This document shows positions 1 through 64,000 of a DNA stretch of 64,000 bases, in pieces (positions within the stretch are counted from its first letter, which is position 1; the number at the start of each line of letters is the position of its first letter). The notes beneath the pieces were generated by a model. That model ran no database searches and was not told where the DNA came from. It saw only the letters and a program-made list of their open reading frames with translations. This DNA comes from Armatimonadota bacterium (GTDB taxonomy: Bacteria > Armatimonadota > SYMT01), in contig JAWLHY010000019.1 of assembly GCA_041690135.1 (NCBI GenBank), forward strand, positions 43,639 to 107,638, read 5' to 3'. Position numbers and translations under genes: made by a program.

Positions 1-234
1 CAACTCCACGACGTACTCCGCCTGCTCGCCGGCGGGTGGCACCTGGGTGCCGTGGGCGCGAATGTGTTCAATGGTGACACTCGTAATGGTGCCGCGCTCC
101 AGCCTGCTCAGGAATTCCGAGTACTTCAGGGGAGTCCGGCGCTGGGTAAATCCGCTCATCGGGCTGCGAACAACAAAAAGCCCGACGACGACCAGCACCA
201 TAACCCAGAGCAGGTTGCGCATCAGTCTATTCAA
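1..234 (-). CDS. ftsH: ATP-dependent zinc metalloprotease FtsH, N-terminal part (runs off the window start)
   Basis: Not in the ORF track. TTG start at 234 with GGAGGA RBS (241-246). Translates MNRLMRNLLWVMVLVVVGLFVVRSP...LKYSEFLSRLERGTITSVTI, i.e. a TM helix followed by the FtsH extracellular 'YSEF' motif; open to position 1. Confidence 0.75.
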   Translation of the reverse strand, partial: MNRLMRNLLWVMVLVVVGLFVVRSPMSGFTQRRTPLKYSEFLSRLERGTITSVTIEHIRAHGTQVPPAGEQAEYVVEL

Positions 235-472
235 AGCAAATCCTCCAACGGGGCCGATATGTCCATTGAGAATCTATAACAGGAGACGTTGAGGGATTAT
301 ACCACGAGAGTACTACCCAGACAACGCACGCCAGGGGGCTCTTCCGTGCCTGGATCATCCCCTCTTCCTAGCTCTCCTGCCGCTCGATTCCCCTCGGTCG
401 CGATGATAGAGTATCCTCAGCTTACCGGTCGTTCCCGCCCGTGTCCGCTGTGCGATACCAGGAAAACGTCCT

Positions 473-1477
473 ATGTCAGACGCCCAAGCTCACCCAACTT
501 CTCTGCCGATCCCCAACCGCCGTCCGCGTCGACTGCGCCGCACCGCAACGCTTCGCCGCCTGGTGCGGGAGACGTATCTCTCGACCAATGACCTGGTGTA
601 CCCCCTGTTCGTGACTCACGAAACGGAGACCAAGCGAGAGATCGGCGCGATGCCGGGCAACTACCACTGGTCTATCGACCGGGTCGCTGCGGAGTGCGAA
701 GAGATCGCTTCCCTCGGTATTCCCGCGGTGCTTCTCTTCGGCATCCCTGATGAGAAGGATCCGCACGGCAGCGGGGCGTTCCACCCCCAGGGTGTCGTGC
801 AGGAAGCAGTCCGGCGGATCAAACAGGCCGTACCCGACCTGCTGGTGATCACCGACGTCTGTCTTTGTGAGTATACGGACCACGGGCACTGCGGCGTTAT
901 CCGAGACGGCGATGTTTTGAATGATCCGACTCTCCAACTTCTCGCGGACACGGCGGTGTCCCACGCCGAGGCGGGCGCGGACATCATCGCCCCCAGCGAC
1001 ATGATGGACGGACGCATCGCCGCCTTGAGGGCCGGGTTGGATGCCGCGGGGTTCGAATCCACCCCTATCCTCTCTTATGCGGCCAAGTACGCCTCCGCGT
1101 TTTACGGTCCGTTCCGCGAGGCCGCCGGCTCCACGCCCCAGTTCGGTGACCGGCGCAGCTACCAGATGGACCCCGCCAACCGCCGTGAGGCGATCAAAGA
1201 GGTCCTGCAGGACCTGGATGAGGGAGCGGACATGGTAATGGTGAAGCCGGCCCTCTCCTATCTGGACATCATCCGGGAGATCAAAGATCTCACCGACGTT
1301 CCCGTGGCGGCCTATAACGTAAGCGGCGAGTACTCAATGGTGAAGGCTGCCGCCGAGCGGGGTTGGGTGGACGGCGAGCGGGTGATGATGGAGATTCTCA
1401 CCAGCATCAAGCGAGCGGGCGCCGACATCCTGATCACGTACCATGCTAAGGAAGCCGCGCGGTTGCTGAACGGTTAG
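473..1477 (+). CDS. hemB: Porphobilinogen synthase (ALA dehydratase), Zn-type
   Basis: [20 protein letters not shown] Zn site, [32 protein letters not shown] motifs. Confidence 0.97.
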
Positions 1478-1488
1478 GGAGAACATTC

Positions 1489-2277
1489 ATGAATCATGTA
1501 TGGTGGCGAACCCACTTGCGGAAGTTGCCGGAGTTGGGCTTCCTGGCGCGGTTTGGGAACTACGTGGAGGTGGACCGGGCGATGCCGTTCCTGGCAGAGG
1601 CGCTGGACCTTCCAAGCGGAGCTCGCGTTCTAGAATTGGGCTGCGGGCGTGGCTCGTTCAGCATCCGGCTGGCGCAGTGGGGTTACCAGGTAACCGGGAT
1701 CGACGAATCCGAGCCGATGCTCGCCGTGGCTCGCGAGGAGGCCCGGCACCGGGAGGTGGAAGTGGAATTTCGCCAGGGCGATCTGCGCGAGCTCCCGGAG
1801 CGGAGCGTTTTCGACGGAGCGCTGCTCCTCGGCTTCGGCACCCTGAGCGACCCCGATAACGCAGCGATGATGCGGGCTGTGGCGGCCGCTTTGAAGCCGG
1901 GTGGGAAACTCGTGTTCGGCACCTGCAATCCTTACGCCTGGGCGCGCGAGCCGATCACGGAGCACCGCGCGCAGGAAGGGGTGGACATCATCCATCGTTA
2001 TCGCTTTGACTTCGGGACAGGCTGCCTCAGCAGTCGGGTCCGCTGCATCCTCGCGAACGGCGAGCGGCGGAACCTTCCGGAGGCCAGCTTCCGCGCTTAT
2101 ACCCTGCCGGAACTCAAAGCGTTGACCGCCGCCACCGGCCTGGCGGACCTGCGGGTGTACGGTCAGGATGAGACCGGCGCGCCGCGTACGGACCGCGCGG
2201 CGGATCCGCTGCGGTCGCCCTCGTTCCATTGCGTGGCTATTCGGCCGGTGATCGGGGAGTCCGGGGAAGGCATCTAA
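1489..2277 (+). CDS. Class I SAM-dependent methyltransferase
   Basis: VLELGCGRG motif I, VTGIDES..ML, LKPGG; RBS GGGAG just after the hemB stop. Confidence 0.88.
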   Translation: MNHVWWRTHLRKLPELGFLARFGNYVEVDRAMPFLAEALDLPSGARVLELGCGRGSFSIRLAQWGYQVTGIDESEPMLAVAREEARHREVEVEFRQGDLRELPERSVFDGALLLGFGTLSDPDNAAMMRAVAAALKPGGKLVFGTCNPYAWAREPITEHRAQEGVDIIHRYRFDFGTGCLSSRVRCILANGERRNLPEASFRAYTLPELKALTAATGLADLRVYGQDETGAPRTDRAADPLRSPSFHCVAIRPVIGESGEGI

Positions 2278-2282
2278 CTTCC

Positions 2283-2522
2283 CTACGGCCGATTAGGATA
2301 GGGATTACGATTAGGATAAGGATAGGCGCCGCGCTTGGACGGACGAACCAGGTCTCGTTCAAGCGCGGCCGCCCATTCGACTCGGGTTGATACCCAGACT
2401 ACCCGAACCCGTTCTGGTCTCCTGAGGTAGCAGAAGGCCTCGTGCCCGTCGGTCACGGCACGCGCTAAATGTTGGGAGAACCAACTCCCGATGACGGAAA
2501 GTCCGTCTTGGTCACGGACCAA
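2283..2522 (-). CDS. Small hypothetical protein
   Basis: 79-aa ORF with TTG start and GGGAGG upstream; C-terminus YPYPNRNPYPNRP derives from a hexamer repeat. Confidence 0.4.
   Translation of the reverse strand: MVRDQDGLSVIGSWFSQHLARAVTDGHEAFCYLRRPERVRVVWVSTRVEWAAALERDLVRPSKRGAYPYPNRNPYPNRP
2291..2326. repeat. Degenerate hexamer tandem repeat (GATTAG/GATAGG/GATTAC/GATAAG)
   Basis: gattag gatagg gattac gattag gataag gatagg read directly. Confidence 0.75.
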
Positions 2523-2631
2523 GCCTCCCGTGCACCGTTACTCCACCTGTTCGCGGAGTTCCCGTCCTGTTCGCGGCGAACCAGGGGAGCAGCGACAAAT
2601 CCCTTGGAGTTAGTCGTACAGAGGAGCAACG

Positions 2632-2832
2632 ATGGAGAGCGAATGGATTCCACGGGAGGTTCTACTCCTTTCCGCCATGGTGTTGCTGGCATTCACGATG
2701 GTACCGCTCGTTTTTCACCGGCTTCGGTCTCACCTGGCGTTGCCGTTGCGGGGGAAATGGCTCACCCGCGCCCTCTGGCCTCTCGCCCTTGGTCTCCTTT
2801 TATTCGTTTTGGAGCTGCTCGCCCGCAGATAG
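2632..2832 (+). CDS. Small two-TM membrane protein
   Basis: GAGGAG RBS at 2621; two hydrophobic stretches (VLLLSAMVLLAFTMVPLVF; ALWPLALGLLLFVLELL). Confidence 0.65.
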   Translation: MESEWIPREVLLLSAMVLLAFTMVPLVFHRLRSHLALPLRGKWLTRALWPLALGLLLFVLELLARR

Positions 2833-2939
2833 CTCGCAGGCCCCTGCCTGACTGGTCAAGATTTGTGTCTCCGCCTCCCATGGCTGACCCTATCTGCAGA
2901 GGAAGCGGAAAGGACACGGAACCTGGCTGCCCCCTAGGA

Positions 2940-4439
2940 TCAGGGGCGGAGTACCGTCTCCGCAACGGATTTGCCGCCTAGCTCCAGCACCAGGCGGATG
3001 TCGCTGCCCTCAGGCACGGCGAATCCCGTGAAGAAACCTCCCTCTTGAGGAACGCGAAGGTCCGATCCGTTCCGGATTTCGGTGGCGCCAAGGAAGAGCC
3101 GCAGGCGGGGCATGGGCGGTGTCGCGCCGCGTGCCCCAAGGGACACATTGACCCATCTTCCCACTCGATGGAGCGCCACTTCCACATTCCCGTTGGGCGA
3201 TGGCGCCAACCAGGTGCGGGGATAGGAGTACGTTTCGGGCTGAGCCAGGACAGAGGTTCCGTCCGGACGGACGTAGGTGTTGCGCACCGGGTCCCAGCGG
3301 GCTTTAATTGCTCCAAAACGGTGCAAATGTGAGCGCCACTGCGGTTCCTGGTTTTCGTAACTACCTGTGAGGCGCTGGCCCCACTCGTCTTCCGCCACCG
3401 GGTATACGGGAGCCACCAAACGTAGAGCCTGATCACGGGCGATGGACCTACCCCATGCCTCTTCCGAGCCCCAGTCCGGCCACTCCGGTGAGGCGACCAT
3501 GCTTTCGATCACCTCGAGGGGGTTGTCCGGCGGTCGTAAGGGCTGACTACGTACCCTCCCCCACCGGCGGTAGGGCTCGAGGTGCCACTCCAACATCTCG
3601 GCCACACCGGCTAGCGAATAGCCATTGATGCCACTGAAGGGGATATCCCGGTGGAGCACCACGGGAAACCGGGGTGAGAAGCGGAGGTGCTTTGGAGCGT
3701 CGGGATGAGGAAGTCCCACTACCATGGGTGGAAGATGTCCCGGGGAACGAGGTATCTCGAACAGGCAGCGAACGACGACGAACAGGCCATCCCGACCGCC
3801 TCCAAAGGCGGGTTGGTCCGCAACGCGCAGGTATTCGTCGATCACCGCCAGGCCACCTGACTTGCCGAGGGGTTGCAGCCCATTAACCACCTGAATCACC
3901 CGAAGCGGATCGTTACGGTGGTCGTAGCCTTTGAGGCGGTCAATCAGGCGCAGGATCCGCCGCGTTTCCCGCTCCGGCGGCAGGTCCTTGCCCGGTAGCC
4001 GTTCGCCGTGCCCTAGTACCTCCACCACCTTTCCGAAGCTGTCGAAAGTGACGCGACCCAGTGTGGGAAAGGTCAAGTGACCTTCGCCGCCGTACGCCCA
4101 GGTTTCCACCCCGGACGGGTATACGAATCCCAATCGGGAGGCCCTGACTTCGTCACCGGCCCAGACGTCATCCGGTTCCCCCGGCAGTTTCCGGACTCTC
4201 TCCCGCGCCATCCCCTCCTGCACCCGAGCCAGCCGGCGCGCAAACGCGGCGCGGTCTCGCAGCGAGGGTTCGGTCGGTGCCAAGGCCGGCGCCGTGGGTG
4301 TTGCCAGTGCTTGCGGTAACCTGGGTGCCTCCGGCTTTACAGCCGCATAGAGGCCGCCAACGGCGGCAAGAACACCGACAACGAGCCCCAGAACCGGAGC
4401 GGTCCTCTTTCTCGGAATCACAACCTCTCCCCTGCCCAT
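2940..4439 (-). CDS. Hypothetical membrane-anchored/exported protein with a BamE/SmpA-like segment
   Basis: 499-aa ORF; N-terminal hydrophobic anchor; VQEGMARERVRKLPGEPD...WAYG resembles the SmpA/OmlA pattern. Confidence 0.65.
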   Translation of the reverse strand: MGRGEVVIPRKRTAPVLGLVVGVLAAVGGLYAAVKPEAPRLPQALATPTAPALAPTEPSLRDRAAFARRLARVQEGMARERVRKLPGEPDDVWAGDEVRASRLGFVYPSGVETWAYGGEGHLTFPTLGRVTFDSFGKVVEVLGHGERLPGKDLPPERETRRILRLIDRLKGYDHRNDPLRVIQVVNGLQPLGKSGGLAVIDEYLRVADQPAFGGGRDGLFVVVRCLFEIPRSPGHLPPMVVGLPHPDAPKHLRFSPRFPVVLHRDIPFSGINGYSLAGVAEMLEWHLEPYRRWGRVRSQPLRPPDNPLEVIESMVASPEWPDWGSEEAWGRSIARDQALRLVAPVYPVAEDEWGQRLTGSYENQEPQWRSHLHRFGAIKARWDPVRNTYVRPDGTSVLAQPETYSYPRTWLAPSPNGNVEVALHRVGRWVNVSLGARGATPPMPRLRLFLGATEIRNGSDLRVPQEGGFFTGFAVPEGSDIRLVLELGGKSVAETVLRP

Positions 4440-4599
4440 TTACAGATGGACTGAAGTGCGTGTGCTCTTTCGGCCCAGAGTGGGCTCGCAAAGCTTCCGC
4501 CGCAGGTTGGCTGCAGACCAGAGGGTGCCCGCGAAATGAGTATGGGTGGAGATTCTGGTCAGTCAGCCCCGGATGTGAATCCGGGGAGGGCGGTCACAC

Positions 4600-4641
4600 G
4601 CCCCGGGCGAGTGGGTCGGAACCGACCCACTCGCCCGGGGC
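4600..4641. terminator. Perfect 20-bp inverted repeat downstream of the acyl-CoA dehydrogenase (terminator/REP-like)
   Basis: gccccgggcgagtgggtcgg-aa-ccgacccactcgcccggggc, about 20 nt past the stop at 4663; no strong U tract. Confidence 0.6.
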
Positions 4642-4662
4642 AACGTCCTCTACTACAAGCGC

Positions 4663-6438
4663 TTATTCCATGCCCAAAAGCATGTTGGCGACCTCGGTGG
4701 TTTCGGGATCGTGGTTCTCGCTGAGCTCGCGCATACGCTGCCGGATCCGGGTCTCGGCGGTCCGGCAATAGTAGCCGCCGATCTCCAGTTCCCGCCTGGC
4801 CTGCTCCGTATCCGCTTCGGGACCCTGCAGTAGCGCATCCAGGCGGGAGACGACCGCGATCATCATGTAGATTTCCGTGGCGGCGTCGGCGATGCGGCCC
4901 TGCTGGTATTGGCGGTCGAGAATGTCTTCACGGTACTTCATCAACACTCCCTCGACGTTGTGGCCGAAGTCGCGGATGACGCTCTCGAGCAGATGGGCAA
5001 GATCGCTGATCTCCCGGCTCCGTACGGCGACATGGACCGCGTCCTGGCCCGGAAGGTGGCGCCGGGCAAAGTCTGTGATCTTGCCGAAGCCGGAGAGGGG
5101 GGACTTCAGGGCATCCAGCACACCCTTCAGCGCCATGCCGACATCGCGCATGCCGACCAGGGCGATGAAATTCCGGAGGACGTCATTGGCCCCTTCGCCG
5201 ATCTGGTTGATCCGAGCGTCCCGCATCATCCGTTCGTAAGGCTGGTCCTTGAAATAGGCCCGGCCGCCGTAGATCTGGATCGTCTCGTTGACGATCTCCC
5301 AGAGGCTTTCGCTGGCGAACAGCTTGAGCATGGCCGTTTCGACCATGTACTCCTCTTCACCTCGGTCGATGAGGCCCGCGGTGAGATATGTGCCGGCCTC
5401 CATGGCGTAGGCCAGGGCCGCCATCTGCGCGATCTTCTTCTTCACCAGCTCGAAATGGCCGAGGGGATGGCCAAACTGGTGACGGGTCTGTGCATGCCGG
5501 ATGGCGTCCTCCACGCACCGCTTCGCCGCACCGGTGCAGGTGGCGCCGAAGGTGGTGCGGCCGAAGTCGAGCAGGGTCAGCGCCACGCGGAGGCCTTTGC
5601 CCGGAGGACCGATGATGTTCTCGACCGGCACGGCTACATCGTGGAACGCCAGCTTCGCGGTAGCGGTGCCACGGATGCCGCACTTTTCCAGGGAGACGGC
5701 TTCCACCTCGAAGCCCGGCATGTCCGGGGTGACCAGAAACGCGGTGATGCGTTCACGGCCCTTCTCGTCGCGTGTGCCGGGCACCTTGGCCATCACCGTC
5801 AGGAGACCCGCGAGGCCGCCGTTGGTGATCCATTGCTTGCGGCCGTTGAGGATGTAGTGGGTGCCGGCTTCGTTGAGGACGGCACGCGTCTCGATGCCGG
5901 CGGCGTCGGAACCCGCATTCGGCTCGGTGAGGGCGAAGGCCGCCAGCATCTCGCCCCGCGAAAGGCGCGGCAGCCACTCGCGTTGTTGGGCTTCCGACCC
6001 GAACAGTAGCAGCGACTTCAATCCGATGCTCTGGTGCGCGTTGACGAGCACGCCGAGGGAAGCGTCAACCCGGCCGATCTCTTCCATCACCTTGCAGTAC
6101 CCGTACTGCGAGAGGCCCAGCCCGCCGAACTCCCGCGGGATCGACATCGACATGATCCCCAGCTCGAAGAGGCGTTTCATCACCGGATCCGGGACCCGTG
6201 CTTCGCGGTCGATCTGGTCCGGATCCACTTCCGTGTTCAGGAACTCCCGCACCTCCGCGAGATACCGCTGCAGGTCGGCCCGATCCTCCGGTGTGGGCGC
6301 GGGATACGGAAAGGCCAGGTCTGCGGCGAAGCGTCCGAAGAACAGCTCCTTGGCAAGACTGCGGTGCTCATCCTTTCCCAGGAGTTCTTCCGCCTCGCGA
6401 ATCTGTCGCTCACGATCCGTCTCCACCGTTGCCGACAT
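4663..6438 (-). CDS. Acyl-CoA dehydrogenase (VLCAD/ACAD9-like, long form)
   Basis: AFALTEPNAGSDA, LNGRKQWITNG, RHQFG, IQIYGGRAY, RDARINQIGEGAND, plus C-terminal extension; GGGAGG RBS. Confidence 0.93.
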   Translation of the reverse strand: MSATVETDRERQIREAEELLGKDEHRSLAKELFFGRFAADLAFPYPAPTPEDRADLQRYLAEVREFLNTEVDPDQIDREARVPDPVMKRLFELGIMSMSIPREFGGLGLSQYGYCKVMEEIGRVDASLGVLVNAHQSIGLKSLLLFGSEAQQREWLPRLSRGEMLAAFALTEPNAGSDAAGIETRAVLNEAGTHYILNGRKQWITNGGLAGLLTVMAKVPGTRDEKGRERITAFLVTPDMPGFEVEAVSLEKCGIRGTATAKLAFHDVAVPVENIIGPPGKGLRVALTLLDFGRTTFGATCTGAAKRCVEDAIRHAQTRHQFGHPLGHFELVKKKIAQMAALAYAMEAGTYLTAGLIDRGEEEYMVETAMLKLFASESLWEIVNETIQIYGGRAYFKDQPYERMMRDARINQIGEGANDVLRNFIALVGMRDVGMALKGVLDALKSPLSGFGKITDFARRHLPGQDAVHVAVRSREISDLAHLLESVIRDFGHNVEGVLMKYREDILDRQYQQGRIADAATEIYMMIAVVSRLDALLQGPEADTEQARRELEIGGYYCRTAETRIRQRMRELSENHDPETTEVANMLLGME

Positions 6439-6584
6439 ATCCCCTCCCTCTGAAACACGTACTCATACCTTGATCTTAATACCCAACGGCCCTACGTGCT
6501 ACTACGGCACGGGTTGTCGTGGTACAATGCCGGGAAACAGTTGCCCGCGCGGGCACAGGTAAGGCAGAGCGGGGGAAAAGCATC

Positions 6585-8513
6585 GTGAGCGAAAAGGCGC
6601 CCAGGGAAGGGTTCAACGGTCTGCGGGTGGTGGCTCTGGAGAGCCGGCGCGCGACGGAGATGGAATCGCTGATCCGCAGTTTTGGGGGCGATCCGGTGGT
6701 GGCGCCGTCGATGCGGGAGATTCCCCTGGAAGAGAACCCGGAGGCCCTCGCCTTCGGCGAGAAGCTGCTGGCCGGCGAATTCGATGCCGTGTTGTTCCTC
6801 ACGGGCGTGGGCGCGCGTGCCCTGGTGCAGACGCTGGAGTCGCGCTTCAGCCAGGACGAGATTGTCGACGCCCTCTCCCGGGTCACTACAATCGCGCGCG
6901 GTCCGAAGCCCGTCAAAACCCTCCGAGAGTTGGGCGTACCGGTGACCATTACCGTGCCGGAGCCGAACACCTGGCGTGAGGTGCTGGAAACCCTGGAGTC
7001 CGATCCCCGTGGGTTCGAACTGCAGAAGGCGCGGCTGGCGGTACAGGAGTATGGGGTCTCCAATGATTCCCTCCTCGACGGGCTGCGGGAGCGCGGCGCC
7101 GTGGTGACTCGCGTCCCTGTCTATCGCTGGGCTCTGCCGGAGGATGTGGGGCCGCTCCACGCCGCCATCCGGGAACTGGCGGAAGGAACGGCACGGGTAG
7201 TCCTCTTCACCAGCGCCACGCAGGTGGTGCACCTGATGCAGGTAGCCGCTGACCTGGGCCTGGAGGAGCGGCTGCGCCGGTCCCTCGCACAGGGCGTGGT
7301 CTGTTCCATCGGGCCCACCTGCAGCGAGATGCTGGAAAGCTACAGCCTCCCCGCCGATCTGCAGCCGGAGCACCCGCGGATGGGGCAGCTCGTGCGGGAA
7401 GCGGCAGAGCGCTCCGGGCAGATCCTGGCGGCGAAGCAGCCCATGAGCGCGGCGACTGCCCGAGACGCGCAGCCTGAAGCGGAACCGTGGCGCGACGCTC
7501 CCTTTTTGAAGGCGTGTCGCCGCGAGCCGGTGCCGTACACCCCCGTATGGTTGATGCGGCAGGCAGGCCGGTACATGAGCGATTACCGCGAGGTCCGCGC
7601 CCGCTACAGCTTCCTGGAGCTCTGCAAAGACCCGGATCTCGTCGCCGAAGTGACCGTCACCGCGCGGGACCGCATTAATGCCGACGCCGCGATCCTTTTC
7701 GCCGACATCCTCCTGATCGTGGAGCCCCTGGGCCTGAACCTGGAGTACAGCAAGGGCGAGGGGCCGGTCATCACCCCCACCGTGCGGGAGAGCGCCGATG
7801 TCGATCGCCTGACGGAAGTCGATCCCGAAGCACTTAGCTACGTTTACGACGCGGTGCGGGCCACCCGCTGCGCGCTCGATCCGAAGATTCCCCTCATCGG
7901 CTTCTGCGGCGCTCCGTTCACCCTGGCATCCTACGTGATCGAGGGCAGCGGATCCCGGAGCTACGAGTGGACCAAGTCGCTCATGTACCGCGACCCCGGC
8001 GCCTGGCACGCCCTGATGGACCGCATCTCCCGCGGCCTCATTGGGTACGTAAACCGGCAGATCGAGGCCGGCGCGCAGGTTATCCAGATCTTCGATAGCT
8101 GGGTCGGCTGCCTGGGACCGGAGGACTACCGGGAGTTCGTCCTCCCCCACTCGCGGACCCTCATCGAGGGCATCACCCCCGGCGTGCCCGTAATTCACTT
8201 CGGGACCGATACCTTCACCCTGCTGCGCGACATGCGCGAGGCGGGCGGCGACGTGATCGGCCTCGACTGGCGGACCGATTTCGGCCGCGGCTGGGCGGAA
8301 ATCGGTCACGACCGGGCCGTGCAGGGCAACCTCGACCCACTGGTCCTCTACGCCGAGCCGGAGTTCATCAAGAAACGGGTCCGACACATCCTGGAGCAGG
8401 CGGAGAACCGTCCCGGCCATATCTTCAACCTGGGCCACGGCATCCTCCCCCGCACTCCCGTGGACAACGTGATCCGGTTGATCGAGTACGTCCACGAACT
8501 CAGCGCCCGGTGA
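6585..8513 (+). CDS. hemE: Fused uroporphyrinogen-III synthase (HemD) and uroporphyrinogen decarboxylase (HemE)
   Basis: N-half: LESRRATEM, FLTGVG, ARGPKP, YRWALP, FTSATQ, SIGP (HemD). C-half: PVWLMRQAGRY, ILFADIL, GAPFTLASY, QIFDSW, FNLGHG (HemE). GTG at 6585 preferred over 6519. Confidence 0.92.
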   Translation: MSEKAPREGFNGLRVVALESRRATEMESLIRSFGGDPVVAPSMREIPLEENPEALAFGEKLLAGEFDAVLFLTGVGARALVQTLESRFSQDEIVDALSRVTTIARGPKPVKTLRELGVPVTITVPEPNTWREVLETLESDPRGFELQKARLAVQEYGVSNDSLLDGLRERGAVVTRVPVYRWALPEDVGPLHAAIRELAEGTARVVLFTSATQVVHLMQVAADLGLEERLRRSLAQGVVCSIGPTCSEMLESYSLPADLQPEHPRMGQLVREAAERSGQILAAKQPMSAATARDAQPEAEPWRDAPFLKACRREPVPYTPVWLMRQAGRYMSDYREVRARYSFLELCKDPDLVAEVTVTARDRINADAAILFADILLIVEPLGLNLEYSKGEGPVITPTVRESADVDRLTEVDPEALSYVYDAVRATRCALDPKIPLIGFCGAPFTLASYVIEGSGSRSYEWTKSLMYRDPGAWHALMDRISRGLIGYVNRQIEAGAQVIQIFDSWVGCLGPEDYREFVLPHSRTLIEGITPGVPVIHFGTDTFTLLRDMREAGGDVIGLDWRTDFGRGWAEIGHDRAVQGNLDPLVLYAEPEFIKKRVRHILEQAENRPGHIFNLGHGILPRTPVDNVIRLIEYVHELSAR

Positions 8514-8528
8514 GGGGAACGAATCTCT

Positions 8529-8552
8529 CGCAAAGACGCTAAGACGCAAAGA
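8529..8552. repeat. Octamer tandem repeat (CGCAAAGA x3)
   Basis: cgcaaaga cgctaaga cgcaaaga, just after the hemE stop. Confidence 0.75.
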
Positions 8553-8846
8553 GGGAACGCCGATTCCTGAATCCAGAACTGGGTTCAGACTTTCCAATGG
8601 GAACCGCTATGTAGGGGCTCCCGCCGTGGTTGCCCTCGGCGGTGTGGCTGATGGCCCCGGCGCAAACCCGTACCTGTCAACGAATTGCAGTATCCGTACC
8701 GGTCGGGTCGGCAGCCGGTCATGTGAACCTAGCGCCGTCCCGACCCTGAGTGTGGAATCGCCGCTTGCAGCGGCGTTTTGCGATGTGGATCACGGAACCT
8801 GCAGTGGCTGTAGGACCTACAGAGTTGCCCACAGCGCTTCGAAGGT

Positions 8847-9863
8847 TCAGTCCCTATCCGCTGGCCGATCCGTCAACGGCACATCCCACATCAATGGGCG
8901 CCGGAGTCGCATCCAGGGTCCGGAGTCATCCGGATCCTGGATGGATCGAACCGCCCGATGGTAAAGGAGCGCCGCCACCGTGAGTTGGACAGCCATAACG
9001 GCCGCGGGCTCCAGGAGCGTGTGCGCCACCGCGGAAACGAACGGCGCCTGTGCCATCACCCGGTCGATCCCGAACCGGATCGGCGGCAAGAACACGAATG
9101 GCACGGCGTAGCACCAGATCAGCGCGGCGCGGGTGGTCCGGCACACGGCGCCCACCGCGCAGAGGAGCATCGCCGTGGCAATCCAGCCAAGAGCGACGGT
9201 GCCCACCTGTAGCGCATCACGCAGGACCGGGTCCCCGAAGGTCGACCGCGGAAACCCGGGCGGCGGTTCGGGCATCACGCCCAGGAGGTGCTCTCGACCG
9301 GTCAGCAGTACCCCCGCCAGGATCCCGAATACGAGCATCACCGCAACCGCCAGCACCCCGAGCAGCGGCAACATTGCCGCCGCACCCCGTGACAGTAGGA
9401 TCTCCCGTGGAGACAGCCCCTCGGACCGCTGTTCGTGCAGGCGACCGCTTTCCCAATCCGGCGCCACACTGCGCGCTGCAAAGGCCGGAGCCAGGAACAC
9501 CCAGGCCGTGTTGGCGAGGAACAGTACGACCTGAATCAGCGTCAGCAGCGGCAGCGATGGGACATCCGACTTCTGGAACATCCCGACGATCGGCGTGAAG
9601 AGCGCCTGCACGCCGGTCACGCTGATGAGGAGATGGAACCAGCCGGCTTCCTCTGGGCGCTGCACCCAGGGCGAGCGGAACAGGGCTGTGGAAATGGCGA
9701 CCTGAACCAGGAACACCAGCACAAACGTGACGACCGCCCAGAGACGATAGCGCGGAGCCCACAGCCGGCGCAGCTCTCCCTGGATCAGGTCCCAGGTGGA
9801 AAGTTCGGCAGCGCCGACCGCCACTCCCGATGGATTGCGTTCTTCGAAGGGTGGTCTCGGCAA
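8847..9863 (-). CDS. Multi-pass membrane protein, ABC-2 permease-like
   Basis: About 6 TM segments; APAFAARSVAPDWESGRLHE...LSPREILLSR resembles the ABC-2 'ERE.GTL..L..PLS..EI..GK' motif. Confidence 0.65.
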   Translation of the reverse strand: MPRPPFEERNPSGVAVGAAELSTWDLIQGELRRLWAPRYRLWAVVTFVLVFLVQVAISTALFRSPWVQRPEEAGWFHLLISVTGVQALFTPIVGMFQKSDVPSLPLLTLIQVVLFLANTAWVFLAPAFAARSVAPDWESGRLHEQRSEGLSPREILLSRGAAAMLPLLGVLAVAVMLVFGILAGVLLTGREHLLGVMPEPPPGFPRSTFGDPVLRDALQVGTVALGWIATAMLLCAVGAVCRTTRAALIWCYAVPFVFLPPIRFGIDRVMAQAPFVSAVAHTLLEPAAVMAVQLTVAALLYHRAVRSIQDPDDSGPWMRLRRPLMWDVPLTDRPADRD

Positions 9864-10484
9864 GGCGGGTCTCCTCGCACACCGTCAGCAGGGTTGGAAA
9901 TTGAAACGCGGGAACCCCACGGAAGTTACGGTCTCCAACGCGACTGCCCAACAACTTCCGGTGCGTTTGGGCGGGGTGCGACCAAATGTGCGTGCCCTGG
10001 CCACACAAGGTGAAGCCCGTACGGACCTGGTATACGGGTAAAGGACGTTCGCCATTTGGGAGTTGGGTTGATCGTGGCAGGAACTGTAGTTACCCATGCG
10101 CGGAATGACCGGGGAGCCGACGGAGGCGGGCGCCGGGTACCCACGGAGTGGGTGTGGGCAGTTGCAGTGTGTAGCCGCGGCTTGAGCCGCCTGCGTACCG
10201 CAGGCGCCGTTGGACTGGAGAACTGGTCACGGGCCGTCCCCGCTGTGCCCGCGGAAGTCGCGACATCGTCCGACCCCCGCAACGATACAGAGCGCGCAGA
10301 ATGAGAAATCTTCGCGAAGCCGGCCGGTTTCCTTTACCAACCTGGAAGCAGGACAAATGCCGCTCGCTGAAAGAACACTCCAGAGAGGCGCTGGCCTCAA
10401 ATCCTGCCGGATCAACACCGCACCTGTTGAAGGTTAAGCGTGAGGGGGTAAGCTCGCCTGGAGCCAGAGGTTGAGAGCACAACG

Positions 10485-10583
10485 CAGAGGGTTCAACCCC
10501 TGGCCCCCGAGGGGGGCTTCCATCCTTTAGCCCCCGAGGGGGCTGCAAACCTTCCAACTTGCAAACCTTCCAACCTTCCAACC
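10485..10583. repeat. REP-like palindromes followed by an octamer tandem array
   Basis: cagagggttcaacccctg and agccccc-ga-gggggct hairpins, then gcaaaccttccaacttgcaaaccttccaaccttccaacc. Confidence 0.65.
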
Positions 10584-10615
10584 CAGAAGTACCCTCCTGA
10601 ATAACGCATCCCACT

Positions 10616-12094
10616 ATGAAGTTAGTAGCGATTGACCTGGGCGCCAGCGGCGGACGCGCGCTGGTCGGCACGTTGACGGGCGAAGGCGCCCGGGCCACGC
10701 TGGAAATGGTGGAGGCGCACCGGTTCCCGCATGGCGGCGTTTACTTCCCGCACGATGAGGGCCGCACGCTGCATTGGAACGCGCCCTACCTGTGGAACGA
10801 GATCCAGACCGGTCTCCGCAAGGCCGGTCACGCGCACGGCCGGCCGGACAGTATTGGGGTGGACACCTGGGGCGTGGACTTCGGCCTGCTGGACCGCCGC
10901 GGCGCGCTGCTTCAGAACCCGGTATGCTACCGCGACGCTCGCACCGAGGGAATGATCGAAAAGGCGTGCGCAATCGTGCCGCGGGAGGAGATCTTCGCGC
11001 GGACCGGTATCCAGTTCATGGCGTTCAACTCGGTCTTCCAGTTGCTGGCGCTGCAGAACCAGGGCTCCCCCATCTTTCCGCTGATCGACCGCGTGCTCCT
11101 GATGCCGGACCTCTTCCATTACTGGCTCTGCGGCAGCCGGGCAGTGGAGTACACGAACGGCAGCACCTCCCAGATGGTGAACGCTACCACGCGCGACTGG
11201 GATCGCGAACTGCTGGACCGCCTGGGACTGCCGCACCACTTCCTGCCGCCGCTGGTGGAGGCCGGGACGCGCCTGGGCAACCTGCGCGCTTCCGTGGCCG
11301 AGGAGACCGGCCTGTCGCCGGACGTGCCGGTGATCGCGCCGCCCACGCACGATACCGCGTCGGCCGTGGTGGCTACCCCCGGTGAAGGGAGCGATTGGGC
11401 CTTCCTCAGCGCCGGCACCTGGTGCCTCTTCGGGGCCGAGGTGGACCGCCCCTATCTCGATCCCGCGCTCCTGGAGACCGGTTTCGGTAACGAAGGCGGG
11501 GTCCGAGGTACCACCCGCCTGCTGCGCAACATCACCGGCCTCTGGCTCGTGCAGGAATGCCGCCGCTACTGGCAGAGCGAGGGACACGACCTCTCCTACG
11601 CGGAGCTGGCGCGCCTGGCGGAGGAAGCCCGCCCGTTCGTGGCCGTCATCGATCCGGACGATGCCGCCTTCGCCCAGCCGACCCGGATGCCGGTCGCCAT
11701 TGCCGACTACTGCACCCGGACCGGGCAATCTGTGCCGGAGACGATCGGGGAGTTCGTCCGCGTCTGCCTTGAGTCGATCGCGCTAGCGGTCCGGCGCCGC
11801 TGGCTGCAACTCCAGACGATCCTGGGCCGTGAGTTGCGTGTCCTTCATATCGTGGGGGGCGGCACACAGAACACGCTCCTCTGCCAGTTCATCGCCAACG
11901 CGCTCGGAAGGACGGTGCTGGCCGGTCCCACGGAAGCTACCGCCATGGGCAACGCGCTGGTGCAGGCCGTGGGTCTTGGCGCTCTCGACTATACGGACCT
12001 GCGCCCGGTGGTCCGCCGCTCCATCGAGTTAAGGGAGTATCGCCCACGCGATACCGCCGCCTGGGAAGACGCCGCCGGTCGCGCACCCTGGTAA
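10616..12094 (+). CDS. rhaB: Rhamnulokinase (FGGY sugar kinase family)
   Basis: AIDLGASGGR, IGVDTWGVDFGL, YRDART, TGIQFM, HDTASAV, NITGLWLVQECRR, GPTEATAMGN. Confidence 0.9.
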   Translation: MKLVAIDLGASGGRALVGTLTGEGARATLEMVEAHRFPHGGVYFPHDEGRTLHWNAPYLWNEIQTGLRKAGHAHGRPDSIGVDTWGVDFGLLDRRGALLQNPVCYRDARTEGMIEKACAIVPREEIFARTGIQFMAFNSVFQLLALQNQGSPIFPLIDRVLLMPDLFHYWLCGSRAVEYTNGSTSQMVNATTRDWDRELLDRLGLPHHFLPPLVEAGTRLGNLRASVAEETGLSPDVPVIAPPTHDTASAVVATPGEGSDWAFLSAGTWCLFGAEVDRPYLDPALLETGFGNEGGVRGTTRLLRNITGLWLVQECRRYWQSEGHDLSYAELARLAEEARPFVAVIDPDDAAFAQPTRMPVAIADYCTRTGQSVPETIGEFVRVCLESIALAVRRRWLQLQTILGRELRVLHIVGGGTQNTLLCQFIANALGRTVLAGPTEATAMGNALVQAVGLGALDYTDLRPVVRRSIELREYRPRDTAAWEDAAGRAPW

Positions 12095-12115
12095 TCGTAA
12101 TGGCTGAATAGCGGC

Positions 12116-13945
12116 CTACATCTTCGATTCATCCTTGTTTGCTTCGAATTCCAGAAGTTCAGAGAGTGGGTCCGGAACCGCCCCGAAGGGCTGTTTGTCC
12201 GGTTGAAGCCGCCAATGCCACAACGAGCTGCCGCCAGTGAGAGGTCGAAACCCGAGGATCCAGCGGCCCTCGTAAGTCGCTGCCTCCGGGCTCGTTGGTG
12301 CAAGATACAGCGCAACGCGCTCCCGTTCTTGGCGCGTAATGGCGCCCACATGGGTGATCAATGTCGGCCCTAGCCACTCCTCCACCAGTGCCCGAGGGGC
12401 TTCCGCCAGTGGAAGCCCCTCGGGCTCGCGGACACGGGCTTTCAGCGGCTCGGGTAGGCGGTTATAGAACTGTAAGCAAGGCTTAGGACCGGTGAGTTCA
12501 TAGAATGCAGGTACCACCACTCCGGATGCCTGTGGGCAGAGGCCTGACTCCACGAGCTTGTGGACTTGTCCGAAGTTGAGCTCCGCAAGTTCCAGGAGAT
12601 CGCTGAGCGACCCCTGCTTGTTCTCACTCAGGCGCTGGCGATACTTGCTCAGAAGGGAGTCCGGTACATCCGCCACGTCTTCCGTCCACCATGATCGAGA
12701 TCTAACGAGGACAGTCGATTTCGTAGGGTCCAGCCACTGCCAATCGCAGTTCCACTGCCGCACCAGGATCGTGAGCAACTGCTCGATAGGGAGATCGCGA
12801 GCCTCGACCGTAGGCACAAAAGCCCGGCAGGGGCGTATATATCCATCCGCAATGAACCGCAGCTTTGTCTGTCGCTGGAGTAGAGCCAGGCAAGTATCGA
12901 GATTCAGCCAGCGATAAGTGCGGTCCCTCGCCCCCGACGGCAGGGGCGGAATCGAGAACCGTACCGTTTTCGAACCGTCTTGTGCGTTCCGACCGGGCAA
13001 TCTGAAGGGAGGGCCGATAAAGGGGGTTCTTCGTGCTCCTTTCATCCGCAGCATACTGAAGCGGCCCTGGGTTTCTCCATCGGGCGATACGAGACTTCTC
13101 ACGAGGTAGGTGTTTTGGGCATCAGCCGGGTTTCCCGCGAGCATGACAGTTATGCGGAAGTCTTCCAGGCGATGATTGGTCTGCTGTCGAGTCGATACAG
13201 TAAGGAGATTTATCAGGTCTCCCCGCCCAACTTCGGGGCCGTCAGCGATCCGCAACACCACGGGTTGTCCTGTCAGCAGCTTTGCGCGCCCATCAACGCC
13301 GATGGCTTCAAGCAAGGTTGCTTCTGCTTTACGTCTTGGGGAAGGTATGTTCCCGGGTATCAGTAGCCCATTGATGATCTTGCTGGGAACGAGCTTGTCG
13401 GCAGGGATCTTGCGGACTTCCTCCAGCCAATGGAGTTCACCATCCAGGTGTTCGGCAAAGGCGGCCAAGCGTTGACTTCGCAGTTCACTAGCCAATACAC
13501 GGCGGTTGAAGTTCTCGCGCAATATCCAGCCACTGGTTTTCCGATGCCAGTCGACCCGTGCACTCTCATTCACACTGAGCAACGTTTCAAGTCCGCGCGC
13601 CAGCGTACCAAGTTCGAAGTCCTGGCCAACAACAGTTACTCTTTGGTTGGCGAGCTCGCCCTCCGCCTTCAACTTCACCCCATAGATTTTGGATAAGGTA
13701 GGAAGTGCCTCCGTGAGCGGTCGTCCGTATAAAGTCACGTGGGATGGCTCGCCACCGGACGGATAGCGTTCCATTGCAAAAGCCGGTGTCTGGCCAAAAA
13801 GAACAATATAGAGTATCCACACACCCCATATGAGGGACCGAACTCTGAGTAGAGATGGAAAAACTGCGAGGAAGTTACGGTTCAGCCAGAGATTCCTTCC
13901 AAGTGGATTTGCAATCTCCAAGGGCAAGATCTTCTCGGTAGACAT
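12116..13945 (-). CDS. Hypothetical exported protein, possible STN-like N-terminal domain; lower GC
   Basis: 609-aa ORF; signal/TM region ending PAFA; 'PLTEALPTLSKIYGVKLKAEGELANQRVTV' is STN-like; AT-richer codons. Start uncertain. Confidence 0.65.
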   Translation of the reverse strand: MSTEKILPLEIANPLGRNLWLNRNFLAVFPSLLRVRSLIWGVWILYIVLFGQTPAFAMERYPSGGEPSHVTLYGRPLTEALPTLSKIYGVKLKAEGELANQRVTVVGQDFELGTLARGLETLLSVNESARVDWHRKTSGWILRENFNRRVLASELRSQRLAAFAEHLDGELHWLEEVRKIPADKLVPSKIINGLLIPGNIPSPRRKAEATLLEAIGVDGRAKLLTGQPVVLRIADGPEVGRGDLINLLTVSTRQQTNHRLEDFRITVMLAGNPADAQNTYLVRSLVSPDGETQGRFSMLRMKGARRTPFIGPPFRLPGRNAQDGSKTVRFSIPPLPSGARDRTYRWLNLDTCLALLQRQTKLRFIADGYIRPCRAFVPTVEARDLPIEQLLTILVRQWNCDWQWLDPTKSTVLVRSRSWWTEDVADVPDSLLSKYRQRLSENKQGSLSDLLELAELNFGQVHKLVESGLCPQASGVVVPAFYELTGPKPCLQFYNRLPEPLKARVREPEGLPLAEAPRALVEEWLGPTLITHVGAITRQERERVALYLAPTSPEAATYEGRWILGFRPLTGGSSLWHWRLQPDKQPFGAVPDPLSELLEFEANKDESKM

Positions 13946-14045
13946 AGGCCCTCAACTTGACCTGTGTCAGAACACCGCAGGACTGCAGGCGATGATCTGA
14001 CACAGTTGCTTAGATACACATCACATGATGTAGCGAGATATTAAA

Positions 14046-14627
14046 TCACTCAGTGATGATCAACGCACGGATCGCATGTCGTTCTTCCGCTAGAGGTCCT
14101 GGACCTGGCGAGAAGTGGGCCGAAATCCATGCATTCAGGTAGTAGTTTCCAGGAGAGAGTGTGGCCTGCAAGCTCATGTCAAGCCAGTCAGATGGAGATC
14201 GCCCTGTGTTGAAGTCGAAGTAATCTCCCCACTCGTCGCTGTCATCTTCCACAGGGTCTTCGTTCAATTCCGTAAGCTCAAGTCCGTAAAAGCCAGAGAG
14301 TAGATCGCTTCCCCAGTATGATTCAATGCTGTAGCCGAGTGAAGCGGAGTATTCGTGCGACACGTTCGCAACTACGTCGTGCGAACCCGGGGAATAGTGC
14401 GCTTCGAGTTCTACCAACGCACCACCGTTCATGGAAGAGAAATATGCCCAATCGTATGCCGCCTGCGCAGGCGAACCGCTCCATGCACTTAGAAACACGC
14501 CTAGCAGCAATGCCAATACTGAGCGACCTGAAACTCTCGAGGGAACGATGTAATGCATTCTTCTGAACCTCCATTTACTCATTGTGGGAGTCAAGTCCCT
14601 TCCGATAAGGTACAAGTGGCCAAGCAA
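14046..14627 (-). CDS. Hypothetical secreted acidic protein; lower GC
   Basis: Signal peptide (VLALLLGVFLSAWSGSPAQA) followed by an acidic Ser/Tyr-rich mature part; true start is probably a downstream Met. Confidence 0.6.
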   Translation of the reverse strand: MLGHLYLIGRDLTPTMSKWRFRRMHYIVPSRVSGRSVLALLLGVFLSAWSGSPAQAAYDWAYFSSMNGGALVELEAHYSPGSHDVVANVSHEYSASLGYSIESYWGSDLLSGFYGLELTELNEDPVEDDSDEWGDYFDFNTGRSPSDWLDMSLQATLSPGNYYLNAWISAHFSPGPGPLAEERHAIRALIITE

Positions 14628-14810
14628 CGTGGACTACCCGCAGGGGAGAGTATCCCTACAAGCCGGGTAATCATCACTCCAGCACAATGTAGCAGAAATA
14701 CGTCAACCTCAATTGATGGTGCTCACGCATCCGGGCCAATGGTTCTGGAGTGTTCTATCTACTTTCATATTGTGCGGTGTTTATCTTATTGCGTCCACTT
14801 TTTTTACCTA

Positions 14811-14983
14811 GATCCTATCCGAATTGAAATCTTAAGTCAGTGAATGTCCGTTTGGTATGATTCCGGCACAGGAGGATTGTGTCAAAATGGGATTAGTTGC
14901 GCAGGATGATGGCTGGCCCGTGCCCGACGCGCTTTGGGAACTCATAGAGCCTTTGTTGCTGAAGGGGAAACCCCATCCTTGGG
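14811..14983 (+). pseudogene. 5' stub of an IS5-family element/transposase, truncated by the next IS
   Basis: AGGAGG RBS and ATG 14887 give MGLVAQDDGWPVPDALWELIEPLLLKGKPHPWG, the usual IS5-family N-terminus (D.LW..IEPLL); a putative end GATCCTATCCGAA at 14811-14823 overlaps a CTAG (14808-14811). Confidence 0.65.
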
Positions 14984-15069
14984 GGAGCGCGCGTCAGAAT
15001 TTCGCACGCTCGGATTTTGATCAGGCGCCAAGCCTCGGAATGTGATTCACGATGGGTGGGCTTTCACCG

Positions 15070-15432
15070 ATGGCAGACAAGAACTTCGATCCCGAGTGGG
15101 ACGGGATCTTCCGGGAGATCCGCGAAGAGATGGTGGCGTGGCGCCGGGCGCATCCCAAGGCGACCCTGCGCGAGATTGAACTGGAGAATGAGCGCGTGCT
15201 CGCGCGTCTTCACGCGCGAATGATCCAGGATATCGCGGCCGCCAGTGGGGTGGCCGAGTTTGCCGGACAGCCGGCCGCGGACCGGCCGCAGTGCCCGCAC
15301 TGCGCGGTGCCGCTGGTGTCCCGAGGCAAGAAGCGGCGGAACCTCCGTAGTTATGGCGACCAGCAAGTGGAGTTGGAAAGAGCCTATGGCACCTGCCCCC
15401 AGTGCGGGCAGGATTTTTTCCCCTCTGGATGA
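15070..15432 (+). CDS. IS transposase OrfA (zinc-ribbon N-terminal part)
   Basis: HPKATLREIE, CPHC...CPQC, ends FFPSG at the TTTTTTCCCCT run. Confidence 0.8.
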   Translation: MADKNFDPEWDGIFREIREEMVAWRRAHPKATLREIELENERVLARLHARMIQDIAAASGVAEFAGQPAADRPQCPHCAVPLVSRGKKRRNLRSYGDQQVELERAYGTCPQCGQDFFPSG

Positions 15433-16471
15433 GGAACTCCAACTGCTCCCCGGGGCGTTGGCGCCACTGCTCCATGAGCGCCTGGTGCAGTTAGACACCG
15501 TGGAACGCTCCTTTGTGCAGGCGGCAAACGTCTTCTTCTCGTTTACACGCATCCGGATCAGCGAACCCACCGCCCGTCGCTACGCCGAGCGTGCGGGGGC
15601 CGTGATGGAAGGCGTGGAAGAGGGTGCGAGTGCGGCAACTCCGGCCCCTGGGGATGGGGCGGAGCCGGACCCGCGCCCGGCCTGGGTGGGTGCGGACGGG
15701 GTCATGGTCCGGTTGGTGGGTGGGGCTTGGCGGGAGGTCCGGACCGTCACCCTCGGACGGGTGAACCCTCCGGTGCTCGTGAAGGGGGAGGCCCGGGTGA
15801 CCACCACCGAACTGAGCTACTTCTCCCGCTTGACCGACGGAGCCGATACCTTCATCGACTGGGCCGCACGCGAGTTCGGTCGCCGCGGCATTGCGGAGGC
15901 GACCCTGGTGGGCGCGGGATCGGATGGTGCGGAATGGTGTCAGAAGCTCTTCGACCGCCACTGCCCCCAGGCGGTGCGGTGCCTGGACTTCTACCACGCC
16001 GGAGAACGGGTACATGACTTTAGTAAGGTCCTCTGGAAGGAGCAGCCGGAACTCGCCGACTGGTATGCCGGCGACCAACTCCATCAACTGAAACACCAGG
16101 GGCCGGACCCCCTGCTGACGAGCCTGCGGGACTGGGGCCAGGCCGCGGCGGACCCGAAAGCGCGTCAGGAGGCTACGCAGCAGTATGCCTTCTTCACCAG
16201 CCAGACGGAGTTACTCGATTATCCTGAAGTCCGGGCGCAGGGGCTCCCGATCGGGACGGGCAACGCCGAAAGTGCGAACCTACATGTCGTTCAAGACCGG
16301 CTCAAAGGACCGGGCAAGTTCTGGGGCCGCGAACACGTCAACCCCATGCTGGCACTCCGCAACGCTTGGTGCAGCGACCGCTGGGAGGAAACCTGGCTGG
16401 TGACCAGCAAGCGGTTAGCGGAAGGGTATTATCCGGTGCGGATCGTTCATACACCACGTGCAAAAAACTGA
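15422..16471 (+). CDS. IS transposase OrfB (DDE catalytic part, reached by frameshift)
   Basis: PLDEELQL..., GADGVMV, GSDGAEW, LDFYHA, IGTGNAESAN...RLKGPG.FW. Confidence 0.82.
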   Translation, partial: PLDEELQLLPGALAPLLHERLVQLDTVERSFVQAANVFFSFTRIRISEPTARRYAERAGAVMEGVEEGASAATPAPGDGAEPDPRPAWVGADGVMVRLVGGAWREVRTVTLGRVNPPVLVKGEARVTTTELSYFSRLTDGADTFIDWAAREFGRRGIAEATLVGAGSDGAEWCQKLFDRHCPQAVRCLDFYHAGERVHDFSKVLWKEQPELADWYAGDQLHQLKHQGPDPLLTSLRDWGQAAADPKARQEATQQYAFFTSQTELLDYPEVRAQGLPIGTGNAESANLHVVQDRLKGPGKFWGREHVNPMLALRNAWCSDRWEETWLVTSKRLAEGYYPVRIVHTPRAKN

Positions 16472-16634
16472 CGCGCGCTCCTAGGAAAATCGCAGTATTG
16501 GACCGCAACCTTAGGGTGGTGGTACGATACAGTCAAGCCCTTCAAGCCCCCGGTGTTGGGTCGCATCACCGACTGGCGTGCTTCCAGTTCTAGCAATTCC
16601 GTTTTCCGTAGGCGCGGCAGTGGTCAACCATGTG

Positions 16635-18101
16635 ATGGAGAGTATTCGATGTCTTGTTGGTAGCCGCATCGTGGTTGCGATTTCCGGGGGCGTCGACTCC
16701 CTGGCCTTGCTGCACCTCATTGCGTCGATTGGTAGCTTTGATCCTTTGGAGTTCCTCGCGGTGCACGTCCACCACGGGATGCGGGCCGAGGCCGCAGATG
16801 CGGATGTCGAGTTCTTGCGCCAGACCTGCGATGCGTGGGGTGTGCCGCTCGAGGTTGTCTACCGCGACGTGCCGGCGCTGGCGGCGGAGCGGCGGATCTC
16901 GGTGGAGGAGGCAGGACGGATTGCCCGGTATGAAGCCCTGGAAGCCCTGGCTCGGGAGCGCGGCTGCAATAAGGTCGTTACGGCGCACCACGCCGACGAC
17001 CAGGTGGAGACGGTGCTGCTTCACCTGCTGCGGGGCACCGGTCTGGACGGTCTCCGGGGGATGCCGGAGCGACGTCCCCTCTCCCCCAAATCCGGCGCGC
17101 CGGAGCTGGTCCGGCCACTGCTTGGGGTATGGCGCCACGAGCTGGAAGCCTATTGCCGGGAGCACGGACTGGAACCTCGCCACGACTGGACGAACGACGA
17201 CCTCCGCTACCGGCGCAACCGCCTCCGGCAGGAAGTGATCCCCCTGCTGCAGTCCCTGGCGCCGGCGGTGAAGCAGCACCTTCTGCAACTCGCGCAGCAG
17301 GCTCGGGACGAGGTGGCGGTTCTGGAGCCTCTGGCGGCGGACCTGCTCCACCAGGCACGCCGTCCGGCGCCGGAACCGTGGCGGCGTGCGGGAGGCCCGC
17401 CGGAGTGGTTGGTGCTCGCACGAGCATTGCGACCGACGGCGCTCGATGCCGCGACCTTTGCACAGGCGCCGCGTGCCACTGCCCGACGCGCCCTTCGGCT
17501 TCTTTTTCGGGAGGTAGCCGGCCCACCGGCCGATGTCCCCTTCGAGGCGGTGGAAGCGGTGTTGTGTCTGGCGGGGGGTGTGGGTACGGCAGTCGATCTT
17601 CCCGGATGTGGAATCCGAGCCCGCCGAGTTAGTGGCACTCTTCTTCTGGAACGCCAACGCCCGCCGCAGCGGGACCTCCCGGAGAAAGTCTTGGTTGCTG
17701 GTCCCGGCGAATACACGGTTCCGGCAATGGGGCTCAAGCTCCGGTTCGCAGCGGGCGCCGCCCCCGCCGACCCGCGCCTGCCGCCCGAGGAAGCCTGCCT
17801 GGCAAGCGCCGCAGTCCGATGGCCCCTGCGGCTCCGCGCCCCAGAACGGGGAGATCGGTTCCAGCCGCTGGGGTCGCCGGGGTCGCGCCTGCTAAGCGAC
17901 GTGTTCGTGGATCGGAAGATCCCCGCCGAGGCCCGCGCTTCCTGGCCCGTGCTGGAGGATACGGAGGGGATTCTCTGGGTGTGCGGAATCGCCGTGGCCG
18001 AACGCGCCCGCGTCGCGTCGCCGGGGGATCCGTGCCTCCGCTTGCGGATCGAGCCGATTCATGCGTCCGGATCTACCCTTGGCAGGTCCCAGGTGTCCTG
18101 A
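16635..18101 (+). CDS. tilS: tRNA(Ile)-lysidine synthetase
   Basis: AISGGVDS PP-loop, HVHHGMR, RYEAL, TAHHADDQVET, RPLL, D.TN..RRNRLR, C-terminal GDRFQPLG domain. Start uncertain (16578-16635). Confidence 0.95.
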   Translation: MESIRCLVGSRIVVAISGGVDSLALLHLIASIGSFDPLEFLAVHVHHGMRAEAADADVEFLRQTCDAWGVPLEVVYRDVPALAAERRISVEEAGRIARYEALEALARERGCNKVVTAHHADDQVETVLLHLLRGTGLDGLRGMPERRPLSPKSGAPELVRPLLGVWRHELEAYCREHGLEPRHDWTNDDLRYRRNRLRQEVIPLLQSLAPAVKQHLLQLAQQARDEVAVLEPLAADLLHQARRPAPEPWRRAGGPPEWLVLARALRPTALDAATFAQAPRATARRALRLLFREVAGPPADVPFEAVEAVLCLAGGVGTAVDLPGCGIRARRVSGTLLLERQRPPQRDLPEKVLVAGPGEYTVPAMGLKLRFAAGAAPADPRLPPEEACLASAAVRWPLRLRAPERGDRFQPLGSPGSRLLSDVFVDRKIPAEARASWPVLEDTEGILWVCGIAVAERARVASPGDPCLRLRIEPIHASGSTLGRSQVS

Positions 18102-18886
18102 TCCACAGCGGAAGCCGGGCGCGGAAGCTGGCCTGTAGTGGGAGGAGGCGTGGCGGCGGGTATCGGCAGATCGGCCGTGCCGACAAGGTAGGGCTTGAGG
18201 AGTTGCCGCATCAATGCCGGTCCATTCTCCAAATCCTCCCAGTACAGTTGGAAAGGTAGGCTCTGAATGGCGCTTACTGGAACGGATTTGAGGGGACCGA
18301 ACGGTTTCCGCCCCCGGACATCGAAAGTGAGGGCCCCGTGCAGGCGCCCGCGAGTACGGAAGATCTCCAGTTCGAGACGGTCAAGACGTGGATGCGCTTT
18401 GACCGTGGGTTCAAAGCAGCCTCTCACTCCGTCGCCTTGAGCGTACACCCAGCGGTGCAACGCAAATCCCGTGAGCACGGCGACCTCTGTCGCCATCGCG
18501 TGGATGGCGATTGGGGGGAGCACGGCGAGGGGTTCCATTTCCGTCTCGGTTTGCCAGAACGCGCCGCCAACCACTCTCAGGTGCAATGAACAGGCCGTTC
18601 CCAGGCAACTCCCCCACTCGACATTTATCCTGACCGGTAATTCCCGTCGCTCTCCGGCCCGAATTGCAAAATCCGCCCAGGTTTTCGGCTGTAGGTCCGG
18701 AGACGCCACACCTGCGGTGACTTTGCCATTGGATTGACCCGTCAAGGACACGGCGAGGTGCCGGATGCGCTGGTCCTTCTGCCCCCCCACGAGAGAAATC
18801 GTGCCGGTGACTTGCTCACCCCAATGGACGACGTTTCGATGCAGCATCAATGTCACTTCACAGTTGCCGACCTGCACCTTGGCCAT
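18059..18886 (-). CDS. Spo0M/arrestin-like protein with a Pro-rich repeated C-terminal tail
   Basis: V.WGEQVTGTISLVGGQKDQRI..L.V.L and F.I..GERRELP resemble Spo0M; start overlaps the upstream stop. Confidence 0.6.
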   Translation of the reverse strand: MAKVQVGNCEVTLMLHRNVVHWGEQVTGTISLVGGQKDQRIRHLAVSLTGQSNGKVTAGVASPDLQPKTWADFAIRAGERRELPVRINVEWGSCLGTACSLHLRVVGGAFWQTETEMEPLAVLPPIAIHAMATEVAVLTGFALHRWVYAQGDGVRGCFEPTVKAHPRLDRLELEIFRTRGRLHGALTFDVRGRKPFGPLKSVPVSAIQSLPFQLYWEDLENGPALMRQLLKPYLVGTADLPIPAATPPPTTGQLPRPASAVDQDTWDLPRVDPDA

Positions 18887-20037
18887 CAGCCAGCTCTCGC
18901 ATTTAGCTCAGCCGCCTCCTGGTAGAGGCGGAGGTAGGCTTCGGCGGTGGCGTCGATGGAGAAGCGGCCCACTTCCCGCAGGCAGGCGCCACTCATACGG
19001 GCGCGCAGTTCACGGTCCGAAAGTATCCGGACCAGGGCGCCGGCAAACGGCTCGGGGTCGTCGGGAATGAGGAAGCCGTCCAGCCCGTCAGTGACGACCG
19101 TCGAAGGACCATAGGCGTTTACGGAAACCGCTGGAACGCCCGCAGCTTTAGCCTCGGTGAGCACCAGGCCCTGGGTATCCGTCCTGGATGAGAAGGCGAA
19201 CACGTCCACGGCCGCGTAGACGAGCTCCATCTTCTCCGGCGGCACGAAGCCGGCGAACACGATCCGGTCTCCGGCACCCGTCTCCTGGGCCATCCGGCGC
19301 GCCTCCGCCTCGACGGGTCCTCCGCCCGCGATCAGCAGCCAGGCGTCCGGCATCTCCCGGGCTACGCGCGCGAATCCCGAGAAGAGGAGCCCGAGATTCT
19401 TTTCTTTGGCCAGCCTCCCCGCATAAAGCGCGAGCGGCGCCTCTTCCGGAATTCCGAAGGCCCGACGGGGGAAATCCGGGTCCCGCGGGCGTGGCGGACG
19501 GAGCTTGAGACCCGTGGGGATGACCCGGATGGGGCGTTGTACCCCGTAACTCACCAGTTCCTGGCGGACCGGCTCCGTCGGTACGGCCACCACATCGCAG
19601 GCATTGCAGAAGGTGAGGGAGATCTGCCGGAGAAGGTGACGGAGTGGCGGCTTTGGCAAAAACGGCGCATAGTGGGAATACTCAACGTAGAGGGTGTGAT
19701 AGGTGGTCACCAGGGGGATCCGGCCCTGGCGAGCCCACCTCCGGCCCACCTGTCCCAGGGCGAATGGTGAGTGGGTGTGGACCACGTCGAAGCCGGACTG
19801 GCCGAACTTCCGGCGGAGGCGCGGGGACCACGGAATGGCCAGCGGGTAGTCGCGCTGGTGCGGAAACGCATAGCTGGAGAAGCGATGCGCGGGCCGGAGG
19901 TCCTGATGGCCGGGGAAATGCGGGGCGAACACCTCTACCGAATGCTCCGGTTCGAAGGCATCCACCAGGAGGTCGACCGCCACGGCGACCCCGTTGATGA
20001 CGGGCCGATAGCTTTCCGTAAACTGGGCGATACGCAT
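18886..20037 (-). CDS. Glycosyltransferase family 4 (diacylglycerol glucosyltransferase-like)
   Basis: FTESYRPVINGV, HTHSPF, TYHTLY, GRLAKEKN, DTQGLVLTEA. Confidence 0.9.
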   Translation of the reverse strand: MRIAQFTESYRPVINGVAVAVDLLVDAFEPEHSVEVFAPHFPGHQDLRPAHRFSSYAFPHQRDYPLAIPWSPRLRRKFGQSGFDVVHTHSPFALGQVGRRWARQGRIPLVTTYHTLYVEYSHYAPFLPKPPLRHLLRQISLTFCNACDVVAVPTEPVRQELVSYGVQRPIRVIPTGLKLRPPRPRDPDFPRRAFGIPEEAPLALYAGRLAKEKNLGLLFSGFARVAREMPDAWLLIAGGGPVEAEARRMAQETGAGDRIVFAGFVPPEKMELVYAAVDVFAFSSRTDTQGLVLTEAKAAGVPAVSVNAYGPSTVVTDGLDGFLIPDDPEPFAGALVRILSDRELRARMSGACLREVGRFSIDATAEAYLRLYQEAAELNARAG

Positions 20038-20415
20038 CAGGTCCGTTACGAGGATCTTTAAAGGTTAGCAGTGAACGGGTGTGTGGGAAACCTTCAGCTT
20101 GAGAGCATTCTGCTGCCTTCTTGCTGGGGTAAGTCTAGCCGGGTCCGCAAGTGAGCGCAACTTTGCAGCCTGGCTGGTCTCTTCCTAATTACCGGAATAC
20201 GCTCGTTGCCGCGACTTGAGTTGCGGTGAGGTGTCGTTTCCCCGTTTCCCACAGCGAAGTGGGGAGACCACAGCAGCGCAGGAGGACTGCATCTCGAACC
20301 GATCCCGCTCGAACCGGAAATGAACCGGGCCCGGCTTTCGCTCCCAACGGCGGGGAAAGCTGGCAACCCTGACATCCCGTACAATTTCACAACGACTGTG
20401 TAGGAGATCATCCTG

Positions 20416-22989
20416 ATGGATCAGCAAGCGGTGGGAAGCCCACACATCAGCCGCAACGCACTCGGCTGGCGCTCCCTGCCAACCCGATTGACCCAACTTT
20501 TCACTTCAGCACTGCCCCTCTCCCTACTGGCCCTGGTGTCCCTGGCGACCGCCGTTCCGGCATGGTCCCAGGAAGGTGGCGCGCACGCCACTCCGCACCG
20601 GGGAGGCGAGGCCAGTTTGGTGGTTCCGGAGCTCGGCGACACGCAGGTGGCCAGTTTCTTCGGAATGAGCGGACACCAGTTGCTGATGCTCGGCCTCGTC
20701 GTTTCGGCCCTTGGCATGGCGTTCGGGCTGATGGTGTTCAACCAGCTCAAGAACGCGCCGGTCCACCGGTCCATGCGCGAGATCAGCGAGCTCATCTACG
20801 AGACCTGTAAGACGTACCTGGTCACGCAGTTGAAGTTCATCGGGATCCTGTGGGCCTTTATCGGCGTGATCATGGTGGTGTACTTCCGCTGGTTCCAGGA
20901 ACTAAGCTGGGGCCGCGTAGGCATTATCACTCTCTTCTCGCTGATCGGTATCGCCGGCAGCACCGCCGTCGCCTGGTTCGGCATCCGGGTCAACACCTTC
21001 GCGAACTCCCGCACCTCTTTCGCCGCCCTCTCTGGTAAGCCATTCCCTTGCTACGCCATTCCGCTCAAGGCGGGGATGAGTATCGGCATGCTCCTCATCT
21101 CGGTGGAGTTGATGATCATGCTGGGGATCCTGCTCTTTATTCCGGGAGAGTACGCCGGCCCCTGCTTCATCGGGTTCGCCATTGGCGAGTCTCTGGGGGC
21201 GGCCGCGCTCCGCATCGCGGGTGGTATCTTCACCAAGATCGCGGACATCGGCGCGGACCTGATGAAGATCGTGTTCGGCATTAAGGAAGATGATGCCCGG
21301 AACCCCGGCGTGATCGCGGACTGCACCGGCGACAACGCGGGCGACTCCGTGGGGCCGAGCGCGGATGGCTTTGAGACCTATGGGGTTACGGGCGTTGCGC
21401 TGATCTCCTTTATCCTGCTGGCGGTAACGATCGCCGCCGTGCAGATCGAATTGCTGGTGTGGATCTTCATGATCCGCATCGTGATGGTGGTCGCCAGTGG
21501 CGTGGCCTACTTCATCAACGACGCCATCGCGCGGGCGAAGTATGGTAACGCGGACTCCTTCAACTACGAGCATCCGCTGACCACGCTGGTGTGGCTCACC
21601 TCGATTCTCTCGATCGCGCTCACGTTCGTGGTGTCTTACCTCCTCATTCCGAACATCGGCGGCGACCCCAGCCTCTGGTGGAAGCTGTCCGTGGTGATCA
21701 CCTGCGGCACCCTGGCGGGCGCGGTGATCCCCGAGCTCGTTAAGGTCTTCACTTCCACCGAGTCCGGGCATGTCCGAGAGGTGGTCTCCTCTTCGCGGGA
21801 GGGCGGAGCGTCCCTGAATATCCTTTCCGGGCTTACGGCGGGGAACTTCAGCGCCTACTGGATGGGGATTATTCTCATTCTGCTGATGGGCACGGCCTGG
21901 CAGGTCAGCACGGCCGGCGTCGGCGCGCTGATGACCATCAACGGCTTCGACGCCTCCCCGGTGTTCGCGTTCGGGCTGGTGGCCTTCGGCTTCCTGGGAA
22001 TGGGGCCGGTCACCATCGCCGTGGACTCCTACGGTCCGGTCACGGACAACGCCCAATCCGTCTATGAGCTCTCCATGATCGAAGCGATTCCCGGCGTCAA
22101 GGAGGAGATTCAACGCGAGCACGGCTTTGCGGTTAACTTCGAGCGCGCCAAGCACAACCTGGAAGAGAACGACGGTGCGGGGAACACGTTCAAAGCCACG
22201 GCCAAGCCGGTGCTCATCGGCACTGCCGTGGTGGGCGCCACCACGCTGATCTTCTCGATCATCGTGCTGCTTACCAACGGTCTGGAACCGGAGCGCATCA
22301 GCTACCTCTCGGTGTTGCACCCGCCGTTCCTGCTCGGCCTCATCGCCGGCGGCGCGGTCATCTACTGGTTCACCGGGGCCTCCACCCAGGCGGTGGTTAC
22401 CGGCGCCTACCGGGCGGTCGAGTTCATCAAGGCGAATATCCGGCTGGAGAACACAGAGCGCGCCTCGATCTCGGACAGCAAGAAGGTGGTGGAAATCTGC
22501 ACGAAGTACGCGCAGCTCGGGATGTTCAACATCTTCCTTACCATCTTCTTCGCGACCCTGGCCTTCGCTAGCCTCGAGTCATTCTTCTTCATCGGGTATC
22601 TGATCGGGATCGCGCTCTTCGGCCTGTTCCAGGCGCTGTTCATGGCCAACGCCGGCGGCGCGTGGGATAACGCCAAGAAGATCGTGGAAGTGGAGCTCAA
22701 AGAGAAGGGTACGGACCTCCATGCGGCCACCGTGGTCGGCGACACCGTGGGTGACCCGTTCAAGGACACCTCCTCGGTCGCCATGAACCCGGTGATCAAG
22801 TTCACCACCCTCTTCGGCCTCCTGGCCGTGGAGTTGGCGGAGAACCTGCCCACCGGAGTGCGGCTTACTGCGGCCTTGATCCTGTTCATCCTGGCATCGG
22901 TCTTCGTTTACCGTTCATTCTACGGAATGCGGATCAACGTCGCGGCCAAAGCCAAGAGTGTGCCGGCCAAGGAGCGGGTCCGCGCCTAA
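20416..22989 (+). CDS. hppA: Membrane-bound ion-translocating pyrophosphatase, K+-independent type
   Basis: GGIFTKIADIGADL, EDDARNP.VIAD..GDN.GD, DSYGPVTDNA, GNTFKA, GGAWDNAKK, GDTVGDPFKD; AGGAG RBS. Confidence 0.95.
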   Translation: MDQQAVGSPHISRNALGWRSLPTRLTQLFTSALPLSLLALVSLATAVPAWSQEGGAHATPHRGGEASLVVPELGDTQVASFFGMSGHQLLMLGLVVSALGMAFGLMVFNQLKNAPVHRSMREISELIYETCKTYLVTQLKFIGILWAFIGVIMVVYFRWFQELSWGRVGIITLFSLIGIAGSTAVAWFGIRVNTFANSRTSFAALSGKPFPCYAIPLKAGMSIGMLLISVELMIMLGILLFIPGEYAGPCFIGFAIGESLGAAALRIAGGIFTKIADIGADLMKIVFGIKEDDARNPGVIADCTGDNAGDSVGPSADGFETYGVTGVALISFILLAVTIAAVQIELLVWIFMIRIVMVVASGVAYFINDAIARAKYGNADSFNYEHPLTTLVWLTSILSIALTFVVSYLLIPNIGGDPSLWWKLSVVITCGTLAGAVIPELVKVFTSTESGHVREVVSSSREGGASLNILSGLTAGNFSAYWMGIILILLMGTAWQVSTAGVGALMTINGFDASPVFAFGLVAFGFLGMGPVTIAVDSYGPVTDNAQSVYELSMIEAIPGVKEEIQREHGFAVNFERAKHNLEENDGAGNTFKATAKPVLIGTAVVGATTLIFSIIVLLTNGLEPERISYLSVLHPPFLLGLIAGGAVIYWFTGASTQAVVTGAYRAVEFIKANIRLENTERASISDSKKVVEICTKYAQLGMFNIFLTIFFATLAFASLESFFFIGYLIGIALFGLFQALFMANAGGAWDNAKKIVEVELKEKGTDLHAATVVGDTVGDPFKDTSSVAMNPVIKFTTLFGLLAVELAENLPTGVRLTAALILFILASVFVYRSFYGMRINVAAKAKSVPAKERVRA

Positions 22990-23002
22990 CGGTGTCTCCA
23001 GA

Positions 23003-23210
23003 TTCTCCCATTCGGTTACCGCGGCTGCTGCCGTTGGGCAAACCGAATGGGAGAACGGGGCCGATTTCCCACAGCTGCAGCCGATTAGGTTGCTGAATGG
23101 GAGAAGAGAAGAATGGGAGCAACGTGGCCGAAAGCTCCCGTTCCCCCATTCATCCGTTCCTCCATACTCCCATTCATTCGTTCCCTCTTCGCCTCATTCG
23201 CCCCATTCGC
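23003..23210. repeat. 15-bp inverted repeat plus opposed GAATGGGA / TCCCATTC repeat arrays between hppA and hom
   Basis: ttctcccattcggtt (23003-17) pairs with aaccgaatgggagaa (23041-55); purine copies at 23095-23120, pyrimidine copies at 23140-23210. Confidence 0.7.
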
Positions 23211-23336
23211 GGATCGTCCGTCCCCTTGCCTGGTTTGACTTGCCCCTTAGGCGAGGATATAATAGCCGCGCTTCCGGGTAGGACATCCTCCCGGCCTTTT
23301 CGGGCCTATTTCGGCTCGCGTCACCACCTCTTTCCT

Positions 23337-24632
23337 ATGCCGCATCAGCCACGGACTATCTCGCTTGGAATCCTCGGCTGCGGGGTCGTCGGCACCGGCA
23401 CCATCCGGACCCTGCAGGAAAACGCCGCCGCCATTGAGCGGCAGCTCGGCGCCCGGATCGTTGTCAAGAAAGTGGCCGTCCGCGACCTCGACAAGCCGCG
23501 TGACGTGGACCTGCCTCGCGAGTTGTTTACGACCGATGCCTCCGCGGTTATCGACGACCCGGAAATCGACGTCGTCGCGGAGCTGATCGGCGGTATCCTG
23601 CCCGCGAGCGACTACATCCTGCGCTCCCTGCGCAACGGCAAGCACGTCGTTACCGCCAATAAGGAGCTCATCGCCAAAGGCGGGCACAACCTGTTGGTGG
23701 AAGCGGCGGAACGCAACCTGGACCTCTTCTTCGAAGGCAGCGTCGCGGGCGGCATACCGATCATCCGGGCGCTCAAGGTTTCGCTCGCCGCCAACCGCAT
23801 CCAGGAGGTGATGGGGATCGTCAACGGCACGACGAACTACATCCTCACCCAGATGGCGCAGAACGGCCTCGATTTCGGCGTGGCGCTGGCCGAGGCCCAG
23901 GCGAAGGGCTATGCGGAGGCGGACCCGACCGACGACGTGGACGGTCACGACGCAGCCTACAAGCTGACGATCCTCGCCAGCATCGCGTTCCAGAGCCAGG
24001 TGCCCCTCGAGAAGGTGTTCCGTGAGGGCATTCGCGGCGTTTCCGACCGGGACATCGCCTATGCCCGGAACCTGGGGTATGTCATCAAGCTGGTCGCCGT
24101 AGCCCGCGAGCGTGCGGAAGGCCTGGAACTGCGCGTCCACCCCACTATGCTCCCCCTCTCCCACCCGCTGGCCTCGGTGAACGACGTGTTCAACGCGGTT
24201 CATGTCACCGGCAATGCCGTAGGCGGGACGATGTTCTACGGGCGCGGCGCCGGCTCCATGCCGACCGGCAGTTCCGTGGCAGCGGATATCCTGGAAGTCG
24301 CGCGGGGCATGGTCTTCGGCGGCTCCGGGCGGGTCGGCTGCACGTGCTTCTACGAAAAGCCGATCCTGCCGATCGAACAGGTCGAGACGAACTACTACGT
24401 CCGCACCGAAACCGAAGACAAACCCGGGGTCATCGCGGCCATCGGCACCGTGTTCGGCAACCATGGCGTGTCCCTGGAATCCGTGCTCCAAAAGCAGGGG
24501 GACGGGGATTTTGCCGAGATCGTGTGGATTACGCACCGCACGAACGAAGGCAACATGCGCGCGGCTCTGCAAGAGATCGAAGCGCTGCCCGTCGTGCGGA
24601 GAATTGCCAACTGGATCCGCGTCGAAGAATAG
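23337..24632 (+). CDS. hom: Homoserine dehydrogenase with C-terminal ACT domain
   Basis: GCGVVG, VVTANK, FEGSVAGGIP, NGTTNYIL, GYAEADP, GRGAG..PT, DKPGVIA; ATG 23337. Confidence 0.96.
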   Translation: MPHQPRTISLGILGCGVVGTGTIRTLQENAAAIERQLGARIVVKKVAVRDLDKPRDVDLPRELFTTDASAVIDDPEIDVVAELIGGILPASDYILRSLRNGKHVVTANKELIAKGGHNLLVEAAERNLDLFFEGSVAGGIPIIRALKVSLAANRIQEVMGIVNGTTNYILTQMAQNGLDFGVALAEAQAKGYAEADPTDDVDGHDAAYKLTILASIAFQSQVPLEKVFREGIRGVSDRDIAYARNLGYVIKLVAVARERAEGLELRVHPTMLPLSHPLASVNDVFNAVHVTGNAVGGTMFYGRGAGSMPTGSSVAADILEVARGMVFGGSGRVGCTCFYEKPILPIEQVETNYYVRTETEDKPGVIAAIGTVFGNHGVSLESVLQKQGDGDFAEIVWITHRTNEGNMRAALQEIEALPVVRRIANWIRVEE

Positions 24633-24665
24633 CGATCCGCTACTGCTCCACCCATCAAAACAACC

Positions 24666-25571
24666 ATGAGCGACGTCATCCTCTCCACCCAGATTGCGGG
24701 CCTCAAGCCCTTCATCACCGGCAAGGTCCGCGACGTGTACGACCTGGACGACCACCTGCTGATCGTCACCACCGACCGGATTTCCGCATTCGACTCGGTG
24801 CTGCCGACGGGGATCCCCGACAAGGGGCGCGTTTTGAACCAGCTCTCCGCCTTCTGGTTCGAGTTCATCCGCGACTTCTGCCCGAGCCACCTGGTCTCGA
24901 TCGATGACGACGAGATTCTGGAGCGGGTCCGCGCCGCGGGCGGAGATCCGGTCCCGGCGGAAATCGCAGGTCGGTCGATGCTGGTGCGCAAGACGCAGGC
25001 GCTTCCGGTGGAGTGCGTCGTGCGTGGTTACCTGGAAGGCAGTGGCTGGAAGGAATACCAGAAGAAGCAGTCGGTCTGCGGCATCGCGCTTCCCGAAGGG
25101 CTTCAGCAGGGCTCGCGCCTGCCGGAGCCGATCTTCACCCCCTCCACCAAGGCGCACACGGGCCACGACGTGAACATCACCCACGAGGAGATGTCGAAGA
25201 TCGTGCCCCAGGAGCAGATGGACCAGCTCATCCGCCTGAGCCTGGAAGTCTACACCCGGGCCGCGGCCTATGCCCAGGAGCGCGGAATTATCATCGCCGA
25301 CACCAAGTTCGAGTTCGGGGTCCTGGACGGCCAGATCGTGATGATCGACGAATGCCTGACGCCCGACTCGTCCCGGTTCTGGGATGCGGAGAAGTGGCAG
25401 CCGGGCGGTCCGCAGCCCAGTTTCGACAAGCAGTTTGTCCGCGACTACCTGGACGCCATCGGCTGGAACCACGAGCCGCCCGCTCCGCCGCTTTCCGTGG
25501 ACGTGGCCGCCAACACCGCGGAGAAGTACCGGGAGATCTTCCGCCGGCTCTCCGGCCGTGCCCTCGCCTGA
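24666..25571 (+). CDS. purC: SAICAR synthetase
   Basis: GKVRDVY, TDRISAFD, ECVVRGYL.GSGW, ADTKFEFG, DECLTPDSSRFW, SFDKQFVRD. Confidence 0.97.
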   Translation: MSDVILSTQIAGLKPFITGKVRDVYDLDDHLLIVTTDRISAFDSVLPTGIPDKGRVLNQLSAFWFEFIRDFCPSHLVSIDDDEILERVRAAGGDPVPAEIAGRSMLVRKTQALPVECVVRGYLEGSGWKEYQKKQSVCGIALPEGLQQGSRLPEPIFTPSTKAHTGHDVNITHEEMSKIVPQEQMDQLIRLSLEVYTRAAAYAQERGIIIADTKFEFGVLDGQIVMIDECLTPDSSRFWDAEKWQPGGPQPSFDKQFVRDYLDAIGWNHEPPAPPLSVDVAANTAEKYREIFRRLSGRALA

Positions 25572-25581
25572 TTTGGCTTTT

Positions 25582-25634
25582 CACCACAGAGATCGCCCAC
25601 AGGGCACCCGAGACACGGAGAAGGTCACGGAGAG
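25582..25634. repeat. Degenerate CAC(A/G)GAGA tandem repeat after purC
   Basis: caccacagaga...cacaggg cacccgaga cacggaga...cacggaga. Confidence 0.55.
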
Positions 25635-25701
25635 CGTTTGAGGGATGGCGCCGGCAGACAGAGCGGGTGCACTTTCCAAGAACCTCACCTAAACATCTTG
25701 G

Positions 25702-25736
25702 AGAGGCGCACCCGGTTCAAGGGTGCGCCTCTTTTT
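25702..25736 (+). terminator. Intrinsic terminator after hom-purC
   Basis: agaggcgcaccc-ggttcaa-gggtgcgcctct followed by tttt. Confidence 0.85.
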
Positions 25737-25826
25737 GCACCTGGCATGATACCGGTAAGTAAGCCGGGATTTGTACTTGAAGTAGTACAGTTCGAAACCC
25801 TTTCGTTTTGGTGAGGCAAGTGGGCG

Positions 25827-27023
25827 ATGAAGTATGTGATGGTGATATTGGATGGGGCGGTGGACCGTCCGATCAAGGAGCTGGGCCAGAAGACGCCGTT
25901 GATGGTCGCTACCGGTGACAACCTCAAGGCGCTGACCCGCAAGGCGCGGATCGGGGCAGTGCAAACGCTGCGGCCGGACTGGACCGGCGATCCCGAGGCT
26001 GCATTGATGGCGCTGTTCGGTTACGATCCCAAGGAGCACTTCACCGGGCGGGGGCCGCTCGAAGCAGCTTCGATGGAGATCGCGCTCGACCGGAACGACG
26101 TCGCCTTCTCCGCTAACTTTGTCCACACCGACGGCACGACGCTGTTGGACCCCACGGCCGGTAAGTTACCCAAGAACGCCGGTCGCGAGCTTCTGCGGCA
26201 TGTCGAAGAGACGCTCCGGGTGCGAAGTATGCAGTTCTTCCCCGGCGCGGGATACCGCCATGTCATGGTCTGGCGGGATGGTCCCGATGGCGTTGCCTGC
26301 ACCACGCCCTATGCGGCGCAGGGGCGCCCCCTTCGGGAGGTATTCCCCACCGGGGACCGGGCCGAGCGGTTGATTTCCGTTATGTGGGACACGGCGGAGG
26401 TACTTGCCGACCACACGCTCAACAAGCGCCGGCGAGATGAAGGGAAGCCGACCGCCGACATGTTGTGGCCCTGGGCGCCGGGCCGCCGGCCCAACCTGCA
26501 GGGATTCGGGTTCCGGCACGGGCTGGGTGGCGCGTGCATTGCCGGCACGGAGATGGTGAAGGGCCTGGCGCGCCTTTCGGGCCTGCGGGTGCTGGACGTG
26601 CCGGGCGCCACCGGCTCATTGGACACCGATTACGCGATGAAGGCGAAGGCGACACTTACGGCGCTCCACGAGTTCGACTTCTGTCTCGTCCACATCGAAG
26701 CGCCCAACGAGGCCAGCCTGGCGGGAGACCTGGAGGCCAAGGTGGATGCACTTAAACGCGTCGACGAACGGTACTTCGGTACACTGCTGGATCGCATCGG
26801 CCAGCTCGACAACTTTCGGATCATGGTCGTGCCGGACCACCCTACCTACGTGGAAGAGCGGTCGACCGGGCTGGACTGGGTCCCGTTCATGATCGCGGGG
26901 AACACGGAGAAGCCCCAGGTTCGGAACATCCTTCCGTTCGACGAACGTGCCGTGGAAGACGCGGAATGGCGTATCGATGAAGGGTGGCGGTTGTTGGACC
27001 AGTTGTTTGACCCGGTTCCGTAG
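25827..27023 (+). CDS. ApgM-like (archaeal-type cofactor-independent phosphoglycerate mutase) homologue with degenerate active site
   Basis: ILDGAVD.P...LG.KTPL, GYDP...TGRGPLEAAS, GATGSLDTDY, HIEAP.EA, PDHPT. Confidence 0.85.
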   Translation: MKYVMVILDGAVDRPIKELGQKTPLMVATGDNLKALTRKARIGAVQTLRPDWTGDPEAALMALFGYDPKEHFTGRGPLEAASMEIALDRNDVAFSANFVHTDGTTLLDPTAGKLPKNAGRELLRHVEETLRVRSMQFFPGAGYRHVMVWRDGPDGVACTTPYAAQGRPLREVFPTGDRAERLISVMWDTAEVLADHTLNKRRRDEGKPTADMLWPWAPGRRPNLQGFGFRHGLGGACIAGTEMVKGLARLSGLRVLDVPGATGSLDTDYAMKAKATLTALHEFDFCLVHIEAPNEASLAGDLEAKVDALKRVDERYFGTLLDRIGQLDNFRIMVVPDHPTYVEERSTGLDWVPFMIAGNTEKPQVRNILPFDERAVEDAEWRIDEGWRLLDQLFDPVP

Positions 27024-27029
27024 TACACA

Positions 27030-27063
27030 AGAAAGGCGCGATGGACCTCCATCGCGCCTTTCT
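27030..27063. terminator. Bidirectional terminator between convergent genes
   Basis: agaaaggcgcgatgg-acct-ccatcgcgcctttct, a 15-bp stem. Confidence 0.85.
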
Positions 27064-27093
27064 CCCTAGAATCAACTCCAGGCTATCCGCAGA

Positions 27094-27855
27094 TCAGTCC
27101 CAGTAACCGGTGGACGGGTTGGGGCCCACGATGCCGTCGGAGTTGTAGTCGAGGCCAGCCATGGGCGGGGCCATCGCCTCGCTGGCGGGCACGAGGGCCG
27201 TGTTAGTCACGAGTTGGTGACGCATCCACTTGGCATGCCCGTCCGCAAAGCCGTAGTTGGCGCCCTCGTTGTGCCGGCGCGCATTGATTCGGCCTCCGTT
27301 TTCTCCCGTCCATCCGCCGGTGCGGGTCTGCGGCTCATCCGCTGGGAAGCTGAGCCGGCGGCCATCGTGCCGCGCGCCGGTGCTTCCCGTCGGGATGATG
27401 AAGGCCAGCGCCTGGTTCACGTCGTTGATGCCGTTGGCGTCCGCAAACACCGGGGTCTGAACTGGCAGCGGGATCTGAGCCATGATGCGTCCGCTGCTGC
27501 CCAGGGGAAAGTTGTAGGCGTAGCCCTGAGCGGCCTGCAGACTGGGGCACCGCAGGATCTGGACGTTCTTGACGTAGGGCTGGATCAGGCGGTTCCAGGG
27601 GAAGGCCCGTCCCCCCGAGCCACCGTCGTGCGAGTAAGGGATCACTGTTTCGTCGTAATCCTGGGTGTACATCTGCCAGCCGGTGGTGAGCTGCTTGACG
27701 TTGTTCATACAGGCGGACTGCCGGGCCGACTCGCGGGCCTTAGCGAAAACGGGGAACAGGATCGCGGCGAGGATGGCGATAATGGCGATCACTACGAGCA
27801 GTTCAATCAGGGTGAAGCCGCGGCGGGAAGCCGGGGAGGTGCGCAAAGCGGTCAT
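27094..27855 (-). CDS. Prepilin-type N-terminal cleavage/methylation protein (DUF1559, H-X9-DG)
   Basis: [35 protein letters not shown]...C..N.KQ; [17 protein letters not shown]. Confidence 0.92.
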
Positions 27856-28082
27856 TCTTCTCTCTTCGGTGAGCGAGCGCACCCGTCCGGGTGCGGTTGA
27901 AATAGGGGCCCCGAGGTATCCCTTGCCAGCGGGCTCGCAATAAGGACGATGGTGGGGACAGATCGGAGCAGGCGGTGTCCAATTCTTAAGGACGGATTGC
28001 GGTCAAAAGAGTTCACTTGTCCACGGTTGGACTTCAGCGAAGCGGCTGTGGGGGAATGATTGAGGTGGGGAAGCAGAAATGC

Positions 28083-28114
28083 AAAACGGAGCCCCGGAAG
28101 GCTCCGGAGCTCCG
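28083..28114 (-). terminator. Intrinsic terminator (minus strand)
   Basis: cggagccccgga-aggc-tccggagctccg hairpin followed on the minus strand by TTTTGCATTT. Confidence 0.7.
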
Positions 28115-28144
28115 ATATACGTAAAGGCACACTTCGACCGGGTT

Positions 28145-28354
28145 CTACTCCGTGCTATGCACCTGCGGAGTATCGCCGCCGGAGGAGCCCTGGGAGTTGT
28201 CGGCCGGCAGTTCATTTTGCAACTGAGTTGCCGGAACGTCCGCACTTACGGGTGGAGGTGCTTGCTGTCCGCCCTTCATTGCGCCGTAACCGACGCCGCC
28301 CAGGATCAGCAAACCGGCAACGATGGCCACGATCAGTGTCTTTCGGTCTTCCAT
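28145..28354 (-). CDS. Small single-TM protein co-transcribed with the prepilin gene
   Basis: GGAGGA RBS; MEDRKTLIVAIVAGLLILGGVGYG plus a low-complexity tail; begins 30 nt after the upstream stop. Confidence 0.75.
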   Translation of the reverse strand: MEDRKTLIVAIVAGLLILGGVGYGAMKGGQQAPPPVSADVPATQLQNELPADNSQGSSGGDTPQVHSTE

Positions 28355-28384
28355 TGGGTTTCCTCCAGTCTTCCCGGCGTTACG

Positions 28385-29155
28385 TCAGTCCCAGTAACCA
28401 GTCGATGGATGAACACCAACCACCCCATCTCCGTCGTAATCGATGTTGGCCATGGGTGGCGCCTTGGCCTGGCTGGCCGGCACCAATGCCGTGTTGGTCA
28501 CTAGCTGATGGCGCATCCATTTCGCGTGGCCGTCCGCGAACCCATAGTTGGCGCCTTCCTTATGGCGGGCCGCCGCAATACGCCCCTGGTTGTTCCCCGC
28601 CCAACCATTCCCGTTCCGCTGCGGGATTTCATTCGGCCGCGCCAGACGCCGCCCATCATGCCGCGCTCCATTGCTTCCGGTGGGGATGATAAACGCCAGA
28701 CACTGATTGAGGTCGTTGTTGCCGTTGGCATCCGCGAATACCGGCGTCTGCGCCGGAAGTGGCACGCTGGCCAAGGCGCGACCGTTCCCACCCAGAATGA
28801 AGTTGTAGGCGTAGCCATGCCGAGCTCGCAGGCTCGGGCACTGTAGGAGTTGAGTGTTCTTAACGTAGGGCTGGATAATCACTTCCCAAACGAAAGCCAC
28901 CCCACCGGACCCGCCATTAGTCGAGTAAGCGAGCGTCGTTTCGTCGTAATCACCCGTGTACATGGCCCAACCCAGCGTCAGTTGCTTGATGTTGTTCATG
29001 CATGAGGTGGTCCGAGCGGACTCGCGGGCCTGGGCGAACACGGGGAACAAGATGGCAGCAAGAATGGCGATGATGGCTATCACCACGAGAAGCTCGATCA
29101 GGGTGAAGCCTTTTCGGCCCCACCGGGCGCCATTGCGGTGACGCAGTGATTTCAT
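28385..29155 (-). CDS. Prepilin-type N-terminal cleavage/methylation protein (DUF1559, H-X9-DG), paralogue
   Basis: [35 protein letters not shown]; [17 protein letters not shown]; ATG 29155 preferred. Confidence 0.92.
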
Positions 29156-29473
29156 AGATGAGACTCCGACAGTAGCGCAGCTCCCAATTGCGGGGGCGGT
29201 GAACGTGGTTGGATGCGGTCGGAATGTGGAATTCACTATTTTATGAATAGCATCCACTCCGAAATGACTGCATAGGCAAAGTTGTCGCCTCGCATCAGGG
29301 ATAGACTGCCACGGATAGGGTCGACCGCCAAAGACAAGAGGTGATTCCGGGCAATTTGCCCATAAAGATTTCAGCTTGCGAAAAATCTGAAATCAATGCC
29401 GACCATGCAGACTCGCAGCGAAGGCAGGCGGCCGGCTCGACGCGCGCCCGTAAAGCACTTCAACGGCGGAGAG

Positions 29474-30484
29474 TCACGCGGAGGTTTCGGAAGGTTCGAA
29501 CTGGGGTTGGAGGAGGATCCGCCCTTCCGTAAAGGCGAGGTAAAGGAGACCCACAATGATCCAGAGCACGTCCCGGCAACGACGCAGAACGGCGAGAGCC
29601 AGGGCATGTGGAGCGGCGACCCCGAGGATGGGGGCGAGATAGACGTAGCCGCCTTCCTGGGTGCCCACGTTGGCGGGGATCAGGAAGGTCGCCATGTTGA
29701 CGCTGACGATCAGCGCCTCGAAAGCAAGTGCCTCCGAGACAGAAAGTGGAAAGCCGAGCACGTAGGCGCCCGCGAGCATTTCGAGAGCCCCTGCCGCCCA
29801 GCCGAGAAAGAAGAGGGCAAAGGACAGGAGCGATTCGCGGGGGTGGGCGTAGAAGTAGTCCGCGACCCGGCCCCACGTTTCCAGGACCCAGGCGCCGGGG
29901 GAGCGGCGTTTTGGCGCAACGGCTTCTTCGAGTCCGGTGGGGGGAGCAGTCCTACGGGTGCGACGGAGGCGAAGGTCGAGAATGGCCGTCACGATGATCG
30001 CCGCCAGGATCGCTCCCGGGAATGCCGCAAACCCGAGAAAGAAGCCCTCCCGGCCCGGCACTTCCCGGATCGCCAGCACGGCGCCGAGGAAGATGAAGCA
30101 GACCTGGCCGAGCGTCATCAGCGTCTTGGAGACCGCGACGGAGGCGAAGGCGTCTTTCACGTTCGCCCCATCCCTGGCCAGCAAGTAGATTTTGAGGGGC
30201 TCTCCGCCCATGGAAGCGAGCGGCGTCACCTTGTTCGCCGCCTCGCCGGCACGTTGGACCCAGAAAAGCCGGGAAAATGGCACCGGCGCGTGGTCTTCGC
30301 CGAAAACGGCCCGCCAGCCCCAGGTGTCGAGGAGGTAGATGACTGACGTCACCGTGAGGTAAAGAAGGAACCCCCACCCCACTTGAGATAAGGACTCCCG
30401 CACAGTGCCGGCATGTTGGCTGAATAGAAACGCCGTGAGGGCGAGACCGCCCACCAGCAGAATGAACCTAACGGCTTTCAGCAT
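29474..30484 (-). CDS. Flippase-like / lysylphosphatidylglycerol synthase TM domain protein (UPF0104/HpnL-like)
   Basis: Multi-TM; AGEAANKVTP.ASMGGEPLK, IPANVGTQEGG, RRCRD motifs. Confidence 0.85.
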   Translation of the reverse strand: MLKAVRFILLVGGLALTAFLFSQHAGTVRESLSQVGWGFLLYLTVTSVIYLLDTWGWRAVFGEDHAPVPFSRLFWVQRAGEAANKVTPLASMGGEPLKIYLLARDGANVKDAFASVAVSKTLMTLGQVCFIFLGAVLAIREVPGREGFFLGFAAFPGAILAAIIVTAILDLRLRRTRRTAPPTGLEEAVAPKRRSPGAWVLETWGRVADYFYAHPRESLLSFALFFLGWAAGALEMLAGAYVLGFPLSVSEALAFEALIVSVNMATFLIPANVGTQEGGYVYLAPILGVAAPHALALAVLRRCRDVLWIIVGLLYLAFTEGRILLQPQFEPSETSA

Positions 30485-31751
30485 TGGCGGTCCGGAACAT
30501 CGAGAGTTGGATGGCCGAGAAGACGATCCAGAAGACGTGTGAGCCGATCCCGGCCAGCCAGGCCAGCCATTCTAGACGGCCGATCAGCACCAGGGCCACC
30601 ACGATCACCGAGAAGTCCCGCGAGGTCGCTTCGTTGATGACTTTCTCCGTGAGCGTATCCCGGGGGGTGGACTTTACCTGGTCCTCGCTGGAAAGGCGAT
30701 TGGTGGCGGCCAGCGCGGACACCGATCCCGGTTGAAAGCGGCTTTGGAGCTTACCCAGGCCAAAAATGACCAGCACGCACATGACGACCCCGGTGGCGGC
30801 CAAAACACCCAGAGTGGTGGCCAGCGGCACTCCCAACTGCGTCGCAGCAGCCCGCGCGGCGGCCGCGAACACGGCCACCGTCACCACGTTATCCGCCCAG
30901 ACGTCGAGCCAGCTCCCGAATTTGCTGAACTGATACTTGAGCCGCGCGATCTCGCCGTCGGAACAATCGAGGGCGACCGAAAGCTGGAAGAGCACCGCGC
31001 CCACGACCGAGAGCGCATAATCACCCTGCCAGAACAGCCAGGCGGCGAGCATCCCCAGGGAGAAGTGAAGGCAGGTCACCTGGTTGGGGGTGATTGGCAA
31101 GTTAATGACCCGCCGAGTGAACCAGCGAGAAATGTGCCGGTTGAACACGCGGTCGATGTAACCGTCCGCCACACAGGCCAGGTCCAGGTACATTCGCCGA
31201 TCCGCGGCATCTACCGCTTCTTGGCTGTCGAGCCGGAGATAGGCCTCAGGAGAAGCGAGCAGTGGGGAGCTACTTCGAATGAGACGGCGCGCGGCGTCTT
31301 CCGGAGCACCTCCGGCGCCGAGCGCGACCTGCACTTCTCGACCGGGAACAACCGCCGGGCCGGCGCATGGATGGCCGGTAGCGTCGAGCGCCACGGCCCC
31401 CGCTGTCTGCCGCTGCGCTTCGAGAAGCCGTTTCAGAGCGTCTTTTGCCGCCATTACCTGGGGAGAGAGCAGCAGCACGCGGTCGTCATCATCGAAGCGA
31501 GGGAGGTCCTCGGGACGGCCAACGACGGTGAGCGGGACATGCAGTTCCTTCTCGCTCTGCGCCCAGTGCGCGGCGGCCTCCGGGCTCCCGGTCACCAGGG
31601 TTACGTGCTGGGCACCCAGGTGCCACGCCTGCAGGATGGCGCGCCGCACCAACGTGAGACCCGCGAGCCGGGTGTCCGGAGGGATAGGAGAGACCGCGCA
31701 CCCCTCTGGACGGAAGGGGGCATCCGTTTCGAAAACGATGGCTCGGATCAC
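30468..31751 (-). CDS. CDP-alcohol phosphatidyltransferase with a degenerate N-terminal NTP-transferase-like domain
   Basis: ITPNQVT; LDCSDGEIARLK...SKFGSWLDVWAD matches D-x2-DG-x2-AR-x8-G-x3-D-x3-D; GTG 31751 overlaps the upstream TGA. Confidence 0.9.
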   Translation of the reverse strand: MIRAIVFETDAPFRPEGCAVSPIPPDTRLAGLTLVRRAILQAWHLGAQHVTLVTGSPEAAAHWAQSEKELHVPLTVVGRPEDLPRFDDDDRVLLLSPQVMAAKDALKRLLEAQRQTAGAVALDATGHPCAGPAVVPGREVQVALGAGGAPEDAARRLIRSSSPLLASPEAYLRLDSQEAVDAADRRMYLDLACVADGYIDRVFNRHISRWFTRRVINLPITPNQVTCLHFSLGMLAAWLFWQGDYALSVVGAVLFQLSVALDCSDGEIARLKYQFSKFGSWLDVWADNVVTVAVFAAAARAAATQLGVPLATTLGVLAATGVVMCVLVIFGLGKLQSRFQPGSVSALAATNRLSSEDQVKSTPRDTLTEKVINEATSRDFSVIVVALVLIGRLEWLAWLAGIGSHVFWIVFSAIQLSMFRTANAESR

Positions 31752-32455
31752 AGTTCCTTCAGCAACTCTCGCGCTCGTTCCACGTCTTCGGGAAAGTCGA
31801 TCTCCAACCAGGGGAGGTCGTCCACCAGCTCGTAACCGATGTGGCACTCCCGCATCAACGCCGGATAGACCTCTTCGTGTTCGATGCCGTCCCGTCCCTG
31901 CTCCAATGTGCGGCCCAGGAGCTCACGCAGGGTGGAGGCCGCCTCGGCATTGAGTTTCAAGAAGCCGACCGATTCGCCGGTGGTATCGTAACCGGGCTGG
32001 GCGCCGCGGGCGATATCGAGTACCCGGCCGTCGCGTGCCATCAGCATCTGTGCTTCCCCGTCATCGGCCGCCCTCGTGTCCATCAGAAAGCAGTTGGGAT
32101 GCGGCGACCGGACCAGGCGCTCCAGCATTCGCACCGGAAACAACACATCGGCATCCATGATGAGAACGTCGGCATCCAGGGCCTCCCGCGCGCACCAGAG
32201 GGAGAGAATCGCCCCCTTCCGGTACTCCGGATTGTAGACGGTCTTTACTCCCGCTCGGCCCGCCACGGCCCGTTCGATCTGGTCTGCCAGGTGTCCGACC
32301 ACGATCGTGACGTCGTGTACGCCGACTTCATGGAGCGCGTCCAGCATGCGGTCGAGCAGGGAGCGTCCGTCCAGATCCAACAGGCACTTGGGATGTTCGA
32401 CGACGGCGCCGCTGAGTCGCCTGCCTCTCCCAGCGGCCAGGATAACGGCCTTCAT
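31748..32455 (-). CDS. LicC/PntC-like phosphocholine/phosphonate cytidylyltransferase
   Basis: MKAVILAAGRGRRL, PKCLL, YNPEY, MDADVL, GESVGF, WLEIDFPED. Confidence 0.88.
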   Translation of the reverse strand: MKAVILAAGRGRRLSGAVVEHPKCLLDLDGRSLLDRMLDALHEVGVHDVTIVVGHLADQIERAVAGRAGVKTVYNPEYRKGAILSLWCAREALDADVLIMDADVLFPVRMLERLVRSPHPNCFLMDTRAADDGEAQMLMARDGRVLDIARGAQPGYDTTGESVGFLKLNAEAASTLRELLGRTLEQGRDGIEHEEVYPALMRECHIGYELVDDLPWLEIDFPEDVERARELLKEL

Positions 32456-32456
32456 G

Positions 32457-33419
32457 TTAGAAATCGTCCCACCGGCCTAATACGTCGCCCGGCTCCTGTC
32501 CCCGTTCGTTCAGGTAGGTGCGGTACTTCTGGAGAGTATCGTACACGTCGCAGGTGATCAGCAGATTACTTGACCGCCCGGGGGCCGCGGACCAGAGCCC
32601 ATCCGGGTTCCGGTTGGCCAGGAGCCACTGTACTCCCTGGGTGAACTTTTCTTCGTAACGGTGGTCGTTCATGACCAGACAGGCCAGGATCAGGGCGCGT
32701 GTCGAGTCGCAGGTATGGTCCACATCCCCACCGTCCCAGGATCCGTCCTGGTCCATCGCATTCGCCATCAGGTCGAGGCCCTTCCGGGCGGCCTCCGAGT
32801 CTCCCTGGTAGACCACGATCTTGGGGAGGATGTGGGCCGTCCAGGCAACCGGGGAAAGACGTTGCTCCTGCTTGAAGCGCGGGTCGTACCAACCGCCATC
32901 CTCTGCCTGCATGCCGCAAGCGAAAGCGATGCCGCGCTCCACTGCCGATCGCACCCGGTCGGACTCGATCCCGTCGTGGCCGGCCAGCATCAGGGCACCG
33001 AGAGAGATGCTCGTAGAGTCGCTGCGTCCCCACAGCACGTCCAGCCAGCCACCACCCGGCTCCTGCTGCGCCAGGAGATAGTTGACGGCCTTCTGTACCG
33101 CTGCGGTGATCGCCGGGTCCTGGAGTTGCCGGTTGAGCGTGACGAGATTGCGCGTGCAGAACGCGGCCTCGCGGATGCCGCTCTTCTCATCGTTCGAGAA
33201 CTCGCCCCAGCCGCCGTCCTCATGCTGGATCCGGACGAGCCGCTCGCAGGCGTCTCGGGCCATCTCCGCCGCCTTCTCCTGGGCAAGTACGCGCAACACG
33301 TGGTTCGTGGTGTCGAGTGACAGCCGGTCCGCCGCCAGGTCCCATTCCGGTCGCCGCTGCTCCAGGACGGCCAGTCCCTCATGCATAAGATCGTCGATCT
33401 GTCCCACCGTAATCGGCAC
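32457..33419 (-). CDS. Prenyltransferase/squalene-cyclase repeat (QW-motif alpha/alpha barrel) protein
   Basis: Five QW-like motifs: QHEDGGW, QEPGGGW, QAEDGGW, MDQDGSW, RNPDGLW. Confidence 0.82.
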   Translation of the reverse strand: MPITVGQIDDLMHEGLAVLEQRRPEWDLAADRLSLDTTNHVLRVLAQEKAAEMARDACERLVRIQHEDGGWGEFSNDEKSGIREAAFCTRNLVTLNRQLQDPAITAAVQKAVNYLLAQQEPGGGWLDVLWGRSDSTSISLGALMLAGHDGIESDRVRSAVERGIAFACGMQAEDGGWYDPRFKQEQRLSPVAWTAHILPKIVVYQGDSEAARKGLDLMANAMDQDGSWDGGDVDHTCDSTRALILACLVMNDHRYEEKFTQGVQWLLANRNPDGLWSAAPGRSSNLLITCDVYDTLQKYRTYLNERGQEPGDVLGRWDDF

Positions 33420-33422
33420 GGT

Positions 33423-34694
33423 CTAACTCCTTGTCGCGGGCTCGTCCCGCAGGTTCTTGCGTAACTCTTCGTGGATCGAACTGTTGGTGGCCAGCAGCGA
33501 TTGGCCGTTTTCCCGGAGTGGGTACCCCTCAAAGTCCGTGAGCCGGCCCCCGGCCTGCTCGAGCACGAGCGCACCCGCGGCAAAATCCCATTTGCGCGTG
33601 GTATTCCGAACGAAGGCGTCGATGCGCCCGCAGGCCGTGTAGCAGAGCAGGCTGGCCGTCGATCCCATCACCTTCACGCGCCCCTCGCATTCTCGGGCGA
33701 CGCGCTTGAAGATTGCCAGGCCCTCTTCAAGCCGCTGGTGGCGATCGAAATAGCAGTTGACCATCGCCTCGCGCACCGAAAGTACTTCCGACACGTGAAT
33801 TTCCTCGCCGTTGAGCGTGGCGGGTTCTCCCTTCGCGGCCGCGAACAGTTCATCCAGGACGGGCAAGTATACCACGCCGATGGCCGGCTCGCCTTCCACC
33901 CACAGGGCGATGGAAACGGCGAAATAGGGCAGCCCGCGGGAGAAGTTGGTCGTCCCGTCCAGGGGGTCCACGATCCACTGACGCGGGGAGTTGTGTCCCG
34001 ACTCCCCCGCCTCTTCAGACAGGATGTAGTCCTCGGGGTAGACCTCGCGCAGCCGTGAGAGGATCTCCGCTTCCGCGGCCGGATCCGCATCCGTCAGCAG
34101 CGACCGGTCGCTCTTCTCCCGGACACTGAAGGAAGAACCACGGTACTCCAACAGGATCTCCCCCGCCGCCCGCGCCGCGGCAATCGCCGTGTCCAGCTCC
34201 GCTGCGAACCTGGGAGCCACAGATTTCACAGATTGGGAAGGATTAGAAGGGGACGGGAGCGGTGGAGGGCCAGTGCGGCGGAGTTTGGGCGCTTCCCAGC
34301 CAGGATTGTGTTTGTACCGCTGTTGTTGCAATGAGGCGGTTCCGAAGTTGAGGAGCAGCCCGATTTCGCAACCTGTCGCTTTCAGGTAGTTCAGGATCTG
34401 GGCCTTCTCGGTGCCGGAGAGATGTTCCTGCGCCTTGAGCTCTACCAGGACGGTCCCGAAGCAGATCAGGTCGGCACGGTACTTCTTCTTCAGGCGCCGC
34501 CCCTTGTAGTGCAGTGCCAACGGCACTTCGTGCTGCACGGGAATACCTCGGCGCCGGAGTTCTATCAGGAGGGCTTCAAGATACACGGCTTCGAGAAATC
34601 CCGGTCCTAGCTGCCGATGCACCTCCATCGCAGCCCCGATGATGGCGTAAGTCCGTGGATCGTCCTTCTCCGAGTTGCTTTGCTGGGTTCTCAA
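33423..34694 (-). CDS. GxxExxY (PD-(D/E)XK-like) domain fused to an inositol monophosphatase family domain
   Basis: N: IIGAAMEVHRQLGPGFLEAVY, YRADLIC, VELKA, QILNYLK, GLLLNFG. C: SEEAG, WIVDPLDGTTNF, WDFAAG. No stop between them. Confidence 0.9.
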   Translation of the reverse strand: MRTQQSNSEKDDPRTYAIIGAAMEVHRQLGPGFLEAVYLEALLIELRRRGIPVQHEVPLALHYKGRRLKKKYRADLICFGTVLVELKAQEHLSGTEKAQILNYLKATGCEIGLLLNFGTASLQQQRYKHNPGWEAPKLRRTGPPPLPSPSNPSQSVKSVAPRFAAELDTAIAAARAAGEILLEYRGSSFSVREKSDRSLLTDADPAAEAEILSRLREVYPEDYILSEEAGESGHNSPRQWIVDPLDGTTNFSRGLPYFAVSIALWVEGEPAIGVVYLPVLDELFAAAKGEPATLNGEEIHVSEVLSVREAMVNCYFDRHQRLEEGLAIFKRVARECEGRVKVMGSTASLLCYTACGRIDAFVRNTTRKWDFAAGALVLEQAGGRLTDFEGYPLRENGQSLLATNSSIHEELRKNLRDEPATRS

Positions 34695-34737
34695 CTCCCT
34701 CTCCTTCCTTCCAAATCTGTGAAATCTGTGGCTCCCA
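34211..34737. mobile_element. GxxExxY cassette bounded by 32-bp inverted repeats
   Basis: 34211-34242 tgggagccacagatttcacagattgggaagga versus 34706-34737 tccttccaaatctgtgaaatctgtggctccca: 31/32 complementary, built from a CACAGATTT unit. Confidence 0.75.
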
Positions 34738-34744
34738 CCTACTC

Positions 34745-35800
34745 TCAGTCTTGTAGAAGAAGGTCTAAGGCGGTGGAGCGGATATGGGAGTAGCGGTTGG
34801 GGTGGAGGTAGGGCGCGGGGCTGCTGCCGTAGAGGCGGTAGAGCATGGTGAGGGCGGCGTAGCGGCGGAAGCGGAGGGACCAGCGGGTATCCAGGGCGGG
34901 GGCGGTTTCGCGGTAGCCGGCTTCGATGGCGGACGCGGCCGCCTGGGCGGAAGGACGGAGGTTCGGGTCGTTCTCTCCCATCAACAGGTAGTGGCCGGCC
35001 AGGAAGCCGGGATCGTAGGCAGGGTCGGAGACGGCAGCGCCCAACTCGAAATCGAGCAGGAATACCTCCCCCTCCGGTCCGACGCGCACGTTCTTCGGCG
35101 CCGCATCCAGGTGGGAGATCATCCCCTCCCGCTCCGCGGCGCGCGCCTCGTCATAGAGGGAATGGGTCACCTGTTCCGCATCGGCCGGAAGCTCGGCACG
35201 CTGGAGAACCCCGGTTGTCCGCATGCGCAAGAAGCGGAGCCAGTTGGCGTGGTCCTGTTCGCGGGTTGGCCAGAGTGTTTCTTCCCCCAGGCGCACGGTA
35301 TGCACGATGCCGAACAAGCCGGCCAGACGGTAGGCCGCCTGGGGATCGCACTGGTTCTTCTGGAGTGCCGATTGGAGGGAGGTGGTGCGTTCCCCGATCC
35401 GCAGCGTCCAGAGGATGTTGTTCCGTTCGTCATAATGGACGACCTGGGGAACCTTATGACGCACGGGCTCCGGCAGGGCGGTACGGAGCGTCCGAAGTGC
35501 CCGGGCCTCGACCTGGATCCGGGCTGGGGACACATCGGAGAGGTCCTTGCCCAGGCGCTCATGTTCTTTGACCCGCGAGAGCGCTTGTTTGAGAAACACG
35601 GATCCGGCAGGTACGTCTACCCGATAGACGTAGTTCATGACGCCCACGTCGAGATAGGTGATTTCAGCCTCGTCCCACTCTCTCGGTAGTCCCGAATGGA
35701 TTGCAACCCTTGTCTCGCGCAAATAGTTGCGGACTGCCTCCGGTCCCTCCGCCAGCGAGTGAACGGGAACCCAGTCTGGACGGTCTATCCCGGCGTGCAT
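34745..35800 (-). CDS. APH/choline kinase-fold phosphotransferase (methylthioribose-kinase-like)
   Basis: GVMNYVYRV, FLKQAL, HLDAAPKNV, LLDFE, DPAYD. Confidence 0.82.
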   Translation of the reverse strand: MHAGIDRPDWVPVHSLAEGPEAVRNYLRETRVAIHSGLPREWDEAEITYLDVGVMNYVYRVDVPAGSVFLKQALSRVKEHERLGKDLSDVSPARIQVEARALRTLRTALPEPVRHKVPQVVHYDERNNILWTLRIGERTTSLQSALQKNQCDPQAAYRLAGLFGIVHTVRLGEETLWPTREQDHANWLRFLRMRTTGVLQRAELPADAEQVTHSLYDEARAAEREGMISHLDAAPKNVRVGPEGEVFLLDFELGAAVSDPAYDPGFLAGHYLLMGENDPNLRPSAQAAASAIEAGYRETAPALDTRWSLRFRRYAALTMLYRLYGSSPAPYLHPNRYSHIRSTALDLLLQD

Positions 35801-35813
35801 CGTGGGGTCCGCC

Positions 35814-36959
35814 TCAGGCGATCATCTGCAGAACTTCGCGCAGGCCTGCAGCATCCAGGTCCCGGAGGTTGTGGCCGGCACGGTCCGGCGTGTAGCCGTC
35901 GCGCACGCACAACTCGATGCCCTCGGCATCGATACCCAGCTCCGACAGGGACGTTTTTAGCCCGACGCGCTGCAGGAGAACCTGGATCCGCCGGGCGCCG
36001 CTATCGATGCTGTTGCCGCCCGTGGCTCGAGCCAGGGCGGTCATCCTCTCCAGCGAGGCTTCCGCGTTGAAGCGCAACAGTGCCGGCAGGGTAATGCTAC
36101 TCGCCTGTCCGTGGACCACGCCGAAATGCAGGGTCATCGGGTAGGATAGCGAGTGCGCGGCGGCCGTTTTCGTGTTGCTGAATGCGAGGCCGGCGAGCAG
36201 CTGGGCGAAAAGCATCCGGTTGCGATGCCCCAGGTTGTCCGGATGGTTCACCGCGAGCGGGAGCGCCTCGAAGATGCGCCGCACCGCTTCCAGAGCGTAG
36301 GTGTCCGAAATCGGGTTGGCGTTCTTATTCCAGTAGGCTTCCATCGCGTGCGAAAGCGCGTCCATGCCCGTGGTGGCGGTGAAGGCCGTCGGAAGCGTTA
36401 ATGTGAGGCGAGCATCGAGCACGGCATGGGTCGGGTACATTCCCATGCCCTCCATCGAGAACTTCTTCTTCGTTTCCAGGTTCCAGAGGGTGGCCCAGCG
36501 GGTAACCTCACTGCCGGTCCCGGCGGTGGTGGGCACCATCACGGTGGGGAGACTGGGGGTCGAGGTGGAACGCTGCTTATCCAGGATCGGCAGCACTTCC
36601 CCGCCGTTGGGCAGGGTGGCGGCAACCACCTTGGCGGTATCGAGTGCGCTGCCGCCGCCGATCCCCAGGATGATCTCAGCACCATGCTCGCGCGCGAAAT
36701 CCACCGCTTCCTGTGCCTGCGTCACCTCCGGGTTGGGCCGGACCCCGTCGTAAACGGAAAGCTCGCGGTCACCCACCAGGCTCGCGACCTGATCCCGGAT
36801 CCCCAACTCCTGCAAGATGGCCCCGTCGGTGACGAGGGTAACCCGCCGCCCCGGAAGCTCGGCGAGGATTTCCGGAAGCTTCTCCAGGCTGCCGGGACCA
36901 AAGGTGACCTTGACGGGATTCCAGAAACGCGTGGCGAGGTTTTCAGGAGAGATGCTCAT
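35814..36959 (-). CDS. Fe-containing alcohol dehydrogenase, probable phosphonoacetaldehyde reductase
   Basis: GGGSALDTAK, PTTAGTGSEVTRWATLW, DALSHAMEAYW, AFSNTKTAAAHSLSYPMT, HG; phosphonate context. Confidence 0.85.
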   Translation of the reverse strand: MSISPENLATRFWNPVKVTFGPGSLEKLPEILAELPGRRVTLVTDGAILQELGIRDQVASLVGDRELSVYDGVRPNPEVTQAQEAVDFAREHGAEIILGIGGGSALDTAKVVAATLPNGGEVLPILDKQRSTSTPSLPTVMVPTTAGTGSEVTRWATLWNLETKKKFSMEGMGMYPTHAVLDARLTLTLPTAFTATTGMDALSHAMEAYWNKNANPISDTYALEAVRRIFEALPLAVNHPDNLGHRNRMLFAQLLAGLAFSNTKTAAAHSLSYPMTLHFGVVHGQASSITLPALLRFNAEASLERMTALARATGGNSIDSGARRIQVLLQRVGLKTSLSELGIDAEGIELCVRDGYTPDRAGHNLRDLDAAGLREVLQMIA

Positions 36960-38059
36960 GACTTGATTTCCAGGAACGACTCGCGGACGGCGTTCACGAC
37001 GCCGCGGAGGTCATCGGCGGTGAGGGTCCCCAGGTTGGCGATGCGAAACGCCCAGGTTTTGAGGTCCCCCTGGCCGGCATAGATCACGTAGCCGCGCTCT
37101 TTCATGGCATCGTGCAGCGCGTCGTACGACACACCTTCCGGAAGTGGGAAGGTCGTGAGGGTGTTGGACCGCCACTCGGGGGCCACGATCGGCTCCAGTC
37201 CCAGTTCGGCCATTCCCTCGCGGAGCGCCTGGGCCGCCTCCCGGTAGCGGTGGAACCGGTTCTCCAGCCCCTCCTCGTGGGTTTCGAGGATTGCCTGGCG
37301 CAGGGCGAAGAAGACCTGGATCGCCGGGGTGAAAGGCGTGTTATCGGCCTCTTCCGCTTTCCACTGGTTATACAGGTTGAGGTAGACCGACCGGGCCGGA
37401 AGGGAAGCCAACCCCTCCAGGGCTGTACGCCGCGCAACCACGAACGAAAGCCCGGCCATGCCCTGAAGACACTTGTTGGAACTCGAGATCAGGTAGTCGA
37501 TCCCCAGCTCCTTCACATCAAGTGGCTCCCCCGCGAATGAGCTCATCGCATCCACGATTAACGACCGTCCGTGTTTGCGGCAAACGGCCGCGAGCGCTTC
37601 CACGGGATTGAGGAGCCCGGTGGTGGTCTCGTGATGCACCACGGCCAGGTGGCTGAGCGAGGGGTCCTCGGTAAAGGCTCGATCCACATCTTCCGGCCGG
37701 GGCGCTTCCGTCCAGTGGTAGTGGAGCACGTGGTGCTCGATGCCGTGGGCCGCGGCCATCTGGCGGATGCGGTCGCCATAGACGCCGTTGTCGATGACCA
37801 GCAGCTTGCGGTCCCGCGGGACGACGGAGCAGACCGTGGCCTCCACGGCCGCCGTTCCGGAACCGGAGAAGACGACGGTGGACCACTCGTTGCCTCCGCC
37901 GGCCAGACCGGCGATTTCGTCGCGCACCCACCGCATCACGGCAAAGAACTCCGGCTCCCGGTGACAAAGATCCGGCGTGACCATCGCGTTCCGCACCGTG
38001 GGGGTGGTGCAGGCGGGACCGGGGTTCAGGAGGATGTACTCCTTTAACGGCTCACTCAA
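36956..38059 (-). CDS. 2-aminoethylphosphonate aminotransferase (PhnW/AepZ family, class V PLP)
   Basis: LLNPGP, GSGTAAVEA, NGVYGDR, HHETTTGLLNP, DAMSSF, SSNKCLQG, FTPA.Q, IYAGQG. Confidence 0.9.
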   Translation of the reverse strand: MSEPLKEYILLNPGPACTTPTVRNAMVTPDLCHREPEFFAVMRWVRDEIAGLAGGGNEWSTVVFSGSGTAAVEATVCSVVPRDRKLLVIDNGVYGDRIRQMAAAHGIEHHVLHYHWTEAPRPEDVDRAFTEDPSLSHLAVVHHETTTGLLNPVEALAAVCRKHGRSLIVDAMSSFAGEPLDVKELGIDYLISSSNKCLQGMAGLSFVVARRTALEGLASLPARSVYLNLYNQWKAEEADNTPFTPAIQVFFALRQAILETHEEGLENRFHRYREAAQALREGMAELGLEPIVAPEWRSNTLTTFPLPEGVSYDALHDAMKERGYVIYAGQGDLKTWAFRIANLGTLTADDLRGVVNAVRESFLEIKS

Positions 38060-38634
38060 GGTCGGTCTCCGGTAGCGTGAACGGCGGCGGAGAAACGGTC
38101 GCGGATCTCTTCGGGGGTATGCGTGACGCGCCCGGCCTTGAACGGCCCCGTCTCAACCTCAACCTCCGCCAGGATGAAGGTCGGCCCTTCGGTCTCCAGG
38201 CATTCGCGGTATGCGGCGGCCGTCTCTTCCGGCGTCCGGGTGCGCACCGCCCGGGTGTAGCCGGCCGCCTCCGCGATCTTCTCCAGGGCTATGGACTGGC
38301 TCACCGCCGGCTGGTTGCCGGTGCTGGCGTAGACCCCGTTATCGAAGACGATGTGGATCAGGTTCTTCGGCCGGGTGGAGGCGATCATTGCCGTGGAGCC
38401 GAGGTTCATCAGCAGGTTGCCGTCGCCGTCGTAGATCACCACGCGGCGGTCGGGGCGAGAGAGCGCGACCCCCAGGCCGATCGACGAGGCGAGGCCCATC
38501 GAACCAATCATATAGAAGTTGCCGGGCCGGTCGTCCACGGTGAACGAGCGCCGGGAGATGTGCCCGTTGGCGTGGACTACGACCGCATCCCCCAGCAGCG
38601 GCTGCAACGCGCGGATGGCTTCTTCCAGAGTCAT
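38056..38634 (-). CDS. Phosphonopyruvate decarboxylase, beta (ThDP-binding) subunit
   Basis: NFYMIGSMGLASSIGLG, DGDGNLLMNLG, DNGVYASTGNQ; ATG 38634 overlaps the alpha-subunit stop (ATGA). Confidence 0.88.
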   Translation of the reverse strand: MTLEEAIRALQPLLGDAVVVHANGHISRRSFTVDDRPGNFYMIGSMGLASSIGLGVALSRPDRRVVIYDGDGNLLMNLGSTAMIASTRPKNLIHIVFDNGVYASTGNQPAVSQSIALEKIAEAAGYTRAVRTRTPEETAAAYRECLETEGPTFILAEVEVETGPFKAGRVTHTPEEIRDRFSAAVHATGDRP

Positions 38635-39152
38635 TTCGTCACCCCCGCACGCAGCAGCAGCGCCGCGGGAAGACTGTTCTCCCGCTGGTATTCCGTCGCC
38701 CACCGGAGGTCGTCCAGCAGGGTCTCCGGTTCCGGTGTCCGGAAAGGAACTCCAATCGTGTCGAGGAGCTTTCCGGAGATTTCCCCCATGATGATGTGCT
38801 CCGGGGCATCCTTCCCGAGATAGCCTCGCCATGTGATGAGCAGGAGGCACGGGGTCTTGTACATCAGGGTCATCGAAGTGAGGGCGTTGACGCAGACGCC
38901 GAGTCCGGAGTTCTGCATGACGACGACGGGACGACGTCCCGCCATCATCGCCCCGCAGGCCAGTCCCACGGCGGCATCCTCGCGGGTTTCCGCGTAGTAG
39001 TGCACCTCCGGGTCGCGCTCGAGCTCAGCAATGAGACCACTGACGAGGGAGCAGGGTACTCCGGTGAAAAAGTCGTACCCTTGCTCCTTCAGCGCCGCCG
39101 CGAACGCGGTGGGCGAAACGGGGTCGGTTTCGAAGACGGATCCACTTGCCAC
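38631..39152 (-). CDS. Phosphonopyruvate decarboxylase, alpha subunit
   Basis: FFTGVPCS, TREDAAVG, MQNSGLG, ITWRG..GKDAPEH..MG. Confidence 0.88.
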   Translation of the reverse strand: MASGSVFETDPVSPTAFAAALKEQGYDFFTGVPCSLVSGLIAELERDPEVHYYAETREDAAVGLACGAMMAGRRPVVVMQNSGLGVCVNALTSMTLMYKTPCLLLITWRGYLGKDAPEHIIMGEISGKLLDTIGVPFRTPEPETLLDDLRWATEYQRENSLPAALLLRAGVTK

Positions 39153-39161
39153 GGGGATTTC

Positions 39162-40847
39162 CTACTTCTGCTCCGCCCAGGCGCGCCGGTAATCTTCGAA
39201 GGTATCGATCTCGGCCCAGCCCTTGTAGATGTCGACGGCTTGCACGGCATGGCCGCGGTCGATCAGTTCCTGGAGCATATCCGTCAGCTTGGCGGCCCGC
39301 AGCCGGGGCGCTTCCTGGAAGGGAGCTTCCGGATCTCCGGCGCAAGCTTCGGCATAGGCTTCCCGCAGTGCGGCACAGCCCTCCGGCGAGAGCATCATCA
39401 TGCCGATGAACTCCCCGTCGCATTGCTCGCGCGGCAGGTCGTGGCCGATGCGAAGTACACGGTTCCCCTCCTCGCTGGGCAGATAACGATAGCCCACACT
39501 GGGAGGCCGCTCCGTTGCCACCAGGTCTTCGTACGGCCGCTGCCGGCCGTTGCCACTCGCCCGGTGCTCCATCCAGGCGCGGTCCACCACCACGTTGACA
39601 TCACCTTCCGCCTTCAGGAGCTTTTCCAGGATGCCCTGGTCGAAGAGCACGTCCGAGTAAAGGACGACCACCCGGCCCTTGAGCTCCGGCTCGGCACGGA
39701 AGAGGGAATAGAGCTCGCTGGTCTGCTCGTACTCGTCGTTGTCGTAGTAGCGGGGCGTCGTTAGGGTGAAGGCTTCCTTCTTGTAGCCGCGCACCACCAC
39801 GACGTCCTTGATGTTGCAGGCGTTGAGAAGATCGATCTGGCGCTCCAGGATCGACTTACCCTTGATGTCGAGCATCGCCTTGGGGCGCTCTTCGATCAGC
39901 GGGAGTAGTTCGGGCTCGAAACCGGCTGCCACGATCACGGCCGTCACCTTGCCGCCGTCCGCGGGCAAGAACTGCTTCTCCTGGTGGTTCATCTCCTCCA
40001 CGCCGACCAGCCGGTAGACTTCCTCCAGTGGTACCAGCGAGGGCTCCACGTCCGCGATCCGGCGGGTGCGGTGGAGCTCGCCGAGGGTTTGCTGCATCGC
40101 TTTGATCGCGGCGCGCAGGCCGTGGTTGGCGAAGATCACGATCTTGAAGCCGGCCGCGTGGCAATCATCCGCGCTGGCTGTGGGGAAGATCGTCGGCACC
40201 ACCACCAGCGGCGTGTCCCGGTTCCACTGCTGGGCCGCGTGGGCCAACTCGTCGAGGGTCTTCGACTTGGAATGGATCAGGACGGCATCCGCGCCGGCAT
40301 CCGCGTACGCGTGGGCGCGCTTGAGTGCCTCTGCTTCCCCCCACCCCGCAATCAGCGCCTCGGTGCGGGCGATGATAAACGTATCGGGGTCACGCTGGGC
40401 GGCCTTGGCGGCGCGGATCTTGCCCGCGTGTTCCTCCGGAGAAACCAGTTCCCGCCGGGAGCCCGAGTAGAAGCTGCAGCGCTTGGGGAAGATGTTGTCC
40501 TCTAGACAGATCCCCGCGATCCCGGCATCTTCGTATTCCCGGATGGTGCGGACTACGTTCACCGCGTTTCCGAACCCGCTGTCGCAGTCCGCGATGACCG
40601 GGATGTCGATCGCGTGTGCGATCCCTCGGGCTACTTCCAGGTTTTCGGAGAAGGTGAGGATGTTGGCGTCGGGAACGCCCTGGGATGCGGAGATTTCAAA
40701 CCCGCTGGCCCAGACGGCATCGAAACCCGCCTCTTCCACGAGACGCGCACTGAGGGGATTGTGGGCGCCCGCCACGAGGAGCGGCCCGGACCTTCCCAGG
40801 GCCAGTCGCAGCTTGCGTGCGGGTGAATCAGTGGATCGACCAGTCAT
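39162..40847 (-). CDS. pepM: Phosphoenolpyruvate mutase fused to a C-terminal cytidylyltransferase domain
   Basis: GAHNPLSA, WASGF.ISA..GVPD, DCDSGFGN, EDNIFPKRCS, ARTEALIAGWG, LIHSK, IFANH; C-half PKAMLDIKGKSIL, RGYKKE, W.EIDTFEDY. Confidence 0.88.
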   Translation of the reverse strand: MTGRSTDSPARKLRLALGRSGPLLVAGAHNPLSARLVEEAGFDAVWASGFEISASQGVPDANILTFSENLEVARGIAHAIDIPVIADCDSGFGNAVNVVRTIREYEDAGIAGICLEDNIFPKRCSFYSGSRRELVSPEEHAGKIRAAKAAQRDPDTFIIARTEALIAGWGEAEALKRAHAYADAGADAVLIHSKSKTLDELAHAAQQWNRDTPLVVVPTIFPTASADDCHAAGFKIVIFANHGLRAAIKAMQQTLGELHRTRRIADVEPSLVPLEEVYRLVGVEEMNHQEKQFLPADGGKVTAVIVAAGFEPELLPLIEERPKAMLDIKGKSILERQIDLLNACNIKDVVVVRGYKKEAFTLTTPRYYDNDEYEQTSELYSLFRAEPELKGRVVVLYSDVLFDQGILEKLLKAEGDVNVVVDRAWMEHRASGNGRQRPYEDLVATERPPSVGYRYLPSEEGNRVLRIGHDLPREQCDGEFIGMMMLSPEGCAALREAYAEACAGDPEAPFQEAPRLRAAKLTDMLQELIDRGHAVQAVDIYKGWAEIDTFEDYRRAWAEQK

Positions 40848-41006
40848 ATCGTCTATTCAAACCTCTTAAGCCCCGGGGCGGGCGGAAATCTTACGCAGTG
40901 CTTAACCAGCCCCTAAAATTCGCTGGCAGGGCGCTTGTTCCCTTGCGTCCGGCGAGATTCCATCTGGAGGATGAGAAACCGCCATCTCTTTGCAAGGAGT
41001 CGAGGG

Positions 41007-41034
41007 CCGTCCCTACCTCTAGAGGTAGGGACGG
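41007..41034. terminator. Perfect 28-bp palindrome between the redoxin gene and the phosphonate operon
   Basis: ccgtccctacctct|agaggtagggacgg. Confidence 0.6.
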
Positions 41035-41042
41035 AAGTGGCT

Positions 41043-42521
41043 CTAGCCTCCCCCAAAGGGGAGAAGGAGCTTGGTGAGGGTGGCGCGGACCTCGTCGGGG
41101 GTGGTGGTGCCGACGGCCTGCACGATGCCCTTCTTATTCACGACTACATTGACGGGGACGCCGTTCAAGCCGAGTTGGTTGATATATTCCGCCTTGCTGT
41201 CGAGCAAAACGGGGCCCTCGATGTTATGGATCTTGCAGAAGTGGAGGGCCTCGTCACGGGCGTTGACGTGTTCCCACACATTCACCATCACGATTTCGAG
41301 CCCGTAGTTCTTCGCGCGCCGGCGGACTTCTTCGAGTAGCGGAGCCTCCGCATTACATGGCCCTCACCAACTGGCGAAGAAGTTAAGGATATAGTTCTTC
41401 CCACGCCACTCGCCAGAGGTTCGCTCCCGGCCATCCACCATATCCGGCAGGGCGAAGTCCGGCAGCGGTTTGCCCACCAGGGGGTGCCGCTCGTCCTTGG
41501 GCAGAGTGCGAGGCTTTCCCGTGAGCCGGTCCTGGAAGATACTCACGGTACTGGTCGCCGCATCCGAGACATAGACCGTGTTGGTGGTCGGATCGACCGC
41601 GAGATCTCCGGGCGCTTGCCCGACCCGCACGCGTCCCCACTCCCGACCGGACTCCCGATCGATCACGCTAACGCGGCCGGTTCCGCGATTGGCGGCGTAG
41701 ATGCGATCTCCGGACCCGCTGAGTGCCATCCCTACGGGGGCACGCTCGACGGGAACTGTGCGGACGACCTTCCGCTTCTCCAGATCGATTACCGAGACGG
41801 TGCTGACTAGCGAGTTGGCGACGTATGCCAGCCCGCGCTCGGAGTCGATGGCGATCTTGCAGGGGGCGTAATCCACGGCGATCTTATCGATGGCCTGGTT
41901 CGACTCACCGTCGATCACCGTTACGGAGGCATCGCCGAAGTTGACACAGTAAACGCGGTCGCGCTTCGGGTCGGCGGCGATACTGCCTGCGGCGAGCGCG
42001 GCGGGCACGGTCGCGATGACCTCCAGCGAGTCGATGTCGATCACGCTGACCGTGCCGTCGGCGGTGTTGCCGACGTACAGCTTCCGGCGCTCCTCATAGA
42101 TTCCGGCTCCGGCAGGGTAATGCTGAACGGGTATCTGCCGGATGACTTCCAGGCGTTCCGTATCCACGGCTGAAACCATGTCGGAACGAGCGTCCGTAGT
42201 GAAGGCGCGGCGGGTTCGTGGGTCATAGGCCAGCCCGATCGGCTCGCGGGCTACCGGTATCTCGCGAATGACTTCGCGGGTATCCAGATGGAAGACGACG
42301 AGGCTGTTGCTGCGAGCGCAGGCGACAAACCCGTGGCGTCGTTCGGGGTCGAGTGCCAGGCCCTCCGGGCCCAGGCCAACGGGCACAGACCCGAGCGAGG
42401 GAAACGTTTCGTCCAATGATCTCTCCGGTTCGAGGGAATAGATCCGGCCAGGGAGCGCGTGACGTAGGGCCAACGAACGAGGGTCTGCCCGCACGCCGAC
42501 ACGGCTCTCCTTATGTAACAT
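41043..42521 (-). CDS. YVTN-type beta-propeller fused to a TlpA-like thioredoxin; probable selenoprotein (WUGPC)
   Basis: ORFs 41364..42521 and 41043..41291 are in frame across TGA 41366-41364: LPDFALPD...ILNFFASW*GPCNAEAPLL...GVPVNVVVNKKGIV. Confidence 0.85.
41336..41356 (-). promoter_or_regulatory. Candidate bacterial SECIS hairpin
   Basis: GUA-AU-GCGGA-GGC-UCCGC-UAC; the G-initiated loop starts 17 nt after the UGA. Confidence 0.6.
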
Positions 42522-42596
42522 ATCGGGACGGGGGGCTGTCCGGCGTAGTTGTGGCGAGGTAATCAGGCGAGATTCGTGTTCACGGTATCCCTTGTC

Positions 42597-42878
42597 TCAA
42601 TAGCGAATCCGGAAACCATCGGGTTCGGACCGGGGCTCCTGCCAGTCGGTGCGGACATCGTCGACGCGGGCGGCGGAGGGCCCTTGGGCGAGGCGCTGAA
42701 GGTATTCCTGGAGGCGTTCCTCTCGCCCCTCGGCGACTACCTCCACCGTTCCGTCGGGCAGGTTGCGAGCGTAACCGCGCAGGCCAAAGCGGCGGCCTTC
42801 TCGCTGGGCGAACATACGATAACCGACGCCCTGGACCACTCCGTGCACGATGGCGTGAAAGCGGCGGTCAGAATTCAC
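42597..42878 (-). CDS. acyP: Acylphosphatase
   Basis: VHGVVQGVGYR, GYARNLPDGTVEVVAEG, GPSAARV; GGAGGA RBS. Confidence 0.95.
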   Translation of the reverse strand: MNSDRRFHAIVHGVVQGVGYRMFAQREGRRFGLRGYARNLPDGTVEVVAEGREERLQEYLQRLAQGPSAARVDDVRTDWQEPRSEPDGFRIRY

Positions 42879-43025
42879 GGCGTTCCTCCGGGTGGCACTT
42901 AATTCTGTTCACGGATCTGGGGGCACCTCTCGTCTTATAGCTTAGCGGTTGATCGCCCACGTGGTCAGCCGAGAGACATTGCAGAATTGCGCTGAGCAAC
43001 GACGCACAATCTTCTGGGTTCCCGG

Positions 43026-43055
43026 TGTAACCTTTTGACGACGCGTGTCGTCATA
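43026..43055 (+). promoter_or_regulatory. ECF-type promoter upstream of the ECF sigma gene
   Basis: TGTAAC-N17-CGTCATA matches the AAC/CGT(C) ECF consensus; overlaps palindrome tgacgac-gcgt-gtcgtca. Confidence 0.65.
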
Positions 43056-43108
43056 CAGCGAAAGGGGCTCGACAAGGAGCCTGGTACTGTGTTGAGCGAG
43101 GAACCTGG

Positions 43109-43681
43109 ATGACGACTGCCACCACCCGCCCGGTAAGCCGCCCCGCGGCCGCCACGATGTCTCTCCCCGGCTTTGTGCCGGCATTCACCGGTGAGATGGC
43201 CACGACGCTGGATGGTTTTCGGCCCGGTCTTCAGGCGTTCATCCGGCGCAAGGGTTTTACGGCGGAGGAGGCGGAGGACCTCACGCAGGAGACTTTGCTT
43301 CGGGCCTACCAGCATCGGGAACACTTCCGGGGCACCTTTCTCCGAGCCTGGTTATTCCGCATCGCCTCGAACGTAGCGGTGGACTATGTCCGCCGCCAGC
43401 GCCTGCAGACGGTCCCTCTGGAGGACGTGGAAGGGGTACTTCCCTGCTCCGAAGACCCGGCCGAGTACTGGGAAAGAACGGAGTTGGAGAGGGGCCTGAT
43501 CGCCCTGGTCGGTAGTCTGCCGGAGGCCCAGCAGCGGATTATCCGGCTGCGGTACCTGGAAGGGTATTCCCTGGCGGAGATCGCGGAGCGGGTGCAATGC
43601 ACCCCCCTTGCAGCGCGGCTGCGGGTGTTCCGAGCGGTCGAAACCCTGCGGAAAAGAGCGGCGGCGCGGGGGGAGGTGTGA
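43109..43681 (+). CDS. ECF RNA polymerase sigma factor
   Basis: EAEDLTQETLLRAY, AWLFRIASN.AVDY.R, LPEAQQRII.LRYLEGYSLAEIAE. Confidence 0.9.
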   Translation: MTTATTRPVSRPAAATMSLPGFVPAFTGEMATTLDGFRPGLQAFIRRKGFTAEEAEDLTQETLLRAYQHREHFRGTFLRAWLFRIASNVAVDYVRRQRLQTVPLEDVEGVLPCSEDPAEYWERTELERGLIALVGSLPEAQQRIIRLRYLEGYSLAEIAERVQCTPLAARLRVFRAVETLRKRAAARGEV

Positions 43682-43684
43682 GGG

Positions 43685-43930
43685 TCAGGCGTCATCGCGG
43701 TATTCGGCGCAGCGTTCCCAGGGCTCATGAAGCGAGTTGCGACCGTGGTGCTCGGCCTGGCGTTCGATGTAATCGCAGACGGCTTCCACGTGTTCCGGGC
43801 TGAAGGAGAAGGCGCCGTAGGAACCCTGCCATTTGGAGCCGGTTTCGCGGGCCACTTCCTGGGCAATCAGGTGGGCCGAAGCGCCTTTCATCTCTTTCGC
43901 CAGCCATGCCACGGCCACCGCCGGCAGATT
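43685..43930 (-). pseudogene. C-terminal fragment of an IS200-type Y1 transposase
   Basis: LAKEMKGASAH...WQGSYGAFS.S...VCDYIERQAEHH; in-frame TGA at 43933-43931 and no HUH-containing N-half. Confidence 0.75.
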
Positions 43931-44028
43931 TCATCTTCTCTTCATCCCAGGTGTTTACCATTCAGTCAGAGCCCCGGTGGGCCGGTGGTGTGGTAGACAC
44001 GGGCCCTGAGGAATGAGGAGAAGAGAAG

Positions 44029-45051
44029 ATGCAGCGACGCGGTTTCATCACGCTGGCGCTGGGTGGTCTGTTGGCACCCTTCGCACCGGCGGACTCAGCG
44101 GAAAAGACGACCCATGGGAATTCGCAAGGGTCCGGGAAGATCGCCTGGTATGGAGCCTGGAAGGAGGGCCTGGCCGAGGCGAAACGCACGGGGCGTCCGA
44201 TCCTGCTCATCGCCGCGGCGCCGCATTGCCACAACGTCTCCGGCCTGTGGTGACCGGGCAAGCAACAGATGGACAGGAGTTTCCTGTCCCAGCCCGAGGT
44301 CGTGGCCGCCTCCCGCAGCTTTGTCTGCATCCGCCTGGCTACCTACGAGAATGAGGAAGAAGCAAAGCTCCTGAAATCGATCTTCATCGGGCGATCCGGC
44401 GAGTTGGAGAACACCACGTTCGCCATTTTGGATCCAGAAGGAAAGCGGCCATTGGTGGCGCCCGGCCGAAGCCCGGATCGGGCGTTCCGTGGCGCGACGG
44501 ACGCGCCCGCGCGGGAAATGGCGGCAACCATGCGTGAGATTTCCGCCTACTACCGGAAGCACGGTAAGACCCACGACAGCGACTTGACACTGCCGTCCAA
44601 CGGAGCCCCGCGACTGGCACTCAACGTGGCAGCGTGCGACAACGTTCCACTGGTCGTGCTCCATGCAGCGTCCGACACGGAGCGAACTCGATTGGAGAAG
44701 CGGCTCGCGCCACTGGCGTGGAGCACCGAACTGGCGGGGCGAGCCGTTTACACGGTCCTGGCGGGAGCCAATGAATTGAAACTGGATCGTGCTCCCGGCG
44801 TTAAGCCTGGGCTGACGGTGGTTGCTCCGGATACTTACGGCCAGTCGGGGAAAGTGCTCGCCGAGATTTCGGCTACCGCCAGTGACAAGGAGTTGAAGGC
44901 GGCCCTGCTGGCAGCCCTCGCCCGGTTTACGCCGGCGGAGAAGGACTCCCGCTTCCATATCGGCGAGGGTCGGCAGCGAGGCGTTTATTGGAAGACACTG
45001 CTGCCGGTAACGGATCCAGGCCCGCCGCGCGGCCAGCGACCGCGCCGCTGA
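44029..45051 (+). CDS. Tat-exported thioredoxin-like protein; probable selenoprotein
   Basis: ORFs 44029..44253 and 44269..45051 are in frame across TGA 44251-53: MQRRGF...IAWYGAWKEGLAEAKRTGRPILLI...CHNVSGLW*PGKQQMDRSFLSQPEVVAASRSFVCIRL; GAGGAG RBS. Confidence 0.8.
44254..44296 (+). promoter_or_regulatory. Candidate bacterial SECIS hairpin
   Basis: Lower stem CGGGC/GCCCG; upper stem GGACAGGA-GUU-UCCUGUCC; G-initiated loop 25 nt after the UGA. Confidence 0.7.
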
Positions 45052-45183
45052 TCGCTCTCGAAACGGGCACATACGGCGGCAGCGCATAGCGAAAACGCGT
45101 CAGGAGGGGCTGGCTGGAGTGCATCCGGCCTGCCCTTCGTGTCTTCAGGACGCTCACAGAACACACCAAGCGGCTTGCAGCCG

Positions 45184-45225
45184 TTGAGGATCCGGCGCCG
45201 CTTTTTGAGGATCCGGCGCCGCTTT
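45184..45225. repeat. Exact 21-bp tandem duplication
   Basis: ttgaggatccggcgccgcttt x2. Confidence 0.85.
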
Positions 45226-45582
45226 GCCCCAAATCCACAGCACCGGCCTCGCAGGCTGTTCGGTTCCAATGGCGGGGTGAACAATTAGAGTTTTGAAAAC
45301 ACGTAACCCCCGGAAGTTCGTTTGCGTTTAGCCTGTGATGAACCAAGAAAGCAACCCCAAAACTCGCCGCGAGTTTTGAGGGACGCGAATGCCGTGAGGA
45401 GGGTCCCCTCCTCATATGAAGCCTCGCTCGTCGATCCTCTGAAGCCCGCTGCCTCCCACCGATCGCCATGAGGTGAAAGGCGACTTGCGGCTTCGTCTGT
45501 CTCGCGTTTTCAGCTTTTTCTTTCGCAGCCCCGCATTCGCACTTCGCCCGCGAGTAATCCCGGCGCCTGAGCCAACCTGCAA

Positions 45583-47274
45583 ATGAGCTCCACATCCGTC
45601 CCCTTCTCCCTTCGCAGTGCCCTCGTGTCCTCGGGTCTCGTTGCGGACGAGGCGCTGCAGGCCGCCGTGGCCGAGCAGCAGTCGACCGGCAAGCGCCTGG
45701 TCGAGATCCTCCTTAGCCGTCGGTTGGTGGCCGAACCGGCGCTGGTGCGAGCTCTCAGTGAGATGCTGGGGTTGGAGGTCGTTTCGCTCGCGCAGAGCGA
45801 CGTGAAGCCGGAGGTGCTCGCCCGGATTCCGAGCGAGCTCGCGCTCACACGGCAAGTGCTCCCGCTGGCGGCTACGGAAAAGTGCCTGACGGTGGCGGTG
45901 GCGGACCCGCTGGACCTTGCCACCCAGGACGACCTGCAGATGCTGACGGGTCTGGCGATCCGGCCGGTGCTCGCTCCCCCATCGGAGATCCGCCGAGCCA
46001 CTGAGCGATTCTATCTGGCGCGGATGCTCCAGGACAGTGAATCGCAGGAAGCTCGGGACGGAGCCGGCGAGGAAGCTCTCGACGTCGCCGACCTCCAGAA
46101 GATGGCACAGGAAGAGCTGATTATCCAGCTCGTGAACCTCATCCTGAACCAGGCCATCCAGGACCGGGCCAGCGACATCCACGTGGAGCCGTTTGAACGG
46201 GAGTTACGAGTCCGGTACCGCATCGACGGGATTCTGCACGACGCGCAGACTCCGCCGAAACGCCTGCATCCCGCGATTGTTTCGCGCATCAAGATCCTGA
46301 GCGACATGAACATCGCGGAGCGCCGGCTGCCGCAGGACGGCCGGATGCGGCTGCAGTCGGCGGGACGGCAGATCGACGTCCGTGTCTCCACCATTCCCTC
46401 TCTCTATGGTGAGAGCGTTGTGATGCGTATCCTGGACCGCTCCTCGGCGATGCTGACCCTGGAAGACCTGGGGATGCGATCCGATGCCCTGACCCGGTTC
46501 CGCCACCTGATCGGCAGCCCGAACGGGATCATCCTGGTTACCGGACCTACCGGCAGCGGCAAAACGACCAGCCTGTACGCCGCGCTCCAGGAGATCTACT
46601 CGCCCGAACGCAAGATCATCACGGTTGAAGATCCGGTCGAATACCAGCTCAACGGCGTGACGCAGATGCAGGTACACCCCCAGATCGGGCTCACGTTTGC
46701 CAACGGGCTGCGGCACATCGTCCGGCAAGATCCGGACGTGATCATGGTCGGTGAGATCCGCGACGGAGAGACGGCGGACATCGCCATTCATGCCGCTCTT
46801 ACGGGACACCTGGTCCTCTCCACGCTGCACACGAACGATGCGGCGGGTGCGGTGGGACGCCTGCTCGATATGGGCGCCGAGCCGTTCCTGGTGGCCTCTT
46901 CTCTCGTCGGCAGCATCGCCCAGCGGCTGGTCCGCGTGATTTGCCCGCGCTGCCGGGTTTCCGTCCCCGCCGGGCACGAAATGTGGGCGCAGGCCGCCAT
47001 TCTGGGCCCGGAACTGGCCACCGGACCCCTCTACTACGGCACCGGCTGCGAGGACTGCCGGCAGTTCGGCTACCGGGGGCGTTCCGCAATTTTCGAGTTT
47101 CTTCCGGTGGATGAGGCGGTGCAGCAGTTGATCATGCAGCGCAGTTCGGCCTCGGAGATTCGCAATTACGCGGTGACCCAGGGGATGACGACGCTGCTCG
47201 CGGACGCGAAACGGAAGGTGTTGGACGGGACGACGACGGTGAGTGAGCTGCTCCGCGTATGTCAGCGGTCCTGA
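45583..47274 (+). CDS. gspE: Type II secretion ATPase
   Basis: ASDIHVEP, RLPQDGR, GPTGSGKTT, TVEDPVE, RQDPDVIMVGEIRD, TGHLVLSTLHTN, CxxC...CxxC. Confidence 0.93.
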   Translation: MSSTSVPFSLRSALVSSGLVADEALQAAVAEQQSTGKRLVEILLSRRLVAEPALVRALSEMLGLEVVSLAQSDVKPEVLARIPSELALTRQVLPLAATEKCLTVAVADPLDLATQDDLQMLTGLAIRPVLAPPSEIRRATERFYLARMLQDSESQEARDGAGEEALDVADLQKMAQEELIIQLVNLILNQAIQDRASDIHVEPFERELRVRYRIDGILHDAQTPPKRLHPAIVSRIKILSDMNIAERRLPQDGRMRLQSAGRQIDVRVSTIPSLYGESVVMRILDRSSAMLTLEDLGMRSDALTRFRHLIGSPNGIILVTGPTGSGKTTSLYAALQEIYSPERKIITVEDPVEYQLNGVTQMQVHPQIGLTFANGLRHIVRQDPDVIMVGEIRDGETADIAIHAALTGHLVLSTLHTNDAAGAVGRLLDMGAEPFLVASSLVGSIAQRLVRVICPRCRVSVPAGHEMWAQAAILGPELATGPLYYGTGCEDCRQFGYRGRSAIFEFLPVDEAVQQLIMQRSSASEIRNYAVTQGMTTLLADAKRKVLDGTTTVSELLRVCQRS

Positions 47275-47284
47275 AGAAGCGGGA

Positions 47285-48535
47285 ATGACTGAGTTTACCT
47301 ATCAGGCGTTGGATCGGGGTGGAGCCACGGTTTCAGGCGTGCTCAAAGCGGAGACACGCGACGCGGCGGCCGATCGGATCCGACAGTTGGACCTCTTCCC
47401 GATGGTTGTGGAGGTGGTCGGAGCGCGGAAGTCGGCGGCTTCGTCCGGAGTTGGCGGCCTTCCCGCCGCTCGCTCGTCCGGGTTGAGCGGCTGGCGCGGC
47501 CGGGTCGGGCGGATGGAAGTTGTGGTGTTTACCCGGCAGCTGGCAGACCTTGTGTCCGCGGGTCTGCCGTTGGACCGAGCTCTTACCGTTTTGATCCGCC
47601 AGACAGGCTCCGCCGGGCTGAAAGCACGCCTGCTCCAGATTCAGGAGGATGTCCGGGCGGGACAGTCCCTCTCCGAAGCGCTCGCCCGCTTCCCACGTGA
47701 GTTCCCGCGTCTCTACGTGAATATGGTGCACGCCGGCGAAGTCACCGGGCAACTCGGCGAAGTACTGGAACGGTTGGCGGGTTACCTCGAGCGAGAGATC
47801 ACCCGGCGTTCCCAGCTTGTTTCGGCGATGACCTACCCGGCAGTCCTCACCGTGGTCGCGGTTTCCGCCGTCGTGTTCCTACTCACCTTTGTGGTGCCGC
47901 GGCTATCGACGGTCTTCGACGAGATGGACCGCGCCCTCCCGCTGCCCACCCAGATATTGCTCGCCGTCACGGGGTTCATCACCCAGTATTGGTGGGGCCT
48001 CCTGCTGGCCCTGGTTGGGGGCGGCCTGCTTCTACGCCAACTCCTTTCTACGGCTTCAGGACGAGCCGCCTGGGATGCCGGGCTGTTCCGTGTTCCCGTG
48101 GTAGGGAAGCTGCAGCAGCGGATCGTTTCGGCGCGGTTCGTTCGTTCCCTGGGTACGATGCTCTCCGGCGGTGTACCCATCCTTGACTCGCTGGAGATCG
48201 CACGCGATGCCGTAGGGAACGTAGCCGCCGGCCGCGCCGCGGACGAGGTCAAAGAGGCGATCCGCCAGGGAGAAAGCCTGGCCGGAGCCATGGAATCCAG
48301 CCCCTTCTTTCTGCCGGTAGTAGTGCACATGGCTGCGGTTGGCGAGGAAACCGGGCGGCTTCCCCAGATGCTGGTGCGGACGGCGGACAGTCTGGATTTC
48401 GAGATCGACAGCACCATGCGCCGCACGATAACGCTGATTGAGCCGGCGATTGTCCTCAGCATGGGCCTTTTGGTCGGGTTCATTGTGCTGTCGATCTTGC
48501 TGCCGATCTTCGAAGCGAACATGGCGGTGAAATAA
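47285..48535 (+). CDS. gspF: Type II secretion inner-membrane platform protein
   Basis: FTYQALD, FTRQLA.L..AGLPL, AGEVTG.L, YP, VGEETG.L, IEP; ATG 47285. Confidence 0.92.
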   Translation: MTEFTYQALDRGGATVSGVLKAETRDAAADRIRQLDLFPMVVEVVGARKSAASSGVGGLPAARSSGLSGWRGRVGRMEVVVFTRQLADLVSAGLPLDRALTVLIRQTGSAGLKARLLQIQEDVRAGQSLSEALARFPREFPRLYVNMVHAGEVTGQLGEVLERLAGYLEREITRRSQLVSAMTYPAVLTVVAVSAVVFLLTFVVPRLSTVFDEMDRALPLPTQILLAVTGFITQYWWGLLLALVGGGLLLRQLLSTASGRAAWDAGLFRVPVVGKLQQRIVSARFVRSLGTMLSGGVPILDSLEIARDAVGNVAAGRAADEVKEAIRQGESLAGAMESSPFFLPVVVHMAAVGEETGRLPQMLVRTADSLDFEIDSTMRRTITLIEPAIVLSMGLLVGFIVLSILLPIFEANMAVK

Positions 48536-48545
48536 GGAGCGACCT

Positions 48546-49025
48546 TTGGACTTCCGGCACAGAGCGGCTCTTTTCCCGGAGACGCGGCAAACAACAACAA
48601 AGCAAAGGGGTCGGGGTTTCACCCTGATCGAGCTCCTGGTGGTGATGGCCATCCTGGGTGTCCTGGCGGCGGTGATCGTGCCGCGCGTCGTGGGGCGTTC
48701 GGAGGACGCCCGGCGCGCGCGGGCCGTGTCCGATATCGAAGCCCTGGGGACCGCCCTGGACATGTACGCGGCGGACAGCGGACGGTATCCGACCACGGAG
48801 CAGGGACTGGAAGCGCTGCGCGATCGCCCGACGACCCCGCCCCTACCCCGTGCCTGGTCCGGTCCTTATCTGAAGAAGGCGATTCCAGCGGATCCCTGGG
48901 GCAGTTCCTATCTTTACACCAGCCCGGGCGAGAATAATCCGGAAACCTACGACCTTTACTCCCTGGGGGCCGATGGACGTCCAGGTGGCAACGGGAACGA
49001 TATGGACATTACGAATTGGGAATAG
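48546..49025 (+). CDS. gspG: Major pseudopilin
   Basis: [52 protein letters not shown]. Confidence 0.95.
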   Translation: MDFRHRAALFPETRQTTTKQRGRGFTLIELLVVMAILGVLAAVIVPRVVGRSEDARRARAVSDIEALGTALDMYAADSGRYPTTEQGLEALRDRPTTPPLPRAWSGPYLKKAIPADPWGSSYLYTSPGENNPETYDLYSLGADGRPGGNGNDMDITNWE

Positions 49026-49032
49026 GCAAGCG

Positions 49033-49080
49033 GGTTGAAAGTTGGAAGGTTGAAGGTTGAAAGTTGGAAGGTTGAAGGTT
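49033..49080. repeat. 22-bp tandem duplication built from GGTTGAA/GTTGGAA units
   Basis: ggttgaaagttggaaggttgaa x2 plus ggtt; reverse complement resembles the 10545-10583 array. Confidence 0.85.
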
Positions 49081-49103
49081 AGTGCGGTTGTGGGTGCCAG
49101 GAG

Positions 49104-49703
49104 TTGAAGACTGTGCGGTATTCTGGCGTTCAGGCGTTCAGGCATTCGGGGGATAGGAACCTCTGCCCTCCGGCGGCTTGGGAGGCGGAGGCCAGGTCTG
49201 CCTGGAACCGGCGAGGGTTCACGCTGGTAGAGCTGATTATCGTGCTGGGGATCCTGCTGATGGCGGCCTCGGCGGCGGTACCGGCGTTCTTGCGCTTCCA
49301 GCAGGGGGCGCAGATCCAACTCGCGGCTCGGCGTACGATGGCCCTCGCCGCGGAAGCACGCGGCCTGGCCATCACGCGGGATACGGGGGTCACTCTTACT
49401 TACGACCGGAGCGCTCACGGACTGCGGATGACGGTCGATCCGCCGGACCTCGACACTGAGAATGCCGCGGCGCCCGGTGCGATGCCGGCGGGGGAAAGCC
49501 TCACCGGAGACCGCCGACTGCTGGAGTACCCCCTGGACGTGGCGGTGGAGATCGTGCAGCCGGACCCGTCGCTCCCGGGCGAGCTGCGGTTTCGGCCGGA
49601 CGGGAAGGCCAGCGAAGCGACGCTGAGCCTTTCGCGCGAAGGGTTCGAAGGCGTGACCCTGGGCCTGAACCCCCGGACCGGTAGGTTCCACGTGCTGCCA
49701 TGA
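49104..49703 (+). CDS. gspH: Minor pseudopilin H
   Basis: RRGFTLVELIIVL, ARGLAI, LRFRPDG; AGGAG then TTG start. Confidence 0.8.
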   Translation: MKTVRYSGVQAFRHSGDRNLCPPAAWEAEARSAWNRRGFTLVELIIVLGILLMAASAAVPAFLRFQQGAQIQLAARRTMALAAEARGLAITRDTGVTLTYDRSAHGLRMTVDPPDLDTENAAAPGAMPAGESLTGDRRLLEYPLDVAVEIVQPDPSLPGELRFRPDGKASEATLSLSREGFEGVTLGLNPRTGRFHVLP

Positions 49704-50059
49704 AGAGGAAGCGCGGGTTTTCGTTGGTGGAGACGATCGTCGCGGTGGCGTTACTCGGCGTGGGCATCTCGGCCTGCGTGGCCTGCATGGGCTCTGCGAC
49801 CCGAGCTTCCGCGCGCGCGGAGGAGTACACCGCCGTTCAACTGTTGGCTCGTGAGAAGCTGGCGGAGTTGGAGCTAGCTTCTCCGCAGGAGGGGCAGGAG
49901 ACGGGAGACTTCGGCGAGGAGCGGCCGGGTTATTACTGGCGGACGACGACAGCTCCCACCGACACCCCAGACCTGCACCAGGTCCGCCTGGAGATCGTGT
50001 GGGGCGATCCGGAGCACCCACGCACGGCCGAGTTCGTGACGATGATGCGGGGGGACTAG
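49700..50059 (+). CDS. gspI: Minor pseudopilin I
   Basis: RGFSLVETIVAVALL, LAREKLAEL, GDF...Y.W; ATGA overlap. Confidence 0.82.
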   Translation: MKRKRGFSLVETIVAVALLGVGISACVACMGSATRASARAEEYTAVQLLAREKLAELELASPQEGQETGDFGEERPGYYWRTTTAPTDTPDLHQVRLEIVWGDPEHPRTAEFVTMMRGD

Positions 50060-50098
50060 GCGTTTGGGCCGGAGGGAGCGCGGACGTCCCGTCCGCCA

Positions 50099-50260
50099 GT
50101 GTTCAGGTAGTCAGGTGTTCAGGCACCTGGGCAGTGGGGCGTTGGGCGTTAGGGCACTCCGGTAGAGTTGGCGGCCTAGGCGTGGGCTGGAGTGGCCAAG
50201 GGGGATCGGGGAGATGGAGCGGTAGGGAATGGGTGGACGTTGGGTTGAGAGCGCTGGACG
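50099..50260. repeat. G-rich degenerate 7-8-mer arrays between gspI and gspJ
   Basis: gtgttcag gtagtcag gtgttcag; gggcagtg gggcgtt gggcgtt; further G-rich units running into the gspJ leader. Confidence 0.6.
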
Positions 50261-51023
50261 GCGGGGTCGGTGCAGGGGCCGGCGGGGGTTTACCCTGCTG
50301 GAGGCGCTCGTGGCGCTGGTGCTCGGGGGCATCGTGATGGCGGGTATTGCCATGGCACTCCGGACCGGTCTGGATGCTCAGGAGCGGATCCAGGACCGCA
50401 GCGACCGGCACGCGGAAGCGCGTGCCGTGGCCGACGTGCTTACCACCGACCTTTCCTCCGCGTTTCTCTCCCGGCAGAACACCGAGCAAACCCACTTTAC
50501 TGCCAGTCCGTCGGAGGCAAGTCCGCCCGGAGAGCCGTTCTTGAGCTTCACGACCCTGAGTTATCGCCGCGGACGACCGCTGCCGGATACCGATTCATCT
50601 CCGCGCTCGGATGCGGTTCAGGTGGATTACCTGCTCCAGCCGCATCCCGCGGGCGAACCGGATCGCGTGGCCCTGGTGCGCCGAGAGCGGTGGCTCACCG
50701 AGACCGGTCCTGGAGTGATGGAGATCCTTTCGACGGATCTGGTTGGTCTCCGGCTAGGCTATTCGGATGGCACGGGCTTTCAGGAGGAGTGGAGCGCGGA
50801 CGCGGAGACCAATCCTGCCCTCACCAGCTACGAGGATGAGGGAGTGCCGCCTGCTCCTGCAGAAAGAGAGCTTCCGCGGGCCGTACAAGTAACGCTTCTA
50901 CTTCCGCCAACGTCAGGTATCGGTGAAGAACAGAGCCCCCGTGCCTACCAGACCGTGATCCTGGTCCACGCCGATGGCACGGCACCTTTCGAGACCCAGC
51001 TGGTCCCGCGCCCGGCCCAATAG
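50229..51023 (+). CDS. gspJ: Minor pseudopilin J
   Basis: RRGFTLLEALVAL, DL..AF, VDYLL, LVRRE, EEW, LPRAVQVTL. Confidence 0.82.
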   Translation: MGGRWVESAGRRGRCRGRRGFTLLEALVALVLGGIVMAGIAMALRTGLDAQERIQDRSDRHAEARAVADVLTTDLSSAFLSRQNTEQTHFTASPSEASPPGEPFLSFTTLSYRRGRPLPDTDSSPRSDAVQVDYLLQPHPAGEPDRVALVRRERWLTETGPGVMEILSTDLVGLRLGYSDGTGFQEEWSADAETNPALTSYEDEGVPPAPAERELPRAVQVTLLLPPTSGIGEEQSPRAYQTVILVHADGTAPFETQLVPRPAQ

Positions 51024-51055
51024 GTCGCCGGAGTTGGAGTGAACGGCAGCGAGCA

Positions 51056-52459
51056 ATGAGGCTCCCGATCAGCAGCCAAAAACGAACAAGCAGACTCCGG
51101 CGTGGTCGGCGGGGCCAGGCACTGATCGCGGCCATCCTGGCGCTGACAGTGCTCACGGCTGGCGCAATTGCGCTTTCCGCCCAGGCGCGCCTGGAACTGC
51201 GGGCCGCACGCCGCGGCGTGGACCAACTCCGGCGCGAAGCCGCCCTGAAGGGGGCCATCAACCGCGGCATTGCCCTGCTGGAACAGGGACGCACCGATCC
51301 GGAAAGACTGCTGACCGAGCTCCGGTCCCATACCGAGCTGCGCTGGGAGCCGATGACGCAAGGTACGGAAGCTGGCGGCACGCCGATGCTGGTCGCGCTG
51401 CAACTGGTGGACGCCTCCTCACGCTTGAGCCTGCAGGGGGTAACGTCGGACCAGCTTCAGAAGCTGCCGGACCTGGACCGCGAAACCGCACAGGCGATCC
51501 TGAAGTGGCGAGACACCGACGAGGGCGCGGACGACGGAGATTATGCCGGGCGGCCGCGTCCCTACGAGCCGAAGGACCGACCTTTCGACACCCTGGAGGA
51601 ACTGTTGCTGGTGGAAGGGGTGGACCTGCCGCAGTTCTTCGGTAGCTCCACCTTGCGCGAGACCCGGGAGTTGAAGGCGCCTCCCCTCTCCGAGTTCCTC
51701 ACCGTGATTTCCGGCGAGAACAATATCGACGGCTTTGGTAACGCCCGCGCCAATGTGAACACCGCGGGTGAGGCGGAGTTGCTGGAAGCGGCCAACCGGG
51801 AGGGGCAGTTCGTTACGCCGGAGCAGGTGCGCCGGATCGTGGCCCGGCAGGAGCAGCACCGCGCCCAGATCGCCGGCGGGATGTCGCCGGGCCAGAGTGA
51901 AAACCCATTCCGCACCGCCCTGGATGCGATCCGGGAAAGCGGCGCGGGCTTTGAGTACTACGGGGTGCTCCTCGATGCCTGGACCGCGGACACGCGAGCG
52001 TTCCTGCCCAACCGGATCAACGTCAATACCGCACCCGAGGCGGTGCTGGAAGTTGTTCCGGGCCTTACCGGTGAGATGCGAAACGAGTTGCTGCGGTTAC
52101 GGCGGGAACGTCCGGAGGGACTGTCCTGGACCGAAGTCCTCCAGGCCCTGGGAGTACAGCAGCAGGGGCAACAGAACCGGCCGACTGACGGCGGCGAGGG
52201 CGGCGAGGGCACGCCCTCTGAAGGACAGCCGGGCGGTCAGCAGGACCCGGGCGCGCAGGTGCTGGAGCACCTGACCACACGTTCCGCGGTCTACCTGGTC
52301 CGCTGTCTGGTGCGTGAGGGGGCATCGCAGCGGATAGACGCCGCCGCTGCCCTGGTTTACTGGCCCGGCGACTCCGGTGAACCGGCGAAGATCATTCAGT
52401 GGCGGCAGCCCGACAAGTTTCCCGGCTGGACGGCGTGGTTCCGGAGCCCGGAAGGGTAG
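51056..52459 (+). CDS. gspK: Minor pseudopilin K
   Basis: RRGQALIAAILAL, D.SSRL, AI..WRD.D, PFDTLEELLLVEG, INVNTAP. Confidence 0.88.
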   Translation: MRLPISSQKRTSRLRRGRRGQALIAAILALTVLTAGAIALSAQARLELRAARRGVDQLRREAALKGAINRGIALLEQGRTDPERLLTELRSHTELRWEPMTQGTEAGGTPMLVALQLVDASSRLSLQGVTSDQLQKLPDLDRETAQAILKWRDTDEGADDGDYAGRPRPYEPKDRPFDTLEELLLVEGVDLPQFFGSSTLRETRELKAPPLSEFLTVISGENNIDGFGNARANVNTAGEAELLEAANREGQFVTPEQVRRIVARQEQHRAQIAGGMSPGQSENPFRTALDAIRESGAGFEYYGVLLDAWTADTRAFLPNRINVNTAPEAVLEVVPGLTGEMRNELLRLRRERPEGLSWTEVLQALGVQQQGQQNRPTDGGEGGEGTPSEGQPGGQQDPGAQVLEHLTTRSAVYLVRCLVREGASQRIDAAAALVYWPGDSGEPAKIIQWRQPDKFPGWTAWFRSPEG

Positions 52460-52495
52460 GCGGGTGGGCCAGAGCAGCGGCAGTGCGAGCCGCGA

Positions 52496-54046
52496 TTGAG
52501 GATTACGGTGGAGAAACGCCAGACAACACGAAAACGAACGAGCCGGAGTACCGTCACTATCGCCGGTATCCAGGGCGAGGCTGCCTTCGTCCTTGAAGCG
52601 AGCTTGCGCGGGGACCGGGTTATTGTCGAGCGGTGGGGAACGGCCGCTATCGATGCGAACGCTGCGAAGGCGGGCGGGGGCTCGGAGGATGGTCGCGGCC
52701 CGGCCATCGCACGCGCCCTGGCCGAGGCGGGGATCCGAAGTAAGAGCGTAGTAGTTTGTCTTCCGGCTCGAACGGTGGTGGTCAAGCGCGTCCAATTGCC
52801 GCCGGCCGCACCCGACCAGATTCCGCAGTTAGTACGCTTCGAAGCCCAGCGATATCTCCCCCTGCCGCTCGAGCAGCTCGTCACCGGTTACCTGCCGGTG
52901 GAAGCCGAACCTCGTAGCCAGGGTGGAACCCGCGAGAAGGGTACGGAAGTGCTGCTGGCCATCACTCGCCGGGATGACCTCGTGCGCCTGTCGGCTTCCC
53001 TGGTAGGGGCGGGCCTGCAGATCGAGGGCTGCGGCGTAGATGCGCTAGCTCTGGCCGATGACTACGCTCGCTCCCTCACGGACGACGTGGCGAAATCGAA
53101 CGGTCATGCTTCGCTGGTGGTGTCATCGGACAGCCAGGGCCTGCATGCCCAGATCTTGCATGGAACTCGCCTGCTCTCTACCCGCTATCTCCCGGCGGAC
53201 GAGGGTGATTGGGGCCCGGACCTCAAGCGCACGTTGACGGGTTATGCCCTGGAACACCAGGCGGTGCCCATCGCGGAGGCGATTGCGCAAGGGGACGTCG
53301 ACGAGCACCTCCTGGCCCGCGCGGCGGGGTTGCCCGTGCGATACCTGTCCGGAACGGGGGAAGTGGGATTCCCTCCCGGATTTCCGGCACCTTACCAGCC
53401 GTTGGCCTCACTCGCCCGCCAGTGGCTTTCCCCTTCTCGATATGGAGTGAGACTAGCTCCGGAGGATTGGCAGACCGGAAACCGCTCTTCGGGCCGTACG
53501 GGAGCATTGCTTGCCGTGGCGGCGTCCGTCGCCGTGCTCGGTCTGCTGGTGGTGACGCAGCTCGACCGGCAAAAACAGGCTCGGGCGGAGTCGGCCTCCG
53601 CTTCCCGGCTGATCCGCATGGTCCGCAGCGATCGGAAGCAGCTGGCGCGCTTGAAAGCAGAGCGCGACCTGCTGGCCGACCGCTATCGCCTCGTCGGGGC
53701 GGGCGCGGGGAGCGCTGGATTGCGGGAAACCGGACCGCAGTCTTCCCTCGAATTGCTGCGGCGCGTCGGCAGCCGGACTCCGGAAGGAGTGTGGCTCACG
53801 CAGGTGGCGTACCGGCGAGGGGAGCCCCTGCAGATTCTGGGAACCACCCGCAACAGCGCCGCGGTGACCACCTTTATCCGCGGTCTCGAGCGTATGCCAG
53901 GGTGTGAACGGGTCGAGTTGGGTTACCTCCGCAGCGCGACGGTCCAGGACACGGAGGTGACGCAGTTCCGCGTGGATTGTGTGCTGGAAGGGAAGCCGCG
54001 GGAAACCACGATGGCGCGGGAAGACACGAGGAGAACCTCTCAATGA
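52496..54046 (+). CDS. GspL-like PilM/PilN fusion
   Basis: Actin-like N-part (VVVCLP...LP...VRFEAQRYLPLP), one TM, PilN-like C-part (PEGVWLTQV...I.G...F...LE). Confidence 0.78.
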   Translation: MRITVEKRQTTRKRTSRSTVTIAGIQGEAAFVLEASLRGDRVIVERWGTAAIDANAAKAGGGSEDGRGPAIARALAEAGIRSKSVVVCLPARTVVVKRVQLPPAAPDQIPQLVRFEAQRYLPLPLEQLVTGYLPVEAEPRSQGGTREKGTEVLLAITRRDDLVRLSASLVGAGLQIEGCGVDALALADDYARSLTDDVAKSNGHASLVVSSDSQGLHAQILHGTRLLSTRYLPADEGDWGPDLKRTLTGYALEHQAVPIAEAIAQGDVDEHLLARAAGLPVRYLSGTGEVGFPPGFPAPYQPLASLARQWLSPSRYGVRLAPEDWQTGNRSSGRTGALLAVAASVAVLGLLVVTQLDRQKQARAESASASRLIRMVRSDRKQLARLKAERDLLADRYRLVGAGAGSAGLRETGPQSSLELLRRVGSRTPEGVWLTQVAYRRGEPLQILGTTRNSAAVTTFIRGLERMPGCERVELGYLRSATVQDTEVTQFRVDCVLEGKPRETTMAREDTRRTSQ

Positions 54047-54594
54047 GCACATTGACCCCTCGCGAGCGCACCCTGATCGGGGCGGGGATCCTCATCGCCC
54101 TCGCAATCGGCGTACCCGGCCTGATGAGCCCCACCGCTACCGGGGGCCGTTCGCTCGCCGCGGTGAAGCAGGAGCGGCGTGAGGTCCAGACGGAGCTAGG
54201 CCGGGTACGCCGCGAGATCGAGTTGTTGGAAGCCGGGATTGATGGACGGCTCTCCGCCGGCGACTCGCAGGCCCTCATCGGCCGGATGGTTGAGGCATCG
54301 GAAGACGCCGCACGCTCCGCCGGGCTACGCGTAACGGACCTCAAACCGACCGCGCCGGAGAGCGTGAGCGGACTGCAGCGCGTCGCCGTGCAGCTGACGC
54401 TCTCGGCGACCTTTGCGCAGGCGGTGCGCTTCCTGTACGAACTGGAGTGCAGCGGCCATTCCCCCACGGGAAGCTTTCAGGTGGACGACCTGCAAATGGT
54501 CGCCACCGATCCGCGTAAAGACCTCCTCGCGCTGGAATTGCGGGTGGTGGGCTTCGTGAAGGGAGAGGATGAGGAAGATGGATCTGGAACCTAG
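54043..54594 (+). CDS. GspM/PilO-like protein
   Basis: LTPRERTLI plus TM, coiled coil, V.LTLSA.F.Q..RFLYELE; ATGA overlap. Confidence 0.78.
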   Translation: MSTLTPRERTLIGAGILIALAIGVPGLMSPTATGGRSLAAVKQERREVQTELGRVRREIELLEAGIDGRLSAGDSQALIGRMVEASEDAARSAGLRVTDLKPTAPESVSGLQRVAVQLTLSATFAQAVRFLYELECSGHSPTGSFQVDDLQMVATDPRKDLLALELRVVGFVKGEDEEDGSGT

Positions 54595-55396
54595 CCGGCC
54601 GTCTTGGCTATGGACGGCTGCCATCGGCACGGCTGCCGTGTGCGTGGCTTTAGTGGGACTCAATGGTCGGGAGGCACAGTCCCAGGGAAGTTCGAAACCC
54701 AACCGATCCGGGCAAACGGAAGCCTTTCCCCGCTCCGAGGTGGTCAGACCGGTTGCGGAGATGCCGGAGCCTTCGTTCGAGCGTTACCGAGGCCTGATCC
54801 GGCGCAATCCCTTTGCCCCGAAACTGCCGCCTCCCGTGACGATAGCTCCCGCCCCGTCCGCGCCCCCGGAACTGCCGCCGGTGGGAGCGCCGGCCGCGAA
54901 CATCACCGAGAAGCCAAAGGAAGACGCAAAGGGAACGCCTCCGGCAACCGCGCCGACGGCGCCCCCGGATCCCTTGAAGGACTGGACCTACACCGGCACG
55001 GTGATCTTTGGCGAGCAGGTTTACGCCGTGATGGAAAACAAGACCAGCAAGCGGGGAGAGTATCTCAAGCCGGGAGACCAGTTTCAGGGCGCAATGGTCG
55101 AGATCGTGGCCCAGAACGAGCTGCGGCTGACGCTGAACGGGAGCCCGCGCGTTTTTCCAAAGTCCTCGGCCTTCAATGCCACCCCGCTGAATGCTGCTCC
55201 GTCCGCCGCACCTGCCGGTGGACCGGTCGGCCCCGGAGGCCCCGGAGGTCCCGGTGGGCCCATGCCTCCCGGGGCAAGACCTGGAGGGCCTACTCCACCA
55301 GGCGCAAAACCCGCCAGCCCGACTCCCGCCGCCGCTCCCGGAGGCGCTGCTCCCACGGTGATGACCGCCCCCGCCGCCATTCGTGTCGTGAAATAG
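54578..55396 (+). CDS. GspC/PilP-like Pro-rich protein
   Basis: TM, RNPF.P, YTGTVI.G....A.MEN......YLKPGD; position before the secretin. Confidence 0.7.
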   Translation: MDLEPSRPSWLWTAAIGTAAVCVALVGLNGREAQSQGSSKPNRSGQTEAFPRSEVVRPVAEMPEPSFERYRGLIRRNPFAPKLPPPVTIAPAPSAPPELPPVGAPAANITEKPKEDAKGTPPATAPTAPPDPLKDWTYTGTVIFGEQVYAVMENKTSKRGEYLKPGDQFQGAMVEIVAQNELRLTLNGSPRVFPKSSAFNATPLNAAPSAAPAGGPVGPGGPGGPGGPMPPGARPGGPTPPGAKPASPTPAAAPGGAAPTVMTAPAAIRVVK

Positions 55397-55408
55397 AAGG
55401 CCAGCTCC

Positions 55409-58336
55409 ATGAAGCGAATTGCCAGCCGAATCCATCCCCTGTTCCTTCCCCATCCGCGGCGGGTACGCCGAGCGAGCGCACTTGCGCTTACGCTGGCTGT
55501 AAGTGCCGGTTCCGCTCCAATAACGGCGGCGCCGGTGAAGAAAAAGGCCCCGGCGCGCACGCCCAGCAAGGCGTCATCCGCGCGAAAGATGGACAAAACC
55601 GGAGCGAAGATACCGGCCACATCACCGCCGGTATCCACGAAACCCCAGGCTGGTTCTGTGCCTTCACCTGCGACCTCACCCACGGTTGCGCCCAGCGCAC
55701 CCGCCGGCAGCGCCAAACCTGCGGCGCCGGGGATGCCCACTCCGGACGGCGCGCCGGTCCCCGTTCTACCCGCCTCCGTCCCACCCGGCCCTCCCCCCAC
55801 CCCGGCGGCCAAGTTGCCCCCTGGGATGATCAAGCTGGACTTCCGGGGAACGGAGGTCGACTCGGTGCTGCAGGCCTACGCCCTGGCTTACAAGTGGACG
55901 GTGGTCAAGGACCCGGGGCTTTCCGGCCCGGTCACGATCATCGAAACGACTCCGATGGATCAGAAGCGGGCCTTCCTCGTCCTGCAAGCCGTACTCGAAG
56001 TGCGGGGATTTGCGGCTATCCTGGATGGGTCGATCCTCAAGATCATGCCGATCAAGAAGGCCATTTCGAGTGCCAGAACGGTGCGGGTGCCCCAGCCCGA
56101 ACAGGAGCCACTCGAGCAGAACCAGGTACTCACGGAGGTCATCTCACTATCCAACGCGGAAGCGAGCGTATTGGCGAAGGACTTACAGCCTTTACTGACT
56201 GAAGGCGCCAGCCTGATCGGCGCTGCCGGCGCCAACGCCCTGATCGTTACGGATCATTCGGCCAACATCGACAAGCTGAAGACGGTAATCGGCGCCCTGG
56301 ACAAGGGGGCGGGCAACAATGAGATGGAGATCTTCCGCCTCAAGCACGTACCGGCGAAGCAGATGTCGGAGATCATCAACAACCTCTTCAAGCAGATTGC
56401 GCCCCGCACGCCCCCCGCACCGATGGGGCAGCCCGGCCAACCGATTCCCCCACCCCAGCCGGGACGTCCGGGCGCCCAGGGCGAGGCCCGGCCCGCCGTG
56501 GCGGCAGTGGACGACACCCGCACGAACTCCGTCATCGTAGTGGGATCTACGGACAACTTGAAGCGCGTAGCCGAGTTGGTCCACAAGCTGGATGAAGAGT
56601 TGAATCCGCACACCGAAACCAAGGTGTACGAGGTCAAGTATGCCGAAGCCCAACGCCTCGCCCAATTAGTGAACGATGCCTTGCTGAAGGACCCCTCCGC
56701 GCCTAGCCAGTCCCAGCAACCGAGCAGTCCCTTCGGCTTCTTCAATCCGTTCGAACGGCGCGCGCAGGGCACGCAGACCACCAGCTTCAGCGCCGGGCAG
56801 ACGCGTATTGTGGCGGATACACGCGCGAACAAACTGGTCATCACCGCCGATGAAGACGTGATGAAGGTGGTCGAAGACCTCCTGGCGCAGCTCGATATGC
56901 CGGTGGAGTACGAAACCACGACATTTGTGATCAAGCTCAGGAATCAGCATGCGGAAGACATGGCCTACGTCCTGGCCCAGGCATTCGGCACGCAGCAGCA
57001 GAGCTTCGGCGGCTTCGGCTTCTTCGGTGGGTTCTTCGGTAATAACAATCGCGGGAACGACTCGCGTCGCGACCGCCGGATCCCGCGCCGGTTGAACAAC
57101 GATCAAGATAACCGTTCCGATGCCGGCGGACCGGGCGGCCGGTTCGCCGGGATACCCGAGGGGGGATTCTCTCCGGCCGGCCCCGGCGGGACCCGAATCG
57201 CCGACGCCGGCGGACGCCCACCGCTTCCGGAGGGAGCGGAACAACTCGCCCAGTTCTTCTATGACTACTACGGCCGGGGGAACCGCGGCTCGGATGCAAC
57301 GACCGGTCGCACGAGCGACGGCAAGTACGTGAACCTGCTGCAACTCCGGGGCAACGTGCTGGTGAACGCCGAGCGGAATACGAACAGCCTCATCATCACC
57401 ACCACCCCCGAAAACGCCCAGGCGGTCCGGGAATTGGTGGAAGATCTCGACATCGAGACCAAGCAGGTATTGCTCGAGGCGATCGTGGCGGAAGTCACGC
57501 TGGATAAGGCGAACAAGTTCGGGATCGACTACCTGTTTGACAATCTGCGTGACAAGTTCGAAGGGGTGTTCCCCGTGCTGCCCGGAACCGGCCCCCTCGG
57601 CTCCGATCCGCTCACGTCCGGCCTGCGCGCCACCATCCTGCGCGGCGACTTCCGGGTTATCCTGACCGCTATCGGTCGGGATGAGCGAGTGAAAATCCTC
57701 TCCACTCCCAGTGTGTTCACTTCCAATAACCAGGAAGCGGAGATCGACGTGACCGATCGGATCCCCTACCTGGGCGGAACCACAGTCGGGTTCGGCGGCC
57801 AGACCCAGACCAGCACCACCTTCCAGGACGTGGGCCTCATCCTGAACGTGACCCCCCGCATCACCGCCGAAGGGATGGTGACCGTGGACGTGTATCAGGA
57901 AGACAGTAACCTGATTGAGTTCCGAAACATTGGCCAGAACACCATTGCCCCGGTGACGACCCAGCGCGTGACGGACACCTCCGTTACCTTGCGCGATGGG
58001 GATACCCTGGTGCTCAGTGGACTCCAGAAGGACGCCGAAACGCGGATTAAGAACAAGATCCCAGTGCTGGGTGACCTTCCGTTGATCGGCAACCTGTTCC
58101 GCAGCAACACCCGGCAGAACCGCCGCACGGAACTACTGGTGTTCCTGACTCCCCGCGTCGTACATACTGCGGATGAAGCGCGCGCCCTCACGCAGGAAGA
58201 GCTGGAGAAGCTGAAACAGCGCATCCCCGCCGCGAAGACCGTCATCCCCAATAACGGCGAACCGCGCGGTCCGGAATTGGAGCGGCTGGACCTGCCGAAG
58301 AAGGATGAAGGCGGAAGGATGAGGGATGAAAAGTGA
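55409..58336 (+). CDS. gspD: Type II secretion secretin
   Basis: N0 (LDFRGTEV), three N-domains, QVLLEAIVAEV, LSTPSVFTSNNQEA, DVGLILNVTPRI, KIPVLGDLPLIGNLFRS, TELLVFLTPRVV. Confidence 0.93.
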   Translation: MKRIASRIHPLFLPHPRRVRRASALALTLAVSAGSAPITAAPVKKKAPARTPSKASSARKMDKTGAKIPATSPPVSTKPQAGSVPSPATSPTVAPSAPAGSAKPAAPGMPTPDGAPVPVLPASVPPGPPPTPAAKLPPGMIKLDFRGTEVDSVLQAYALAYKWTVVKDPGLSGPVTIIETTPMDQKRAFLVLQAVLEVRGFAAILDGSILKIMPIKKAISSARTVRVPQPEQEPLEQNQVLTEVISLSNAEASVLAKDLQPLLTEGASLIGAAGANALIVTDHSANIDKLKTVIGALDKGAGNNEMEIFRLKHVPAKQMSEIINNLFKQIAPRTPPAPMGQPGQPIPPPQPGRPGAQGEARPAVAAVDDTRTNSVIVVGSTDNLKRVAELVHKLDEELNPHTETKVYEVKYAEAQRLAQLVNDALLKDPSAPSQSQQPSSPFGFFNPFERRAQGTQTTSFSAGQTRIVADTRANKLVITADEDVMKVVEDLLAQLDMPVEYETTTFVIKLRNQHAEDMAYVLAQAFGTQQQSFGGFGFFGGFFGNNNRGNDSRRDRRIPRRLNNDQDNRSDAGGPGGRFAGIPEGGFSPAGPGGTRIADAGGRPPLPEGAEQLAQFFYDYYGRGNRGSDATTGRTSDGKYVNLLQLRGNVLVNAERNTNSLIITTTPENAQAVRELVEDLDIETKQVLLEAIVAEVTLDKANKFGIDYLFDNLRDKFEGVFPVLPGTGPLGSDPLTSGLRATILRGDFRVILTAIGRDERVKILSTPSVFTSNNQEAEIDVTDRIPYLGGTTVGFGGQTQTSTTFQDVGLILNVTPRITAEGMVTVDVYQEDSNLIEFRNIGQNTIAPVTTQRVTDTSVTLRDGDTLVLSGLQKDAETRIKNKIPVLGDLPLIGNLFRSNTRQNRRTELLVFLTPRVVHTADEARALTQEELEKLKQRIPAAKTVIPNNGEPRGPELERLDLPKKDEGGRMRDEK
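58302..58329. repeat. Heptamer tandem repeat inside the gspD 3' end
   Basis: aggatga aggcgga aggatga gggatga, encoding KDEGGRMRDE. Confidence 0.75.
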
Positions 58337-58408
58337 CGAGACGGGTGCCGGAGCAGATATGAGAGCGAAAGTAAGGACCGTGGATGCTGAGTGTGAGGCG
58401 AGTCGGGA

Positions 58409-59398
58409 ATGAGTATGAGCGACCGGCGTGGCGTGGCCGTTTCAATCACGGCAAGGGAAACCGCGGAACTGGTGAGAGTTGAGCACGACTCCAGGCCGCT
58501 GGGGCCGCAAGAGGTGGTGGGGCGGACTCTGGCGACCTTGATCAGTGCCGGAACGGAGCTTGCGGGCGCCTACCAGGGCCCGACTTTCCCGAAGTTCCCC
58601 GGCTACGCGGCGGCCTTCGAGGTGGAGGAAGTGGGGTCCGAAGTCGAGGGGTTGCGACCGGGGGACCTGGCCTACTGCTCCGGGCCGCATCGCTCCTTCC
58701 AACGGGTGGAAGCACGCAACTGCCTGCGCGCCCCGGCCGGGCTCTCACCTGAGGAAGTGACCTTTTGCCGGCTGATGGGTGTTACGATGAGCACCCTCAC
58801 CACGACCCGCGCTCGGCCGCCGGACCGGGTGGTGGTCACCGGTCTGGGACTGGTGGGGCACCTGGGCGCAAGGGTGTTTGCGCACTGCGGTTACGAGGTC
58901 ACGGCGTGCGACCCCTCCCCCCGCCGCCGCGAGATTGCCACCCAGGCCGGGCTTTCCGACGTGCGCGCCACGGTGCCGGTGGAAGACCCGGAGTTCCAGG
59001 GTAAGGTGGCTCTGGTGCTGGAATGCTCCGGTCACGAGCAGGCGGCGCTGGACGGTTGCCGTGTAGTGCGAAAACGCGGAGAGGTGGCGCTGGTGGGATG
59101 CCCCTGGACGCGCAAGACGGACATCCCGGCGCAGGAGATCCTTTACGCCGTCTTCCATCGGTACGTGGACCTCCGCAGCGGCTGGGAATGGGAACTGCCC
59201 CTCCACCCCACGGAATTTCGGGCGGGCAGCATCTTCGGCCACTACGCCCTCGCGCTCCGCTGGATCGCCGAGGGCAGTATCCCGGTCACCAACCTCTACA
59301 CGCGCGTCTCTCCCCGGGACGCACAGCAGGCGTATCAGGACCTGCTGCACGGCCGGGTCGAGACGCTGGGCCTCGTGTTCGACTGGCGTACCTTATAG
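58409..59398 (+). CDS. MDR-superfamily (zinc-binding-type) dehydrogenase
   Basis: LISAGTE, PGY, VGSEV.GL.PGD, GLGLVG, LECSG. Confidence 0.82.
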   Translation: MSMSDRRGVAVSITARETAELVRVEHDSRPLGPQEVVGRTLATLISAGTELAGAYQGPTFPKFPGYAAAFEVEEVGSEVEGLRPGDLAYCSGPHRSFQRVEARNCLRAPAGLSPEEVTFCRLMGVTMSTLTTTRARPPDRVVVTGLGLVGHLGARVFAHCGYEVTACDPSPRRREIATQAGLSDVRATVPVEDPEFQGKVALVLECSGHEQAALDGCRVVRKRGEVALVGCPWTRKTDIPAQEILYAVFHRYVDLRSGWEWELPLHPTEFRAGSIFGHYALALRWIAEGSIPVTNLYTRVSPRDAQQAYQDLLHGRVETLGLVFDWRTL

Positions 59399-60352
59399 TT
59401 CGCCCAGGTAGTTGTAGATCTGGTCGATAGCCCCCGGAAGGTTCTCGTGCCCGAAGTCCGGATAAATGCGGAGGTGCTTTTCCGACCGGATCTTGTTGTA
59501 GGCGGCGAACTGAGTGGACGGCGGGCAAACCTGATCCATCAGTCCGACAAATAGCATCACCTCCGCCTGAATGCGGGGTGCCAGGTGCTGGCAGTCGATG
59601 TAACCCAGCCGGGTGAACGCCTCCTGCTCGCGCTCGTGGAGGGGGTCGAACAGCCGGAAGTACTGCTTGAGCTCCTCGTAGGCGTTGGTGGCCAGATCCA
59701 TCTCCCAGACTCGCCGGTAGTCGCAAAGGAAGGGGAAGATCGGGGCGGCCCGTTTGATCCGTGGCTCCAGGGCAGCACAGGCCAGGGTCAGCCCGCCGCC
59801 CTGTGAGGCGCCGGTCGCCCCCACCCGCTCCGCATCGACTTCCGGCATGTCCATGACGACTCGTGCCAGTTGCGCGGTATCGAGAAAGATCTGGCGGAAC
59901 AGGAGCTTTTCGGGCGCATCATCTAATCCCCGGATAATGTGCCCTCGCAGCGTATTGCCGCGGACCCCACCCATGTCTTCCGAGCGCCCGCCCTGGCCAC
60001 GGCAGTCCATGGCCACAACGGAGAAGCCGCGCGCTACCCAGTGGAGCTTGTCCGCCCAGTCGCCGCTGCTGCCGGAGTATCCGTGGAAGTGCAGCACCGC
60101 CGGGTGAGGCTCGTTAGAATGCCGGGGTCGGAGGTACTTGGCATGGACGCGAGCGCCGCCCACCCCGGTGAAGTAGAGGTTGAAGCATTCGGCGAAGGGG
60201 GCATTGAGGGAGTGCGGGACCAGCTCCACGGCCGGGTCCGTGGCCCGCATCTCGGCGAGGCCTGATTCCCAGAAGGCATCGAAGTCGGCGGGGCGAGGGT
60301 TTCGGCCGGAGTATTCCCGGAGTTCGGGAAGGGGCATGTCGATCAAGGGCAT
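59393..60352 (-). CDS. Acetyl xylan esterase / cephalosporin-C deacetylase (CE7)
   Basis: PADFDAFW, FHGY, DCRGQGG, GASQGG, GLMDQVCPPSTQFAAYN, YPDFGHE. Confidence 0.93.
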   Translation of the reverse strand: MPLIDMPLPELREYSGRNPRPADFDAFWESGLAEMRATDPAVELVPHSLNAPFAECFNLYFTGVGGARVHAKYLRPRHSNEPHPAVLHFHGYSGSSGDWADKLHWVARGFSVVAMDCRGQGGRSEDMGGVRGNTLRGHIIRGLDDAPEKLLFRQIFLDTAQLARVVMDMPEVDAERVGATGASQGGGLTLACAALEPRIKRAAPIFPFLCDYRRVWEMDLATNAYEELKQYFRLFDPLHEREQEAFTRLGYIDCQHLAPRIQAEVMLFVGLMDQVCPPSTQFAAYNKIRSEKHLRIYPDFGHENLPGAIDQIYNYLGEL

Positions 60353-60537
60353 AAGCGCTTTCCTTCCGTCCATCAATCAGCGTGGTCAAGTCTCCGGATA
60401 GATTGGGCACTCTCCTCGTGGAGCCCTCTCTGCCTCGCACCCGTGACAAGCCTAACCAACCGAGGTAGCATGAATGGAGAGAAGAACAGAGGAAAAGAAG
60501 GAGAGAAGTTCCTTGCCTATCGTGCTTCCACCGCACC

Positions 60538-62124
60538 TTGAAGCCATTGTCCAACTTTGCCATTGACTTCGGAGCCACCAATACCGTAGTCGCCAGCGAC
60601 CGGGACGGGAGCGTCGCTCCGGTCGCGGTTCGCAGCGTCATGGCCGACCGGACCGGCACTCCGGTCATCCCCTCCGCCGTCTACTTTCCCGAGGATGGAA
60701 GGTGGCCCCAGATCGGGCAGGCGGCAATCCATCAGAACCTCCTGGGGCTGGGACGCCGGCCCAACTTCGCGGAATGCTTCAAGCGCCACCTGGGACGCGA
60801 AAGCCAGCGGTCCGTCGCGCGAATCGATGGAGCGGATCGCACGGCGCGCCAGGCGGCAGAGGCCTTCTTTACGGGGCTGCGTATCGCACTCCGCGAAGAG
60901 CTACGCCCCCGGCGCAAAGGACTGCTCGGCTTCTGGGACGACTGGCAGGAGCGGCGCTCTCCCCTGCTCGCGGACCTGACGTTAACAGCGCCGGTCGATG
61001 CCGACGAGTTATACCGGCGCGAGTTGGCGGCCCTGGGACGACGCCTGGGCGCACGCACGTTACGCCTGGTGGATGAGCCGGTAGCGGCGGCGCTGGGCTA
61101 TGGTGTGAACGTTGGCCGTGAGTTGACGGTCCTGGTGCTGGACTGGGGCGGTGGAACCCTCGATGTTTCAGTGGTGCGAACCGGTCCCCGAGCTCTCACC
61201 GAGGGTCGCGCGGAGGTCCTCGCGAAAAGCGAAACTCCGGTCGGTGGTACGAATATCGACCGGTGGATCGTCGAACGGTTCCTGATCCCCGTCGAGCGCT
61301 ACGTTCAGGCGTGGGAGATGGATGCCGGGTGGGCGGCGGCGCAGGCCAAGGAGGCGGCCAGCATCTACGGCAGGGGTCAGTTCCAGTTCCGCGACCGGCC
61401 GGCCGCGGAACTCACCCGGGGAGACCTGATGGAGATCCTGGAGGCACGCGGGGCCTACGCCTCGCTGGAGCGCGCTCTCGGGGATTGCCTGGAGAGCCTC
61501 GCTCGCAAACACGGGATGAACGCCGGGGAGATCGACGAAGCGCTGTTGGTCGGCGGCTCCAGCCTGCTGCCGGGAGTGGATGAGAGGGTCCGCTCGGCCC
61601 TGTCCGGGTCTCGCGTGGGTGAATGGAATCCCTTCGCCGCCGTGGCAACCGGGGCCTGCGAACTCGCGCGGGGCGGGAGCGTCACCGACCAGATCTATCA
61701 CGACTACGCCCTGCGTCTCGCGGACGATGCGGGAAAGCGGGTCTATTACGAGTTGATCATCCCCGCGGGGACCCAGTATCCCACTCCACCAACGCTGGTG
61801 GAGCGTGCCTACCTTCCGGACCCGGGCAGACCAGAGGAGCTCCGCTTCGAAATCTGCGAGATCGCGCGCCTGGGGCGAATCCCCGTTCCCTGGCACGAGG
61901 AGCCTGGAGGGGAGTGCACCTGGAGACCGGATGCCCCGGCCGACCTCGCCCGCGCCCTGGTGATCAACGAAGGCCAGGAATGGCTCTCGCTGCCTCCCTC
62001 CCGCCGGAACCCGCGGCTGCTGCGCGTGAGCTATCGCATCGACACCGACCGCTGCCTGCGTTGGACCGTGCGGGACGGGGACCAACTGCTCCGCGCGGAT
62101 GAAGTGCTGGGAAGGCTGCGGTGA
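60538..62124 (+). CDS. Hsp70-family protein (non-DnaK)
   Basis: AIDFGATNT, IPSAVY, DEPVAAALGYG, LDWGGGTLDVS, LVGGSS.LP, AVATGA; divergent short C-terminal domain. Confidence 0.85.
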   Translation: MKPLSNFAIDFGATNTVVASDRDGSVAPVAVRSVMADRTGTPVIPSAVYFPEDGRWPQIGQAAIHQNLLGLGRRPNFAECFKRHLGRESQRSVARIDGADRTARQAAEAFFTGLRIALREELRPRRKGLLGFWDDWQERRSPLLADLTLTAPVDADELYRRELAALGRRLGARTLRLVDEPVAAALGYGVNVGRELTVLVLDWGGGTLDVSVVRTGPRALTEGRAEVLAKSETPVGGTNIDRWIVERFLIPVERYVQAWEMDAGWAAAQAKEAASIYGRGQFQFRDRPAAELTRGDLMEILEARGAYASLERALGDCLESLARKHGMNAGEIDEALLVGGSSLLPGVDERVRSALSGSRVGEWNPFAAVATGACELARGGSVTDQIYHDYALRLADDAGKRVYYELIIPAGTQYPTPPTLVERAYLPDPGRPEELRFEICEIARLGRIPVPWHEEPGGECTWRPDAPADLARALVINEGQEWLSLPPSRRNPRLLRVSYRIDTDRCLRWTVRDGDQLLRADEVLGRLR

Positions 62125-63257
62125 CGCCGATGCCGTATGACCCGGGCGATCCGAAATACGAGCGGGTGCGGCAGGTCGTACAACAGCACTCGCGGGAGCA
62201 CCTGATCCGTACTCTCCGGACCGACGACTTGCCCCTACTCCGCGAGCAGGCCGCCCTGGCATTGGGAGCTTTCACCGGGCGGGAAGTGGATGACGCGCTC
62301 TGCGAGGCCCTTACGGACCCGGACCCCCGCACCCGACATGCGGCCGCGGAAACCTTGCTCAACACCTGCCGGGAACGGGGCTTGCGTCGCCTGTCGCAGG
62401 TCGCGGAACACATAGACTGGTCCGTGCTCATCCGGCGCCTGGTCTCGCAGACGGACGCGGACCCAGCGGACCTTCGACCGGAAGAATGGCTGTGGCCGCG
62501 TTCACTATCTCTGGTTGGAGGCCCGGCACTCACGGCACTCTGCAGCGAGCTGGCGAGACCGCATCCGGAGACTCGGCGGATCGTCCAAACGGCTCTTACC
62601 TACATTGGTGAGCCGGCAATTGAGTTGGTCGAGCAGACCCTGAATGGTTCAATCTCTGAGGCACGCTACGCCGCGGCGCAGGTACTGGGGAGTATGGGAT
62701 CTCCACGAGCAATCCTGGCGCTTCGAAAATGCATTGAAGGGGTGGACCCGTACGCCGCGCTTTCCACTGAATTAACTGGGCTTGTCGCAGCCATGGCCTT
62801 GTCGGGTAGCGGGCCGGCGGCATACCCCACACTTGGGGATCTGCTTTCTAGCGGGAATATGAAGGTCCGTGATCTAACAGCGTCAGCTCTGTGCATCAGC
62901 CCCCATCCAGGCGGGGAAGAGACTCTCAAAGCACTAGGGGCAGTTGCACTTCCCGCCCTCTGCGAGAAGCTTTCCAGGGGTTCGGAGAAAGTGCGAGAGG
63001 GTGCTGCGCGCGGGTTGGGAATTCTGGGACTGCGAGAAGCACTCCCAATTCTGCGGGCGCGGCTTCCACGCCTGGGGGTTGGAGGCGAGCGCGACCGGAA
63101 TGTGCTCGCCGCTATCCGTGAAGCGATCCGCCGGATCGAGAGTGCCACGCAGGAAACCAGCGGGCGCCCGCGCGCCGTCCGAGATCTCCCCATCGATCCC
63201 GCGGGACGACCCCGGTCGGCGGGGGAAGGCTGCTCTCACCGCGAGAGTGAGGAGTGA
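62121..63257 (+). CDS. HEAT/PBS-lyase repeat protein
   Basis: Repeated R..AA.ALG / AL..L...L units; GTGA overlap with the Hsp70 gene. Confidence 0.8.
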   Translation: MTPMPYDPGDPKYERVRQVVQQHSREHLIRTLRTDDLPLLREQAALALGAFTGREVDDALCEALTDPDPRTRHAAAETLLNTCRERGLRRLSQVAEHIDWSVLIRRLVSQTDADPADLRPEEWLWPRSLSLVGGPALTALCSELARPHPETRRIVQTALTYIGEPAIELVEQTLNGSISEARYAAAQVLGSMGSPRAILALRKCIEGVDPYAALSTELTGLVAAMALSGSGPAAYPTLGDLLSSGNMKVRDLTASALCISPHPGGEETLKALGAVALPALCEKLSRGSEKVREGAARGLGILGLREALPILRARLPRLGVGGERDRNVLAAIREAIRRIESATQETSGRPRAVRDLPIDPAGRPRSAGEGCSHRESEE

Positions 63258-63554
63258 GCGGCGACCTTGCTTAAACGGCCGAATTGGCTGCTTGCGATGC
63301 GAGAATTCGACGCCTGCACGGGAACACCGTGTTAGCTCCTGTGGCTTGCGGGATTCCCGACGCCAGTCGGGTACTGGCGCCTCTTGCGCCGGGTTCCCGA
63401 CTCGGTGTAGCGGTGCCGCACTGAGGTTGTATGCCTCACGACCCGGCGGTAGGTCGCCGGTAGCAGGTGAAAGTGTGGCGTGTTGCCGGTGTTCGGTGCC
63501 GGTCACTTTTTTCCATTGCCTGACCCGGCGTAGCCGGAACCAAGGGGAAAACGG

Positions 63555-63753
63555 CGTCATTGCGAAGGAGCCTTAGCGACTGCGGCAATCCCCCTGTTAT
63601 CCGCGCCGCGGCCTTCACCGCCGCTCGCCCGTATTGCAGTATATTCTGCGAAACCCCCGGGGCAAGAGGGCGACCAAGGGGGGCGAGATCCGCTGCGATC
63701 ACCAGGCTGATTGCCACAGTTCACCCGGCGCAGCATAGGGCCCCGCAATGACG
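63555..63753. repeat. 199-bp palindromic, MITE-like element
   Basis: Termini cgtcattgcg / cgcaatgacg; inner pair ggcaatc (63584-90) / gattgcc (63709-15). Confidence 0.65.
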
Positions 63754-64000
63754 TGTACAAAGGGGTCTGGGGAAGTTATTGAGCAGGTACGGTTTCCCAG
63801 CGGGGGCCACGCAAGCGCCGTCACTCCGGCAAGCTTCGCCGAACTGCGTGGAAAAACCGGCTCGTGCCGAATGGGCAAAACTGTTCAGATACTTGCCCCA
63901 TCCCCTTAGTGGTGCATCCGGCAAGTGGAGGTCAGTTTTCCGTAGGTGGCATCGCAGTCACCACGCAAGCTACCGGGCCAATGACGTGCCCTCGGTGGCC

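Follow-up and report, generated by a model that had tools for sequence, protein, structure and literature searches.

How has a GxxExxY domain enclosed by inverted repeats become the N-terminal part of an inositol monophosphatase (IMPase)? The question is raised by a locus of an Armatimonadota bacterium, in a window (the whole stretch of DNA that was analysed) of 64,000 nucleotides. The GxxExxY or PDDEXK_3 proteins form a family of very wide distribution, which a table in PMC3424549 gives as "function unknown". A full-text literature search on GxxExxY, PDDEXK_3 and PF13366 returned no paper on function, and searches on tandem heptamers with inverted repeats, or on an intervening sequence (IVS) protein with GxxExxY and inverted repeats, returned nothing relevant. 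No published description of a GxxExxY hairpin cassette family was found in these searches.

Anatomy of the cassette and of the fused protein

The host locus is a lipid/phosphonate operon whose neighbouring ORFs are all biosynthetic (Table 1). Two inverted repeat arms of 32 nt each, complementary at 31/32 positions (97%) and 463 nt apart, enclose a Shine-Dalgarno (SD) run, a TTG start and the complete GxxExxY/PD-(D/E)XK domain. The arms are arrays of CACAGATT. Within the window, their 17-nt core, CACAGATTTCACAGATT, is present in exactly two copies of opposite orientation, and 0 of 100 shuffled sequences had any match. The TGA stop of the upstream kinase-like ORF (34745–34747) lies 7 nt before the 5' arm, while the 3' arm stops exactly at the start of the IMPase and is without the outermost, TAA-bearing word found in relatives. 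Near the IMPase N-terminus, start-like codons are limited to the GTG codons of V156 (34227–34229) and V159 (34218–34220), both of them within that arm and neither preceded by a purine-rich run.

Table 1. Features of the locus, in window coordinates
Feature	Position	Strand	Description
Fused ORF	33423..34694	-	423 aa; TTG start 34692–34694; GxxExxY domain, linker, IMPase-family domain
GxxExxY / PD-(D/E)XK nuclease-fold domain	34314..34652	-	aa 15–127; TIGR04256 and PF13366 profiles
Linker	34243..34313	-	about aa 128–151; Pro/Ser-rich; its coding sequence includes the purine-rich tail of the arm in reverse complement
Inositol_P domain	33444..34193	-	aa 168–417; PF00459, 214.6 bits (cut-off 27)
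5' arm	34706..34737	-	in gene orientation TGGGAGC + CACAGATTT + CACAGATTT + GGAAGGA; inverted repeat; 43-copy genome family
SD-like purine-rich run	34695..34713	-	GGAAGGAAGGAGAGGGAG; part in the 5' arm; ends directly 5' of the TTG
3' arm	34211..34242	-	translated in frame (...NPSQSVKSVAP...); contains GTG V156 and GTG V159
Kinase-like ORF	34745..35800	-	351 aa; upstream operon gene; weak NCBIfam matches (MTRK 29 bits, LxmK 22 bits)

The original prediction had placed a ribosome binding site, a TTG and the whole GxxExxY domain between inverted repeats, with a frame that crosses the second repeat without a stop into an IMPase having only SD-less GTG codons of its own. The arms, their core, the 423-aa ORF, the profiles and the reading of V156 and V159 in the 3' arm confirm this description. 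It also stands that neither a transposase nor a target duplication is visible: the outer flanks have only a GG dinucleotide in common, therefore no duplication can be seen, and family searches of the neighbouring, biosynthetic ORFs find no transposase, so that the unit does not classify as an IS element or a MITE. A scan of 33300–36000 revealed no promoter-like or terminator-like site. An Rfam search of 33000–36000 (E≤1) gave only Histone3, a chance match, and no rRNA match.

The GxxExxY domain scores 142.8 bits with TIGR04256 (cut-off 35) and 135.3 bits with PF13366 PDDEXK_3 (cut-off 22). It has the motif G32-F-L-E35-A-V-Y38 and the catalytic-type residues D75 ... E85-L-K87; no variation occurs at E35, D75, E85 and K87 in 31 aligned sequences, and conservation at G32 and Y38 is at least 90%. 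In the structure model (pLDDT 89.9), the predicted fold is of the restriction-endonuclease-like type, and the best Foldseek matches are Cas4 SSO0001, the restriction-endonuclease-like 3ijm and lambda/RecE exonucleases (E 4e-4 to 3e-3, TM about 0.5). A sequence search of the PDB gave no match.

The C-terminal domain holds its place in the inositol monophosphatase family, although it scores below the cut-offs of every NCBIfam equivalog (HisN, SuhB, CysQ, FBPase/IMPase). Pfam and NCBIfam recognize only PDDEXK_3/GxxExxY and Inositol_P in the fusion protein, and no HUH Y1 (IS200/IS605-like) transposase. PADLOC assigns it to 0 families and thus does not mark it as an anti-phage defence protein, the domain by itself has no PADLOC match either, and PHROGs has none for the fusion or for the domain.

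The minimum free energy computed for the RNA is −231 kcal/mol, compared with −198 for shuffled sequences (z −4.8). The predicted closing stem takes in the SD region, where the SD-like run would pair with the 3' arm, in its pyrimidine-rich tail. This model agrees with the earlier suggestion that the repeats could form a long stem in the mRNA.

Inheritance of the fusion and loss of the stop codon

The fusion is not an artefact, as two fused orthologues and contigs that bridge the junction demonstrate. P0001 (420 aa) and P0002 (477 aa), from two other assemblies and compared at the protein level, are 68% and 78% identical to the fusion protein, with the same domain order and an intact nuclease motif; the motif and the catalytic-type residues are all invariant across the three proteins. 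Identity among the three is 74–78% in the GxxExxY domain and 69–85% in the IMPase, and 35–47% in the linker, which also varies in length (P0002 has about 54 extra residues, in frame). Soil metagenome contigs from two studies span the IMPase/arm/GxxExxY junction. Among the metagenome contigs of four soil runs, no joint excising or inverting this cassette was found. Two apparent skips in the soil contigs are gene-less hairpins that have the same arms and unlike flanks, and belong to other loci or organisms.

The cause of the fusion can be read in relatives of the clade whose word is C[A/G]CAGAT. In three of the five relatives that were read (L070, L071 and L081), the nuclease ORF stops within the 3' arm, in the same frame, with the ending ...KS(V/A)(K/Q)S(V/A)*. 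The stop is a TAA ahead of the outermost word. In the fused cassette, GCTCCCA stands at that place, the TAA is gone, and therefore translation continues into the IMPase. Not every member of the clade has the TAA in its arm: the ORFs of L072, L076 and the G021 cassette finish at other stops.

G002, the sole syntenic relative, has a stand-alone IMPase of 269 aa that is 64% identical to the fused IMPase domain, and V156 and V159 align without gaps with its residues 1 (TTG) and 4 (ATG). The capture of the cassette as an N-terminal domain, as originally predicted, is in line with this stand-alone enzyme and with the fused P0001 and P0002. Neither a GxxExxY gene nor the kinase lies within 1.5 kb of any of 29 other IMPase loci, one of which is syntenic. 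A kinase-based search for related loci found no relative: of 400 other genomes of the phylum, a single one has a kinase orthologue, and there it is no longer beside the IMPase, the cluster being interrupted by an IS66-like remnant. Because the kinase is so rare, and separated from the IMPase where it does occur, no exact empty kinase–IMPase junction was obtained.

Some other long "fusions" in the database join GxxExxY to a prepilin N_methyl motif (6 of the 16 scanned). These have the look of accidental open frames, not of functional fusions.

Sister cassettes, their words and dispersed arms

Inverted word arrays bracket all the other full-length GxxExxY genes in this genome (5/5), and the word is a different one in each: CGCAGAG, CGCAAAG, CGCCAAG, CACGAA and ACACAGAG. 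A sixth gene is truncated and retains a 3' arm, and the fused gene is the only one of the 7 GxxExxY loci to have its word. Among relatives from many phyla, 52 loci were found and 46 tested for bracketing repeats; in 37 of these the inverted repeat scores higher than in all 20 shuffles, with a period of 9–10 nt. The word C[A/G]CAGAT is common to the fused cassette and its closest protein relatives, which come from five phyla. The expectation that other GxxExxY genes would carry the same arrays thus holds for the build and fails for the words, which mostly differ, CACAGAT being confined to the closest relatives.

The words vary from one protein clade to another and form clusters on the protein tree. 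On a tree of 40 rows the word labels require 17 changes, compared with a mean of 26.2 after shuffling (0 of 200 shuffles were as low), and the CAGAT-word rows, from five phyla, group with the fused cassette; this clustering partly reflects descent, because arm and gene are inherited together.

The evidence supports the view that the fused cassette is one instance of a hairpin-bounded type that recurs at gene junctions within operons. At the OTC–argG junction G000, G005 and G004 have the cassette, G006 has a gene-less nested hairpin, and G001 has an empty spacer of 27 nt. This empty allele of a sister cassette in a family relative fits the original proposal of insertion at operon junctions. All words of the orthologous OTC–argG cassettes have changed in concert (ACACAGA vs ACACGGA). 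Genes for 23S_rRNA_IVP (PF05635), of which the genome has 8 above the cut-off, stand in the same kind of word hairpin in 5 loops. Fusion throughout the orthologues with no repeats at other GxxExxY genes, the outcome named beforehand as contrary to the predicted element, was not observed.

The arm of the fused cassette has 43 copies in the genome at up to 2 mismatches (29 exact), compared with 0 for the reversed control. Each of the six cassette words has its own dispersed population of 22–50 copies at up to 2 mismatches (reversed controls 0–16). Most of the 43 arms are single rather than hairpins, with 3 inverted pairs, and most stand just after stop codons, a count that is approximate since it rests on crude GC3-filtered ORF calls. 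This dispersed population was absent from the original prediction. In one case a pair of these arms lies on either side of an ordinary gene for a cobW-type GTPase.

The fused cassette's word forms large populations in only two of 40 relatives, G021 (45 copies) and G037 (19). G021 also has the best protein match (56%), sitting within arms of this word, and G037 has no close cognate gene (best 48% identity). The gene and a matching repeat population co-occur in G000 and G021.

Origin of the fusion and alternatives

The explanation that we favour, and regard as probable though far from certain, is that of a hairpin-bounded cassette at the kinase/IMPase junction that has lost its stop, the fusion having then been kept. 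The cassette would be a small PD-(D/E)XK gene between inverted arms, made of a word of 7–8 nt repeated about once per helical turn, lodged between the kinase and IMPase genes of the phosphonate/lipid operon. The outermost word of both arms has become TGGGAGC/GCTCCCA, with loss of the TAA, so that translation from the cassette's SD and TTG runs on into the IMPase. The fusion was fixed and is inherited vertically, as the two fused orthologues show, with both domains kept and the linker free to vary. The nuclease domain may recognize its own word array and create or maintain dispersed matching arms, by analogy with RAYT and REPINs, in which case 41 further arms would have the fused protein as their sole cognate enzyme. 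A long stem of the two arms may mask the SD and the start in the mRNA, as the fold model suggests. Translation would then need ribosomes arriving from the kinase gene, or a cleavage of the RNase III type, by analogy with the 23S rRNA IVS. Against the RAYT-like part, single arms are the commonest form here, which the REPIN model does not predict; against the cognate-enzyme part, G037 has its 19 arms with a best GxxExxY protein only 48% identical.

As far as the account in PMC4990558 goes, the IVS of Coxiella 23S rRNA has a terminal stem of 28 bp with one mismatch and a bulge, and a loop ORF; it measures 428–444 nt and is cut by RNase III. Within the limits of the same account, the IVSs of Coxiella and Leptospira resemble the cassette in being units of 430–530 nt with terminal inverted repeats of about 30 nt and about 1 mismatch, in having a small loop ORF of unknown function, and in that the function of the host transcript survives the insertion; their origin and mobility are described there as unexplained. 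In both cases a long stem of terminal inverted repeats surrounds an ORF. The cassette differs in its cargo (a PD-(D/E)XK GxxExxY domain instead of S23p) and in its host (an mRNA operon junction instead of rRNA helix 9/25/45). Its arms are arrays of a repeated word that also exist dispersed without a gene, and translation of its ORF continues into the gene that follows.

The REPIN/RAYT systems, to the extent that PMC3116915 and PMC3337134 describe them, share with the cassette a single-copy gene flanked by its repeat, a population of dispersed short non-autonomous repeats proper to each gene type, and vertical persistence. As far as these descriptions reach, RAYT has an HUH Y1 transposase fold and the REPIN-type repeat is one imperfect palindrome, whereas the cassette encodes a PD-(D/E)XK fold and its repeats are tandem words. 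The arms of the cassette, in addition, are here mostly single and just after stop codons, and its gene family is widely spread horizontally across phyla.

The Rickettsia palindromic elements are in-frame palindromic, selfish repeat-bounded inserts that are translated within a host protein. The fused cassette is likewise a repeat-bounded insert translated as part of its host protein, but it brings in an entire enzyme domain that has a start of its own, and it is N-terminal rather than inside the host fold.

The cassette might be real and the fusion functionless, the IMPase being made from the GTG of V156 or V159 and the absence of a stop being a tolerated accident. The gap-free alignment of both codons with candidate starts of the stand-alone orthologue is consistent with this, as is the behaviour of chance frames: with about 1 in 40 random codons being a stop at 65% GC (an estimate), a 35-codon linker would stay open in about 40% of cases. 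In other database "fusions" a prepilin N-terminal motif stands behind the domain, which is unworkable as a fusion. However, three diverged orthologues keep the frame open over linkers of unequal length, the SD-like run is strong at the cassette start and lacking before the GTG codons, and there is no stop from which termination–reinitiation coupling could proceed. We therefore consider an incidental frame doubtful.

The arms could also act solely in RNA, as a duplex cut by RNase III that splits the operon transcript, with the GxxExxY ORF a passenger unrelated to their spread. Such an element would match the anatomy of the Coxiella IVS (as outlined in PMC4990558), the presence of 23S_rRNA_IVP genes of the genome in the same kind of word hairpins, and the strength of the predicted closing stem. 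A duplex alone would nevertheless permit drift by compensatory change, whereas the word is kept between proteins of 55–65% identity from five phyla, all words of a cassette change together, and single arms, which are incapable of forming a stem, are the commonest form in the genome. This makes the RNA-level element unlikely. An ordinary GxxExxY gene flanked by two independent insertions of a REP-like repeat, without any cassette unit, would account for a 43-copy arm that lies mostly away from GxxExxY genes and for the same arms around the cobW-type GTPase gene. It is already disfavoured, and we hold it very improbable: 6/6 full-length GxxExxY genes of the genome and 37/46 relatives are bracketed, each by its own word, and in three close relatives the C-terminus and stop of the ORF are encoded by the arm.

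Beyond the lost stop and the retained fusion, a wider reading is possible, which we put forward tentatively. GxxExxY proteins might be the sequence-specific enzymes of a large class of hairpin elements that cross phyla, sisters of the S23p/four-helix-bundle cassettes and of the classical 23S rRNA IVSs; the arms of at least some copies might double as translation signals, allowing entry without polarity, and the nuclease, here joined to an enzyme of housekeeping type, might as a fusion still serve about 40 cognate arms in the genome.

The locus gives the GxxExxY family a concrete context, as the gene is tied to a specific word array and to a matching repeat population, and links the family to the 30-year-old puzzle of the 23S rRNA intervening sequences and their ORFs. 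If the arms do act as translation signals, with an SD after the 5' arm and a stop in the 3' arm, the cassettes may enter operon junctions without polarity. For annotation, long "fusion" genes with an N-terminal GxxExxY domain should be read with the warning that they arise by loss of an arm-borne stop. The loss of a stop codon carried by its own repeat would be a simple route from a selfish cassette to a heritable protein domain.

Anatomy and origin of the GxxExxY-IMPase fusion

In the window, the coordinates and the profile matches agree with the anatomy first read from the sequence: inverted repeats (arms) enclose an SD, a TTG start and the GxxExxY domain, and no stop precedes the IMPase. 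The 17-nt arm core has two sites in the window, which are the two arms, and is found in none of 100 shuffled sequences. The 3' arm is translated as ...NPSQSVKSVAP..., and start-like codons close to the N-terminus of the IMPase are indeed limited to two GTGs (V156 and V159), which lie within this arm and lack an SD. Neither promoter-like nor terminator-like sites were found in 33300-36000. The gene content of the surrounding cluster suggests a putative phosphonate-bearing lipid or glycan. The families of the genes around the cassette include no transposase, which bears out the absence noted earlier. The family of the two DUF1559 genes with prepilin N_methyl, located nearby, is greatly expanded in Planctomycetota.

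Features of the window (plain coordinates) and of the source genome G000 (contig C numbers)
Feature	Position	Strand	Details
Cassette arms	34211-34242 and 34706-34737		32 nt each, 31/32 complementary, spacing 463 nt
5' arm		minus	TGGGAGC-CACAGATTT-CACAGATTT-GGAAGGA, then purine-rich SD-like run
Kinase-like gene stop, TGA	34745-34747	minus	7 nt before 5' arm
Fusion ORF, TTG start	34692-34694	minus	one open frame, 423 aa
GxxExxY / PDDEXK_3 domain	residues 15-127		TIGR04256 142.8 bits, PF13366 135.3 bits
Inositol_P domain	residues 168-417 of fusion ORF		214.6 bits
Soil-metagenome contig, X1 record 4	34066-34308		5 differences
Soil-metagenome contig, X2 record 13	34164-34314		2 differences
Gene cluster	29474-40847	minus	phosphonate/lipid-type genes around fusion
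PEP mutase fused to MobA-like nucleotidyltransferase	39162-40847	minus
Two TPP-enzyme halves	38056-39152	minus	ORFs overlap by ~220 nt
Class-V aminotransferase, then Fe-alcohol dehydrogenase		minus	listed before kinase and fusion ORF
Squalene-hopene-cyclase-like (SQHop) protein		minus	listed after kinase and fusion ORF
MobA-like nucleotidyltransferase		minus	listed after SQHop-cyclase-like protein
CDP-alcohol phosphatidyltransferase		minus	listed after MobA-like nucleotidyltransferase
LPG-synthase-type membrane (TM) protein		minus	last in cluster listing
Two DUF1559 + prepilin N_methyl genes	27094-29257
Gene-less hairpin, same arms	C9:152478-152636		113-nt loop
Arm pair around cobW-type GTPase gene	C4:272670-274400
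23S_rRNA_IVP / four-helix-bundle genes	C2:458340-458961, C3:996548-997178, C6:103175-103884, C6:194790-195342, C12:138955-139685		within inverted arms of 6-8-nt tandem words
Clusters of ~38-nt palindromic repeat	C1:242632-244033, C1:1171554-1173280, C5:380882-381254

The fusion is caused by the loss of a stop codon carried by the arm. In three related loci (L070, L071 and L081), the ORF enters the 3' arm in the frame used in the window and ends in ...KSVKSV*, ...KSAQSA* and ...KSAQSA*, respectively, the stop being a TAA between the second and the outermost word (the short unit repeated in each arm). L070 reads TCT AAA TCT GTG AAA TCT GTG TAA TCT GTG GAT; the aligned window codons are TCC CAA TCT GTG AAA TCT GTG GCT CCC AGG TTC. 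The complementary pair TGGGAGC / GCTCCCA, a form common to most of the 43 arms of G000, replaces the outermost word in both arms of the window, so that the TAA is absent and the frame continues into the IMPase. The arm-borne TAA is not universal in the clade sharing this word: the ORFs of loci L072 and L076 and of the cassette in genome G021 use other stops.

The fusion is inherited: two longer database proteins with the domain, P0001 (420 aa) and P0002 (477 aa), combine PDDEXK_3 and Inositol_P and are 68% and 78% identical to the window fusion over the full length. By domain, the identity is 74-78% (GxxExxY), 35-47% (linker, which is ~54 residues longer in P0002, in frame) and 69-85% (IMPase). 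These orthologues retain the arm-derived residues ...KSVA(P/G) or ...HSVAP, and the GxxExxY motif, D75, E85 and K87 are invariant in the fusions. Short soil-metagenome contigs from two studies bridge the IMPase / arm / GxxExxY junction, which argues against an assembly artefact; one of the runs may correspond to the source sample.

Among GTDB representatives, synteny is found only in G002, which has a stand-alone IMPase of 269 aa (64% identical) and no GxxExxY; the two downstream genes are conserved (75% and 73% identical). The candidate IMPase starts of G002 are TTG at residue 1 and ATG at residue 4, which fall on V156 and V159 of the arm in a gap-free alignment. The cluster is broken in G002, with an IS66-like transposase remnant directly upstream of the IMPase (L039 2300-3750) and the kinase orthologue on another contig, so that this relative offers no exact cassette-free junction between kinase and IMPase. 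The proposed capture of the cassette as an N-terminal domain is thus supported by the two fused orthologues, the junction-crossing contigs and this stand-alone IMPase.

Fusions of this kind are recurrent. Among 29 long GxxExxY proteins found, 16 were scanned for Pfam families. The domain is N-terminal in 12 and precedes another family in 10: IMPase (two), DNA methylase, hexapeptide transferase, DUF1375 and prepilin N_methyl (five). P0012 and P0017 have the N-terminal domain and no second family at the threshold used, and P0029 has the N_methyl stretch at a score under the threshold set for single stretches. Fusions to prepilin N_methyl cannot work as such, which makes an open frame weak evidence when taken by itself.

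A class of tandem-word cassettes

G000 contains seven GxxExxY loci. The five full-length genes other than that of the window are all bracketed by inverted arms with a word period of 8-10 nt, and the seventh locus, reduced to a C-terminal fragment, keeps a 3' arm. The five words all differ (CGCAGAG; CGCCAAG/CGCAAAG; CGCAAAG; CACGAA; ACACAGAG), and each of the six words of G000, that of the window included, has a dispersed population of 22-50 copies at ≤2 mismatches (reversed controls, 0-16). Outside G000, 52 loci encode GxxExxY relatives, in taxa which include Acidobacteriota, Chloroflexota, Pseudomonadota, Planctomycetota, Bacteroidota, Verrucomicrobiota, Thermodesulfobacteriota and Methanocorpusculum. 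The arm test left out six, whose match was incomplete or lay at the end of a contig; in 37 of the remaining 46, the best inverted flank-to-flank match exceeds all 20 shuffles, and the arms are word arrays of period 9-10. The original prediction, that other GxxExxY genes would be flanked by the same inverted arrays, therefore holds for the arrays and mostly fails for the word, which is different at each cassette of G000.

Genome-wide, 61 candidate tandem-word inverted pairs (periods 6-10) were found in G000, and 23S_rRNA_IVP (PF05635), which has eight genes above cut-off in this genome, is encoded in five of the loops. The protein family of the classical 23S rRNA intervening sequences thus also sits in tandem-word hairpins, which makes the cassette architecture common to both. 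The IVP copy at C3:996621, inside a 473-aa open frame, may also be fused to its neighbour.

Presence and absence of a cassette among relatives, which had been anticipated, is seen at a sister locus, L006, between an ornithine-carbamoyltransferase-like gene (OTC) and argG (L124-L128, from G000, G005, G004, G001 and G006, respectively). The G005 cassette encodes a protein 69% identical to that of G000 and has the word ACACAGA; in G004 (58% identical), ACACGGA has replaced ACACAGA throughout the two arms. The junction holds a gene-less nested double hairpin in G006 (outer word ACACAGA, inner CGCCAAG), and is a clean, empty 27-nt spacer in G001, of the same genus.

Dispersed arms and their association with the nuclease gene

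The G000 assembly comprises 9.1 Mb in 25 contigs (65% GC). Over its whole length, the core of the window's arms has 43 copies when ≤2 mismatches are allowed, of which 29 are exact; the reversed control has none. Only three inverted pairs exist, including the cassette of the window; the remaining arms are single. Based on a crude GC3-filtered ORF call, 23 of the 43 are co-directional with the preceding ORF, whose stop falls within the arm or precedes the core by ~36 nt at most. CACAGATT arms lie directly 3' of ORF stops (e.g., C14:57487, C1:507643 and C1:833908), and several post-stop arms precede a terminator-like hairpin or arms of other words. Some host-gene stops are built into the arm, as a TAG in the variant GGTAGCC or as a TGA formed at the end of ...CAGATTGA, so that the arm encodes the end of the host gene. 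G000 also has a separate REP-like family, a ~38-nt palindromic repeat (…GACGGAGTCCCGCTGCGAGGCGGGCCTTCGCGA…) clustered in alternating orientation.

The GxxExxY gene is associated with its word. The word of the window, C[A/G]CAGAT, is that of all five closest relatives of its protein: L070 (Pyrinomonadaceae, 62% identity), L072 (Caldilineaceae, 60%), L071 (Betaproteobacteria, 55%), L076 (Planctomycetia, 55%) and L081 (Chloroflexi, 53%). On a domain tree of 40 sequences (34 relatives and six G000 genes, two truncated rows and the arm-encoded tails being excluded), the nine word labels require 17 changes, compared to a mean of 26.2 after shuffling (0/200 shuffles as low). This clustering partly reflects descent, because arm and gene are inherited together. 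The end branches measure 0.24-0.6 changes per protein column, lengths at which unconstrained DNA would be unrecognisable; the word itself is therefore conserved, beyond complementarity. Six words and six genes are found together in the same cell, which speaks against a single host factor.

Among the 40 relatives' genomes, only G021 (45 copies) and G037 (19) have sizeable populations of the core, and the six family members have 0-2 copies each. G021 has the best protein match (56%), whose gene is enclosed by three-word CACAGATTA arms and immediately precedes an argH-like gene; its arms are mostly close hairpin doublets, whereas single arms just after stops dominate in G000. G037 is a counter-example to the gene-word coupling: its best protein match reaches just 48%, its genome yielded no close cognate GxxExxY gene, and its CACAGATT-type arms form gene-less hairpins at the purL/purQ and purS/purB junctions (L160, C19:15400-17900).

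Predicted folds and possible function

The long mRNA stem expected between the repeats appears in the predicted fold of a 561-nt transcript segment, where the arms form the closing stem, which is lengthened because the purine tail, with the SD, pairs with the pyrimidine tail of the 3' arm. The minimum free energy is −231 kcal/mol, compared to −198 ± 6.8 for shuffled sequences (0/100 as good). By analogy with intervening sequences, this stem might govern translation or be cut.

The model of the GxxExxY domain is of high confidence (pLDDT 89.9) and resembles Cas4, a restriction-endonuclease-like protein, lambda/RecE exonucleases, the AdnAB/AddAB nuclease domains and Hjc (E 4e-4 to 1e-2). No match was found in the PDB by sequence, nor among PADLOC models or PHROGs. 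Excerpts of PMC3424549 give PDDEXK_3 as 'Unknown', with multiple transfers, and those of PMC8934634 mention the domain only in passing; no literature combining the IVS protein, GxxExxY and inverted repeats was found. From the association between gene and word, we infer that the nuclease would recognise its own word array and would make or maintain the arm population, following a logic like that of REPIN/RAYT.

Follow-up and report, generated by a model that had tools for sequence, protein, structure and literature searches.

The N-terminal domain of P0001, a 561-residue fusion protein encoded in a putative phosphonate operon, is probably a working PEP mutase (we put the probability at about 75%) with a cysteine at the position of the textbook asparagine in its lid. 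This activity is predicted from homology, fold, catalytic residues, operon context, the status of the gene as the only one of its type in the genome and conservation across a group of relatives. Since cysteine replaces the textbook asparagine, the motif filter used in genome surveys would discard P0001 and many of its relatives.

The cysteine lid of P0001

Positions are those of the window, i.e., the whole stretch of 64,000 nucleotides that was analyzed (Table 1). The original prediction had described a non-canonical loop, EDNxxxxxCS, at 40465 to 40505, and reading of the open reading frame places the lid LEDNIFPKRCSFY within that interval (40505..40467), with GICLEDNIFPKRCSFYSGS as the surrounding translation and the Cys124 codon, TGC, at 40478..40476. 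HMMER aligned this lid, free of gaps, with the lids of 5UNC (iEDKRFPKVNSF), 1M1B (LEDKLFPKTNSL) and 2DUA (mEDKTFPKDTSL). In the numbering of the mussel PEP mutase, which equals the P0001 residue number minus 2 and was verified on the lid printed in a review (PMC7916636), the changes are K116N, T121R and N122C. The motif EDKX5NS, which comprises Lys116 and Asn122, does not describe the P0001 lid, EDNIFPKRCS, in which these two positions are N and C. The lid is indeed intermediate, as had been proposed, since it contains PKRC, as found in lyases, including the host's own methylisocitrate lyase (EDQENPKRCGHL), together with ED..FPK..S, as found in PEP mutases. All of the best 120 database relatives (120/120), down to 60% identity, have N116, R121 and C122 (N118, R123 and C124 of P0001). 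Judged from this comparison, the cysteine lid is neither a chance change nor one private to P0001.

Table 1. Features of the P0001 locus in the window.
Feature	Coordinates	Strand	Evidence
P0001, 561-aa fusion protein with PEP-mutase-type and nucleotidyltransferase domains	39162..40847	-	ORF, ATG start, translation
PEP-mutase-type domain of P0001, residues 1-296	39960..40847	-	PDB phmmer, AlphaFold model, Foldseek
Lid (gating loop) of P0001, residues 115-127 (L115-Y127)	40467..40505	-	ORF reading and alignment to structures
C-terminal MobA-like nucleotidyltransferase domain of P0001	39162..39959	-	PF12804, loop reading
Thiamine-diphosphate decarboxylase alpha subunit (split Ppd type)	38631..39152	-	PF02776
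Decarboxylase beta subunit	38056..38634	-	PF02775; start overlaps alpha stop (ATGA)
2-Aminoethylphosphonate aminotransferase (AEPT)	36956..38059	-	TIGR03301 407.3 bits, above cut-off 360.8
Iron-containing alcohol dehydrogenase, nearest phosphonate-cluster type	35814..36959	-	PF00465/PF25137
Kinase-like protein, no Pfam match	34745..35800	-	weak TIGR01767 match, 5.5e-07
PD-(D/E)XK_3 (GxxExxY) domain in frame with inositol-monophosphatase-family domain	33423..34694	-	PF13366, PF00459, TIGR04256
Squalene-cyclase/prenyltransferase-like alpha-alpha toroid protein	32457..33419	-	PF13243, PF13249
Second, free-standing nucleotidyltransferase, canonical AAGRGRRL loop	31748..32455	-	PF12804 2.5e-19
CDP-alcohol phosphatidyltransferase-family membrane protein	30468..31847	-	PF01066; NF041135 partial match
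LPG_synthase_TM / HpnL-like flippase-like membrane protein	29474..30484	-	PF03706; TIGR03476 170.7 bits, below cut-off

Family assignment, fold and catalytic residues

Pfam matched PF13714 to residues 19 to 258 of P0001 (5.8e-62) and PF12804 to residues 321 to 421 (3.6e-09), and the PF13714 score of 209.8 bits (cut-off, 31.5) places the protein in the isocitrate lyase/PEP mutase superfamily. In a phmmer search of the PDB with P0001, 5UNC (1.4e-88), 2DUA (3.9e-76) and 1M1B (3.4e-72) ranked ahead of the lyases (1e-36 or worse). The TIGR02317 score, 188 bits for a cut-off of 354, does not class P0001 among the methylisocitrate/isocitrate-type lyases. The PEP-mutase equivalog TIGR02320 gave 280.5 bits, below its curated cut-off of 319.55, and TIGR02321, for phosphonopyruvate hydrolase, gave 279.7 bits, below its cut-off of 374.4; with that score, and with Cys instead of the Thr-type EDK..DTS in its lid, P0001 is not assigned to the hydrolases either. 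An AlphaFold model of the PEP-mutase-type domain, built from an 88-sequence alignment (pLDDT 96.6), replaced a single-sequence prediction that was unusable (pLDDT 42.8). Its best Foldseek match was 5UNC (TM 0.95/0.97; rmsd 1.0 A); superposition on Mg-oxalate-bound 1PYM gave an rmsd of 1.4 A, and TM values ranged from 0.91 to 0.97 for PEP mutases and the hydrolase versus 0.86 to 0.89 for lyases. The P0001 domain belongs to the PEP mutase/phosphonopyruvate hydrolase branch and not to the lyases.

Residues W44, S46, D58, D85, D87, E114, K120, S123, R159 and H190, whose catalytic roles in PEP mutase are described in the review (PMC7916636), are kept in P0001 and in 120/120 nearest relatives. They include the Mg-binding residues Asp58, Asp85, Asp87 and Glu114 (D60, D87, D89 and E116 of P0001), the phosphoryl-binding residues Arg159 and His190 (R161 and H192) and the lid residues Lys120 and Ser123 (K122 and S125). 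Comparison of 46 cysteine-lid with 26 canonical sequences revealed only three positions that distinguish the classes at a level of at least 85%, namely, L48F, K116N and N122C. At W44, S46, S123, E161, H190, P216, T217, A238, N239 and R243, the cysteine-lid proteins agree with PEP mutases and differ from lyases.

Alteration of two residues of the diagnostic motif could suggest that the mutase-type domain is inactive and serves the fused nucleotidyltransferase only as a scaffold. We regard this as very improbable, because the metal-binding, phosphoryl-binding and new lid residues are invariant in 120/120 relatives down to 60% identity, and because the PEP-mutase-type domain is unfused in some cysteine-lid proteins. 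Moreover, the site that looks degenerate is not that of the mutase but the loop of the fused nucleotidyltransferase, which reads AAGFEPELL rather than GxGxR and varies within the group (PF12804, 37.4 bits; cut-off, 27). An intact GxGxR-type nucleotide loop is a hallmark of PntC-type phosphonate cytidylyltransferase.

The scaffold could also serve another reaction on PEP, phosphonopyruvate or a look-alike, such as phosphonopyruvate hydrolysis or a C-C bond reaction on an oxaloacetate-like substrate, with the cysteine acting as a general acid/base, as in the lyases. PKRC is the lyase pattern, the P0001 cysteine falls exactly in the column of the lyase catalytic cysteine, the mutase and hydrolase models tie on P0001 with both scores below cut-off, and, according to PMC7916636, most authors attribute the switch from transfer to hydrolysis in the hydrolase to a single replacement at this position, N122 to T. 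We nevertheless consider such a reaction unlikely. The cysteine-lid proteins retain His190 and Ser123, at which positions lyases carry Glu/Asp and Gly, and the lyase residue set is therefore incomplete. A hydrolase or a lyase would also be out of place at the head of a biosynthetic operon in which the enzymes that follow require phosphonopyruvate and phosphonoacetaldehyde, and no alternative source of phosphonopyruvate was found in 10/10 genomes examined.

Operon and genome context

The P0001 gene heads a block of 11 genes on the minus strand, with ATGA-type overlaps. That the gene heads a phosphonate operon was borne out by the genes downstream, which encode a split Ppd, a 2-aminoethylphosphonate transaminase scoring above the TIGR03301 cut-off, a second nucleotidyltransferase and a CDP-alcohol transferase. 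The decarboxylase subunits score equally well on sulfopyruvate decarboxylase and Ppd models, below all cut-offs (alpha, 126.7 bits for TIGR03845 and 123.2 bits for TIGR03297; beta, 178.3 bits for TIGR03846 and 175 bits for TIGR03297). The best NCBIfam model for the alcohol dehydrogenase, TIGR03405, gave 332.4 bits, below its cut-off of 423.7. A scan of the locus for promoters and terminators yielded nothing useful.

P0001 is the sole PEP-mutase-type gene of the host genome (9.1 Mb; 97% complete), in which PF13714 otherwise matched just two proteins, a PanB-like one and a methylisocitrate lyase that scores 377 bits, above cut-off, on TIGR02317. The nine other cysteine-lid genomes that were searched for an EDK..NS protein all lacked one (9/9). 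The case that would have told against the original prediction, a canonical pepM supplying the pathway, was found neither in the host nor in these nine genomes.

Scoring of ppd neighbors, which had been suggested as a check, revealed a Ppd homologue in the fetched flanks of 28 of the 46 cysteine-lid loci, along with an AEPT homologue at 23 and a fused nucleotidyltransferase at 43; the corresponding figure for Ppd at canonical loci was 30/33. Where no Ppd was adjacent, the cysteine-lid genomes contained a Ppd homologue elsewhere (3/3 tested), and the two distal loci fetched from these three genomes both placed it in a PpdA-PpdB-AEPT-nucleotidyltransferase operon. Among 401 Planctomycetota genomes, 39 carry a PEP-mutase-type gene, exactly one each; Ppd consists of two subunits in 23/25 of those with a cysteine lid and of a single chain in 12/14 of those with a canonical enzyme.

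Operons without a mutase gene

The argument from context is not watertight, given the existence of similar operons that lack a mutase gene. Fourteen Planctomycetota genomes have a Ppd homologue and no PEP-mutase-type match, and a PEP-mutase-type gene was absent from all 10 of those that were checked (10/10). Three of these mutase-less genomes hold, inside large contigs, an orthologous PpdA-PpdB-AEPT-nucleotidyltransferase-CDP-alcohol-transferase operon with no PF13714 gene, the products of which are 51 to 54% (PpdB) and 41 to 43% (AEPT) identical to those of the host locus. In all three, an unrelated 288-residue protein precedes the operon. Searches with this protein yielded no match in Pfam or NCBIfam and no credible one among PDB sequences; an atlas search pointed weakly to zinc-dependent phospholipase C, and we therefore do not propose the protein as a substitute for the mutase.

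These operons, together with the equal fit of the split decarboxylase to Ppd and sulfopyruvate decarboxylase models, could indicate that the pathway does not make phosphonates. The decarboxylase and the transaminase would then act on an analogue, for which sulfopyruvate and 3-phosphohydroxypyruvate are suggestions, and the mutase-like domain would have another or a regulatory role. This seems to us quite improbable, since the transaminase beside P0001 scores above the curated AEP-aminotransferase cut-off, most loci have the mutase-type gene beside the module or fused with it, as with canonical PEP mutases, and all catalytic residues are strictly conserved. The mutase-less genomes, moreover, are metagenome bins of unknown completeness. 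In at least one of the bins checked (G786), a single-chain Ppd above cut-off occurs without a mutase match, which points to missing contigs.

Distribution and phylogeny of the cysteine lid

The cysteine lid is present in 25/39 PEP-mutase-type genes of the 401 Planctomycetota genomes, in 6/46 in Myxococcota and in 7/7 in Armatimonadota. It also occurs in Nitrospirota, Binatia, Acidobacteriota and some archaea, and cultured carriers include Sorangium cellulosum So ce56 and Minicystis rosea. The lid marks a large, old group. The strict motif fits 92 of the best 150 cluster representatives worldwide; counts from the DNA-pattern scan are lower bounds (at least 120).

Relatives with an asparagine lid, EDN.FPKRNS.Y, also exist, and Cys and Asn therefore alternate within one lid context. 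EDN..NS proteins were common among the matches listed in the pattern scan, which rules out a strict coupling of K116N with N122C. The reverse combination, K116 with C122, was never seen, 0/12 of the pattern matches being homologues. Because K116 varies in asparagine-lid relatives too, the problem with the motif is wider than the cysteine lid.

A first tree, in which the root provided by one lyase fell inside the cysteine-lid sequences, was not trusted because the outgroup branch amounted to 5.5 changes per site. In a second tree, with eight lyases, the canonical enzymes formed one clade (SH-aLRT 97) within a cysteine-lid grade; an AU test on this tree did not reject monophyly of the cysteine-lid sequences (p-AU 0.81), and the constrained tree had the higher likelihood. 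Addition of asparagine-lid EDN..NS sequences in a third tree collapsed the backbone, with 41/90 branches open, and we therefore make no claim on the ancestral lid. As to phylogeny within the ICL/PEPM superfamily, which had been proposed as a check, the second and third trees both split the lyases from all PEP-mutase-type sequences, cysteine-lid ones included, with an SH-aLRT of 100.

The cysteine lid may be the older state, which is compatible with the trees. A bolder reading, which we find doubtful, treats the cysteine-lid enzymes as a mechanistically distinct kind of C-P bond-forming mutase that links C-C lyases to canonical PEP mutase in evolution. In this view, F48, the amide at 116 and Cys122 would be three lyase-like states retained on a PEP-mutase phosphoryl-binding site. 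The thiol, activated by Arg121, would participate directly in catalysis instead of simply replacing the asparagine, and might accept the phosphoryl group transiently, relay protons or serve as a redox switch.

Proposed pathway and consequences for surveys

If P0001 is the PEP mutase that we predict, its domain would form phosphonopyruvate from PEP through the Mg-dependent phosphoryl shift that is usual for such enzymes. The two-subunit thiamine-dependent decarboxylase would pull the unfavorable equilibrium forward, making phosphonoacetaldehyde, which the transaminase would turn into 2-aminoethylphosphonate for activation with CTP and transfer to a membrane acceptor. The closing lid would use Cys124, with Asn118 and Arg123, in place of the canonical Asn122 and Lys116. 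PMC7916636 names Asn122 as one of the residues that probably hold the phosphoryl group during its migration, a contact that the thiol would take over from the asparagine.

Motif-based mining would drop the cysteine-lid group, as anticipated. EDKX5NS is required by the inventories of Rice et al. 2019 (PMC6697681), who refer to Yu et al. 2013 as the source of the motif and removed 22 fused proteins without it, and of Li and Horsman 2022 (PMC8942020); a 2025 actinomycete survey also requires it. A preprint by Acker et al. allows up to two motif mismatches when the gene is beside Ppd. We found no published description of the cysteine lid in the openly accessible literature searched.

If the cysteine-lid proteins are active, the inventories that require EDKX5NS overlook a substantial share of the phosphonate producers among several phyla of soil and fresh water, and Asn122, treated as a signature catalytic residue, would be replaceable by cysteine. 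The group would then give enzymology a natural experiment on the way in which the phosphoryl group is held during migration, and the cultured myxobacterial carriers named above make the question directly testable.

Comparison with known systems

Canonical PEP mutase (5UNC and 1PYM/1M1B; EC 5.4.2.9; TIGR02320) has the same fold as the P0001 domain (TM 0.93 to 0.97), which is 52% identical to the Streptomyces platensis enzyme (5UNC) and 42% identical to that of Mytilus edulis (1PYM). The Mg- and phosphoryl-binding residues and the partners Ppd and AEPT are common to both, whereas K116, T/V/L121, N122 and L48 of the canonical enzyme are N, R, C and F in the cysteine-lid group. Phosphonopyruvate hydrolase (PalA from Variovorax; 2DUA/2HJP) belongs to the same branch as P0001 (TM 0.92/0.96 for 2DUA), and both depart from PEP mutase at position 122; the hydrolase lid is of the EDK..DTS type, whereas P0001 has a cysteine lid and is encoded in a biosynthetic operon. 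Lyases (PrpB 1MUM and 1XG3 C123S), which are ~30% identical to the P0001 domain, share with it the PKRC lid element, with the cysteine in the same column, and F at position 48, seen in the P0001 group, is common among them. They differ in having EDQ, CGH and Glu/Asp at the position of His190, whereas P0001 has EDN, KRC followed by SF, and His190. In gene organization, the closest likeness is to the Ppm-nucleotidyltransferase fusions of the 'Burkholderiales_CDP-OH' neighborhood, described in PMC6697681 and PMC8942020, which have the same PF13714-PF12804 fusion and, as at the P0001 locus, a second, free nucleotidyltransferase, Ppd, AEPT and phospholipid-type genes. Relative to that type, the P0001 operon adds an Fe-dependent alcohol dehydrogenase and kinase-like, inositol-monophosphatase-family and squalene-cyclase-like proteins.

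Identification of a probable PEP mutase domain with a cysteine lid

The original prediction assigned a non-canonical EDN..CS catalytic loop (canonical motif, EDKX5NS) to a PEP mutase-type gene of the window; this loop corresponds to the lid that gates the active site. Translation and gap-free alignment of the lid region with solved structures (HMMER) confirmed this assignment. The encoded protein combines a PEP_mutase domain (residues 19 to 258; Pfam, 5.8e-62) with a MobA-like nucleotidyltransferase domain (Pfam, residues 321 to 421). The lid columns match EDKRFPKVNSF of PEP mutase 5UNC, EDKLFPKTNSL of the mussel PEP mutase, and EDKTFPKDTSL of phosphonopyruvate hydrolase, the substitutions being K116N, T121R, and N122C in mussel numbering (two less than the window residue number, in agreement with the lid quoted in the accessible part of PMC7916636).

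Features of the window and of related loci (positions in loci with L numbers are within the fetched locus)
Feature	Positions	Strand	Remarks
PEP mutase-nucleotidyltransferase fusion gene	39162..40847	minus	561 aa; ORF translation
Lid LEDNIFPKRCSFY, residues 115-127	40505..40467	minus	Translation
Cys124 codon TGC	40478..40476	minus	Read from DNA
Fused nucleotidyltransferase domain	39162-39959		Loop AAGFEPELL
Thiamine-diphosphate decarboxylase, two subunits	downstream	minus	Alpha and beta score alike on Ppd and sulfopyruvate decarboxylase models, all below cut-off
Aminotransferase	downstream	minus	Passes AEP aminotransferase equivalog TIGR03301 (407 versus 360.8)
Fe-alcohol dehydrogenase	downstream	minus	Closest to phosphonate-cluster type
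Kinase-like protein	downstream	minus	No family
PD-(D/E)XK_3/inositol-monophosphatase-family protein	33423-34694	minus	One ORF; PD-(D/E)XK_3 (GxxExxY) domain upstream of and in frame with the inositol-monophosphatase-family domain
Squalene-cyclase-like protein	downstream	minus
Second nucleotidyltransferase (NT2)	31748-32455	minus	Loop AAGRGRRL
CDP-alcohol transferase	downstream	minus
HpnL-like membrane protein	downstream	minus
Tailoring set	32457-36959		Fe-alcohol dehydrogenase, kinase-like, and squalene-cyclase-like proteins; unusual for an AEP-type cluster
L031, Nitrospirota	11690-16045		Cysteine-lid gene apart from Ppd operon
L018, Nitrospirota	6999-11123		As L031
L282, Sorangium cellulosum So ce56	9925-14300		Cysteine-lid fusion, PpdA, PpdB, second nucleotidyltransferase
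L283, Minicystis rosea	2923-10677		As L282
L238, Armatimonadota	3076-9026		Unfused divergent protein, EDNTFPKRCSLY
L239, Armatimonadota	8821-15070		Unfused divergent protein, EDNPSSKRCSLY
L473, EDN..NS context	8237-10529
L474, EDN..NS context	8774-11220
L475, EDN..NS context	3348-17991
L291, mutase-less operon	7226-14387		Genome G686
L292, mutase-less operon	6887-14486		Genome G701
L293, mutase-less operon	1214-9825		Genome G759

The closest solved relatives of the domain were PEP mutase 5UNC (1.4e-88), phosphonopyruvate hydrolase (3.9e-76), and the mussel PEP mutase (3.4e-72), the best lyase match in this search reaching only 1e-36. A structure model built with an 88-sequence alignment (pLDDT of 96.6, versus 42.8 for the single-sequence version) superimposed on 5UNC with an rmsd of 1.0 Å (TM, 0.95/0.97), on Mg-oxalate-bound 1PYM at 1.4 Å, and on hydrolase 2DUA at 1.5 Å; TM values for methylisocitrate lyases were 0.86 to 0.89. 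The protein scored 280.5 bits on the NCBIfam PEP mutase equivalog (cut-off, 319.55) and 279.7 bits on the hydrolase equivalog (cut-off, 374.4). Equal scores on the mutase and hydrolase models, both below threshold, and a cysteine at the lyase position count against a simple reading.

Ten active-site residues are kept in the window protein (W44, S46, D58, D85, D87, E114, K120, S123, R159, and H190; mussel numbering) and are invariant in its 120 nearest database relatives. In the accessible part of PMC7916636, D58, D85, D87, and E114 are Mg ligands and helpers, R159 and H190 bind the phosphoryl group, and K120 and S123 belong to the lid. N118, R123, C124, F126, and Y127 (window numbering) are likewise invariant in these relatives, one of which departs from the lid pattern, solely at the proline. 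Comparison of 46 cysteine-lid, 26 canonical, and 8 lyase sequences revealed that only three columns separate the first two groups at ≥85% (L48F, K116N, and N122C), and that the cysteine-lid state at each is lyase or lyase-like (F; N versus Q; C). Residues W44, S46, S123, E161, H190, P216, T217, A238, N239, and R243 are common to cysteine-lid proteins and PEP mutases and are not those of lyases. Together, these results indicate that the phosphoryl-binding site is of the PEP mutase type and that the lid is in part lyase-like. The cysteine-lid variant is predicted to be an active PEP mutase, with a probability of about 0.75.

The fused nucleotidyltransferase domain lacks the usual glycine/arginine loop, the corresponding segment being AAGFEPELL and variable among relatives; the free-standing NT2 has AAGRGRRL. 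The fused domain may be degenerate as a catalyst or may act on a different substrate.

Distribution and phylogeny of the lid classes

All of the best 120 of 2,559 database matches carry the N..C lid, and nearly all of these 120 are fused proteins of ~555 residues. The 80 related loci retrieved from species genomes comprised 46 EDN..C, 33 EDK..NS, and 1 EDK..TS lids. The DNA pattern EDNxFPKxC[S/T] gave at least 120 matches, with 74 true homologues among 80 loci fetched, spanning Planctomycetota, Nitrospirota, Binatia, Acidobacteriota, Rokubacteria, Actinomycetota, archaea, and Myxococcota, the last including cultured Sorangium and Minicystis. Sampling of 401 genomes per phylum (TIGR02320 search) detected PEP mutase-type genes in 7 Armatimonadota (no canonical and 7 cysteine lids, 3 fused like the window protein and 4 unfused and divergent), 39 Planctomycetota (one gene each; 14 canonical and 25 cysteine lids, 24 EDN..C and 1 EDS..C), and 46 Myxococcota (40 canonical, of which 32 were lid-verified and 8 called by above-cut-off score alone, and 6 cysteine lids), shares that are not global estimates because the phyla were picked for having matches. 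When 1.84 billion cluster representatives were searched exhaustively and the best 150 matches classed by residue 116 and residues 122-123, the lid was K..NS (the strict motif) in 92, N..CS in 21, S..CS in 2, N..NS in 14, of other types (1 to 3 each) in 17, and not recognizable in 4. Three of these 150 (P0225, P0226, and P0240; 43 to 44% identity to the window mutase domain) display mixed lids, EDQVVPKRCGLY, EDQELPKRCALY, and EDQVFPKRCGQF, and may be further lyase-mutase intermediates.

Proteins with EDN.FPK.NS lids (Asn116 plus Asn122) form a second class failing the strict motif: the DNA pattern EDNxFPKxN[S/T] gave at least 120 matches in species genomes, and 71 of 80 fetched loci (L353 to L432) contained true homologues with that lid. 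Thus, K116 is not universal even alongside Asn122. The combination of K116 with Cys122 was not found, none of 12 pattern matches being homologous. The EDN..NS gene adjoins a D-2-hydroxyacid dehydrogenase gene in Nocardioides and Chloroflexia genomes and lies inside an NRPS cluster in Chryseobacterium pennae; Ppd (phosphonopyruvate decarboxylase) was present in 1 of 5 EDN..NS genomes.

All PEP mutase-type sequences split from the lyases (SH-aLRT, 100). In the tree without the EDN..NS class, the canonical sequences and the single hydrolase-like sequence formed one clade (97), the cysteine-lid sequences being the remainder; monophyly of the latter was not rejected by the AU test (p = 0.81), and the tree constrained to it was the more likely one. 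Addition of 27 EDN..NS sequences left the backbone without resolution, the best tree requiring several changes of lid class. The claim is therefore restricted to the cysteine lid being old, strongly clustered, and widespread, with no order of states.

Genomic context and pairing with Ppd

Ten further genes follow the mutase gene on the same strand, their ends overlapping or almost abutting. The Fe-alcohol dehydrogenase gene adjoins the transaminase gene, which would offer two fates for phosphonoacetaldehyde. The squalene-cyclase-like gene directly follows the mutase gene in 7 of 46 related loci.

Scoring of ppd genes beside cysteine-lid homologues, as suggested in the original prediction, revealed a Ppd homologue in the fetched flank at 28 of 46 loci, together with an aminotransferase homologue of the 2-aminoethylphosphonate (AEP) type at 23 and a fused nucleotidyltransferase at 43; the 18 loci without Ppd include several with almost no flank. 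All three tested genomes whose long flank had none contained a Ppd beta homologue elsewhere (44 to 52% identical), located within a PpdA-PpdB-AEP aminotransferase-nucleotidyltransferase operon in both genomes inspected. Among the sampled Planctomycetota, Ppd was present in 36 of 39 genomes with a PEP mutase-type gene. It was of the two-subunit form in all 23 Ppd-bearing cysteine-lid genomes (of 25, the other two carrying divergent unfused forms) and single-chain in 12 of 14 canonical genomes, a pairing that is a description rather than a test of co-evolution because related genomes share such traits. The two pairings resemble alternative two-gene modules, each with its own line of inheritance.

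Other arrangements were observed. In two Nitrospirota genomes in which the cysteine-lid gene lies apart from the Ppd operon, the next gene is on the opposite strand and encodes a PLP-dependent decarboxylase; genes for a DUF6445 protein and a POT-family transporter come after it, and both genomes conserve this arrangement. In S. cellulosum and M. rosea, no AEP transaminase gene occurs within 10 kb, so the product may not be AEP. The unfused Armatimonadota proteins of L238 and L239 (39 to 44% identical) belong to a conserved set comprising the mutase-like gene, a class I/II aminotransferase, a 420-aa protein of unknown function, a gamma-glutamyltranspeptidase, and an MFS_3 transporter; this set contains no Ppd and may represent a phosphonoalanine-type route.

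A PF13714 search of the window genome (9.1 Mb, 97% complete) detected no second PEP mutase: the three matches were the window gene, a weak PanB-like match, and a methylisocitrate lyase (lid EDQENPKRCGHL; TIGR02317, 377 bits, above cut-off) adjoining a citrate-synthase-like gene. EDK..NS proteins were also absent from all nine other cysteine-lid genomes examined (two Nitrospirales, a Binatia, a Planctomycetota, a "delta proteobacterium," S. cellulosum So ce56, M. rosea, a Nitrosocosmicus bin, and an uncultured archaeon), whose remaining PF13714 matches were EDQ..CGH lyases or loop-less family members.

Conversely, 14 of 50 Ppd-positive Planctomycetota genomes (5 with single-chain and 9 with split Ppd) had no PEP mutase-type match, and 10 of these, upon checking, contained lyases only or nothing. 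Genomes G686, G701, and G759 carry an orthologous PpdA-PpdB-AEP aminotransferase-nucleotidyltransferase-CDP-alcohol transferase operon inside large contigs, with no PF13714 gene at all. Upstream of the operon lies the gene for a conserved 288-aa protein (P0121 to P0123; N-terminus WGTH) that matches no Pfam or NCBIfam family, a weak lead pointing to zinc-dependent phospholipase C; downstream lies a molybdopterin oxidoreductase gene. Either all three bins lack the contig with the mutase gene, or a PEP mutase is dispensable for the operon. Missing contigs are a plausible cause, since the bins are of unknown completeness and the same gap occurs in at least one checked bin with single-chain Ppd above cut-off (G786). 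Even so, these operons weaken the argument that a neighboring Ppd proves a mutase.

Comparison with published surveys

In the accessible parts of Rice et al. 2019 (PMC6697681), Li and Horsman 2022 (PMC8942020), and a 2025 actinomycete survey, the filter is EDKX5NS; Rice et al. dropped 22 fused PF13714 proteins for want of the motif. The terms "motif" and "EDK" do not occur in the main text of Lockwood et al. 2022. As given in the accessible part of the preprint by Acker et al., up to two motif residues may be missing if the gene lies ≤5 kb from a Ppd passing the TIGR03297 trusted cut-off; at 123 and 175 bits versus 312.5, the split Ppd subunits of the window fall short of it. The cysteine lid was not described in the literature searched (subscription papers and supplements being outside its scope). 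The window protein belongs to a real, conserved, and large PEP mutase variant with a cysteine lid, which is new relative to that literature.
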